Below, piece after piece: positions 1 through 32,000 of a stretch of DNA of 32,000 nucleotides (within the stretch, counting starts at the first letter, position 1; the number at the start of each line of letters is the position of its first letter). The notes under the pieces were generated by a model. It was not told the DNA's origin and ran no database searches. It saw only the letters and a list, made by a program, of their open reading frames with translations. The DNA comes from an uncultured bacterium (GTDB lineage: Bacteria; Babelota; Babeliae; Babelales; Vermiphilaceae). The stretch is taken from positions 126,873 through 158,872 of the forward strand of contig OY969699.1 of NCBI GenBank assembly GCA_963702025.1, written 5' to 3'. A program made the translations under genes and the position numbers.

Positions 1-204
1 CCGGTTATTCTGATGGCACTTGAGCGCGATAATGCCGTAAAAGCATGGCGCGATCTCATGGGCGCCACCGATCCGCTGAAGGCTGAAAATGGCACCATTC
101 GTAAACTGTTTGGCACCAATATCGGCATTAATGCGGCACACGGATCCGATGCTCCTGAAACGGCAAAAACAGAGTTGTTGCTCTTTTTTCCTGATTTGAA
201 ATGA
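1..204 (+). CDS. ndk: nucleoside diphosphate kinase, C-terminal part (5' end lies outside the window)
   Basis: The frame is open from base 1. The translation ...AVKAWRDLMGATDPLKAENGTIRKLFGTNIGINAAHGSDAPETAKTELLLFFP matches the conserved NDK C-terminus (MGATDP, GTIR, N..HGSD with the active-site His). Confidence 0.85.
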   Translation, partial: PVILMALERDNAVKAWRDLMGATDPLKAENGTIRKLFGTNIGINAAHGSDAPETAKTELLLFFPDLK

Positions 205-284
205 AGCGCACAATTGCTTTAAATCCGTATCGCGCTGAAATTCTTCGAAGCTTTAGCGAAGTAGAATAACAAACAATAATAAGA

Positions 285-318
285 GGGAACGGATAAAACC
301 GTTCCCTTCTTTTTTTTC
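285..318 (+). terminator. rho-independent terminator after the first ndk
   Basis: Stem GGGAACGG (285-292), loop ATAAAA, stem CCGTTCCC (299-306), followed by TTCTTTTTTTTT. Confidence 0.7.
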
Positions 319-330
319 ATAGGTATTACC

Positions 331-855
331 ATGAAACATTTCTCTATTTTTGGCCTTACTGTTCTTGCACTGACCATTTTTGGATTTTATTATCTTTCGC
401 GCAAATCAACATGCTGTGGCGGTTGTGTTGCTCATGATCACAATCACGTTGAGCGCACTCTTGCAATAATCAAACCCGATGCAGATGCAGCTGGTAATGC
501 GGCAAATATTAAAACTGCCATCGAAAATAGTGGCTTTAAGATTGTTGCGCAAAAAGAAATTACCATCGATAAAGAAACGGCAGAAAAGTTTTATGCAACC
601 CATAAAGATAAGCCTTTCTTTAATGATTTAATCTCATATATCACTTCCGGTCCATCTATCGTTATGATCCTCGAAAAGGAAAATGCAGTTTCTGCATGGC
701 GCAATCGTATGGGAGCCACTGATCCTGAAAAAGCGGATGTTGGCACTATTCGCCAATTATATGGCACCGATATTCAACGCAATGCGGTTCACGGTTCTGA
801 TTCAATAGAAAGTGCACAAAAAGAAATTCAGATATTTTTTCCTGACTTCAAATAA
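331..855 (+). CDS. ndk: nucleoside diphosphate kinase paralog with an N-terminal hydrophobic anchor/signal and a Cys/His-rich linker
   Basis: Residues ~42-174 form a full NDK domain (ERTLAIIKPD..., FYATHKDKPFF, MGATDP, GTIRQLYG, NAVHGSD). It is preceded by MKHFSIFGLTVLALTIFGFYYL (hydrophobic helix) and STCCGGCVAHDHNH. Confidence 0.85.
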   Translation: MKHFSIFGLTVLALTIFGFYYLSRKSTCCGGCVAHDHNHVERTLAIIKPDADAAGNAANIKTAIENSGFKIVAQKEITIDKETAEKFYATHKDKPFFNDLISYITSGPSIVMILEKENAVSAWRNRMGATDPEKADVGTIRQLYGTDIQRNAVHGSDSIESAQKEIQIFFPDFK

Positions 856-876
856 ATTTTAGAAAAATTACATAAA

Positions 877-912
877 TTTACCACCGGTGATTATCGGTGG
901 TAAATTATTTTT
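877..912. terminator. bidirectional terminator hairpin between convergent ndk and the ankyrin gene
   Basis: TTTACCACCG (877-886) pairs with CGGTGGTAAA (895-904) around an 8-nt loop. It has A-rich 5' and T-rich 3' flanks. Confidence 0.65.
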
Positions 913-945
913 GATAGTTATTATTCTTCAAAGGATTAAAAATTT

Positions 946-1452
946 CTATTTTTCAACAGGGGGAAACTCTTCTTTCATTTCTTCAAGAAATTGTGTTCCA
1001 CCTTCTATTTTTGACAATTCCTGAAGGGCTTGTTCCCGCAGTGAACGATATTTAAAAGATGTTCTTTCTTTAATCAATTGCGCAATTAAAGGATGGCTAC
1101 GAGCGATTGCTATATCAGATGCCGTTAATCCATAAGGATTTTTTAAATCAACCCGTGCCCCAGCTTTCAAAAGAAGTTCAGCAATTGGCAGATTTCCATA
1201 AAATGCTGCCCACATAAGAGGAGTTAAAGCATAGTATAAATTTCCTGCCGCATCTTTCGATCCAAAAGGTTCAGAAAAATTTACATCGAGTTGACCTTCA
1301 AGTAGAATTTTTTCAACCTCTCCCAAATCATTTTTTCTAACAGCGGCACCAAGAGCGCTTTGTCTAGTGTTTATATTATTTTGGGGTAATTCCATTGCAT
1401 CAATAAATGAAAAGCTTATCAACATTGTTGCGAAAATCATTTTCTTATTCAT
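946..1452 (-). CDS. secreted ankyrin-repeat protein
   Basis: ANK consensus is present (TPLMWAAFYGNLPIAELLLKAGARVDLKNPYGLTASDIAIARSH). I chose the ATG at 1452 (MNKKMIFATMLISFSFIDA..., signal-peptide-like) because AAAGGAG lies 7 nt upstream. The track start at 1488 has no RBS. Confidence 0.8.
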   Translation of the reverse strand: MNKKMIFATMLISFSFIDAMELPQNNINTRQSALGAAVRKNDLGEVEKILLEGQLDVNFSEPFGSKDAAGNLYYALTPLMWAAFYGNLPIAELLLKAGARVDLKNPYGLTASDIAIARSHPLIAQLIKERTSFKYRSLREQALQELSKIEGGTQFLEEMKEEFPPVEK

Positions 1453-1734
1453 AAATACTCCTTTTAATGAAATAGTAGTATAAGCCAACTATTTGACTTA
1501 TTTCTAATTGTAATTATACCAATAGATTAGAATAGTAGTCAATGGTTTAAACAAACAATCTATATATTCAGAATAGATTAAAAGGTGCTCTTTAGATCTT
1601 GTATCGCATAACAAAATTTTCTAAAGGCCTAAAGAACAACTTCTATCACCTTTACTTTTTTCTTTACTTCAAAATACAATTTGTGCTACTTTAAAATCAA
1701 ATATTAAATTCGCACAAATAAGCAGGTAAACAAT

Positions 1735-2946
1735 ATGATTTACAAGCGGGATCTAACCAAAAAGCTAAAAAACATGGCCAAATTTCCCGTGGTTGCCCTT
1801 TTGGGGCCCCGTCAATCGGGGAAGACCACGCTTGCAAGGAACCATTTTAAAAAATATGCCTATTTTTCTTTTGAAAATCCGATGACTCGGGAATTTGCCT
1901 TTTCTGATCCCGCACGTTTTTTAAGAGAAAGCGAAAATAAGCACGGCATAATTCTTGATGAATTCCAGCATGTTCCTCAAATTCTCTCCTATATCCAAAT
2001 CATTGTTGATGAAAAAAAACGTCCGGGCTACTTTGTTCTTACCGGTTCTCAAAATTACTTAATGAATCAATCAATAACGCAATCACTTGCCGGCAGAGTT
2101 GGCATCCTCACCTTGCTTCCCCTTTCACTTCATGAACTTCGCGAAAATAAACTCTGGGACGATAATATTGATTCATTGATGATAAAGGGCTTTTACCCAC
2201 GTATCTATGCTGAAAAAATCGAGCCAGTTGATTTGTATCCCGCTTATATTCAAACCTACATAGAAAGAGACGTACGCCAATTAAGTAATATTGGCGATCT
2301 GCATACATTTCAAAAATTTATGGCTCTTTGTGCTGGCCGAATAGCCCAACAATTAAACCTTTCTGATATTGCGGCAAATTGTAGCATTAGTGTTCCAACT
2401 GCAACTAAATGGCTCTCTATCTTAGAGGCGGGCTATATTGTTTATCTCTTACCTCCTTATTTTAACAATTTCAGCAAACGTCTCACAAAAACACCAAAGC
2501 TCTATTTTTATGATACCGGTCTCGCTTGTAGTCTTTTAGGAATCACATCACCCACCATTATTGCGGCGAGCCCTTTCCGTGGTAGTCTTTTTGAAAATTT
2601 AGTTATCAGCGACCTATGCAAACAATATTTTAACCAAGGTAAACGCCCTCCGCTCTACTTCTGGCGAGATCAAAACGGGAGAATAGAAATTGATTGCATT
2701 ATAGATCAAGGAATCCAAACGATTCCGGTAGAAATTAAATCCTCTGAGACTACTACTTCTTCATTCCTTGATAATTTAGAACAATGGAATGAGTTATCAA
2801 AGAGCAATCCCGATAATAATTATCTTATTTATGCCGGGCAGCGCTCTCAAAAAAGAAGCCGCGGAAACATAATCAGTTGGAATGACATGCCTGAAATAGT
2901 AGATAACTTATCAAAAAAACTAGAAAAATCATTAAAGAAAAAGTAA
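1735..2946 (+). CDS. AAA+ ATPase, DUF4143/COG1373-type ATP-binding protein
   Basis: Walker A GPRQSGKTT and Walker B-like IILDEFQ. The length and C-terminal half are typical of the AAA_14 + DUF4143 family. Confidence 0.8.
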   Translation: MIYKRDLTKKLKNMAKFPVVALLGPRQSGKTTLARNHFKKYAYFSFENPMTREFAFSDPARFLRESENKHGIILDEFQHVPQILSYIQIIVDEKKRPGYFVLTGSQNYLMNQSITQSLAGRVGILTLLPLSLHELRENKLWDDNIDSLMIKGFYPRIYAEKIEPVDLYPAYIQTYIERDVRQLSNIGDLHTFQKFMALCAGRIAQQLNLSDIAANCSISVPTATKWLSILEAGYIVYLLPPYFNNFSKRLTKTPKLYFYDTGLACSLLGITSPTIIAASPFRGSLFENLVISDLCKQYFNQGKRPPLYFWRDQNGRIEIDCIIDQGIQTIPVEIKSSETTTSSFLDNLEQWNELSKSNPDNNYLIYAGQRSQKRSRGNIISWNDMPEIVDNLSKKLEKSLKKK

Positions 2947-2989
2947 AAGCTCATAAAAAAATAAGCACGTATAATTTTTAGGAGAACAT

Positions 2990-3673
2990 ATGAAAAAATT
3001 TATTGTAATAGCATTGGCATTATTAATAGCATTCGGTGCGTATCATCTTTATAAAGGCACCAGCACAGAAAAAATTTATTCAGTACCCGAAGCTGTTACC
3101 ATCCTCAATGACGTTTATAAAGACACGAGTGGATTTTTAATCGGGACAGATGAGCGCCTGATGATTGAAAATAAGGGTGGCAATGCAACGTATGGCGAAA
3201 TCTTACCACAATCAGTTGCGGTAATGCTCGCTGATCATCCGTTAACTAAAAAAGACGTTTTTTACGATTTGGGTTCAGGCACCGGCAAAGTGTGTGTGCA
3301 AGTGGCACTAACAACCCCCGCGCGCGCTGTTGGCGTTGAACTTTCATCATCGCGTCACAAAATAGCCCAAGCGGCACGACAAGAATTGCTTGATAAGAAA
3401 ATTATGAGTGATCCGCGCAAATTAACATTCATTGAAGATGATATTCTTGCTGTTGATCTGAGTGATGCAACCATTATCTTTTTATGTTCAACCTGTTTTT
3501 CTGAAGAATTGATGCAAAAATTAGTAGAAAAGATTGCTGCTATTAAACACCCGGCGAGAGTTTTCACTTTAAAAAAATTACCTCCTCAGGATCTTTTTAA
3601 AGAAGGCAAAACATATCATTTGCCAATGACCTGGTCGGATAATACTGCCGTTCACAGTTATGAATTACTCTGA
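2990..3673 (+). CDS. SAM-dependent methyltransferase, DOT1-like, with N-terminal signal/anchor helix
   Basis: RBS AGGAG lies 6 nt upstream. The hydrophobic N-terminus is MKKFIVIALALLIAFGAY. The motifs YGEILP, FYDLGSGTGKVCVQVAL, GVELS and IIFLCSTCFSEELMQKLVEKI occur in the same order as the DOT1 methyltransferase domain (yeast Dot1: YGELLP, FMDLGSGVGNCVVQAAL, GCEI, ILVNNFLFDEDLNKKVEKI). Confidence 0.65.
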   Translation: MKKFIVIALALLIAFGAYHLYKGTSTEKIYSVPEAVTILNDVYKDTSGFLIGTDERLMIENKGGNATYGEILPQSVAVMLADHPLTKKDVFYDLGSGTGKVCVQVALTTPARAVGVELSSSRHKIAQAARQELLDKKIMSDPRKLTFIEDDILAVDLSDATIIFLCSTCFSEELMQKLVEKIAAIKHPARVFTLKKLPPQDLFKEGKTYHLPMTWSDNTAVHSYELL

Positions 3674-4125
3674 AATTTTTCTTCTAAAATCTGTGCGTGA
3701 GCCCTGATAAATTCTTGTTTGCTGATAACCGTTTGGCACAGCATCCAACCACTGCTTGTCGCATAAAAATGTGGTGCGTTACATTTTGTATTGGCATCGA
3801 TTATCACAACGGATTTATTCGATGGGTTATAATGCGCGTAAACAGCAAGAATAATTTCTTTTAAGTTTTGCACAGATGCACTATTTTTTTGTTCGGCCCC
3901 GCCACATAGTTCCGCGCCACCATCAATAGTTGTTTCAATTACTGCCATATCGCCTTCTGATTTGCAGTCAAAGCTCACTGAGCTTGCTTCACTAGAATGG
4001 TGGATCCCATATCTGTTTTGCCAATATGCACGGAGAATCTCATGCGAAATATAAGGAAGAGCAACTGAACATTGGACGGTGAAAAGCAAAAGAAAAGCAA
4101 CAAAAAAATGTTTATTGGTAACCAT
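3658..4125 (-). CDS. secreted hypothetical protein (paralog of 4112-4729)
   Basis: ATG with AAGGA RBS. Signal peptide MVTNKHFFVAFLLLFTVQCSVA. It shares motifs with the upstream gene (ETT..G; VIID...GWMLCQT vs VIDD...GWLMCET). Confidence 0.6.
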   Translation of the reverse strand: MVTNKHFFVAFLLLFTVQCSVALPYISHEILRAYWQNRYGIHHSSEASSVSFDCKSEGDMAVIETTIDGGAELCGGAEQKNSASVQNLKEIILAVYAHYNPSNKSVVIIDANTKCNAPHFYATSSGWMLCQTVISKQEFIRAHAQILEEKFQSNS

Positions 4126-4729
4126 TTTTTTCCTTTTTAATTTTTTCTACAAGCTCATTGAACACTGCCTTTGGCATGCGTGTTTCACACATGAGCCAGC
4201 CCCGATTTGTATCATATAAGACGCGAGGAAATGCCACGGTGTAATCATCAATCACAAGGGCCACACTTTTATGATCATATTGTGGCAGTTGATTTGTTAG
4301 TTCTCTAAAACGGTTTCCAGCTGTGGTTAAAAAAGTATCAACAGCATGAACTATTTTGCCGCTTATTAATTTTTTTTCATTTGCGAGCATTACTGCTTTA
4401 GTATTATCAAAAGTATCTTTTTGTCCCCATACGGTAGTTTCAAGAACAACATAATCATGAGTATTTTCTTTTATTTCGCAATCTACATTTGGCAGTGCGA
4501 TAAAGGTTGCAAGGCTTGTTGAATGGGGCGGCTGACCATACTTTTCCAGATATGCTTCAAGGTAGCGGGTCATGATCTTCATGCTGAGCTTATCATTTTT
4601 TTCCGGCAGAGCTATTTCTATTCTGCCCGCTTGGCGATCTAGCCGCGCAAACATTATCGTTGCAGAGTAACACGATGCAAAGATAAATACAGCAGACACG
4701 AGAAAAGTTCCGATAAAATACCGATTCAT
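4112..4729 (-). CDS. secreted/lipoprotein-like hypothetical protein (paralog of 3658-4125)
   Basis: I chose the ATG at 4729 (MNRYFIGTFLVSAVFIFASCYS, GAGG 5 nt upstream) instead of the TTG at 4771. It is co-directional with nusB-efp and overlaps the next gene by 14 nt. Confidence 0.6.
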   Translation of the reverse strand: MNRYFIGTFLVSAVFIFASCYSATIMFARLDRQAGRIEIALPEKNDKLSMKIMTRYLEAYLEKYGQPPHSTSLATFIALPNVDCEIKENTHDYVVLETTVWGQKDTFDNTKAVMLANEKKLISGKIVHAVDTFLTTAGNRFRELTNQLPQYDHKSVALVIDDYTVAFPRVLYDTNRGWLMCETRMPKAVFNELVEKIKKEKNGYQ

Positions 4730-4767
4730 TAAAGCCTCACAAGTAAAAAGAAATTTTTTAGAATAAC

Positions 4768-5289
4768 TCAACTAGCTTCTTCAGCGGGAACCTGGGCTGT
4801 TTCCATTTCAGCTTCGCGTCCCATTTTTTTGACTGCTTCATCAAGAATGCCATTCACAAATTTATAGGCATCACGCTCTGCAAAACATTTGGCAAGTTCT
4901 ATCGCTTCATTTAAGACAATATTTGCCGATGTTTTAGTGTTATATAATTCCCACAATGCCAAGCGCAAAATCAATTTGGTGCAGACGCCAATGCGATCGA
5001 AGCGCCAGTTATGCAATAATGGTTTAATTGCGTCATCAAGCATTTGACGATTTTCAATCACACTCTGCGCAACCTTAAACACTTCACTATCAAATGGTAT
5101 TGCGATATTAAATCCGCGATTAAAATTATCAACAACGCCCTGCAGCGATACATCGTAGTCAAAGGCATCCATCGCATACAATAAATGAAAGATTAACGAA
5201 CGTACTTCTCGTCGTGACAAATCATTATAAGAAAAGGTTTGATCAAGGATATTCGGTTCATCCTGACGCACATCAACACAACCATTCAT
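4768..5289 (-). CDS. nusB: transcription antitermination factor NusB
   Basis: NusB-like sequence (RREVRSLIFHLLYAMD..., RFDRIGVCTKLILRLALWEL, AIELAKCF...KFVNGILD). Confidence 0.85.
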   Translation of the reverse strand: MNGCVDVRQDEPNILDQTFSYNDLSRREVRSLIFHLLYAMDAFDYDVSLQGVVDNFNRGFNIAIPFDSEVFKVAQSVIENRQMLDDAIKPLLHNWRFDRIGVCTKLILRLALWELYNTKTSANIVLNEAIELAKCFAERDAYKFVNGILDEAVKKMGREAEMETAQVPAEEAS

Positions 5290-5309
5290 AGCGACCCCAT
5301 TCGGTAAAT

Positions 5310-5879
5310 TTATTTTTTAACTCGTTCTAAATATGCTGAGGTGCGTGAATCAATTTTTAATACGTCACCCTCATTAATAAAAAGAGGAACTTGAATCACA
5401 AGACCTGTTTCTAGCGTTGCAGGCTTACTTCCTGCCCCCTGTGCTGTATCGCCACGAACACCCGGAGGGGTTTCTTTAACTTCTAGTTCCATAAATAGAG
5501 GAGGGGTAACCGCGATTGGCTTATCGGAGAAATATAAGACTGTATAAACAATCTGTTCTTTAAGAAAATCGAGCACTTCTTCAACCTGACTTTCAGTTAG
5601 GATAACCTGCTCATAAGACTCTTGATCCATGAAGTTATAATCGTTGCCTTCTTTGTATAAATACTGCATTTGGCGGTATTCAAGATTAGGATCGGGGAAC
5701 TTTTCACCTGAGCGGAAGAGCTCCTCATGAACAAGACCGGTTAAAAGGTTTTTCATCTTCGTGCGAACGAAAGCGCCACCTTTTCCCGGCTTTACGTGAT
5801 GATATTCAATAACCATATATGGAGCGTCACGAAATAATATTTTAGCGCCCTTGCGAAAATCAGAAGTAGAAATCACCAT
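5310..5879 (-). CDS. efp: translation elongation factor P
   Basis: MVISTSDFRKGAKILFRDAPYMVIEYHHVKPGKGGAFVRTKMKNLLTG is a canonical EF-P N-terminus including the KPGKG loop. Length 189 aa. Confidence 0.95.
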   Translation of the reverse strand: MVISTSDFRKGAKILFRDAPYMVIEYHHVKPGKGGAFVRTKMKNLLTGLVHEELFRSGEKFPDPNLEYRQMQYLYKEGNDYNFMDQESYEQVILTESQVEEVLDFLKEQIVYTVLYFSDKPIAVTPPLFMELEVKETPPGVRGDTAQGAGSKPATLETGLVIQVPLFINEGDVLKIDSRTSAYLERVKK

Positions 5880-5920
5880 TAATCCTTACTATAAAAGAAC
5901 AATTTTTTATGGTAATTATC

Positions 5921-5948
5921 AGTATAGAAAGCCAAATAAAAATTGCAA
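5921..5948 (-). promoter_or_regulatory. candidate sigma70 promoter of efp-nusB
   Basis: The minus strand reads TTGCAA-16 nt-TATACT. The -10 element lies ~40 nt upstream of the efp ATG. Confidence 0.4.
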
Positions 5949-6060
5949 TTAATTCTTACGCCCGATCCAAGTGGCCAATTCGTTATTTTATTGACAAAGT
6001 GAAATAAAAAGAGATAGAAGGGATTTGCAAGATGCTATAGACTAAGAGATTATCAGAAAA

Positions 6061-6183
6061 TTTAGCTACCAAAAAAATGACTCTCCCGCTCGCCCTGAGC
6101 TTGTCGAAGGGAGCGAGCTTACCTGATGCCGCTCGAATGGTTCGACAAGCTCACCACGAGCGGTTTTTTTAGTTTTTGGCTAA
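6061..6183. repeat. MITE-like palindromic repeat, copy A
   Basis: Inner imperfect inverted repeat CCGCTCGCCCTGAGCTTGTCGAAGGGAGCGAGC (from 6086) against GCTCGAATGGTTCGACAAGCTCACCACGAGCGG (to 6163). Outer inverted repeat TTTAGCTACCAAAAA / TTTTTGGCTAAA. It shares the core TTCGACAAGCTCA..GAGCGG with 14262-14490 and CACCACGAGCGG with 13252-13496. Confidence 0.7.
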
Positions 6184-6221
6184 ACTCTAAAGTAAAAAAA
6201 CCTTAAAAGTGAGAAGATCCT

Positions 6222-7457
6222 ATGCCAACCCTTAATGTAATTGACCCGGAACTCTATAGCATTATTCACCAAGAAGAGTTGCGTCAAAAAAATCAGATAA
6301 GCTTAATTGCTTCAGAAAACTATGCGTCTCAAGCAGTTCTTGATGCATCTGGATCAGTGCTTACCAATAAATATGCCGAAGGATATCCGGGTAAACGATA
6401 TTATGCAGGCTGCGCCTTGGTTGATCAAGCAGAACTGGTTGCCATCCATCGCTGCAAACAACTGTTTGGCGCAGAGCACGTTAATGTGCAACCCCATGCC
6501 GGGTCTCAAGCAAATATGGCAGTCTACTTTTCCATACTAAAACCGGGTGACACTATTTTAGGCATGAGTTTGGCAGAAGGAGGACATCTCACGCATGGCC
6601 ATTCGGTTAACTTTTCAGGATCTTTATATAAAGCAGTTTCCTACGGGGTCAACAAAGATACTGAACTGCTCGATTATGATCAGCTGGCAAAACTTGCCCA
6701 AGAATATAAACCAAAACTCATTATTGCCGGCGCTTCAGCTTATTCTCGAATTATCGATTTTACGCGAATCGCGCGCATTGCTCAAGAAAACAATTCTTAC
6801 TTTATGGCCGACATTGCCCACATTGCCGGGCTCATTGCGGCTGAGTTGCACCCCAGCCCAATTGCAGAAGCCGATTTTGTTACGAGCACAACGCATAAAA
6901 CATTGCGTGGGCCACGAGGTGGCCTTATCATGTGCAAATCCAAGCACGCGGCATCCATTGATAGAGCAATAATGCCCGGCATGCAAGGCGGACCATTTAT
7001 GAATATGATTGCCGCCAAAGCCGTTGCATTTCAAGAGGCGCTCCAACCAAATTTTATTTCCTACCAAAAACAGACAATTAAAAATGCGCAAGATATGGCC
7101 AATGCCTTGCAAGACCTAGGATATCGTATTGTTACCGGCGGCACTGATAACCATTTATTTATTGTTGATTTACAGTCAAAAAAAATCACCGGCAAAGCAG
7201 CTGAGGCAGCGCTGGAAAAAGCGGGGATAATCGTAAGCCGTAGTTGCATTCCCAACGATCCTCAAAAACCGGGAATCACGAGCGGCTTTCGCATCGGGAC
7301 ACCGGCCTTAACCACCCGTGGCGTGGCGAATAAAGAAGATATCCAATCTGTGGCTCAACTGATTAATGATGTAATAAAAAATCATGACAATGATATGCTC
7401 CTCAAATCAATTGAAGAACAGGTGAGCATTTTTTGCAGCAAATATCCGATTTATTAA
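6222..7457 (+). CDS. glyA: serine hydroxymethyltransferase
   Basis: ISLIASENYAS, TNKYAEGYPGKRYY, the PLP-lysine region TSTTHKTLRGPRGG, and 411 aa length. Confidence 0.95.
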   Translation: MPTLNVIDPELYSIIHQEELRQKNQISLIASENYASQAVLDASGSVLTNKYAEGYPGKRYYAGCALVDQAELVAIHRCKQLFGAEHVNVQPHAGSQANMAVYFSILKPGDTILGMSLAEGGHLTHGHSVNFSGSLYKAVSYGVNKDTELLDYDQLAKLAQEYKPKLIIAGASAYSRIIDFTRIARIAQENNSYFMADIAHIAGLIAAELHPSPIAEADFVTSTTHKTLRGPRGGLIMCKSKHAASIDRAIMPGMQGGPFMNMIAAKAVAFQEALQPNFISYQKQTIKNAQDMANALQDLGYRIVTGGTDNHLFIVDLQSKKITGKAAEAALEKAGIIVSRSCIPNDPQKPGITSGFRIGTPALTTRGVANKEDIQSVAQLINDVIKNHDNDMLLKSIEEQVSIFCSKYPIY

Positions 7458-8230
7458 AACACGTAGCGGATCGCAGCCGTGATAGGAAATCGTATTTCGG
7501 TGCCGATTTTGCCAATCGTAAGCGAAGTAAAGGTAGAGATAGGGACGCTTAATGCAATGTTATCACCAACTTTGGCACTTTGCGAGACAACAACCTCTGC
7601 GGTTACAACAAAGAACCAGTTTCTCCAAATATGTATATCAAGCCCACCGTTAATACCGCCGGCAATTGACGTATTCCGTTTAAAAAAATCGATATTATCA
7701 ACAGTGGTTACCGTTGAACCAACAACTATCGCCGCTTCCAAATGGGTGCCACTATGATGCGTTAACCCTATTTTTGCGCCAAAAAACGGGTGGGCCCAAT
7801 TGCAAAAGCAATAATCCCAATAATACCTGCCGCCAATATAGGCATCAAATAATCGATAGTTATGCGATGCAATCATGGCAGGCAAACGCGGTACCGATGC
7901 GGTTACAATTGCTTCTTGGTCCTTACCACGGGCCTGAACATAATTAATTTCGCCATAAAAACGAATAGTGTCCGACCAAGCATATCCCACTTGACCGCCC
8001 ACGGTCCAAGCAGTATGAAATAAGGTACTAAAATGGGGCGATTCGAATAATGCGAGCGCAGATGTTACCGCCGGAAAGGTGAATGGCGCAAGATTCTCTT
8101 CATAACCGTGGCGCCACACTATCGGCACCACACCGGCTTGGAATTGAACATCCAAGTGTCCGCAATCAAGCGGCCGGCCCAAAACAATTCCGGATATTAG
8201 TAACAACAAAGAATATTTTATGATTTTCAT
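7454..8230 (-). CDS. beta-barrel outer-membrane protein, family member lacking the Cys-rich N-terminal cluster
   Basis: ATG at 8230 with AAGGAGAGG RBS. Signal peptide MKIIKYSLLLLISGIVLG. Family motifs W.VGGQVGYAWSD, RLFDAYIGGRYYWD and FFGAKIGLTHH, with C-terminal ...IRFPITAAIRYVF (terminal Phe). Its stop overlaps the glyA stop (TTAA). Confidence 0.8.
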   Translation of the reverse strand: MKIIKYSLLLLISGIVLGRPLDCGHLDVQFQAGVVPIVWRHGYEENLAPFTFPAVTSALALFESPHFSTLFHTAWTVGGQVGYAWSDTIRFYGEINYVQARGKDQEAIVTASVPRLPAMIASHNYRLFDAYIGGRYYWDYCFCNWAHPFFGAKIGLTHHSGTHLEAAIVVGSTVTTVDNIDFFKRNTSIAGGINGGLDIHIWRNWFFVVTAEVVVSQSAKVGDNIALSVPISTFTSLTIGKIGTEIRFPITAAIRYVF

Positions 8231-8267
8231 GAGCCTCTCCTTAGTAGATAACAACCTACTTGTGCTT

Positions 8268-8297
8268 AAAATACGAAAAGCAGCGCAAGAAAATCAA
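8268..8297 (-). promoter_or_regulatory. candidate promoter of OMP gene 7454-8230
   Basis: The minus strand reads TTGATT-18 nt-TATTTT. Three other OMP paralogs have the same -35 hexamer and spacing. Confidence 0.4.
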
Positions 8298-8317
8298 GAA
8301 GAGTTTTTTGCTCAAAA

Positions 8318-8346
8318 AAGAAGGCACCAAAATTGGTGCCTTCTTG
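8318..8346 (-). terminator. rho-independent terminator of OMP gene 8366-9226
   Basis: AAGAAGGCACCAA / TTGGTGCCTTCTT hairpin, followed on the minus strand by TTTTTT. Confidence 0.7.
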
Positions 8347-8365
8347 AATAGTTTTTCTAAATTGA

Positions 8366-9226
8366 TTAGAAGCTATATCTTACTGCTGCAGTTACTGGGA
8401 AGCGCAACTCAGTACCAATAGCTCCTGGAAGAACATTGCTAATTGAAGCGAATGAAGTTGTAAGAGGAATGTTGTTCACATTTCTTGGACCACATGAAGC
8501 AACTACTTCACCGGTTACAACAAATGACCAATTGCCGCAGAAACACACATCAAAACCAACGTTTCCGCCACCGCTTACTACGGTATTACTTCTAAATATA
8601 TTTGTATCGGCGAGTGGAAGATTTGCAACTGTTGGCGCTGCAAGAATAATATCGGCATTTGTTCGTTTGTGATGCGTTAAACCGACTTTTCCACCCAGGA
8701 AGAATGAAACACGATCACACCAGCGATCCCAATAATACCGAGCTCCTACATACGCATCAAATATTTTGTATTTGTGGAATGAGAATGTTCCGGTTACGAC
8801 ACTGTTGAAATCAGTAGGAATTAATACTGAATCTTTACCTTTAGCTTGTGAATAATTAAATTCTAAATATACACGGGTATTATCTGAAAATGCATAACCA
8901 ACTTGTCCACCAACAATCCACGGTATTCTAAACAGCTTGCGGAACTTTGGAACATTGTCGTAAATCACGGCTACAGGGCTAGCGGCAGGAGCCAGACTAC
9001 AATCTACGCCTAAGATTTGATCCCTGTTACGCCAGAGAATTGGATTCACGCCACCCTGCACTTGCAAGTCCCATGCGCCGCAATACAACGGATTGCATCC
9101 GCATTCATAGCATGATGATTCACAACATCCGCCATCATCAGCATATTCGCGGGTAGCTTGAGCTGTGCCAACCACCGCGGTTGCCAATAAAAGAATTGAT
9201 AAATATTTTGCAGTAAATAATTTCAT
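8366..9226 (-). CDS. cysteine-rich beta-barrel outer-membrane protein (porin-like)
   Basis: ATG at 9226 (GGGAGAAAAT upstream). Signal peptide MKLFTAKYLSILLLATAVVGTAQA. Cys cluster CCESSCYECGCNPLYCGAWD. Motifs RWCDR and CFCGNW. C-terminal LRFPVTAAVRYSF. Confidence 0.85.
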   Translation of the reverse strand: MKLFTAKYLSILLLATAVVGTAQATREYADDGGCCESSCYECGCNPLYCGAWDLQVQGGVNPILWRNRDQILGVDCSLAPAASPVAVIYDNVPKFRKLFRIPWIVGGQVGYAFSDNTRVYLEFNYSQAKGKDSVLIPTDFNSVVTGTFSFHKYKIFDAYVGARYYWDRWCDRVSFFLGGKVGLTHHKRTNADIILAAPTVANLPLADTNIFRSNTVVSGGGNVGFDVCFCGNWSFVVTGEVVASCGPRNVNNIPLTTSFASISNVLPGAIGTELRFPVTAAVRYSF

Positions 9227-9271
9227 ATTTTCTCCCTTAGAATTGGTTAAATGATACTGCAACCACGCCTA

Positions 9272-9301
9272 AGATTACCCTGAATTGTCAGAAAAAATCA
9301 A
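9272..9301 (-). promoter_or_regulatory. candidate promoter of OMP gene 8366-9226
   Basis: The minus strand reads TTGATT-18 nt-TAATCT, followed by the conserved leader GGTTGCAGTAT. Hexamers, spacing and leader are identical upstream of 10396-11244. Confidence 0.45.
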
Positions 9302-9351
9302 GCTTTATTTAAATTCTACCACCGTACTGGATTTTTTTCTGACAATTTCAG
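9280..9351. repeat. 20-22-bp inverted repeat flanking a ~30-nt loop, overlapping the promoter above
   Basis: CTGAATTGTCAGAAAAAATC (9280-9299) against GATTTTTTTCTGACAATTTCAG (9330-9351). It sits directly after the stop of 9360-10238 and contains the -35 of the next gene. Confidence 0.6.
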
Positions 9352-9359
9352 TAGAGAAA

Positions 9360-10238
9360 TTAAAATGTATAACGAGCCCCTACCGTGATTGGGAAGCGCA
9401 ATTCCGTACCGATAGAACCAAATATGAGATTATTAATACCAGGAACCACTAACGGTGCTGGATTGCAACCGGCATTCTGACCAAATGCGATAGTATCGCC
9501 ACTTCTTGGTCCACAATTTGCAACTACTTCGCCAACGATCATTAGATTCCAACAATTGCACATGCAAACATCTAAGCCAATGCTTAAACCACCGCTTACT
9601 TTAGTATTTTTATCAAAAAAAGGTTGATCGGTAACAAACGCAACCGCCGCTGCCGGAGGTATAGCGAGAGTAGAGCTGAATTTTATACGTTGATGATGCA
9701 TTGCACCAACTTTTGCGCCAAGAAACACCGAATATCTGTCGCACCAGCGATCAAAGAAATATTGGAATCCAAGGTAGCCATCGTAGAGCTTATACTTGTG
9801 CAGATCAAAGACCAATGTTGATGCCGGTGATTGAAGAGTTTGGAACGATTCATCATGTTTGCCGCTGGCTTGAACATAATTAAATTCAGCATAAATACGA
9901 ATATTATCAGAAATTGCATAACCAACTTGACCACCAATGGTCCATGGCACATGGAATAATTTAAAGAAACGAGGTGTTTTTAAAAATTGAACCACCGGAT
10001 TAGCGCCGGCAACGTTGGTGCATTGAATGGCAGAAATGTAACCACGGTGTTCCCACAATATCGGCACCACACCACCATGAACTTGAAGATCGAAAGCGCC
10101 ACACGCCAACGGAATCTCAGAACAAGTGTAGCCACAACAAACCGGTTCACATTCCCGGCAATCAGAATCGGCAAGAAGAGGGGCAGCAAAAAAAAGCGCC
10201 AGCGCTAAAATACTGCTTTTATACATTGCAAACTTCAT
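9360..10238 (-). CDS. cysteine-rich beta-barrel outer-membrane protein (porin-like)
   Basis: AAGGAG RBS. Signal peptide MKFAMYKSSILALALFFAAPLLA. Cys cluster DCRECEPVCCGYTCSEIPLACGAFD. Motif RWCDR. C-terminal LRFPITVGARYTF. Confidence 0.85.
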   Translation of the reverse strand: MKFAMYKSSILALALFFAAPLLADSDCRECEPVCCGYTCSEIPLACGAFDLQVHGGVVPILWEHRGYISAIQCTNVAGANPVVQFLKTPRFFKLFHVPWTIGGQVGYAISDNIRIYAEFNYVQASGKHDESFQTLQSPASTLVFDLHKYKLYDGYLGFQYFFDRWCDRYSVFLGAKVGAMHHQRIKFSSTLAIPPAAAVAFVTDQPFFDKNTKVSGGLSIGLDVCMCNCWNLMIVGEVVANCGPRSGDTIAFGQNAGCNPAPLVVPGINNLIFGSIGTELRFPITVGARYTF

Positions 10239-10284
10239 ACAATCTCCTTAATAAGGTTTTTATCTCTTTTTGAGTAGCATTTTA

Positions 10285-10314
10285 ATACTAGCTTCATTAC
10301 CAAAAAAAAATCAA
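10285..10314 (-). promoter_or_regulatory. candidate promoter of OMP gene 9360-10238
   Basis: The minus strand reads TTGATT-18 nt-TAGTAT. Confidence 0.35.
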
Positions 10315-10337
10315 GTCTTAAAAAAATTTGTTCAAAA

Positions 10338-10373
10338 ACAAAAAAAAGGCATTGAATTTCTCAATGCCTTTTT
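10338..10373 (-). terminator. terminator hairpin after OMP gene 10396-11244
   Basis: AAGGCATTGA (10346-10355) pairs with TCAATGCCTT (10361-10370). The A-run on the plus strand becomes the T-run on the minus strand. Confidence 0.7.
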
Positions 10374-10395
10374 AGTTTTTGTTGGCAATTAGATT

Positions 10396-11244
10396 TTAGA
10401 AGCTATATCTGATTGCCGCAGTTACCGGAAAGCGAAGCTCGTTGCCAACGCTACCTACAACCAATTGCGTAATGAGAAGTCCAGTTGCCACGGTAGCCAC
10501 AGGACCAACAGATCTTGGACCACATGAGCCAACTACTTCACCAGTTACTACAAATGACCAGTTGCCACAGAAGCAAATATCAAAACCAACGTTAGCGCCG
10601 CCGCTGATTACCGTATTGCTACGATATACATTTTGGTCTGTGAACGGGGTGGTGTTACCGCTAGCAAAATTGAAATCATAGTTCAATCTTTTGTGATGTG
10701 TTAAACCAACTTTACCACCAAGGAAGAAGGAAACACGATCACACCAGCGATCCCAATAGTAACGAGCACCGGCATATGCATCAAATAATTTATATTTTCT
10801 TGCATCACCAAAAGTGAATGTTGAGCCATCTTCAGCTAAGATTCCGACATTATTTTTGTGATTTGCTTGTGAGTAGTTAAACTCTAAATACACACGAGTG
10901 TTGTCTGACATCGCATAACCAACTTGACCACCAACGATCCATGGAATTCTGTATAAGTGGCTGAATTTTGGTGTTTCAAAATAGCTAATCAATGGAGTGG
11001 ATGCTGAGCAATTCAACGCTAACCAATTGCCTCTATTGCGCCAGAGAATTGGGTTTACGCCACCTTGCACTTGCAAGTCCCATGCGCCGCAATACAACGG
11101 ATTGCATCCGCATTCGTAGCACGAAGATTCACAACATTGTGAATCACGAGATCCCCCATCATCCTGCCATGCATTCGCCTTGCTACCTAGCAAAGACAAA
11201 AGCAGAATAAGTGAGAGATGTTTTGCAGTAAGAAGTTTTTTCAT
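10396..11244 (-). CDS. cysteine-rich beta-barrel outer-membrane protein (porin-like)
   Basis: Signal peptide MKKLLTAKHLSLILLLSLLGSKANA. The N-terminal block CCESSCYECGCNPLYCGAWDLQVQGGVNPILWRNR is identical to 8366-9226. C-terminal LRFPVTAAIRYSF. Confidence 0.85.
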   Translation of the reverse strand: MKKLLTAKHLSLILLLSLLGSKANAWQDDGGSRDSQCCESSCYECGCNPLYCGAWDLQVQGGVNPILWRNRGNWLALNCSASTPLISYFETPKFSHLYRIPWIVGGQVGYAMSDNTRVYLEFNYSQANHKNNVGILAEDGSTFTFGDARKYKLFDAYAGARYYWDRWCDRVSFFLGGKVGLTHHKRLNYDFNFASGNTTPFTDQNVYRSNTVISGGANVGFDICFCGNWSFVVTGEVVGSCGPRSVGPVATVATGLLITQLVVGSVGNELRFPVTAAIRYSF

Positions 11245-11286
11245 ATTTACCCTTTTTTTTAAAGTGTTAATACTGCAACCGACTAT

Positions 11287-11316
11287 AGATTACTCCGAAG
11301 AATAAAAAAAAATCAA
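11287..11316 (-). promoter_or_regulatory. candidate promoter of OMP gene 10396-11244
   Basis: The minus strand reads TTGATT-18 nt-TAATCT plus the leader GGTTGCAGTAT, as at 9272-9301. Confidence 0.45.
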
Positions 11317-11329
11317 GAGTCAAATTAAA

Positions 11330-11369
11330 AAAAAGTAACCCAGATGCTGTTCTTGCCAACATCTGGGTT
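11330..11369 (-). terminator. terminator hairpin after OMP gene 11393-12301
   Basis: AACCCAGATG (11337-11346) pairs with CATCTGGGTT (11360-11369). The minus strand continues with a T-run (plus-strand AAAAAAAA at 11327-11334). Confidence 0.6.
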
Positions 11370-11392
11370 GTAACAAATACTTTATTTACGCA

Positions 11393-12301
11393 TTAAAAGC
11401 TGTATTTCAAGCCTGCGGTAATTGGGAAGAAAACTTCCGTGCCGATCCGGCCGACAACTAAATTGGTCGGTGAGAAATTTGGCAGAATACTCGCACAAGG
11501 ATTTAAGTTGCCAATATCTGAATTTGAACGCGGTCCACACGTAGCAACCGCTTCAGCGGTAAATACAACTGAAAAATTACAGCCCAAGCACCATTCAAAT
11601 CCGATATTTGCGCCGCCCGCTACTGAATTACTTTTATAGAAGAATGGAACACAATTTAATACAAGCGGAGTTTGTATTGTGCATTTCGTGGATGCTATGT
11701 TAATACGCGCATTCGTTTCTTTTCTATGCAAGAATCCGAATTTGCCGCCAAAGAAAAATGCAAAATCATTGCAACCACAATTTATTTCCCAATAATAGCG
11801 TGCACCCAAATACACATCATAAACTTTATAGCGACTCGGATGTATATTCACCGTTACAACATCATTTGGTGTTGCCGCAACGCCAAGTAAAGTGAAATTA
11901 CGGCCCGAGGCTTGTCGGTAATTAAATTCAATATATGTTTCAAAATCATTCGTTATAGCATAACCAATGTGGCCGCCAACGTACCAAGGGGTCTTGAACA
12001 ACTTTTTAAATCGAGGCATTTTGAATAAAGGAATAATTGATTGATTAAAATTAGGAATACTCAGTGCGTTACATGAAATCGCTGAAAAAATTCCGCGATC
12101 TGTCCATATAGTAGGGGCTACGCCACCCTGAATCTGAAAATCAATGGCTCCACAGTTTAACGGATTGCCACAGTCATATGCTTGATCACAGCACTGCTCT
12201 TCAGGGCAACAATCATCAGAACTTCTACCGAAGGTAAAATAGCTACAACTCGCTAAATAACAGAGTAAAAAAAGACTTTTACGACTCAAAACGTTTCTCA
12301 T
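11393..12301 (-). CDS. cysteine-rich beta-barrel outer-membrane protein (most divergent tandem member)
   Basis: I chose the ATG at 12301 (AAGGA 7 nt upstream) over the TTG at 12325. Cys cluster DDCCPEEQCCDQAYDCGNPLNCGAID. C-terminal VFFPITAGLKYSF. Confidence 0.8.
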   Translation of the reverse strand: MRNVLSRKSLFLLCYLASCSYFTFGRSSDDCCPEEQCCDQAYDCGNPLNCGAIDFQIQGGVAPTIWTDRGIFSAISCNALSIPNFNQSIIPLFKMPRFKKLFKTPWYVGGHIGYAITNDFETYIEFNYRQASGRNFTLLGVAATPNDVVTVNIHPSRYKVYDVYLGARYYWEINCGCNDFAFFFGGKFGFLHRKETNARINIASTKCTIQTPLVLNCVPFFYKSNSVAGGANIGFEWCLGCNFSVVFTAEAVATCGPRSNSDIGNLNPCASILPNFSPTNLVVGRIGTEVFFPITAGLKYSF

Positions 12302-12431
12302 TGGCAATCCTTTTTTTGAAAACAATATTCAACAAAATTAGCCTAGGCATAAAAATATGAAATTTGCAAGATCTTGAAAATTTGCATTAAAAAATTATAT
12401 TTAAATCCCGCCGTAAAAGGGAAGAATTTTT

Positions 12432-13163
12432 TCATTTTTTTCGATACCAATGCCACCGCAATGCAAAAAGGGTCCGTATCATGGCAAAACCGGCACTAAA
12501 AGTTTGCAACTTACTCCCTTCTTGATCATTCCACACCGTTGGAAATTCTTTAATGGTAAAACCAAATTTTTTGCATAGAGAGAGCAACTCAATATCAAAT
12601 GCCCATTGTTTCACTGATAAATAAGGAACAATTCTTTCAACCACTTTTCTTTTAAACAATTTTGCACCGCACTGCGTATCATCATAAGTGAGCCCAAATA
12701 AAATTCTCACCAAACTCCCAAAAAAGAGTTTGCTTCCCCATCGTTTAATAAAAGGACGGGGTGGCGTCACCACGGCACCCAGCATGTAGCGGCTGGCAAT
12801 AATGCCGTCATAACCATTTATATGTGATATTAAATCATAAAATGCCCGGGGTGATGTTGCCATATCAGCATCTACAAAACCTATAAGATCGTTGGGCCGC
12901 GTCAGCGCATCAGCAAAACCAACGTTAACTGCAAGCCCCTTGCCGCCTTCTTTGATCTCTTGCGACAACAAGTATGGCATCTCTTTTTGCAAATCAGCTA
13001 CAATTGCCGGCGTTGTATCCCGAGTTCCATTAATTACCACGAGAATTTCATATTCTAGGTTTTCGGCAATTTTTTTATCGGAGAAAAACTGATTATACGC
13101 TTTGAGGGTAGCTTTGATACGCTTTTCCTCGTTATAGGCAGGAATTACTATGCAAACTTTCAT
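12432..13163 (-). CDS. GT2-family glycosyltransferase (polyprenyl-phosphate glycosyltransferase-like)
   Basis: MKVCIVIPAYNEEKRI, VDADMAT (DxD-type motif), and QCGAKLFKR, typical of DPM1/ArnC-like GT2 enzymes. Confidence 0.8.
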   Translation of the reverse strand: MKVCIVIPAYNEEKRIKATLKAYNQFFSDKKIAENLEYEILVVINGTRDTTPAIVADLQKEMPYLLSQEIKEGGKGLAVNVGFADALTRPNDLIGFVDADMATSPRAFYDLISHINGYDGIIASRYMLGAVVTPPRPFIKRWGSKLFFGSLVRILFGLTYDDTQCGAKLFKRKVVERIVPYLSVKQWAFDIELLSLCKKFGFTIKEFPTVWNDQEGSKLQTFSAGFAMIRTLFALRWHWYRKK

Positions 13164-13251
13164 ATAAACTCATTCCTTTTTGGCATTACTTTCTTTTTTT
13201 ATTCAATCCAATCTTTATTTTGATAAAAAAATGAGTAATATTAACGCAAAC

Positions 13252-13496
13252 TCGAGCTAAAAAACTAGAGATACAATTGAAAGGCTGCTCGTGGTGAGTG
13301 ATTGCGAAGCAATCGTATCGAACCATGCGGCCTAAAAATCATAAGATATTATGAATTACTTTTATATATTTTAAAAGGATGCCCTTATTAAAAATGATTG
13401 AAACCCTCTGATAAGCCCGCATGGTTCGATACGCAGCCTGCGGCTGCACTCACCACGAGCGGGCTTTATGATTAACTTTCACAATTCTTAGCTCGA
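13252..13496. repeat. large MITE-like inverted repeat, copy B
   Basis: Outer arms TCGAGCTAA (13252-13260) / TTAGCTCGA (13488-13496). Core arms GCTCGTGGTGAGTG...CGTATCGAACCATGCGG (13283-13332) against CCGCATGGTTCGATACG...CACTCACCACGAGC (13415-13464). AT-rich ~82-nt centre. Each arm carries its own mini-palindrome (ATTGCGAAGCAAT; CAGCCTGCGGCTG). Confidence 0.7.
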
Positions 13497-13532
13497 ATTA
13501 GAGTAATATGAATATACTTAATTTAAAAGATC

Positions 13533-14210
13533 ATGATACAAATAACCTCAAGAGAAATCCTTTTCGCTCTTCTCAAAAAGCATCTTCCAGAAGATCCCAT
13601 AATTATTGAAGCGGGTTCATTCAATGGTAAAGATACCCTGCGCTTGGCCGCTTTTTGGCCCACATCAATAATTCACGCATTCGAACCGGTGCCAGAAATC
13701 TTTGATGAATTGGTGCGCACTACCCGTTTAAATAACAATATCATTAGATATCCGGTAGCACTCAGTGATACAAATGGTGAAAAAGCCTTTTTTGTTGCAG
13801 AACATCCCAAAAGACCGGGAAAAATATGCCAGGCAGGGAGTCTACTCAAACCAAAAGATCGATTAAACGTTTCGCCTATAACTTATCCCAAAACCATGCT
13901 AGTAAAAACATTAACTCTTGATACCTGGGCTAAGCAGTATGGAGTTGATCATGTCGATTTTATCTGGCTCGATTTACAAGGGCATGAATTGGCAGTTTTG
14001 AAAAACGGACATCATACTTTATCAACAACAAAAGCTCTCTATCTTGAAGTGAATTTTATTGAAGCCTATGAAAATCAAACAAATTATCTTCAATGTACTG
14101 ATTGGTTATATCAAAACAACTTTATTCCCGTTGCAAAAGATTTCATCGATGAAAACAAGTGGTTTTTTGGCAATATTTTATGGATAAATACTCAACTTCT
14201 GTACAAATGA
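13533..14210 (+). CDS. FkbM-family SAM-dependent methyltransferase
   Basis: IIIEAGSFNGKDTLRLA...IHAFEPVPEIFDEL...ALSDTNGEKAFFV...LDTW...IDFIWLDLQGHEL is the characteristic FkbM (TIGR01444-like) pattern. Confidence 0.8.
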   Translation: MIQITSREILFALLKKHLPEDPIIIEAGSFNGKDTLRLAAFWPTSIIHAFEPVPEIFDELVRTTRLNNNIIRYPVALSDTNGEKAFFVAEHPKRPGKICQAGSLLKPKDRLNVSPITYPKTMLVKTLTLDTWAKQYGVDHVDFIWLDLQGHELAVLKNGHHTLSTTKALYLEVNFIEAYENQTNYLQCTDWLYQNNFIPVAKDFIDENKWFFGNILWINTQLLYK

Positions 14211-14261
14211 AGCACCCAACCGCTCAAAAGCAGTTGTATCGCATTGGTATTCCGCAAAGAA

Positions 14262-14490
14262 AAAAAGCTTCATTCCTTATCGCCGTTCGTTTCCCAGCCT
14301 TCGCTAATTCCGTTCGTGCTGACCTCTCGACTACGCTCAAGACTAAAGGCCCTTAGCTTCCTGTGCCCGGCGTCCTTCGACAAGCTCAGGATGAGCGGAA
14401 GGATGCGTTTACTCCCGAGTGAAAGTCGAGGGACTTGGCGAAGACGGGTCGAAGGATCGAAACGAGCAATAATAATTTTCGGATAAGTTT
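14262..14490. repeat. MITE-like palindromic repeat, copy C1
   Basis: Imperfect inverted arms CTTATCGCCGTTCGTTTCCCAGCCTTCG... (from 14276) against ...CGAAGGATCGAAACGAGC...GATAAG (to 14487). The central core CCTTCGACAAGCTCAGGATGAGCGG is related to copy A. It generates spurious ORFs on both strands. Confidence 0.7.
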
Positions 14491-14567
14491 TTCCTGCCAG
14501 AACGTGCATAAATACACGAAAAAACTCATTTTTTTGTTTTTTTTGTTGCATCCATTATCCAAAATCT

Positions 14568-14602
14568 TGTATATACATAGTATCTGAAATTTTGTATATA
14601 CA
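14568..14602. promoter_or_regulatory. two perfect 10-bp palindromes TGTATATACA (operator-like), 25 bp centre to centre
   Basis: TGTATATACA occurs at 14568-14577 and 14593-14602. A related 9+9 palindrome ATTGTATAT-GA-ATATACAAT (14817-14836) is centred on the start codon of the downstream gene. Confidence 0.45.
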
Positions 14603-14676
14603 TTTTATATGATTAATTTTTAAAAAAAGAATGGTAATGGATCAACAAAATGAATAAAAACATAAACGATAGGAGC

Positions 14677-14698
14677 CACACACACACACACACACACA
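14677..14698. repeat. (CA)11 dinucleotide microsatellite
   Basis: Direct read CACACACACACACACACACACA. It lies ~125 nt upstream of the ATG at 14824. The duplicate unit carries (CA)8. Confidence 0.95.
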
Positions 14699-14823
14699 AA
14701 GGCTTTTTCAATGTCCCATAATCTCTATAAACACTATAATACCACTTGTTTTGATATTATCTGCGACCAACAACTACTACTACTCATTAATTATTTTTCT
14801 AACCTCATAAAAAAGGATTGTAT

Positions 14824-16278
14824 ATGAATATACAATGTAGGTTTTTAATAAAACCTTTTTCTCTTTCGCTGTTATTGATTGCATCAAGTTATGCCGATGA
14901 AATTGATTTACGTGCAGTAGATCAATTTAGAAAGTGCCAGAAGGATAACTGTTCAAGAGTTGCACTAAGCGCTCAGCTCACGTTTGGTAGTAATTATCCT
15001 TCAGCACAAACCTTTCCATCTATTTCAGCAACCGGAGACCAAGTATATGTGGTATATAATAATAATGGACTTTATACCCCTACATTACTTGCTGCACAAC
15101 TATTTGATAATGTTAACGGACAATTAGTTTCTGCGCAAACACTCCTGTGTGACCCAAACTATCCCAATCCATGGATGGGGTTCGCATCAGCAGATTTTAG
15201 CCTATTTTCTGTCCTTGATGGTAGTCTCGGGACAACATCGCTTCCGGCACGAATTCGTATTCTTGATTCAAACTTTAATCAAGTAGGTCAACGGATTTTT
15301 TCATCTTATCAAGGCGACTTTTTGGGTGTGAATCCTGCTGGTGGATTTTTTGCGGGTGGATCATTTTCAGAAGATAACCATTATGTTGTGATATCTACCA
15401 GTATTTCTAATACGCCTCCAAACGCACAAAGTATGTTAGTGGTAATGGATGCTACTAATCCTTCACTTCCCACTGTAGCGCAAACTGTAATCACCGGATT
15501 TCCAGTTTTTTTCGGCCCATATCTGTTTACTCTGACTGATAACAATGGCAATAAGAATCTGTATATTCAATATACTGTCTCCAATGGGACACCCACGCGA
15601 AATTTTATCCTATTCAATTTTTATGAACCACCCTTTTATAGCCAAGTGTATCAAGTTAATCTGACTGCGGGCACCATTACTTTAGTTGCTCAACAGCCAT
15701 TGCCTAAATTTGCTGGACCCGCTGTCCAAGTACGCGCTGGCGGCAAAGACGCACTCATTTGCCATGGCGGGTACTGCGCCCTAAACCCGAGTGCACCATC
15801 TTTTTATGCTAATCCTATTCCTTTTCAAGAATCAGTTTTACCCGGTGATTACGCCGAATCACGCGTATTTCTCTTTAATGGCACTGCCTTAAACTTAGTG
15901 GTTAAGGAAGCGGTAAATTGCTGTAATCGAACTCTCCCTTATCCCCCAAGCAATGGCTGCTCATATCTGATTGGGCAAAATCAAGATCTTCTAGTAGCGG
16001 GTTTCCCAAATGTAACCTCAGATAATCAGGAATTTTGGTGCTTTGCTGATCTTCGCCAAGGTCCAAATGGGCTTGAGTTCCGAGGAGTTAATTTGCCTAA
16101 CCAAGATATGATAACCGCCATTTCAGTATTCAGCCAAGATGGCAATTGGCTCTTTCGTGCAGGATACTTTGGATATGGCAATCAAAATCCAGAAACACCA
16201 TTTGATGATATATATGGCCTTAACAATCTCTTGCTCTTTAAAGTATACTCAGCACCATACACCCCAATTTGTAACTAA
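14824..16278 (+). CDS. secreted ~484-aa protein of unknown function (possibly beta-propeller/LVIVD-like), variant 1
   Basis: ATG at 14824 with AAGGA 6 nt upstream (the track start at 14818 is TTG). Signal peptide MNIQCRFLIKPFSLSLLLIASSYA. The repetitive strand-like segments and SMLVVMDATNPSLPTVAQT resemble an LVIVD repeat. Several Cys pairs (CQKDNC, NCCN, GC). Confidence 0.7.
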   Translation: MNIQCRFLIKPFSLSLLLIASSYADEIDLRAVDQFRKCQKDNCSRVALSAQLTFGSNYPSAQTFPSISATGDQVYVVYNNNGLYTPTLLAAQLFDNVNGQLVSAQTLLCDPNYPNPWMGFASADFSLFSVLDGSLGTTSLPARIRILDSNFNQVGQRIFSSYQGDFLGVNPAGGFFAGGSFSEDNHYVVISTSISNTPPNAQSMLVVMDATNPSLPTVAQTVITGFPVFFGPYLFTLTDNNGNKNLYIQYTVSNGTPTRNFILFNFYEPPFYSQVYQVNLTAGTITLVAQQPLPKFAGPAVQVRAGGKDALICHGGYCALNPSAPSFYANPIPFQESVLPGDYAESRVFLFNGTALNLVVKEAVNCCNRTLPYPPSNGCSYLIGQNQDLLVAGFPNVTSDNQEFWCFADLRQGPNGLEFRGVNLPNQDMITAISVFSQDGNWLFRAGYFGYGNQNPETPFDDIYGLNNLLLFKVYSAPYTPICN

Positions 16279-16296
16279 TAAAAAATAATTGATACC

Positions 16297-16317
16297 TGGC
16301 GCCTGAAAAAGGCGCCA
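16297..16317 (+). other. GC-rich intercistronic hairpin between the secreted-protein gene and the OMP gene
   Basis: TGGCGCC-TGAAAAA-GGCGCCA. No clear T-run follows, so it is more likely an attenuator or RNA-stability element than a full terminator. It is conserved at 20075-20095. Confidence 0.5.
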
Positions 16318-16335
16318 ATTTAATCAGGAGATTAT

Positions 16336-17184
16336 ATGAAATCGTTAAATCTACGTTATCTATTTTTGACACTTGCTCTTGCTTCATTCGGCTCAGCACA
16401 GGCAGATTATGATGATGGTCGCAATGCAGATTGTTGCAAAATAGATAATTGCTATGAATGTGGATGCAATCCACTCTATAGTTGCGCGTGGGATATTGCA
16501 GTGCAAGCGGGCGTTTGCCCAATCAGATGGACAGGTCGCGGCCACTGGAGTGTGCTTGAAAATGGTGCCGATGTTAATCTTTTCAGAACACCAAATTTTA
16601 GCCACTTGTATCGCCTTCCTTGGATAGTTGGCGGCCAAGTTGGCTACGCTTGGAGCGATAACGTTCGTCTTTATTTAGAATTTGATTATTTGCAAGCAAG
16701 CCGTAAAAACCGTAACAACGCTTTTAATGAATCTGCTTCATCAACAGTGCTTGATATTTGCGTTGGAAAATATAAAGCATTTGAATTTTATGTTGGTGGT
16801 CGATATTACTTTGATCGTTGGTGCGATCGTTATTCGTTCTTCTTAGGCGGTAAAATTGGGTTAATTAGTCATCGTAAAGTTCATTTTACGGGCACAATAA
16901 CTTACAACTCATATATTTTGGCACCGTCATTAGTAGATACTGAAACACCCCTCTTTAGAAGCAAAACGCAGGTGAGCGGCGGCGTTAATGGTGGCATTGA
17001 TATCTGCTTTGGTGGTAATTGGTCCTTTGTGATTACTGGTGAAGTAGTGGCCAATAGAGGGCCTCGTGGTCACTCAATTCCGTTAACGGGAAATCCTTTA
17101 GTTACTGCAACGAGCCTTTCAATCGGCAAAGCAGGCACGGAATTGCTTTTTCCAGTTACCGCCGGCATCAGATATAGCTTTTAA
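16336..17184 (+). CDS. cysteine-rich beta-barrel outer-membrane protein (copy 1 of duplicated gene)
   Basis: AGGAG RBS. Signal peptide MKSLNLRYLFLTLALASFGSAQA. Cys cluster DCCKIDNCYECGCNPLYSCAWD. Motif RWCDR. C-terminal LLFPVTAGIRYSF. It differs from 20114-20962 at only four N-terminal residues. Confidence 0.85.
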   Translation: MKSLNLRYLFLTLALASFGSAQADYDDGRNADCCKIDNCYECGCNPLYSCAWDIAVQAGVCPIRWTGRGHWSVLENGADVNLFRTPNFSHLYRLPWIVGGQVGYAWSDNVRLYLEFDYLQASRKNRNNAFNESASSTVLDICVGKYKAFEFYVGGRYYFDRWCDRYSFFLGGKIGLISHRKVHFTGTITYNSYILAPSLVDTETPLFRSKTQVSGGVNGGIDICFGGNWSFVITGEVVANRGPRGHSIPLTGNPLVTATSLSIGKAGTELLFPVTAGIRYSF

Positions 17185-17207
17185 AAATATGCTGGTTTAA
17201 AGGTAAA

Positions 17208-17257
17208 TTAATCCGTTGATTGATACTCTTGTAGCATCTTACGGCAACCGCAATTGA
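17208..17257 (+). pseudogene. relic of the 3' end of a GMC-oxidoreductase paralog
   Basis: TTAATCCGTTGATTGATACTCTTGTAGCATCTTACGG aligns with 30568-30604, the 3' end of the GMC gene (TTAATCCTTTGGTTGATGCTCTTATAGCTACTTACGG). In frame it reads NPLIDTLVASYGNRN* against NPLVDALIATYGS*. An AAGGCCTT-type terminator follows, as it does after the intact gene. Confidence 0.55.
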
Positions 17258-17285
17258 ACGTAATTTCATTTTTATTATCCCAAAA

Positions 17286-17317
17286 AAGGCCTTGTTAACA
17301 ACAAGGCCTTTTGATTT
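17286..17317 (+). terminator. terminator hairpin upstream of ribD
   Basis: AAGGCCTTGTT-AAC-AACAAGGCCTT followed by TTTTGATTT. Duplicated at 21064-21095. Confidence 0.65.
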
Positions 17318-17400
17318 ATAAAAGTGCAGAACTTTTCTTTACTTTTTTTCCAAATAATCCTAGTATCCCTTCATTCAGGAGTAAAGAAAAAGGGTGTGAT

Positions 17401-18147
17401 ATGGATCATGCATATTACATGAAAAAAGTTTTTGAGCTTGCCAAACAAGGAATCGGGTTAGTGAGCCCTAATCCACTTGTTGGTTCGCTGATCGTTAAAG
17501 ATAGCCAAATAATTGGTGCAGGATTTCATGAGCGATATGGTCAATTTCATGCAGAGTTGAATGCAATTGTATCTGCAAAGCAACCACTAAAAGGTGCAAC
17601 CCTTTATTGCAATCTTGAGCCCTGTTGCCATACTAATAAGCAAACGCCACCGTGCGCGCAACGTATAATTAAAGAAGGCATTTCACGAGTGGTGATTGCC
17701 AATAGAGATCCCAATCCAGAAGTAAATGGCGGAGGCATCGCCCTGCTCAAACAAATGGGCATAGAAGTGATCGAGAATATTTGCCAGGAGGAAGGGGAAT
17801 TGCTCAATGAAGTTTTTTTTACTTTTCACCGCAAAAAAAGACCATTTATTCATCTTAAATATGCACAGACTCTAGATGGTAATATTGCCTGCTCAAGTGG
17901 TGATTCAAAGTGGATCACTCATGAAAATGCGCGCAAAAAAGCACATGAGATGCGATTAAAATATGATGCAATTTTGATCGGTGCGGGAACTTTAGTTGCC
18001 GATAATCCTGCGCTTACTATCCGCTTTATTGAATCAGAAAAAAAATGCCCGAAAAAAGCTTCATTCCTTATCGCCGTTCGTTTCCCAGCCTTCGCTAATT
18101 CCGTTCGTGCTGACCTCTCGACTACGCTCAAGACTAAAGGCCCTTAG
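17401..18147 (+). pseudogene. ribD: truncated ribD copy (deaminase domain plus start of reductase domain) fused to repeat-derived codons
   Basis: Identical to the full-length ribD (21179-) through ...RFIESEKKCP at 18050. It then reads into MITE copy C2 (KKASFLIAVRFPAF...) and stops at 18147. Confidence 0.8.
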
Positions 18148-18281
18148 CTTCCTGTGCCCGGCGTCCTTCGACAAGCTCAGGATGAGCGGAAGGATGCGTT
18201 TACTCCCGAGTGAAAGTCGAGGGACTTGGCGAAGACGGGTCGAAGGATCGAAACGAGCAATAATAATTTTCGGATAAGTTT
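18053..18281. repeat. MITE-like palindromic repeat, copy C2
   Basis: Identical to 14262-14490. Confidence 0.7.
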
Positions 18282-18467
18282 TTCCTGCCAGAACGTGCAT
18301 AAATACACGAAAAAACTCATTTTTTTGTTTTTTTTGTTGCATCCATTATCCAAAATCTTGTATATACATAGTATCTGAAATTTTGTATATACATTTTATA
18401 TGATTAATTTTTAAAAAAAGAATGGTAATGGATCAACAAAATGAATAAAAACATAAACGATAGGAGC

Positions 18468-18483
18468 CACACACACACACACA
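18468..18483. repeat. (CA)8 dinucleotide microsatellite
   Basis: Direct read. It is the only internal length difference, apart from one A, between the otherwise identical 5' parts of the two duplication units. Confidence 0.95.
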
Positions 18484-18608
18484 AAGGCTTTTTCAATGTC
18501 CCATAATCTCTATAAACACTATAATACCACTTGTTTTGATATTATCTGCGACCAACAACTACTACTACTCATTAATTATTTTTCTAACCTCATAAAAAAG
18601 GATTGTAT

Positions 18609-20060
18609 ATGAATATACAATGTAGGTTTTTAATAAAACCTTTTTCTCTTTCGCTGTTATTGATTGCATCAAGTTATGCCGATGAAATTGATCCAGTCGC
18701 GTTAAACCAATTTAGAAAATGCCAGACGAATAACTGTTCAAGAGTTGCACTAGACAGTGAACTCACATTTAGTCTTTCTCGACCTTCTTTCATATCCTAT
18801 CCGTCTATTTCAGCAAATGGGGACCAAGTATTCATACAATATGCTAATAATGCTTTTTATACCCCTACATTACTACTTGCAGAATTATTTGATAATGTTG
18901 ACGGACAATTAGTTTCCGCTCAAACACTCAACATCGACCCAAATTATCCCAATCCATGGATTGGGTATGCATCGCCAGATTTTACACGTTTCTCCGTCAT
19001 TGATGGTAGTATCGGTACTGGATTGCTTCCGGCACGTATTCGTATTTTTGATTCAAACTTTAATCAAGTGGGCGAACGAATCTTCTCGGCTCTTCAATCA
19101 TATCTTAGTGGCGTTACTTCCGGTGGACTTGTTTGGGGTGGGGAATTTTCAGAAGATAATCATTATGTTGTAGTAACTTATAGTGTTGCCGTTTCCGGTC
19201 CAACAGTAACAAGTATGATAGTGGTGCTGGATGCTACTGATCCTTCACTTCCTATTGTAGCGCAAACCCAAATTACCGGATTTCAAAATGTTTATTCTCC
19301 GTTTCTGTTTACTCTGACTGATAACAATGGCAACCAGAATCTATACATTCAATTTTGTCTCTGCAATGGAGTGCCTCAGCGAATTGAATATTTCTTCGAT
19401 ACCGCATATATACCGCCATTTGCTAGCCAAGTTTATCAAGTTAATCTGAATGCTGGCACAATTACTTTAGTTGCCCAACAGCCATTACCTAAATTTGCCG
19501 AAGCAGATATCCTCGTACGTCCTGGCGGCAAAGATGTGATCATTGCCCATGGTGGATGGTGCTGCTTATTCCCGAATCAAATAAGTATTTATGATACTAT
19601 TCCCCCTCTCACCTCATTTTTACCTAATGATAACAGCGAAGCACGCGTATTTCTGTTTGATGGAAGTAACTTAAACTTAGTGGTTAAGGAATCAGTAAAT
19701 TGTTGTAATTGCACTTGCATTTATCCGCCAGGCAATGGCTGCTCATATTGTTTTGCACAAAATACAGTATTTGAACTAAATGGTAACCCAGCGGAGCGCT
19801 ACACTCAGCCGGAATTTTGGCTCTTTGCAGATCTTCGTCAAGGTCCAAATGGCCTTGAGTTCCGAGGAATGAATTTGCCTAAGTCGGATATGTATACCGC
19901 CGTTCGGAGATTCAGCCAGGATGGCAATTGGTTTCTTCGCGCGGGAGCACATGGATACATCAATCAGGACCCAACAATGCCATATGTTGATGCCAATGGT
20001 ATTCGCAATATCTTGCTCTACCAAGTATCCTCAGCAGCGTATACCCCAATTTGTAATTAG
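18609..20060 (+). CDS. secreted ~483-aa protein of unknown function, variant 2
   Basis: Same start context and identical signal peptide as 14824-16278. The mature part is roughly two-thirds identical by eye, with conserved islands (FSEDNHYVV, LFTLTDNNGN, QVYQVNL.AGTITLVAQQPLPKFA, FADLRQGPNGLEFRG, FSQDGNW, YTPICN). Confidence 0.7.
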   Translation: MNIQCRFLIKPFSLSLLLIASSYADEIDPVALNQFRKCQTNNCSRVALDSELTFSLSRPSFISYPSISANGDQVFIQYANNAFYTPTLLLAELFDNVDGQLVSAQTLNIDPNYPNPWIGYASPDFTRFSVIDGSIGTGLLPARIRIFDSNFNQVGERIFSALQSYLSGVTSGGLVWGGEFSEDNHYVVVTYSVAVSGPTVTSMIVVLDATDPSLPIVAQTQITGFQNVYSPFLFTLTDNNGNQNLYIQFCLCNGVPQRIEYFFDTAYIPPFASQVYQVNLNAGTITLVAQQPLPKFAEADILVRPGGKDVIIAHGGWCCLFPNQISIYDTIPPLTSFLPNDNSEARVFLFDGSNLNLVVKESVNCCNCTCIYPPGNGCSYCFAQNTVFELNGNPAERYTQPEFWLFADLRQGPNGLEFRGMNLPKSDMYTAVRRFSQDGNWFLRAGAHGYINQDPTMPYVDANGIRNILLYQVSSAAYTPICN

Positions 20061-20113
20061 TAATAATTGATACCTGGCGCCTGAAAAAGGCGCCAACCTA
20101 ATCAGGAGATCAT

Positions 20114-20962
20114 ATGAAATCGTTAAATCTACGTTATCTATTTTTGACACTTGCTCTTGCTTCATTCGGGTCAGCACAGGCAAATTATGATGATGATCGC
20201 AGTGCCGATTGTTGCAAAATGGATAATTGCTATGAATGTGGATGCAATCCACTCTATAGTTGCGCGTGGGATATTGCAGTGCAAGCGGGCGTTTGCCCAA
20301 TCAGATGGACAGGTCGCGGCCACTGGAGTGTGCTTGAAAATGGTGCCGATGTTAATCTTTTCAGAACACCAAATTTTAGCCACTTGTATCGCCTTCCTTG
20401 GATAGTTGGCGGCCAAGTTGGCTACGCTTGGAGCGATAACGTTCGTCTTTATTTAGAATTTGATTATTTGCAAGCAAGCCGTAAAAACCGTAACAACGCT
20501 TTTAATGAATCTGCTTCATCAACAGTGCTTGATATTTGCGTTGGAAAATATAAAGCATTTGAATTTTATGTTGGTGGTCGATATTACTTTGATCGTTGGT
20601 GCGATCGTTATTCGTTCTTCTTAGGCGGTAAAATTGGGTTAATTAGTCATCGTAAAGTTCATTTTACGGGCACAATAACTTACAACTCATATATTTTGGC
20701 ACCGTCATTAGTAGATACTGAAACACCCCTCTTTAGAAGCAAAACGCAGGTGAGCGGCGGCGTTAATGGTGGCATTGATATCTGCTTTGGTGGTAATTGG
20801 TCCTTTGTGATTACTGGTGAAGTAGTGGCCAATAGAGGGCCTCGTGGTCACTCAATTCCGTTAACGGGAAATCCTTTAGTTACTGCAACGAGCCTTTCAA
20901 TCGGCAAAGCAGGCACGGAATTGCTTTTTCCAGTTACCGCCGGCATCAGATATAGCTTTTAA
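20114..20962 (+). CDS. cysteine-rich beta-barrel outer-membrane protein (copy 2 of duplicated gene)
   Basis: As for 16336-17184. The nucleotide sequence is identical from ~20223 onward. Confidence 0.85.
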   Translation: MKSLNLRYLFLTLALASFGSAQANYDDDRSADCCKMDNCYECGCNPLYSCAWDIAVQAGVCPIRWTGRGHWSVLENGADVNLFRTPNFSHLYRLPWIVGGQVGYAWSDNVRLYLEFDYLQASRKNRNNAFNESASSTVLDICVGKYKAFEFYVGGRYYFDRWCDRYSFFLGGKIGLISHRKVHFTGTITYNSYILAPSLVDTETPLFRSKTQVSGGVNGGIDICFGGNWSFVITGEVVANRGPRGHSIPLTGNPLVTATSLSIGKAGTELLFPVTAGIRYSF

Positions 20963-20985
20963 AAATATGCTGGTTTAAAGGTAAA

Positions 20986-21035
20986 TTAATCCGTTGATTG
21001 ATACTCTTGTAGCATCTTACGGCAACCGCAATTGA
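20986..21035 (+). pseudogene. relic of GMC-oxidoreductase 3' end (duplicate copy)
   Basis: Identical to 17208-17257. Confidence 0.55.
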
Positions 21036-21178
21036 ACGTAATTTCATTTTTATTATCCCAAAAAAGGCCTTGTTAACAACAAGGCCTTTTGATTTATAAA
21101 AGTGCAGAACTTTTCTTTACTTTTTTTCCAAATAATCCTAGTATCCCTTCATTCAGGAGTAAAGAAAAAGGGTGTGAT

Positions 21179-22321
21179 ATGGATCATGCATATTACATGA
21201 AAAAAGTTTTTGAGCTTGCCAAACAAGGAATCGGGTTAGTGAGCCCTAATCCACTTGTTGGTTCGCTGATCGTTAAAGATAGCCAAATAATTGGTGCAGG
21301 ATTTCATGAGCGATATGGTCAATTTCATGCAGAGTTGAATGCAATTGTATCTGCAAAGCAACCACTAAAAGGTGCAACCCTTTATTGCAATCTTGAGCCC
21401 TGTTGCCATACTAATAAGCAAACGCCACCGTGCGCGCAACGTATAATTAAAGAAGGCATTTCACGAGTGGTGATTGCCAATAGAGATCCCAATCCAGAAG
21501 TAAATGGCGGAGGCATCGCCCTGCTCAAACAAATGGGCATAGAAGTGATCGAGAATATTTGCCAGGAGGAAGGGGAATTGCTCAATGAAGTTTTTTTTAC
21601 TTTTCACCGCAAAAAAAGACCATTTATTCATCTTAAATATGCACAGACTCTAGATGGTAATATTGCCTGCTCAAGTGGTGATTCAAAGTGGATCACTCAT
21701 GAAAATGCGCGCAAAAAAGCACATGAGATGCGATTAAAATATGATGCAATTTTGATCGGTGCGGGAACTTTAGTTGCCGATAATCCTGCGCTTACTATCC
21801 GCTTTATTGAATCAGAAAAAAAATGCCCGCGGCGCATAGTGCTGGGATCACTGGGATTTATTGAACCACATAATCTCGCAGTCACTGATGAATATCGGCA
21901 CAAAACAATTTTAGTGACCAGTGACTCTGATTATTGGTATCATGAAAAAAAAGCTGAAAAATTCCAAAAAGATGGCATTACCATTGTGCGCGTTGATGTT
22001 GATAATGGACTTCTTAATTTGTCTCAAGTTTGCCAAAAAATGGCAGAATTAAAAATCACATCAATACTGGTTGAAGGCGGCAGCAAGATTCTTACCTCTT
22101 TTATACTAGAAAAATTATTTGATCGTATTTCCATTTTTATTGCGCCCAAAATAATTGGCTCGGGTATAAATGCCATTGATGAGCTTGGCATTCAAAAAAT
22201 GGCTGATGCATTTACTTTTGAGAAAACAAGTTTTGAAATTATTGATGATGTAATTCATTTTTCAGGAAAGCCTGCTTACGACCGGCTCGGGATGAGAAAC
22301 AATGTTCACCGGATTAATTAG
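21179..22321 (+). CDS. ribD: bifunctional riboflavin biosynthesis protein RibD (pyrimidine deaminase / uracil reductase)
   Basis: I chose the ATG at 21179 (MDHAYYMKKVFELAKQG). The track start at 21089 is TTG and lies inside the terminator. Deaminase zinc motifs HAE and CNLEPCCH. Reductase part KYAQTLDG...LVEGG. Confidence 0.9.
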   Translation: MDHAYYMKKVFELAKQGIGLVSPNPLVGSLIVKDSQIIGAGFHERYGQFHAELNAIVSAKQPLKGATLYCNLEPCCHTNKQTPPCAQRIIKEGISRVVIANRDPNPEVNGGGIALLKQMGIEVIENICQEEGELLNEVFFTFHRKKRPFIHLKYAQTLDGNIACSSGDSKWITHENARKKAHEMRLKYDAILIGAGTLVADNPALTIRFIESEKKCPRRIVLGSLGFIEPHNLAVTDEYRHKTILVTSDSDYWYHEKKAEKFQKDGITIVRVDVDNGLLNLSQVCQKMAELKITSILVEGGSKILTSFILEKLFDRISIFIAPKIIGSGINAIDELGIQKMADAFTFEKTSFEIIDDVIHFSGKPAYDRLGMRNNVHRIN

Positions 22322-22943
22322 CGAGATTGGAACCATAACCACTATTTATGCCAATCAGGAAGGCAAAGTTTTCACCATTCATGCGAAAAAAACGGCTCGC
22401 GAGCTTGCTTTGGGTGATTCAGTCGCAATCAACGGCACGTGCTTAACTGCAATTGATATCAAAGAAGATCAGTTCACATTGCAAGCGGTGCATGTCACCC
22501 TGCAAAAAACTAATCTAGGAGCATTAAATATCGGATCACCGGTAAATTTGGAATTGGCACTGAAAGCATCCGATAGATTAGGCGGCCATTTTGTGCAAGG
22601 GCATGTGAATGGCATAGGCTCAATTAATCACATTACCGCTTCCGGTAATAATTATGAGATATTAATTACTATTCCGGAACATTTACAAAAATATATGGTA
22701 AATGAAGGCTCTATCACACTAGACGGCATTAGTCTAACTATTGCCAACGTAACTGAGCTGGGGATCATGGTATCAATTATTCCGCATACCTGGCAAGCAA
22801 CAACACTTAACACAAAAAAAATTGGCGACCCGTTAAACATCGAAGTTGATATTATTGCAAAATATGTGGAGCAATTTATCCGAAAGGGGGAAGTAAAAAA
22901 TTCTGTGATTAATCGTGATTGGTTGCAGATGCATGGATTTTGA
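22302..22943 (+). CDS. ribE: riboflavin synthase (alpha chain)
   Basis: MFTGLISEIGTI..., with the internal duplicate GHFVQGHVNG...SITLDGISLT, typical of RibE/RibC. Overlaps ribD by 20 nt. Confidence 0.9.
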   Translation: MFTGLISEIGTITTIYANQEGKVFTIHAKKTARELALGDSVAINGTCLTAIDIKEDQFTLQAVHVTLQKTNLGALNIGSPVNLELALKASDRLGGHFVQGHVNGIGSINHITASGNNYEILITIPEHLQKYMVNEGSITLDGISLTIANVTELGIMVSIIPHTWQATTLNTKKIGDPLNIEVDIIAKYVEQFIRKGEVKNSVINRDWLQMHGF

Positions 22944-23023
22944 ATGCTTCGGCTCAGCATGAACGGACCTTCTTTTAGTTCGTTTCAAGTAAGCGCGAAG
23001 TGAGAATCGAGAAAGGAAAAGAG

Positions 23024-24226
23024 ATGATGAAGCTAAATACCATTGAAGAAGCACTGGCCGATCTTGCGCGAGGCAAAATGGTCATCGTGGTTGATGATGA
23101 AAAAAGAGAAAATGAAGGGGATATTGTTATTGGCGCGCAGTCGGTGACTCCGGAAATAATTAATACCATGATAAAAATGAGCAGCGGATTAATTTGTGTG
23201 CCACTTGCGCAAGAAATTGCTCAAAAAATTGGATTAGAGCTCATGGTGCACCATAATACTGCTCATTTTGGGGTAAATTTCTCTATTTCCATCGATGCGG
23301 CTCAAGGAATCACTACCGGAGCATCTGCAGCAGATAAAGTAGTTACTATTAAAGCAATGACACATCCGGATGTATCTGCCAAAGATTTTGTGCGGCCCGG
23401 CCATATTTTCCCCCTCATTGCAAAAAAAGGCGGCGTGCTCAAACGTGCAGGGCACACCGAGGCTGCAGTAGATTTAGCACGCTTGGCGGGACTCATGCCG
23501 ATTGCAGTAATTTCAGAAATTACCAATGAGGATGGGAGCATGGCGCGATTGCCACAACTTTTTCAAATCGCTCAAAAAATGGATCTAAAAGTTGTAAGTA
23601 TTGAAGATCTTATTAACTATCGCCATCGCAAAGAACAAATAATTTACGAAACCACCCAAGTTTCTTTACCAACCAATCAGGGAAATTTTACCCTTCATAT
23701 GTTTGAGAATACCATTGATGAACCGGTCTGCTTCGCATTAACAAAAGGAACGCTCACCACCGGTCCGGTGCTTACTCGAATTCATTCAGAATGTTTTACC
23801 GGCGATGTTTTTGGATCTCTTCGCTGCGATTGTGGCAATCAACTTGAAATGGCAATGGGATTATTAGAACAAGAAAAATCGGGAGTTCTCATTTATTTAA
23901 AACAAGAGGGCAGAGGGATTGGTTTATTAAATAAGATTAAAGCGTATAAAATTCAGGAACAAGGCTTTGATACGGTTGAAGCAAATCATCAATTAGGATT
24001 TACCAATGATTTGCGCAATTATGCGATGGCTTCACACGTTTTGCGTTATTTGCAAATTAAAAGTGTAAAACTGCTCACTAATAATCCGCATAAAATGAGC
24101 AATTTAGAATCATATGGTATTCACGTTACAGATCGAGTGCCTCTTGAAGGTGCAGTGCAAAAAAATAATTATGACTATTTAAAAGCAAAAAAACAGAAAA
24201 TGGGCCATATTTTAACTAATGTTTAG
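23024..24226 (+). CDS. ribBA: bifunctional 3,4-dihydroxy-2-butanone-4-phosphate synthase / GTP cyclohydrolase II
   Basis: ATG at 23024 after GAAAGGAAAAGAG (the track start at 23000 is GTG). DHBP synthase motifs [12 protein letters not shown] and RAGHTEA. GCH-II motifs [18 protein letters not shown] and EGRGIGL. Confidence 0.9.
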
Positions 24227-24234
24227 GAAAAATT

Positions 24235-24762
24235 ATGTCACACGTAATTAGTGCACAATTAGTTGCGCATAAAAAAAAAGTAGCTATTGTTGTAAGCCGT
24301 TTTAATGATTTTGTAACAGTAAAACTTTTGGATGGGGCAAAAGACGGTTTATTGCGCCATGGCATAACAGAGCAAGAGATCACTATCGCTTGGGTGCCCG
24401 GTGCATTTGAACTCCCTTTGATTGCCCAGAAACTTGCTGAAACAAAACAGTTTGATTCAGTAATTTGTTTAGGCGCGGTAATTCGCGGAAGCACGCCACA
24501 TTTTGATTATGTTGCTGGGGAAGCGGCCAAAGGTATTGCCAATGTTGGTTTAAAATATGGAATACCGGTTATTTTTGGCGTAATTACTACCAATACCGTT
24601 GAACAAGCAATAGAGCGTGCCGGAATTCGCGTTGGCAATAAAGGATGGGAAGCCGCTATTGCTGCTATTGAAATGATGAATGTGGTTGAAGAAATTGAAC
24701 AAGTTTCTTTACTGTCGGAACCATTTGCAACTAATCAGCGAACTGTTCAAAAACAATTGTAA
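24235..24762 (+). CDS. ribH: 6,7-dimethyl-8-ribityllumazine synthase
   Basis: [35 protein letters not shown] and ITT.T..QA are lumazine synthase signatures. It has a short C-terminal extension. Confidence 0.9.
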
Positions 24763-24772
24763 GAACAAACTC

Positions 24773-25432
24773 ATGTACTCAGCACTTATTTTTGATCTTG
24801 ATGGCACAATCATTAATACAGAAAATATGTGGGCAGACGCCACCAAACAAATGCTAACTATGCGGGGAATTAATTATACAAACGAGCTGCGGCATAACAT
24901 TCACAATAAAGTGCATGGGTTGCCCCCAATAACAGCATGCGCTCTGCTAAAAGAGATGTTGGCCTTACCCGAATCTCCCGAAGAGCTTGCCAAAGAAAAA
25001 GCAGAGCAGGCGTATAAGTTGTTTGTAGGGAATATTCATTTAATTTCCGGTTTTACCGAATGTTATAAACAAGCTCAACAGCTGCAGTTTAAAATGGCCA
25101 TAGCAACTAATTGCCATTTACGCTTTGTGGAACTTGCCGATAGTCAAGTTCAATTACGCTCATATTTTAATGAACATATTTACTGTCCTGATCATGTTAA
25201 TGATATTTCAAAACCGGATCCAACACTCTATCTGCATGCAGCGCAACAGTTAGAGGTAAATCCCGCACAGTGCATTGCTATCGAAGATTCAGCGGCAGGT
25301 ATACAAGCAGCGAAAAAAGCCGGCATGTATTGCATCGGCATTAATACCGCACAGAATCGTATGAATCTTGCGGATGCCGATGAAATTGTTGAAAATTATG
25401 CGGAGATACATTTACAGAAGTTTTTAATTTGA
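24773..25432 (+). CDS. HAD-superfamily phosphatase (beta-phosphoglucomutase-like subfamily)
   Basis: ATG at 24773 (MYSALIFDLDGTIINTE = HAD motif I DxDGT). Motif II IATN, motif III KPDP, and motif IV EDSAAGIQAAKKAGM. Confidence 0.85.
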   Translation: MYSALIFDLDGTIINTENMWADATKQMLTMRGINYTNELRHNIHNKVHGLPPITACALLKEMLALPESPEELAKEKAEQAYKLFVGNIHLISGFTECYKQAQQLQFKMAIATNCHLRFVELADSQVQLRSYFNEHIYCPDHVNDISKPDPTLYLHAAQQLEVNPAQCIAIEDSAAGIQAAKKAGMYCIGINTAQNRMNLADADEIVENYAEIHLQKFLI

Positions 25433-25640
25433 AGACAGCTTCTAATACTTCCAGAAATAAAAAAAATTTATTGTATGCTAATCATATTGTTGATTCTTAC
25501 GAGCAAATAAGTATGCAAAACCACTCTGAAATTAATTTTTTCGATTTATGGATTGACATTATGAGAAAATCATAGTTATAGCAAACTTCTTTAAATAACA
25601 AACAGATATGCTAAGATTTCTTCAAACTTAAGGAGAAAGT

Positions 25641-26012
25641 ATGGCACTTGGCATAGATTTAAGAAAACGAGTAATAGCTGCAGTAGATGATGGAATGCGT
25701 ATAACTGATGTGGCTAAATTATTCAAAGTTGGGCGAAACGCAATTTATAACTGGCTTAAGTTGCGCCAAGAAGTGAATAGCCTTGCGCCAAAATCCGGCT
25801 ATCAGAATGGACACAGTCATAAAATTACTGATTGGGAAAAATTTAAAGAATTTGCAAAAGAAAACCAACATTTTACTTCATTAAAAATGGCGATTGAGTG
25901 GGAAAAAATTACAAATGTTTGCATATCGGATATCACGATACAACGAGCACTTAAAAAAATTGGTTACACATCAAAAAAAAACTTTTGGTTACATCGAAGC
26001 GAATGCAGATAA
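25641..26012 (+). CDS. IS630-family transposase, N-terminal HTH part (orfA)
   Basis: AAGGAG RBS. The helix-turn-helix-like GIDLRKRVIAAVDDGMRITDVAKLFKVGRNAIYNWLK is typical of IS630 transposase N-termini. The frame ends shortly after the A9 tract at 25973-25981. Confidence 0.75.
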   Translation: MALGIDLRKRVIAAVDDGMRITDVAKLFKVGRNAIYNWLKLRQEVNSLAPKSGYQNGHSHKITDWEKFKEFAKENQHFTSLKMAIEWEKITNVCISDITIQRALKKIGYTSKKNFWLHRSECR

Positions 26013-26523
26013 ACGCAAACAATTTTTAGAAGAAATAGAAAATATCGATCCTGCGCTCATTGTCTATTCTGATGAAACGGGAATCGACGATAATGAAGTG
26101 CCAAATGCTGGCTGGGCGCCAGAGGGCGAGCGATGCCACGCAATAAAAAAAGCTGAGAGAATAACGCGCTATAATATCACCGCTGCGCTGAATTTAAATT
26201 TATTATTTGCGCCATTTTTATTTGAAGGATATTCAACTGCTGATACTTATGAAACTTACGTGGAACAAGTTTTAGCTCCTGCATTAAAGCCTGGAATGGT
26301 TGTTGTAATCGATAATGCCAGCTTCCACAAATCTAAAAAAGTAGTTGAACTCATTGAAGCAGTTGGTTGTAGAATCATTTTTTTACCACCATATTCTCCA
26401 GATTTTAACCCAATAGAACATCGATGGGCTACTGTCAAAAATGCGATTCGAAAGGCCGCAGAGGGAATAAAAGATTTTTATGAGGCCGCAGTCAAAACAT
26501 TGGGAGAAATGTGTGAGGCCTAG
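25894..26523 (+). CDS. IS630-family transposase, DDE catalytic part (orfB, reached only by a frameshift at the A9 tract)
   Basis: DETGID, VIDNASFHKS and LPPYSPDFNPIEHRWATVK form a DD(34-35)E-type triad context. The continuous protein ...IGYTSKK(K)TFGYIEANADKRKQF needs a +1 shift (or A8/A11 in the transcript) at 25973-25981. Confidence 0.75.
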   Translation: MSGKKLQMFAYRISRYNEHLKKLVTHQKKTFGYIEANADKRKQFLEEIENIDPALIVYSDETGIDDNEVPNAGWAPEGERCHAIKKAERITRYNITAALNLNLLFAPFLFEGYSTADTYETYVEQVLAPALKPGMVVVIDNASFHKSKKVVELIEAVGCRIIFLPPYSPDFNPIEHRWATVKNAIRKAAEGIKDFYEAAVKTLGEMCEA

Positions 26524-26731
26524 TGAAGCTCGCTATAGGTTAATTTTATAAATTTAATAAAGGAGTTGCAACGTGAAAAAAATAATGATATCACTCACTC
26601 ACTAGTGGTATCCTTTCTGATTGTTTTTCTTTCTTTGTGTTCACATCTGCATTCAAAAATAATGATTTTATAAATCCAACAAACAACTAATAACTATTTA
26701 AATAACAATAACCCTTTTTTAAAGGAGAGGT

Positions 26732-28258
26732 ATGCTAAAAATACCAATACCAAAAAAAATATGCCTTAGCTTGGCGCTTTTGCTTTCAAGCGCTTTAGCT
26801 CTGGCCGATTATTGTCCGGATTACGAGTGCTGCGCACCAGACGAAATTCAATGCCCGAGCAACATTGTTCACCCCAAAACATTTTTCAGTCCACGCCAAA
26901 TCACCTTTGATGCAACATACGAGCTTGCGCTTACCAACTATGATGTTTACCATCCCTTAGATTGTGGTGAATGCGGTTATGGATTGCATCTTTATGCAAC
27001 GCCTTTTTATGAGCAATCAAAAAAATCATGTCGCCTTGCTCGTTATTTCTTGCCGGATGGCAAATGCGCAATTAACGTGAAACAAGATGGCACCGGTGAC
27101 GTTGATCCATTATGGCTCGGTTTGGTGGGAGTTCCGGGAAGTCCGTACAGTTCAATTTTTGGTCTAAAGCCACAACGCAAAGCATACGGCGCTGTTTTTA
27201 ATGCACGTATTGATTTAGGCGCTTGGTCGGATTGCCTGTGCAATTATTGGATTTGGATCAATACTGCAGTTGTGCAGGCCAAACACAATATGCATGTGTG
27301 TGAAGTTCCGGCAACCCAAGATACGTGTGTTGCTGGTGCTGACATGTGTACGGCACTTAATAACCCTTCCTGGACCGCAGGAAAAATTGCTTGTGAATCA
27401 AGAAAAAGAACGGGCCTTGACGATATACAAATAAAACTTGGTTACGATTGGTATTATTGCGGATGCGATCAAGATAGCCACATTGCTCCCTACCTTATTG
27501 GCGGAATTCCGACCGGAAAACGACCAAAATCAGAATATTTATTTGAACCGTTAGTTGGCAGCAAGCATGGTAGCTTTGGCGCCGGTCTGAATGCTGACGC
27601 AAACATTTGGGCATGCAATGATGCATCAATTGTTTGGATGATGGATTTTAAATATCGGTATATTTTCAAAGCCCGTGAACGGCGCTCATTTGATCTATGC
27701 GCCAATGGAGATTGGTCACGGTATTTATTGCTGGCAAGTAGCACCGATCCAATAACACCGATTCCGGCGATTAATATTCTCACTACTGAGGTGCATGTTA
27801 CGCCACGCAGCGAAGTAAACTTCTGGACCGCGTTACATTACGCATACTGCAATTATGGCTTTGAATTTGGCTACAATCTCTGGTACCGTCAACGTGAAAA
27901 AGTACGATTAGATGTCCCTCCTGCAATTGCCAATCTGGGAATTTATGATCTTGCCGGTGCAGCAGTACTTAATCCCGTTTCAGCAAGCACGGCAAATATT
28001 TCCCAATCAATCGGTGGCAGCAATCCGGTGGTCAGCGATCCAACGTTTGTAACACTTACTCTGGCAAATCTCAATCTGGAATCCGCGGAACATCCCCGCG
28101 CGGTAACGCACAAAGTTTATGCGGGCGGAGATTATCGCTGCTGCTGGTGCCAAAACGAAGTATTGCTCGGCCTGGTTGGATCCTATGAATTTACCGGCAC
28201 TAAGCGCACTGCGCTGCAACAATGGGCAATCTTTGGAAAATTGGGCATTTCTTTTTAA
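26732..28258 (+). CDS. large cysteine-rich outer-membrane beta-barrel protein (508 aa)
   Basis: GGAGAGG RBS. Signal peptide ...LLLSSALALA. Cys cluster DYCPDYECCAPDEIQCP and many further Cys residues. Alternating aromatic/hydrophobic strands. C-terminal FGKLGISF with terminal Phe. Confidence 0.7.
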   Translation: MLKIPIPKKICLSLALLLSSALALADYCPDYECCAPDEIQCPSNIVHPKTFFSPRQITFDATYELALTNYDVYHPLDCGECGYGLHLYATPFYEQSKKSCRLARYFLPDGKCAINVKQDGTGDVDPLWLGLVGVPGSPYSSIFGLKPQRKAYGAVFNARIDLGAWSDCLCNYWIWINTAVVQAKHNMHVCEVPATQDTCVAGADMCTALNNPSWTAGKIACESRKRTGLDDIQIKLGYDWYYCGCDQDSHIAPYLIGGIPTGKRPKSEYLFEPLVGSKHGSFGAGLNADANIWACNDASIVWMMDFKYRYIFKARERRSFDLCANGDWSRYLLLASSTDPITPIPAINILTTEVHVTPRSEVNFWTALHYAYCNYGFEFGYNLWYRQREKVRLDVPPAIANLGIYDLAGAAVLNPVSASTANISQSIGGSNPVVSDPTFVTLTLANLNLESAEHPRAVTHKVYAGGDYRCCWCQNEVLLGLVGSYEFTGTKRTALQQWAIFGKLGISF

Positions 28259-28276
28259 CCTGAAAAGGACTGAGAT

Positions 28277-30607
28277 ATGAGCATACTTAATCGAAGGGCA
28301 TTTACATTTCTATTTATTTTAGCGACAGGGCTTGATTTAATTACCGCAAAAATAGAAGCAGTGTCACCATGTTTTGGAAATCTATATGATGTAATTATCG
28401 TTGGTGCAGGGAATGCTGGATCTGTACTTGCAAATCGTTTAACGGAAGATCCTACTGTCAATGTGCTTGTTATTGAAGCCGGCCGTGACGACACTCGAAA
28501 AGCTCCGCTCCTTCCTATTGATTTGCCTAATCCTATGCCAAATAAGGCAAATAATTTGTGGTCAAGTTTACCGCGTTTCGGGGCTGCCCTTTATGGCGCT
28601 AACATAGCGCAAGCTTTTGATGGTTGGCAATTTACTCCACTGCTTCGCGATGATCCAACCAGTAGATATATTTTTTACCCGCGGGGATCCTCATGGGGCG
28701 GATGTACAATACATAATGCAGATATTGCGCTGCGCGGGCATTTTTACGTTTACGATGAATGGGATGCTCTCGTGGGCAATCCTGGCATATGGACCTACGA
28801 TGATCTGATTCCCTATTTTCAAAAACTGGAAAACCGTGGCCAGCACCGTGCTCCTTTTGATGCATTGAATCCTGGCGGTCTTTATTTCAATCCTGCGCAG
28901 CCGCCCAATACCCTTGGTGACTTTGATCCGGCTACTCAAGGGATTGGAGGACCCGTATCATTACTTTGGTTCACTTTCACCATTGATCCATTGTCTACCG
29001 CTTTACAACAGTCATTAGCTTTAAATACCTATCCTGGATCTCCAATACCTATTAATGTGGATCCTGATAACCAAACCAATACACAATGGATGACAGGAGC
29101 CCCATTTACCTTTTATGATCAGTACGGTTCAGATTTTTCATCGCTCAACCCATATAACTCATATTTGGCATTTCCCCCAGGGTTTGGTCCGCTTACTGGT
29201 TCCATTCCGCGTCTCCAGCGTGTGCATGCAGCTGCTTCATATTTATATCCTATTCTTCCGGGTGGTGCAACGCCGCGCTCTAATCTCACTATTATTTCCG
29301 AAGCATTGGTTACTAAGATTATTTTTGATGAGCAAAACAGAGCGATTGGTGTCCAGTATCTAGAAAGTAATACGGGAACGCCAACGGGCACATGGAATGT
29401 TTATCAAACCGGCCGACAAATGAATACCTCTCGCGCGGGTGTCGGTGGCACTCCACCAGATGCAACAGCAAATGCAGCAGTTGCATTAAAAGCAGGACCA
29501 AAAATTGCCCGCGCAACAAAAGAGGTAATTCTGTGCGGTGGAACATTTAATTCTCCCCAAATATTATTACTTTCTGGTGTTGGCCCTGCGGCTGATTTAG
29601 AAGCTTTAGGAATTCCCGTTGTTGCAGATTTGCCTGGGGTAGGACAACATCTTATCGATCACCCGGGGATAGATATTGTGTGGAATCATAATACCCCTTA
29701 TGATTCTCTTGCCGATGTTAATCTTGGTCAATTACCACTCATTCTTAATTATTTTCTTGATTTTAAATCAACCGCTGCGCAGCCATTTGGTGACTTTGTT
29801 GCCGATTTCTACCCAGGGGGAGTAACTTCATCATGGAGTGGAATAAGTGACTTTATGGATACTTTTTCCCCAACACTTTCCCCGAATTCAGCTCCTGGAA
29901 ATGCGCGGTATGATGGTCCACCGCAATTTATTTATCCATGGGTATTTAGTAATGAAGATGGCACTAACTCAAATCAACGGTATGATCCGCCACTGCTTGC
30001 AACTATTAATGCCGCCATTCTTTTAGAAATGAGGGGCAATATTCAATCGACCGGTTTCTTACAATTGCAAAGTGCTGATCCTACCGTTCAGCCGTATATT
30101 GTAATGAATTACTTGTTAGAACCTGCAGATATGCAAGCCTATATCAATGCCTTTACTGGTACTATTGCTCCATTGGTACAAAATCTTGGCGCTCTCACAC
30201 CAAGCTACTTTAGCTCATGGGTTGCACCGGGAACTGCTGATTTCTTAACCCCCGCTACAGATACAACATTGAATGCGGATCTTTCTAATTTCAATCAACC
30301 GGCATTTGAATCATGGCTATTAGACCACGTTTGGGGTCATCATGCTTCAGGAACGTGCAAGATGGGGCTTTTGTCTTCAGATCCAATGGCAGTTGTCGAT
30401 GCGGATTTACATGTTTACGGTGTGCAACGGGTGCGGGTAGTTGATTGCTCCGTATTCCCTGTTATGCCTACAGCAAATACTCAAATACCTGCCTATGTAT
30501 TAGCTGAACGCGCTGCAGATCTCATTAAAGCAGATTTACCATCAATTGTTCCAATAACATCTGTTAATCCTTTGGTTGATGCTCTTATAGCTACTTACGG
30601 TAGTTGA
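28277..30607 (+). CDS. secreted GMC-family FAD oxidoreductase, unusually long (776 aa)
   Basis: Signal peptide MSILNRRAFTFLFILATGLDLITA. FAD fold YDVIIVGAGNAGSVLANRLTEDPTVNVLVIEAG. Also GGTFNSPQILLLSGVGP. C-terminal GMC signature HHASGTCKMG...VVDCSVFPVMPTANTQIPAYVLAERAADLI. It starts 18 nt after the OMP gene. Confidence 0.85.
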   Translation: MSILNRRAFTFLFILATGLDLITAKIEAVSPCFGNLYDVIIVGAGNAGSVLANRLTEDPTVNVLVIEAGRDDTRKAPLLPIDLPNPMPNKANNLWSSLPRFGAALYGANIAQAFDGWQFTPLLRDDPTSRYIFYPRGSSWGGCTIHNADIALRGHFYVYDEWDALVGNPGIWTYDDLIPYFQKLENRGQHRAPFDALNPGGLYFNPAQPPNTLGDFDPATQGIGGPVSLLWFTFTIDPLSTALQQSLALNTYPGSPIPINVDPDNQTNTQWMTGAPFTFYDQYGSDFSSLNPYNSYLAFPPGFGPLTGSIPRLQRVHAAASYLYPILPGGATPRSNLTIISEALVTKIIFDEQNRAIGVQYLESNTGTPTGTWNVYQTGRQMNTSRAGVGGTPPDATANAAVALKAGPKIARATKEVILCGGTFNSPQILLLSGVGPAADLEALGIPVVADLPGVGQHLIDHPGIDIVWNHNTPYDSLADVNLGQLPLILNYFLDFKSTAAQPFGDFVADFYPGGVTSSWSGISDFMDTFSPTLSPNSAPGNARYDGPPQFIYPWVFSNEDGTNSNQRYDPPLLATINAAILLEMRGNIQSTGFLQLQSADPTVQPYIVMNYLLEPADMQAYINAFTGTIAPLVQNLGALTPSYFSSWVAPGTADFLTPATDTTLNADLSNFNQPAFESWLLDHVWGHHASGTCKMGLLSSDPMAVVDADLHVYGVQRVRVVDCSVFPVMPTANTQIPAYVLAERAADLIKADLPSIVPITSVNPLVDALIATYGS

Positions 30608-30625
30608 AATATTTTCATAGTAAAA

Positions 30626-30666
30626 AAGAAGGCCTTACCTTGCAAATCGCAAGGCCTTCTTTTTTA
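30626..30666 (+). terminator. rho-independent terminator after the first GMC gene
   Basis: AAGAAGGCCTT...AAGGCCTTCTT hairpin followed by TTTTTT. Confidence 0.75.
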
Positions 30667-30739
30667 TTATGACACACGTTTACAGAATAAATTTTCTTAG
30701 TAGCCAGAGAACAATATTAGTTTTAAAAAAGGATAAGAT

Positions 30740-32000
30740 ATGAGCATATTTAATCGAAAGGCATTTACGTTTCTGCATATTTTAGTAGTAGCTTTTAATC
30801 TCGCTACCGCAAGAATAGAGGCAATGTCATCGTGTTCTGAAAGTCTATATGATGTTATTATCGTTGGGGCAGGGAATGCGGGATCTGTGCTCGCTAACCG
30901 TCTAACTGAAGATCCTACAATCCAAGTACTTGTTATTGAAGCCGGACGCGATGACACTCGGGAAGCACCGCTTCTTCCCCTTGATTTGCCCAATCCTATG
31001 CCAAATAAATCAAATAATTTATGGTCGAGCCTTCCTCGGTTTGGGGCTTCGCTTTTCGCCGCTAACCAGGCGCAAGGCTTTGTTGGTTGGCAATTTGCCC
31101 CACTTCTGAGGGATGATCCGACCGCCAGGTATGTTATTTATTTCCGTGGATCTTCATTTGGTGGATGCACAATAAATAATGGCACTATTGCATTGCGTGG
31201 ACATTCTTATGTGTATGATGAATGGGATGCTCTAGTGGGCAATCCTGGCATATGGACCTACAATGATCTGATTCCTTATTTTATAAAAATGGAAAACCGT
31301 GGCCAGCATCGTTCTCCCGATGATGCACTAAACCCTGGCGGGTTATATTTCAATCCGGCACAGCCACCCAATACACTTGGTGATTTTGATCCCGCTACTC
31401 AGGGGATAGGAGGCCCAGTATCTTTACTTTGGAATACCTTTACCGTTGATCCATTATCCACCGCATTAGCAACTGCGTTGACTAGTAATCTCTACCCTGG
31501 ATCACCAATACCGGTTAACGTAGATCCCGATAACCAAACCAATACGCAATATCTTACCGGGGCACCATTTACAAATTATGATCAATATGGTGCAGATTTT
31601 CCATCGCTCAATCCATATACAACACTATTATCATTCCCTCCCGGGTTTGGTCCATTTACTGGGGAAGTTCCACGCACCGAGCGTATGCATGCGGCTGGTT
31701 CATATTTGTATCCGATTCTTCCTGGTGGTTCAAATCCGCGCCCTAATCTTACTATTATTTCTGAAGCATTGGTCACTAAGATTATTTTTGATAATCAAAA
31801 CAGAGCGATTGGTGTCCAGTATCTGGAAAGTAACACCGGAACGCCAACAGGCACTTGGAATATCTATCAGACTGGCCGACAAATGAATACCTCTCGTGCG
31901 GGGGTTGGTGGCGCCCCAACTAATGCAACAGCAAATGCAGCAGTTGCTCTAGCAGCAGGACCAAAAGTTGCACGGGCGGCAAAAGAGGTAATTTTGTGTG
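30740..32000 (+). CDS. second secreted GMC-family oxidoreductase paralog (3' end outside the window)
   Basis: Not in the ORF track because no stop is reached. I translated it by hand from the ATG at 30740 and the frame is open to 32000. It reads MSIFNRKAFTFLHILVVAFNLATA...YDVIIVGAGNAGSVLANRLTEDPTIQVLVIEAG... and is collinear with 28277-30607. Confidence 0.85.
   Translation, partial: MSIFNRKAFTFLHILVVAFNLATARIEAMSSCSESLYDVIIVGAGNAGSVLANRLTEDPTIQVLVIEAGRDDTREAPLLPLDLPNPMPNKSNNLWSSLPRFGASLFAANQAQGFVGWQFAPLLRDDPTARYVIYFRGSSFGGCTINNGTIALRGHSYVYDEWDALVGNPGIWTYNDLIPYFIKMENRGQHRSPDDALNPGGLYFNPAQPPNTLGDFDPATQGIGGPVSLLWNTFTVDPLSTALATALTSNLYPGSPIPVNVDPDNQTNTQYLTGAPFTNYDQYGADFPSLNPYTTLLSFPPGFGPFTGEVPRTERMHAAGSYLYPILPGGSNPRPNLTIISEALVTKIIFDNQNRAIGVQYLESNTGTPTGTWNIYQTGRQMNTSRAGVGGAPTNATANAAVALAAGPKVARAAKEVILC

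Follow-up and report, generated by a model that had tools for sequence, protein, structure and literature searches.

Within the 32,000-nt stretch of uncultured Babelota DNA that was analysed, hereafter the window, two units of approximately 3.8 kb lie head to tail (14261-18051, 3,791 nt, and 18052-21829, 3,778 nt), each carrying an upstream region with repeat elements, a gene for a secreted Cys-rich protein with a predicted β-propeller fold, a gene for a small outer-membrane protein (OMP) and the 5′ part of ribD (Table 1). The original prediction had proposed a tandem duplication with identical flanks and a strongly diverged core, and self-comparison of the window agrees with it on the head-to-tail arrangement and on the contents of the units, the secreted protein, OMP, ribD 5′ part, (CA)n tract and palindromes all being present in both. 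Identity comparison of the two units likewise reproduces the mosaic, with divergence that is not evenly spread.

Table 1. Coordinates of the features of the duplicated locus, numbered from the first nucleotide of the window
Feature	Position	Strand	Remarks
Duplication unit 1	14261-18051	+	Upstream region, β-propeller allele 1, OMP gene, truncated ribD′
Duplication unit 2	18052-21829	+	End lies within intact ribD
Left identical flank, unit 1	14261-14907	+	Upstream region and first 28 codons, including signal peptide
Left identical flank, unit 2	18052-18692	+	Counterpart of 14261-14907
MITE-like imperfect palindromic element	14270-14490 (copy 18061-18281)		~220 nt; ends undefined
Two 25-nt direct repeats, each with palindrome TTGTATATACA	14556-14612 (copy 18347-18403)	+	Candidate operator/promoter region
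(CA)11	14677-14698	+	125 nt 5′ of ATG, unit 1
(CA)8	18468-18483	+	Unit 2 counterpart
β-propeller gene, allele 1	14824-16278	+	484 aa, signal peptide, 11 Cys
β-propeller gene, allele 2	18609-20060	+	483 aa, 14 Cys; 65% identical to allele 1
Diverged core, unit 1	14908-16283	+	73% nt identity to 18693-20061
Diverged core, unit 2	18693-20061	+	Counterpart of 14908-16283
Intermediate zone	16284-16443 (= 20062-20221)	+	~160 nt, roughly 6% divergence; intergenic spacer and OMP codons 19-36
Cys-rich small β-barrel OMP gene, copy 1	16336-17184	+	282 aa; ends ...RYSF
OMP gene, copy 2	20114-20962	+	4 aa apart from copy 1: D24N, G28D, N30S, I36M
Right identical flank, unit 1	16444-18051	+	1,608 nt
Right identical flank, unit 2	20222-21829	+	1,608 nt
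GMC oxidoreductase 3′-end relic	17207-17248 (copy 20985-21026)	+	37-nt match, 84%, E 2e-5
Terminator-like palindrome AAAAGGCCTTGTTAACAACAAGGCCTTTT	17284-17312 (copy 21062-21090)		Inverted-repeat search
ribD′ fusion ORF	17401-18147	+	217 ribD codons, then reads into MITE-like element
Novel junction, ATGCCCG joined to AAAAAAG	18045-18058	+	ribD codon 217 fused to unit start; 0-1 nt microhomology
Intact ribD	21179-22321	+	First gene of ribD-ribE-ribBA-ribH operon

Unit boundaries and the identical flanks

The left flanks share 647 nt with 0 substitutions, and the sole internal difference between them is a 6-nt (CA)3 indel, to which an A7/A6 ambiguity at the extreme edge must be added; two simple-repeat length changes had been described originally in an otherwise identical segment of about 650 bp. 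The right flanks, expected to be base-identical for about 1.6 kb up to the junction, contain no differences at all, and the combined flanks show 0 substitutions in 2,255 sites (~2.25 kb). Flank identity reaches the outermost base of the unit at both edges. Identity tracts of this length beside 27% divergence exceed what overall divergence would lead one to expect, as in concerted evolution by gene conversion between repeats, a pattern that allelic import would equally give.

Divergence begins abruptly at 14908/18693, where the first substitution is followed by 10 nt that hold 7 differences, as the proposed sharp boundary at the end of the signal peptide implied. This onset lies two codons past the predicted cleavage site, between SYA and DEID, the signal peptide being a prediction read by eye. 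On the 3′ side the core closes with a 4-nt indel (16280-16283), after which come 35 identical nt and then 9 substitutions in 16319-16443; six of these nine fall in OMP codons 19-36, and four of the six alter the amino acid. Divergence does tail off into the 5′ codons of the OMP gene as had been described, but it does so stepwise and not as a smooth gradient.

At the junction ribD is cut (...ATGCCCG followed directly by AAAAAAGC...) with at most 1 nt of microhomology, within the 1-2 nt originally allowed, and the sequences outside the unit end points are unrelated to one another and hold no long ancestral repeat. Direct copies, a single novel junction and microhomology of 1 nt or less are, in the sequence as assembled, the features of a tandem segmental duplication by illegitimate recombination. 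The truncated ribD′, intact and in frame, retains a full deaminase domain together with the beginning of the reductase domain, while the rib operon itself is left whole, with its own ribD undisrupted by the duplication. No Rfam family matched anywhere in the window, the FMN riboswitch 5′ of ribD included, and the JGI metagenome contigs did not contain a 36-mer across the junction. Nearby switches of gene strand and GC skew raised the possibility of a duplicated replication origin, which was discarded when DnaA boxes proved not to be enriched (12 vs 9.8 expected). Neither a third copy nor further fragments of the propeller gene occur in the window, no third propeller protein was found in the same 1,596,033-bp chromosome, and in a protein-cluster search the two propeller proteins (P0001 and P0002) and both OMPs were found on one contig each.

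Repeat elements of the upstream region

The MITE-like element (fold z -2.0) has a core motif in common with elements at 6067-6182 and 13280-13467, whereas no other copy of its outer arms occurs in the window and none of the retrieved loci contains the core motif. An imperfect palindromic element of the kind predicted is present, but the placement of the junction at its left edge is only approximate, as its true ends cannot be defined from the window; the palindrome begins within ~10-15 nt of the unit start. No target-site duplication is visible at the junction, no repeat joining the element to the IS630-like transposase region (25641-26523) was reported and, with the element ends undefinable, a transposon or MITE origin of the duplication is unsupported.

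The 25-nt repeats and their palindromes are possibly an operator or promoter, judging by their sequence, and a weak promoter-like match, of the consensus only, lies at 14584-14613. The (CA)11 and (CA)8 tracts are the sole dinucleotide repeats in the 32 kb, and a 5′ simple-sequence repeat that differs in length between copies is a feature of phase-variable loci. The GMC relic listed among the unit contents does match the 3′ end of the GMC gene at 28277-30607, but over merely 37 nt.

The β-propeller gene and its diverged core

The core encodes the mature part of the propeller protein, the two alleles of which differ by 35% as proteins, and the heavy substitution of the core with small indels was confirmed as 73.1% identity over 1,371 codon-aligned columns with 3 indel codons. 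Between alleles 1 and 2 dS is 0.49 and dN 0.28, against 0 substitutions in the 2.25 kb of flank; the resulting dN/dS of 0.58 compares with 0.13-0.30 for propeller-family paralogues of a different genome and with 0.18-0.21 for the other pairs of paralogues within the window, and exceeds 1 in no 60-codon window of the core. Substitutions are spread nearly evenly over the codon positions (131/105/124), include all 12 types with no base bias, and are accompanied by indels; GC3 of the two cores is native at 0.30 and 0.31. The core is evenly diverged, with a longest identical run of 30 nt (shuffle p 0.14), and no internal identity tracts indicative of conversion patches were found within it. Relative to the outgroup protein P0003, the alleles carry 39 and 38 unique changes respectively.

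The structural model of the protein is all-β with ~34 strands (pLDDT 74, pTM 0.81), and its best PDB matches are the propellers eIF3i, YncE and WDR91, at TM ~0.47 normalised to the query; with its repeated blades, the modelled protein is assigned a β-propeller fold. No Pfam or NCBIfam family scored above its curated threshold for this protein or for ten remote homologues. A profile search among 1.84 billion proteins returned 193 cluster representatives, with relatives in a Parachlamydiales genome, several metagenome genomes and one genome labelled Verrucomicrobia; most named relatives are chlamydial or come from metagenome genomes, and the closest full-length relatives belong to metagenome-assembled genomes. 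In the Parachlamydiales genome the family forms diverging tandem arrays of 2-4 paralogues whose 5′ ends are much alike, and one contig of a further relative carries two copies separated by ~1.4 kb. In the closest relative (L009), whose contig is just 2.2 kb long, sec is directly followed by an OMP gene. Another locus (L013) has glyA, the OMP-array, GT2 and fkbM in common with the window, with unrelated genes at the propeller/OMP/ribD position.

The OMP gene and other paralogues in the window

The OMP matches PF13505 (OMP_b-brl) at E 1.3e-5 and 25.9 bits, under the 28.7 cut-off, and its model (pLDDT 61) resembles the barrels of OmpA, OmpW, NspA and Pla. With a signal peptide, a modelled barrel and a C-terminal aromatic residue, it is predicted to be a small outer-membrane β-barrel of the OmpA, OmpW, OmpX class. 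Two other paralogue pairs in the window, a GMC pair (dS 0.69 over the first 420 codons) and an OMP pair elsewhere (dS 1.3 over whole genes), are without long identical flanks, and a single 50-nt identical run between two other OMP paralogues is the sole patch suggestive of conversion.

A model for the origin of the locus

The high dS of the core beside unsubstituted flanks, together with symmetric change and uniform divergence, means that the common ancestor of the cores is much older than that of the flanks, and recombination is the one process that yields such ages. The near equality of the allele-unique changes points in addition to two long-separated alleles and not to a new copy racing away from the old one. 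Two readings had been offered originally, gene conversion or cassette replacement, and diversifying selection on an exposed protein with its flanks kept homogeneous; recombination is supported by dS, by the symmetry and by the uniformity of the block, while diversifying selection acting alone after a recent duplication is rejected. It may still contribute beside recombination, given the raised dN/dS.

We propose a model of two events, which we favour tentatively and rate a little short of an even chance, in which a young illegitimate duplication was accompanied by allelic replacement of ~1.5 kb in one of the units. A recent non-homologous join of ribD to the base of the hairpin-forming repeat element would have created the duplication. 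Homologous recombination with a diverged allele, probably from a hypothetical co-infecting related strain, would then have replaced a patch in one unit from just past the signal peptide to OMP codon 36, with conserved upstream and signal-peptide sequence on one side and the conserved OMP gene on the other serving as crossover anchors. The cell would as a consequence be able to make two variants of an envelope-associated protein, 35% apart, with slightly different OMP N-termini as well, each copy behind its own identical promoter region with a slippage-prone (CA)n tract. Acting on the direct repeats, which are 0.65 and 1.6 kb long, RecA should be able to reduce the locus to one allele or the other, or to enlarge it.

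Several observations count for the youth of the duplication. Flank changes are confined to simple-repeat lengths, the fastest mutation class, the useless ribD′ is intact, and other tandem paralogues in the window have diverged without long identical flanks. The absence of a third copy from the window and chromosome fits a young duplication combined with import. Chlamydiae, moreover, recombine readily in co-infection, and natural C. trachomatis genomes have been called mosaic (PMC3703283), which counts for import; that in vitro chlamydial crosses gave no duplications (PMC3703283) counts against the combination of young duplication and import. Import asks for two events where one old event with ongoing conversion would serve under concerted evolution. 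The intermediate zone of ~6% divergence beside identical flanks also needs crossovers hugging the ends of the block, or a donor that differed locally.

Alternative explanations

That single old event would be a duplication of about the age of the core (dS ~0.5) whose flanks have been homogenised by frequent gene conversion between the units, the mature propeller having escaped through selection for difference and later having become too diverged to pair. We consider this rather unlikely, though a serious contender, as much fits it: the edges, sharp at the 5′ side where heavy substitution begins and stepped at the 3′ side, are those expected of tracts that stop at heterology; comparable paralogues have a dN/dS two to four times lower; the 50-nt run in the other OMP paralogues is suggestive of conversion at work in the genome; the Parachlamydiales arrays combine divergence with closely similar 5′ ends; and recombination is known to maintain conserved/variable mosaics in clusters of tandem paralogues (PMC2568036). 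It sits poorly with identity that continues unbroken to the last base at either edge, because a conversion tract must have homology to each side of it and so has difficulty in reaching the extreme ends of a repeat; had 30 bases at both edges gone unconverted, the probability that all were free of differences at the divergence of the core would be ~0.73^60 = 6e-9, an argument that is probabilistic, as heteroduplex can sometimes extend to the end of homology. Homogenisation would also have to hold both separate flanks at 0 substitutions simultaneously and keep a non-functional ribD′ intact over a period of dS 0.5 in a 1.6-Mb genome, where one unit should soon be lost by deletion between the identical direct repeats (0.65 and 1.6 kb) and where other old tandem paralogues in the window lack homogenised flanks. 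An assembly artefact, in which the single-copy alleles of two strains were strung in tandem or a duplication is confined to a sub-population, appears decidedly unlikely. Identical flanks around a diverged core are what two alleles at one locus look like, one assembly alone holds the proteins and, with its closest full-length relatives metagenome-assembled, the chromosome may derive from a mixed population; a tandem layout nevertheless requires reads over the ribD/unit-start junction, which offers an assembler just 0-1 nt of homology, and two alleles would be expected as a bubble or a separate contig and not as a new adjacency. The clean, in-frame truncation of ribD′ and the additional differences between units in (CA)n length and OMP N-terminus argue against an artefact as well.

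Old cores within a young junction could also arise with no external donor if an adjacent pair of old propeller paralogues underwent a recent duplication and each unit afterwards lost one paralogue through a homeologous deletion, as the adjacent arrays of one relative and the two neighbouring copies of another might suggest. This demands three events, two of them crossovers at 73% identity placed exactly at gene ends, and the units hold no remnant of an inter-paralogue spacer, nor does the 2.2-kb contig of L009, where sec directly precedes an OMP gene, encourage it; we regard it as very improbable. Hardly tenable is divergence of the core after duplication by diversifying selection or targeted hypermutation (for example by a diversity-generating retroelement) with no recombination, which the raised dN/dS and near-even codon positions might recommend and which the contrast in dS between core and flanks effectively refutes. 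Change is symmetric, dN/dS above 1 is reached in no 60-codon window, and the substitutions show no adenine-specific bias, comprising all 12 types together with indels. The typical variable region of a diversity-generating retroelement is about one tenth of the 1.4-kb block, and such a target is rejected on the substitution spectrum, with block size and indels also against it. Cassette-type antigenic variation of the pilE/pilS, vlsE or msp2 kind was likewise set aside, there being just two copies, each of them a complete ORF, and no difference between the two in upstream region or ribosome-binding site.

It is conceivable, if quite improbable, that the locus is a working two-allele variation device of two full expression units, in which each fast-evolving envelope propeller has its own partner OMP with an exposed N-terminus that varies along with it, the slippage-prone (CA)n tract sets the expression of each unit independently, the repeats switch the population between allele 1, allele 2, both or amplified states, and the flanks are kept identical as a recombination substrate; this slim chance applies to all of these elements jointly.

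Comparison with known systems and significance

In babA/babB of H. pylori and opa of Neisseria, gene conversion maintains mosaic OMP genes that are identical at their ends and divergent in between. The present locus resembles these in its sharp identical/diverged boundaries within envelope genes and in simple-sequence repeats near the 5′ end. Their copies, however, are dispersed and are themselves OMPs, with conversion and phase variation shown experimentally, whereas here a soluble-type β-propeller varies, the copies are adjacent and the locus is known from sequence alone.

In the S. aureus lpl cluster, tandem paralogues combine conserved recombination anchors with variable segments (Tsuru & Kobayashi 2008, PMC2568036). 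As there, tandem copies of a host-interaction gene have near-identical beside strongly diverged segments, the conserved unit runs from the 3′ end of a copy across the spacer into the 5′ end of its neighbour (here right flank 1 and left flank 2), and the shuffling of the variable parts is ascribed to recombination, be it within one genome or between genomes. The locus described here differs in having two units only, each also with a second gene and a housekeeping-gene fragment, and in conserving the flanks and not a central region; the comparison rests on one assembly and not on several strains. Heteroallelic merodiploids of S. pneumoniae are tandem duplications that carry donor and recipient alleles as a result of genetic exchange (Johnston et al. 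2013, PMC3784515). They share with our locus tandem copies with different alleles and direct repeats that make both unstable in principle, but they span 100-900 kb and arise by unequal crossing-over at existing IS repeats in transformation, as opposed to 3.8 kb and an illegitimate junction. Recombination at ompA of C. trachomatis (PMC3703283), a species that the analysis placed in the same phylum, likewise exchanges an envelope antigen gene in co-infection and leaves a locally diverged block in a near-identical background, but as a single-copy allelic replacement; the in vitro crosses lacked duplications. No papers on tandem duplications that arose by lateral transfer in chlamydiae were found in a search of the literature.

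Duplication combined with a recombination mosaic at a surface-protein locus is a mechanism well known in other bacteria and not new. Provided that the duplication is real, the locus shows the early expansion of an envelope gene family, in a genome that the analysis took to be chlamydia-like, and would mean that recombination has brought two old alleles next to each other in a lineage whose opportunities for genetic exchange are believed to be few. The locus also marks an uncharacterised family of Cys-rich β-propellers as fast-evolving and repeatedly amplified and, since most of its named relatives are chlamydial or from metagenome genomes, suggests from sequence that the family is a candidate host-interaction or envelope component.

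Structure of the duplication

By gapless repeat search and MAFFT alignment alike, there are two head-to-tail units with identical flanks around a diverged core, as the original prediction held, and the DNA immediately beyond the units is unrelated between the two sides. In 100-column windows the first ~650 nt are 100% identical bar one 6-nt indel, (CA)11 vs (CA)8, the core falls to 66-83%, ~160 nt 3′ of it are at 94-97%, and the right flank is again 100% identical, i.e. divergence is not even across the unit. The predicted rise in identity at the 3′ boundary was seen, but in steps (27%, ~6% and 0% divergence) and not as a smooth gradient; the intermediate zone holds nine substitutions, six of them in codons 19-36 of an outer-membrane protein (OMP) gene, whose two products differ at four amino acids (D24N, G28D, N30S, I36M). 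At the junction, ...ATGCCCG/AAAAAAGC..., 0-1 bases are common to both sides, in keeping with the predicted ceiling of 1-2 nt.

Each unit has four components: an upstream region, a propeller gene, an OMP gene and ribD. Both 25-nt upstream repeats contain the palindrome TTGTATATACA, and the two (CA)n tracts, one before each propeller gene, are the only dinucleotide repeats in the whole 32 kb. In unit 2 ribD is the intact first gene of ribD-ribE-ribBA-ribH, and therefore the duplication destroys no gene; in unit 1, 217 codons are left, which take in the entire deaminase domain and the beginning of the reductase domain and stay open in frame into unit 2. Neither an FMN riboswitch nor any other Rfam family was found upstream of ribD (17150-17400, 20930-21180) or elsewhere in the window. 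The supposed GMC oxidoreductase relic, directly downstream of each OMP gene, does match such a gene, over just 37 nt (84%), the last 14 codons of the first gene of the GMC pair; this hints that a GMC gene may have stood upstream of ribD before the propeller-OMP pair took its place.

Features of the duplicated locus, its surroundings and related loci
Feature	Position	Remarks
Unit 1; unit 2	14261-18051; 18052-21829	
Upstream region		~560 nt per unit: ~220-nt imperfect palindromic MITE-like element, two 25-nt repeats, (CA)n
Propeller gene	14824-16278; 18609-20060	
Core	14908 to about 16283; 18693 to about 20061	
Intermediate-zone substitutions	16319-16443	unit 1
OMP gene	16336-17184; 20114-20962	
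Right flank	from 16444; from 20222	1,608 nt, to unit end
GMC 3′-end relic	17207-17248; 20985-21026	
Intact ribD	21179-22321	
DOT1-like ORF	2990-3673	
Outside MITE-like elements	6067-6182; 13280-13467	
Five OMP paralogues	7454-12325	- strand
Identical 50-nt run	9048-9096; 11057-11105	
Orientation and GC-skew switch	~13300-16300	
DDE_3 (IS630-like) transposase	25641-26523	two overlapping ORFs
508-aa ORF	26732-28258	no Pfam match; just upstream of GMC pair
Tandem GMC oxidoreductase paralogues	28277-30607; 30740-32000	82% aa identity, dS 0.69; second continues past window end
OY970065.1 four-gene propeller array	L001 8527-14290	
OY970065.1 two-gene propeller array	L003 8684-11383	
Propeller pair, other metagenome genome	L007 6839-10768	
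Ga0209624_10001074 shared region	L013 6352-14112	

The encoded proteins and their relatives

The propeller protein (484 or 483 aa, with 11 or 14 cysteines) carries a typical signal peptide (MNIQCRFLIKPFSLSLLLIASSYA/DE). For the 484-aa form there was no match to any Pfam or NCBIfam model. Only eight relatives turned up when 5.8 billion proteins were searched by word index; against 1.84 billion cluster representatives a profile search gave 193 family members, and ten remote ones also have no Pfam domains. An AlphaFold model built from eight sequences is all-beta (pLDDT 74, pTM 0.81), among PDB entries it best matches generic beta-propellers, e.g. eIF3i, YncE and WDR91, and the protein is accordingly modelled as a beta-propeller. 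Genome context is available for relatives in a Parachlamydiales metagenome-assembled genome (OY970065.1), where the genes stand in adjacent tandem arrays of four and two, several other metagenome genomes, one of them with two copies ~1.4 kb apart on one contig, and one genome labelled Verrucomicrobia. The four-gene array adjoins an O-antigen/LPS-type gene cluster and has local divergence hot spots at alignment columns 420-480 and 780-840. By these relatives, the source of the window would be a chlamydia-like organism, with a chromosome of 1,596,033 bp.

The 282-aa OMP carries a signal peptide, is rich in cysteine at its N-terminus and ends in ...RYSF; it matches OMP_b-brl under the Pfam cut-off (E 1.3e-5), its model (pLDDT 61) resembles the OmpA, OmpW, NspA and Pla barrels, and it is predicted to be a small outer-membrane beta-barrel. 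Five further paralogues share 35-52% aa identity with it, and the 50-nt run common to two non-adjacent ones (shuffle p<0.002) may have arisen by gene conversion. Of the relatives found the closest is a 2.2-kb Logan contig with a propeller gene (53% identity) and then an OMP gene (61%), so the gene pair is conserved. Metagenome contig Ga0209624_10001074 has glyA, the OMP array, GT2 and fkbM in common with the window; its genes past fkbM are unrelated, and the propeller-OMP-rib neighbourhood is therefore specific to the window's lineage.

Divergence and selection

Over the mature propeller region the Nei-Gojobori estimates are dS 0.49, dN 0.28 and dN/dS 0.58 (highest 60-codon window 0.81), whereas substitutions in the flanks number 0/2,255 positions, so the cores separated long before the flanks; with cores older than flanks, the mosaic is a product of recombination. 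Selection on a fresh duplicate as sole cause is rejected by the same contrast, and of the two interpretations offered originally, recombination (conversion or cassette replacement) is upheld and diversifying selection by itself is not. A contribution from diversifying selection is suggested by the raised dN/dS, and the propeller protein evolves unusually fast: the ratio is 0.13-0.30 among the four arrayed Parachlamydiales paralogues, and in the window two OMP paralogues have 0.21 and the GMC pair 0.18. Against the outgroup homologue P0003 the two copies carry 39 and 38 unique amino-acid changes. Core differences include all twelve substitution types without adenine bias, codon positions 131/105/124, and the longest identical run within the core, 30 nt, is ordinary under shuffling (p 0.14). 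GC3 of the cores (0.30 and 0.31) resembles that of neighbouring genes, and neither core looks foreign for the lineage.

A model for the origin of the locus

We propose that the duplication is young and that the core of one unit was later swapped for a ~1.5-kb allelic patch, by crossovers that would fall within two conserved stretches, the signal-peptide and upstream sequence on one side and the OMP gene on the other. This model is favoured over an old duplication, in which gene conversion continually homogenises the flanks and the core escapes, because identity is perfect to the unit's first and last base; conversion tracts need two-sided homology, which normally leaves the last few tens of bases at either end of an old repeat to decay, and the chance that 60 edge bases lack differences at core divergence is about 6e-9. 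It is favoured also because the functionless ribD fragment is still intact and in frame, because flank changes are limited to simple-repeat lengths, the fastest mutation class, and because the window's other old tandem paralogues lack homogenised flanks, one 50-nt patch alone suggesting conversion. Continual conversion fits less well, yet the core's boundaries fall exactly where heterology would halt a tract and propeller-family arrays elsewhere have very similar 5′ ends, while the allelic swap has no known donor strain and is obliged by the ~6% zone beside perfect flanks to place its crossovers near the variable-block ends. Less parsimonious, though possible, is a three-step history in which two old paralogues were adjacent at the start.

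Two alleles of one locus, assembled in tandem from a strain mixture, would give the same appearance of identical flanks and diverged core, a real concern as the relatives are metagenome-assembled genomes; the propeller and OMP proteins occur in one assembly only, and the junction is absent from JGI metagenome contigs. Such an artefact is nonetheless unlikely, given that the tandem order requires reads across a homology-free junction and that assemblers make bubbles or extra contigs from alleles, not a new adjacency truncating ribD cleanly.

Under the young-duplication model, the duplication would have formed by an illegitimate join of ribD to the base of a hairpin-forming element, to which the breakpoint positions and the 0-1 nt of homology point: the left breakpoint is at the base of that long element (fold z-score only -2.0); the right one is within ribD. 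The junction had been placed at the left edge of the MITE-like element; with the element lacking definable ends this agrees only approximately, and no target-site duplication that would point to transposition is visible there. The outcome would be a pair of complete expression units, one for each of two variants, 35% different, of a putatively envelope-associated propeller, each linked to an OMP copy, the mature OMP N-termini differing at four residues. The 0.65-kb and 1.6-kb direct repeats should permit a RecA-dependent reduction of the locus to one allele or the other, or more amplification; that the locus is used as an allele-switching device is speculative and unlikely.

The pattern is a known type of recombination mosaic, and among described cases it comes closest to the lpl tandem cluster of S. 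aureus, in which conserved segments are recombination sites between variable ones and exchange is proposed both inside a genome and from one genome to another (PMC2568036). In S. pneumoniae, heteroallelic tandem duplications arise in the course of genetic exchange, but are much larger and formed at IS repeats (PMC3784515). Chlamydiae recombine readily during co-infection, and in vitro crosses yielded no duplications (PMC3703283). The locus does not qualify as cassette-type antigenic variation, having no silent cassettes, or as a diversity-generating retroelement, given its substitution spectrum.

Other features of the neighbourhood

The window-wide repeat search reported no repeat connecting the IS630-like transposase, which may be frameshifted or decayed, with the MITE-like elements. 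The two outside elements, one of them between GT2 and fkbM, have a core motif in common with the duplicated-unit element, CGCTCG...GAGCTTGTCGAA / TTCGACAAGCTC...CGAGCG. Close to the duplicated locus gene orientation changes from - to + and GC skew flips sign; there is no enrichment of DnaA boxes (12 vs 9.8 expected). GC skew is negative in the propeller genes despite their + strand position, in contrast to the genes around them on that strand. The DOT1-like histone methyltransferase domain (Pfam E 9e-21) is eukaryote-like, and the product of its ORF could be a host-targeted effector.

What the first reader, a model, noticed from the sequence alone, without database searches (positions are those of the whole stretch)
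14824..17184. Secreted ~484-aa protein plus Cys-rich OMP as a two-gene cassette of unknown function
In both duplication units, a signal-peptide protein with no family I can name is followed after a conserved GC hairpin by a Cys-rich beta-barrel OMP gene with its own RBS. The protein has repeated strand-like segments, an LVIVD-like stretch SMLVVMDATNPSLP, conserved Cys pairs and the invariant islands FADLRQGPNGLEFRG and YTPICN-end. The only hypervariable part of the duplication is the mature secreted protein. That pattern fits a surface-displayed or host-facing protein partnered with a dedicated barrel (anchor or exporter), i.e. a candidate variable surface-antigen or adhesin module. The second cassette is at 18609-20962.
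Basis: inference. Interest (0 to 1): 0.7.

Follow-up and report, generated by a model that had tools for sequence, protein, structure and literature searches.

The report
Duplicated secreted propeller plus porin-like gene
A protist-infecting bacterium (phylum Dependentiae) carries two tandem copies of a gene pair: an exported seven-bladed propeller protein from an unnamed family also found in giant viruses and in a genome labelled chlamydial, and a small cysteine-rich outer-membrane barrel; it is a real but moderately interesting locus whose barrel is an ordinary multi-copy family member, not a dedicated exporter.

Summary
Two 3.78-kb tandem units (14261-18051 and 18052-21829) each hold a 484/483-aa signal-peptide protein, a GC hairpin, a 282-aa Cys-rich barrel gene and the 5' part of ribD. 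The flanks have no substitutions, but the mature secreted protein differs at 27% of bases (dS 0.45), so recombination or gene conversion, not hypermutation, made the contrast.

The secreted protein models as a seven-bladed beta-propeller. It has no Pfam, NCBIfam or PDB sequence match. Its family has about 190 representative clusters and includes Klosneuvirus and Catovirus proteins and four tandem copies in a Parachlamydiales-labelled genome.

Differences between the two copies concentrate in the loops expected to form the usual ligand-binding face (54% versus 18% on the opposite face). dN/dS there is 0.78, so positive selection is not shown.

The barrel resembles OmpA, OmpW and Pla. It is one of seven paralogs in the window and belongs to a family of at least 152 clusters. 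It sits next to the propeller gene only here and in the closest relative.

Best reading: an exported, host-directed binding protein that is co-transcribed, in this lineage only, with a major-OMP paralog. The "dedicated exporter" idea is rejected and the "anchor" idea is untested.

The parts
14261..18051 (+). Tandem duplication unit A (3,791 bp)
   Evidence: Exact boundaries. Identity profile.
18052..21829 (+). Tandem duplication unit B (3,778 bp). The junction at 18051|18052 joins ribD codon ~217 (counted from the ATG at 17401; ~247 of the TTG-started ORF) bluntly to the start of the unit.
   Evidence: no microhomology longer than 1 nt at the junction.
14263..14492 (.). GC-rich imperfect palindromic element of about 230 nt at the left end of the unit (copy B at 18054-18283). 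The ORFs across it on both strands look spurious.
   Evidence: MFE -81 kcal/mol, z -2.7; no Rfam match; only these two copies in the window.
14568..14602 (.). Two perfect 10-bp palindromes TGTATATACA, 25 bp apart (copy B at 18359-18393). A one-mismatch copy overlaps the start codon (14825-14834). Candidate operator sites.
   Evidence: 9 hits with at most 1 mismatch against 1.1 expected. Exact copies occur only upstream of the two cassettes.
14677..14698 (+). (CA)11 microsatellite 125 nt upstream of the ATG; (CA)8 at 18468-18483 in copy B.
   Evidence: this is the only difference in 647 bp of upstream DNA, and these are the only dinucleotide repeats of 5 or more units in the window.
14824..16278 (+). 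Propeller gene A, 484 aa. Signal peptide at codons 1-24 (14824-14895), then a seven-bladed beta-propeller.
16297..16317 (+). Intercistronic hairpin GGCGCC-N7-GGCGCC (copy B at 20075-20095).
   Evidence: Conserved in L005 and L009.
16336..17184 (+). Cys-rich small outer-membrane beta-barrel A, 282 aa, 10 Cys, C-terminal ...RYSF.
17284..17312 (+). Terminator-like 13-bp hairpin followed by a U-run after the OMP gene (copy B at 21062-21090).
17401..18051 (+). Truncated 5' copy of ribD (deaminase domain plus the start of the reductase domain), cut by the duplication junction. The ORF runs on to 18147.
18609..20060 (+). Propeller gene B, 483 aa, 65% amino-acid identity to copy A.
20114..20962 (+). 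Cys-rich barrel B, 282 aa, 98.6% identical to barrel A. All four amino-acid differences lie in residues 24-36.
21179..22321 (+). Intact ribD, the first gene of ribD-ribE-ribBA-ribH.
7454..12325 (-). Cluster of five more paralogs of the same OMP family (35-52% identity to the cassette OMP).
   Evidence: The same five-gene cluster next to glyA and efp is kept in relative L013.

Best explanation
The window comes from a Dependentiae (TM6, Babeliales-like) genome, a phylum of obligate intracellular parasites of protists. It holds a 3.78-kb tandem duplication. Each unit carries, in order: a palindromic element; an upstream region with a (CA)n tract and palindromic sites; a gene for a Sec-exported, disulfide-containing seven-bladed beta-propeller; an intercistronic hairpin; a gene for a small Cys-rich OmpA/OmpW-like barrel; a terminator; and the 5' two-thirds of ribD.

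Shown:
- The propeller belongs to an unannotated family that also occurs in Klosneuvirinae giant viruses and in a Parachlamydiales-labelled genome.
- The two propeller cores are old sister paralogs (dS 0.45) set in flanks that have no substitutions at all.
- Their differences concentrate in the B-C and D-A loops.
- The barrel is one member of the lineage's large OMP family.

Inferred:
- Gene conversion (or a recent duplication followed by an allele swap) keeps the promoter, signal peptide, OMP and ribD parts identical, while the propeller cores stay distinct.
- The propeller is a ligand-binding protein that acts at the bacterial surface or after release by type II secretion or outer-membrane vesicles.
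- Its target is in the protist host, and the two copies offer two binding specificities.
- The barrel is co-transcribed with it in this lineage and may hold it at the outer membrane through disulfides, but it does not export it.
For: Taxon:
- The closest named relatives of EF-P are Candidatus Dependentiae and Babeliales, at 74-76% identity.
- One OMP homolog comes from a bin tagged DEP1, which I read as Dependentiae.

Fold:
- The AF2 model has pTM 0.78 and 30 strands, which I could assign to seven four-stranded blades.
- Foldseek gave probability 1.0 to seven-bladed propellers such as eIF3i, integrin alpha and PpgL.

Family:
- Pfam, NCBIfam and PDB sequence searches gave no hit.
- The exhaustive profile search found 190 representative clusters at E<=1e-3.
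- The four best viral fold matches are Catovirus and Klosneuvirus proteins, E 3e-26 to 2.5e-21, TM up to 0.84.
- A protein on a 1.15-Mb IMG/VR contig is a full-length homolog: hhalign probability 99.9%, E 3e-32.
- Four tandem copies lie in Parachlamydiales MAG OY970065.1.

Host-directed role:
- Only 30 of 148 relatives have a signal-peptide-like N-terminus by a crude hydrophobicity test. The five distant members I read in full have Asn/Ser-rich low-complexity extensions and no signal peptide. A purely periplasmic job is therefore unlikely for the family.
- Neighbours in other genomes include ankyrin-repeat and Arf/Ras-like proteins.
- The literature proposes secreted beta-propellers of Babela as host-interaction proteins and reports the type II system as the only secretion system detected there (PMC4378268).

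Mosaic duplication:
- Searches give the boundaries and the difference counts.
- dS 0.45, dN 0.26, omega 0.58, against 0.14-0.30 for the Parachlamydiales paralogs.
- Copies A and B are sister sequences.
- 54% of B-C and D-A loop residues differ, against 18% in A-B and C-D loops and 34% in strands (Fisher p = 2e-6).

Operon:
- The intercistronic hairpin is conserved and a terminator follows the OMP gene.
- The pair is kept in L005, L008 and L009.

Barrel:
- AF2 pLDDT 82. Best structural matches are OmpA, Pla, OmpW and the porins of the Legionella Dot/Icm machine.
- The sequence ends in Phe.
Against: - There is no direct evidence of where the protein ends up. A signal peptide only takes it to the periplasm.
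- Omega in the variable loops is 0.78 (CI 0.50-1.22), so relaxed constraint explains the pattern as well as positive selection does.
- Those same loops are also the least conserved across the family.
- I assigned loops to a face from the standard propeller topology and the DSSP strand list, not from coordinates.
- Between related strains the propeller is not more variable than the OMP.
- The pairing with an OMP is seen in only one lineage.
- The virus link rests on metagenome-derived viral genomes and one IMG/VR contig. A second viral scan found no further contigs.
- The genome has only two copies, which is too few for an antigenic-variation repertoire.
Confidence: 0.5

Rival explanations
1. 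The propeller is a periplasmic envelope factor in the manner of TolB or BamB. It binds the periplasmic side or the Cys-rich N-terminus of its neighbouring barrel and helps to assemble or tether the disulfide-linked outer membrane. It never contacts the host.
For: - It has a signal peptide and no lipobox or other known surface-sorting signal.
- PD40-like blade motifs ([FI]S.DG..) are visible in the alignment.
- TolB is among the fold matches.
- The gene appears co-transcribed with an OMP.
- The divergent block runs into the OMP's N-terminal residues 24-36, which could reflect co-adaptation of the two proteins.
Against: - The family is patchy. Relative L013 keeps the five-gene OMP cluster and its flanking genes but has no propeller gene in the 21-kb locus read.
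- Most family members lack a signal-peptide-like N-terminus, and some are viral.
- Most other loci have no OMP nearby.
- TM-scores to TolB are low, 0.31-0.37.
- Tandem multi-copy arrays and an omega of 0.58 are unusual for a housekeeping envelope factor.
Confidence: 0.2
2. The pair is a display module. The small barrel is the specific anchor (or even the translocator) that presents the propeller on the cell surface. The two cassettes, together with the (CA)n tract, form a phase-variable or antigenically variable system.
For: - The pair and its hairpin are conserved in the nearest relative in a different downstream context.
- Both proteins are Cys-rich, at 2.3-3.5% against about 1-2% for most neighbours.
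- The (CA)n length is the only upstream difference between the copies.
- The promoter and signal peptide are conserved while the mature part diverges, which resembles known variable surface-protein gene families (my own knowledge, not tested here).
Against: - The barrel models with roughly 10-12 strands. It has no POTRA, secretin or autotransporter features and no Pfam hit other than a weak OMP_b-brl match.
- It is one of seven paralogs in the window, in a family of at least 152 clusters.
- The pairing is absent from L001, L003, L006 and L011.
- There are only two copies.
- No sigma-70-like promoter spans the repeat.
- Positive selection is not demonstrated.
Confidence: 0.2
3. The tandem duplication is an assembly artefact: two strain alleles of one locus were laid end to end in a metagenome-assembled chromosome.
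For: - The flanks are 100% identical around a diverged core, which is what two co-existing alleles would look like.
- Each of the two proteins was seen on one contig only.
Against: - The junction joins the middle of ribD to an intergenic element with no shared sequence. Assemblers join sequences at overlaps.
- The copies also differ in (CA)n length.
- Tandem arrays of this family exist independently in another complete chromosome.
Confidence: 0.06
4. The propeller is an exported enzyme, for example a lactonase or glycosidase-like seven-bladed propeller.
For: PpgL gluconolactonase and phage 'lactonase, 7-bladed beta propeller' entries appear among the weaker fold matches.
Against: - No sequence-level match to any enzyme family was found.
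- TM-scores to those entries are about 0.4-0.5 at 9-12% identity.
- The invariant residues are mostly Gly, Pro, aromatic and Cys structural positions.
Confidence: 0.05

Closest known systems
Uncharacterized propeller proteins of Klosneuvirinae giant viruses (Klosneuvirus KNV1 A0A1V0SKH3 and A0A1V0SLH3; Catovirus CTV1 A0A1V0S9M7 and A0A1V0S9F0)
   Same: They share the same seven-bladed propeller over its full length: Foldseek E 3e-26 to 2.5e-21, TM up to 0.84, 18-22% identity. A related giant-virus contig protein aligns at hhalign probability 99.9%. These are true homologs.
   Different: The distant, presumably viral-type members I read have no signal peptide, often carry Asn/Ser-rich low-complexity extensions, and lack the conserved CC and C-terminal Cys of the bacterial branch. 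Their function is unknown too.
TolB-Pal (a periplasmic PD40-type beta-propeller with an outer-membrane partner)
   Same: Both are exported beta-propellers with [FI]S.DG-type blade turns, encoded next to an outer-membrane protein.
   Different: TolB has six blades plus an N-terminal domain. TM-scores are only 0.31-0.37. No PD40 or TolB Pfam or NCBIfam hit was found. Pal is a lipoprotein that binds peptidoglycan, not a barrel. Tol-Pal is universal and single-copy, whereas this family is patchy and multi-copy.
Small outer-membrane barrels: OmpA N-terminal domain, OmpW, Pla/OmpT, and porins I and III of the Legionella Dot/Icm machine (Pfam OMP_b-brl, PF13505)
   Same: The cassette OMP models as a small barrel, ends in an aromatic residue, and 38 of 42 family members match PF13505 at E<=0.01.
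   Different: The window protein scores 25.9 bits, below the 28.7 gathering cut-off. It carries a Cys-rich N-terminal segment of about 30 residues (CCxxxCYECGCNPLY.C) that is poorly modelled and has no match. Identity to solved structures is 9-13%.
Variable surface-protein gene families with a conserved promoter and signal-peptide region and a divergent mature part, such as the Mycoplasma vlp/vsp families (recalled from my own knowledge, not tested here)
   Same: The upstream region and signal peptide are identical and the mature region is diverged. A simple-sequence repeat lies upstream. Mosaic identity suggests gene conversion.
   Different: There are only two copies, no lipobox and no internal tandem repeats. 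The repeat has not been shown to lie inside a promoter, and no switching has been shown.
Two-partner secretion and autotransporters (type V secretion)
   Same: A secreted passenger-like protein is encoded next to an outer-membrane barrel.
   Different: The gene order is reversed relative to many tps operons. The barrel is far too small and has no POTRA domain. The propeller has no TPS domain or beta-helix.

Membership tests
Seven-bladed beta-propeller fold | About 28 strands arranged in seven four-stranded antiparallel blades, closed by an N-terminal strand joining the C-terminal blade | tested here: met
   AF2 model with pTM 0.78 and 30 strands, which I assigned to seven blades with the N-terminal strand 46-58 completing blade 7. 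Foldseek probability 1.0 to eIF3i, integrin alpha, Sec12 and PpgL.
Klosneuvirus/Catovirus-type uncharacterized propeller family (unnamed) | Full-length profile-level homology to the viral proteins | tested here: met
   hhalign probability 99.9%, E 2.9e-32 over 396 columns with the L010 protein. Foldseek E 3e-26 to 2.5e-21. HMM hits to low-complexity-plus-propeller proteins at E about 1e-33.
LVIVD repeat propeller (PF08309) | Match to the LVIVD repeat profile | tested here: not met
   No Pfam family at E<=0.1 for either copy.
PD40/TolB-type propeller (PF07676; TolB) | Match to the PD40 repeat profile or a TolB equivalog; six-bladed propeller with an N-terminal alpha/beta domain | tested here: not met
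   No Pfam or NCBIfam hit. Seven blades and no extra domain. TM-score to TolB 0.31-0.37. Only the blade-turn motif resembles PD40.
OMP_b-brl (PF13505) small outer-membrane barrel | Profile score above the gathering cut-off | tested here: inconclusive
   The window OMP scores 25.9 bits against a cut-off of 28.7. 38 of 42 family members match at E<=0.01.
OMP_b-brl (PF13505) small outer-membrane barrel | Closed antiparallel barrel with a C-terminal aromatic residue | tested here: met
   AF2 pLDDT 82. Best matches are OmpA, OmpW and Pla. The sequence ends ...RYSF.
Two-partner secretion (TpsA/TpsB) | A 16-stranded Omp85-type transporter with POTRA domains, and a TPS-domain passenger | tested here: not met
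   The barrel is 282 aa with no POTRA, ShlB or Bac_surface_Ag hit. The passenger is a propeller.
Chlamydial cysteine-rich outer-membrane complex proteins (MOMP, OmcA, OmcB) | Sequence membership in the chlamydial OMP Pfam families | tested here: not met
   The only Pfam hit is OMP_b-brl. The analogy is limited to the high Cys content.
Phase-variable contingency locus | A simple-sequence repeat whose length varies | tested here: met
   (CA)11 versus (CA)8 is the only upstream difference between the copies.
Phase-variable contingency locus | The repeat sits inside a promoter or ORF so that its length switches expression | not testable with these tools
   No sigma-70-like promoter was called across the repeat. 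Dependentiae promoters are not characterised, and there are no expression data.

The most novel reading that the evidence does not exclude
Protist-infecting bacteria from two phyla (Dependentiae, and the Chlamydiae if the MAG label is right) and Klosneuvirinae giant viruses share one host-targeting propeller family, exchanged inside protist hosts. In this Dependentiae lineage the protein has become an exported, disulfide-locked ligand that is held on the cell by a matched Cys-rich barrel. It has been duplicated into two specificities that recombination keeps under identical control regions, and a mutable (CA)n tract tunes their expression. This would be a primitive surface-variation system in a phylum where none is known.
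Probability: 0.12. Interest if true: 0.7.

Novelty: new member of a known kind. Interest (0 to 1): 0.42.

Why it matters
Almost nothing is known about how Dependentiae interact with their hosts. This locus points to one unannotated protein family of about 190 representative clusters. The family links Dependentiae, a genome labelled chlamydial and giant viruses, carries a signal peptide in the bacteria, and is repeatedly amplified in tandem. That makes it a concrete candidate for a host-binding factor and a candidate for a new Pfam family. The window also documents a large Cys-rich small-barrel OMP family, probably the main outer-membrane proteins of these bacteria. Finally, it is a clean example of a duplication whose flanks are identical while its core is 27% diverged. 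None of this overturns current ideas, and it fits the picture of amoebae as a gene-exchange "melting pot" (PMC4378268, PMC11323580).

Tried and rejected
- Pfam and NCBIfam on both propeller copies, and Pfam on ten distant or longer family members: no hits.
- PDB sequence search with family profiles for the propeller and the OMP: no hits.
- Rfam on the whole window at gathering thresholds and on 14200-14830 at E<=1: nothing.
I reran it with A2.
- Metagenome scans: A3 gave no usable pattern, A1 found nothing, and A4 found one locus, L011, which has no OMP.
- The genome scan found only the Parachlamydiales MAG.
- A second viral scan with members lacking a signal peptide found only the same 1.15-Mb contig, so I could not show that the family is common in IMG/VR.
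- The cluster look-up returned no organism names for the window's proteins. I inferred the taxon from EF-P instead.
- A simple strand-versus-non-strand split of the paralog differences showed no enrichment (35% versus 39%, p = 0.33). Only the split by propeller face was informative.
- The second ORF in viral locus L010 (7979-9916) is not a family member.
- The 508-aa Cys-rich protein at 26732-28258 is not related to the OMP family.
- I considered hypermutation of the mature region and rejected it, because synonymous sites are diverged as well.
- Co-folding the propeller with the OMP and mapping residues onto coordinates could not be done with the tools at hand.
- No paper in the held library describes either family.
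Full report
**1. What is in the sequence**

ORFs lie at 14824-16278 (484 aa from the ATG), 16336-17184 (282 aa), 18609-20060 (483 aa) and 20114-20962 (282 aa). Both protein types begin with a Sec-type signal peptide, read directly from the sequence. Each gene has an AGGA or AGGAG motif just upstream.

Between the two genes is a GC hairpin, GGCGCC-N7-GGCGCC (16297-16317 and 20075-20095). It folds at about -18 kcal/mol, z about -3.5, and no shuffle of 200 did as well. A 13-bp hairpin with a U-run follows the OMP gene at 17284-17312. The anatomy therefore reads as one transcription unit: propeller, hairpin, OMP, terminator.

**2. The duplication**

Unit A is 14261-18051 and unit B is 18052-21829. 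The junction joins the middle of ribD bluntly to the start of the unit, with no shared sequence beyond one base. This leaves a truncated ribD copy at 17401-18051 and an intact ribD at 21179-22321, followed by ribE, ribBA and ribH.

Differences between the two units, by segment:

| Segment | Differences |
|---|---|
| Upstream, 14261-14907 (647 bp) | none except a (CA)3 indel |
| Mature propeller region (1,383 bp) | 368 |
| 16279-16443 (spacer and OMP codons 1-36) | 13 |
| 16444-18051 (1,608 bp) | none |

Synonymous sites in the core are diverged (dS 0.45, dN 0.26, omega 0.58). The core was therefore not hypermutated. It has an older history than its flanks. Copies A and B are sister sequences, and together they are sister to the closest relative, P0003.

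The simplest account is an old duplication whose flanks are kept identical by gene conversion. The alternative is a recent duplication followed by recombination that swapped in a divergent allele. An assembly error is unlikely because the junction has no overlap to assemble across, but only read-level data can exclude it.

**3. The organism**

EF-P from the window is 74-76% identical to the closest named proteins, which come from Candidatus Dependentiae and Babeliales. One OMP homolog comes from a soil bin tagged DEP1, which I read as Dependentiae. Dependentiae are diderm, obligate intracellular parasites of protists. According to the literature they have a Sec system and a type II secretion or type IV pilus apparatus, they shed outer-membrane vesicles, and many of their proteins carry signal peptides (PMC6561590; PMC4776705; PMC4378268).

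**4. The 484-aa protein**

Fold and annotation:
- It has no Pfam or NCBIfam match and no PDB sequence match.
- An AlphaFold2 model from eight sequences (pLDDT 70, pTM 0.78) is all-beta with 30 strands. I could assign these to seven four-stranded blades, with the N-terminal strand closing the last blade.
- Foldseek against the PDB returns only generic seven-bladed propellers at about 10% identity and TM 0.45-0.6.

Extent of the family:
- The word-indexed search found only eight relatives.
- The exhaustive profile search found 190 representative clusters at E<=1e-3, of which 47 were at E<=1e-30.
- Ten distant members also have no Pfam match.

Link to giant viruses:
- The four best matches in the viral structure library are uncharacterized proteins of Catovirus CTV1 and Klosneuvirus KNV1 (E 3e-26 to 2.5e-21, TM up to 0.84, 18-22% identity).
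- A protein on a 1.15-Mb IMG/VR contig aligns to the family profile over 396 columns (probability 99.9%, E 3e-32).
- Five distant members that I read in full consist of Asn/Ser-rich low-complexity stretches plus the propeller, with no signal peptide.
- By a crude hydrophobicity test only 30 of 148 relatives have a signal-peptide-like N-terminus.

Other bacterial members:
- The bacterial branch also occurs in a complete chromosome labelled Parachlamydiales (OY970065.1). There, four paralogs sit in tandem next to an ankyrin-repeat gene and polysaccharide genes. They show mosaic identity of their own.
- Another member lies beside ankyrin-repeat and Arf/Ras-like genes.

A family shared by protist-infecting bacteria of two phyla (taking the MAG's label at face value) and by protist-infecting giant viruses argues for a role directed at the host, not a bacterial housekeeping role.

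**5. Where the two copies differ**

A plain strand-versus-non-strand split shows nothing (35% versus 39%). I then used the blade assignment and the standard propeller topology, in which B-C and D-A loops lie on one face and A-B and C-D loops on the other. This assignment is an inference, because I had no access to the model coordinates. It gives the following:

| Residue class | Residues that differ | Omega |
|---|---|---|
| B-C and D-A loops | 54% | 0.78 (bootstrap CI 0.50-1.22) |
| Strands | 34% | 0.58 |
| A-B and C-D loops | 18% | 0.24 |

The contrast between the two loop classes is significant (Fisher p = 2e-6).

The B-C and D-A face is the usual ligand-binding face of propellers. Diversified binding is therefore plausible, but positive selection is not shown, and the same loops are also the least conserved across the family. 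Between two strains of the nearest relative, the propeller and the OMP diverge about equally (88.5% versus 90.7% nucleotide identity). The protein is therefore not intrinsically hypervariable.

**6. The barrel**

- The 282-aa protein scores just below the OMP_b-brl cut-off (25.9 versus 28.7 bits). 38 of 42 relatives match that family at E<=0.01.
- Its model (pLDDT 82) is a small barrel. The best structural matches are OmpA, Pla/OmpT, OmpW and the porins of the Legionella Dot/Icm machine.
- It has 10 Cys, several of them in a poorly modelled N-terminal segment, and it ends in Phe.
- It is not dedicated to the propeller. The window holds five more paralogs at 7454-12325, and the family has at least 152 clusters.
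- A relative with 87% EF-P identity keeps the same order of genes (NDK ... efp, glyA, five OMPs, glycosyltransferase, FkbM methyltransferase) but has no propeller cassette after FkbM.

**7. Is the pair conserved?**

Yes, but only nearby. In the nearest relative (53% propeller identity, 64% OMP identity) the same order and a hairpin with the same GGCGCC stem occur in contigs from three samples. There, a different gene follows the OMP. None of L001, L003, L006, L011 or the viral locus has an OMP homolog within the flanks. L007 ends 63 bp after the gene. The cassette is therefore a lineage-specific operon, not a feature of the family.

**8. Verdict**

My best explanation (confidence about 0.5) is an exported, disulfide-stabilised, host-directed binding propeller. 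In this lineage it is co-transcribed with a paralog of the major OMP family, and it has been duplicated and kept as two variants under identical control regions.

Alternatives:
- A periplasmic TolB/BamB-like role (about 0.2).
- A true anchor-and-variation module (about 0.2).
- An assembly artefact (about 0.06).
- An enzyme (about 0.05).

The barrel as an exporter is rejected.

The finding is a new, unannotated family of a known fold with an interesting distribution across bacteria and viruses. It is not a new kind of system.

Noticed in passing
window 14263-14492 and 18054-18283: A GC-rich imperfect palindrome of about 230 nt sits exactly at the left end of each duplication unit (MFE -81 kcal/mol, z -2.7). 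It has no Rfam match, and spurious ORFs cross it on both strands. It may be a MITE- or REP-like element, and it may have been the breakpoint of the duplication.
   Followed up: partly
window 14677-14698 and 18468-18483: (CA)11 versus (CA)8, about 125 nt upstream of the propeller start codon. This is the only difference in 647 bp of otherwise identical DNA, and these are the only dinucleotide repeats of 5 or more units in 32 kb. It is a candidate expression-tuning repeat.
   Followed up: partly
window 14568-14602, 14825-14834 and the copies at 18359-18393, 18610-18619: The perfect palindrome TGTATATACA occurs twice, 25 bp apart, upstream of each propeller gene, and a one-mismatch copy overlaps the start codon inside a small hairpin. 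Exact copies occur nowhere else in the window (9 hits with at most 1 mismatch against 1.1 expected). It looks like a regulator binding site.
   Followed up: partly
window 17401-18147: A truncated ribD copy keeps the whole deaminase domain and the first third of the reductase domain. It reads through into the palindromic element before it stops, and it could still be expressed.
   Followed up: no
window 7454-12325 (- strand); L013 8938-13879: A tandem cluster of five Cys-rich small-barrel OMP paralogs lies next to glyA and efp. It is conserved as a five-gene cluster in a relative with 87% EF-P identity. These are probably the main outer-membrane proteins of this Dependentiae group. The family has no curated annotation.
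   Followed up: partly
window 26732-28258: A 508-aa signal-peptide protein with 23 Cys (4.5%) and an N-terminal DYCPDYECC motif. It has no Pfam or NCBIfam hit and is not detectably related to the OMP family. A signal-peptide GMC oxidoreductase follows it at 28277-30607.
   Followed up: partly
window 25894-26523: A fragment of an IS630-family transposase (it matches profile positions 104-291 of 299) lies just downstream of the riboflavin operon.
   Followed up: no
L001 6527-12290 (Parachlamydiales MAG OY970065.1): Four tandem propeller paralogs with nearly identical signal peptides and mosaic identity (for example 97% falling to 76% along one pair). They sit between a PQQ-propeller gene and sugar-nucleotide and polysaccharide genes, with no OMP neighbour.
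   Followed up: partly
window 946-1488 (- strand) and 1735-2946: An ankyrin-repeat protein with a hydrophobic, signal-peptide-like N-terminus and an AAA_14/DUF4143 ATPase. The same ATPase type follows the propeller-OMP pair in relative L008.
   Followed up: no
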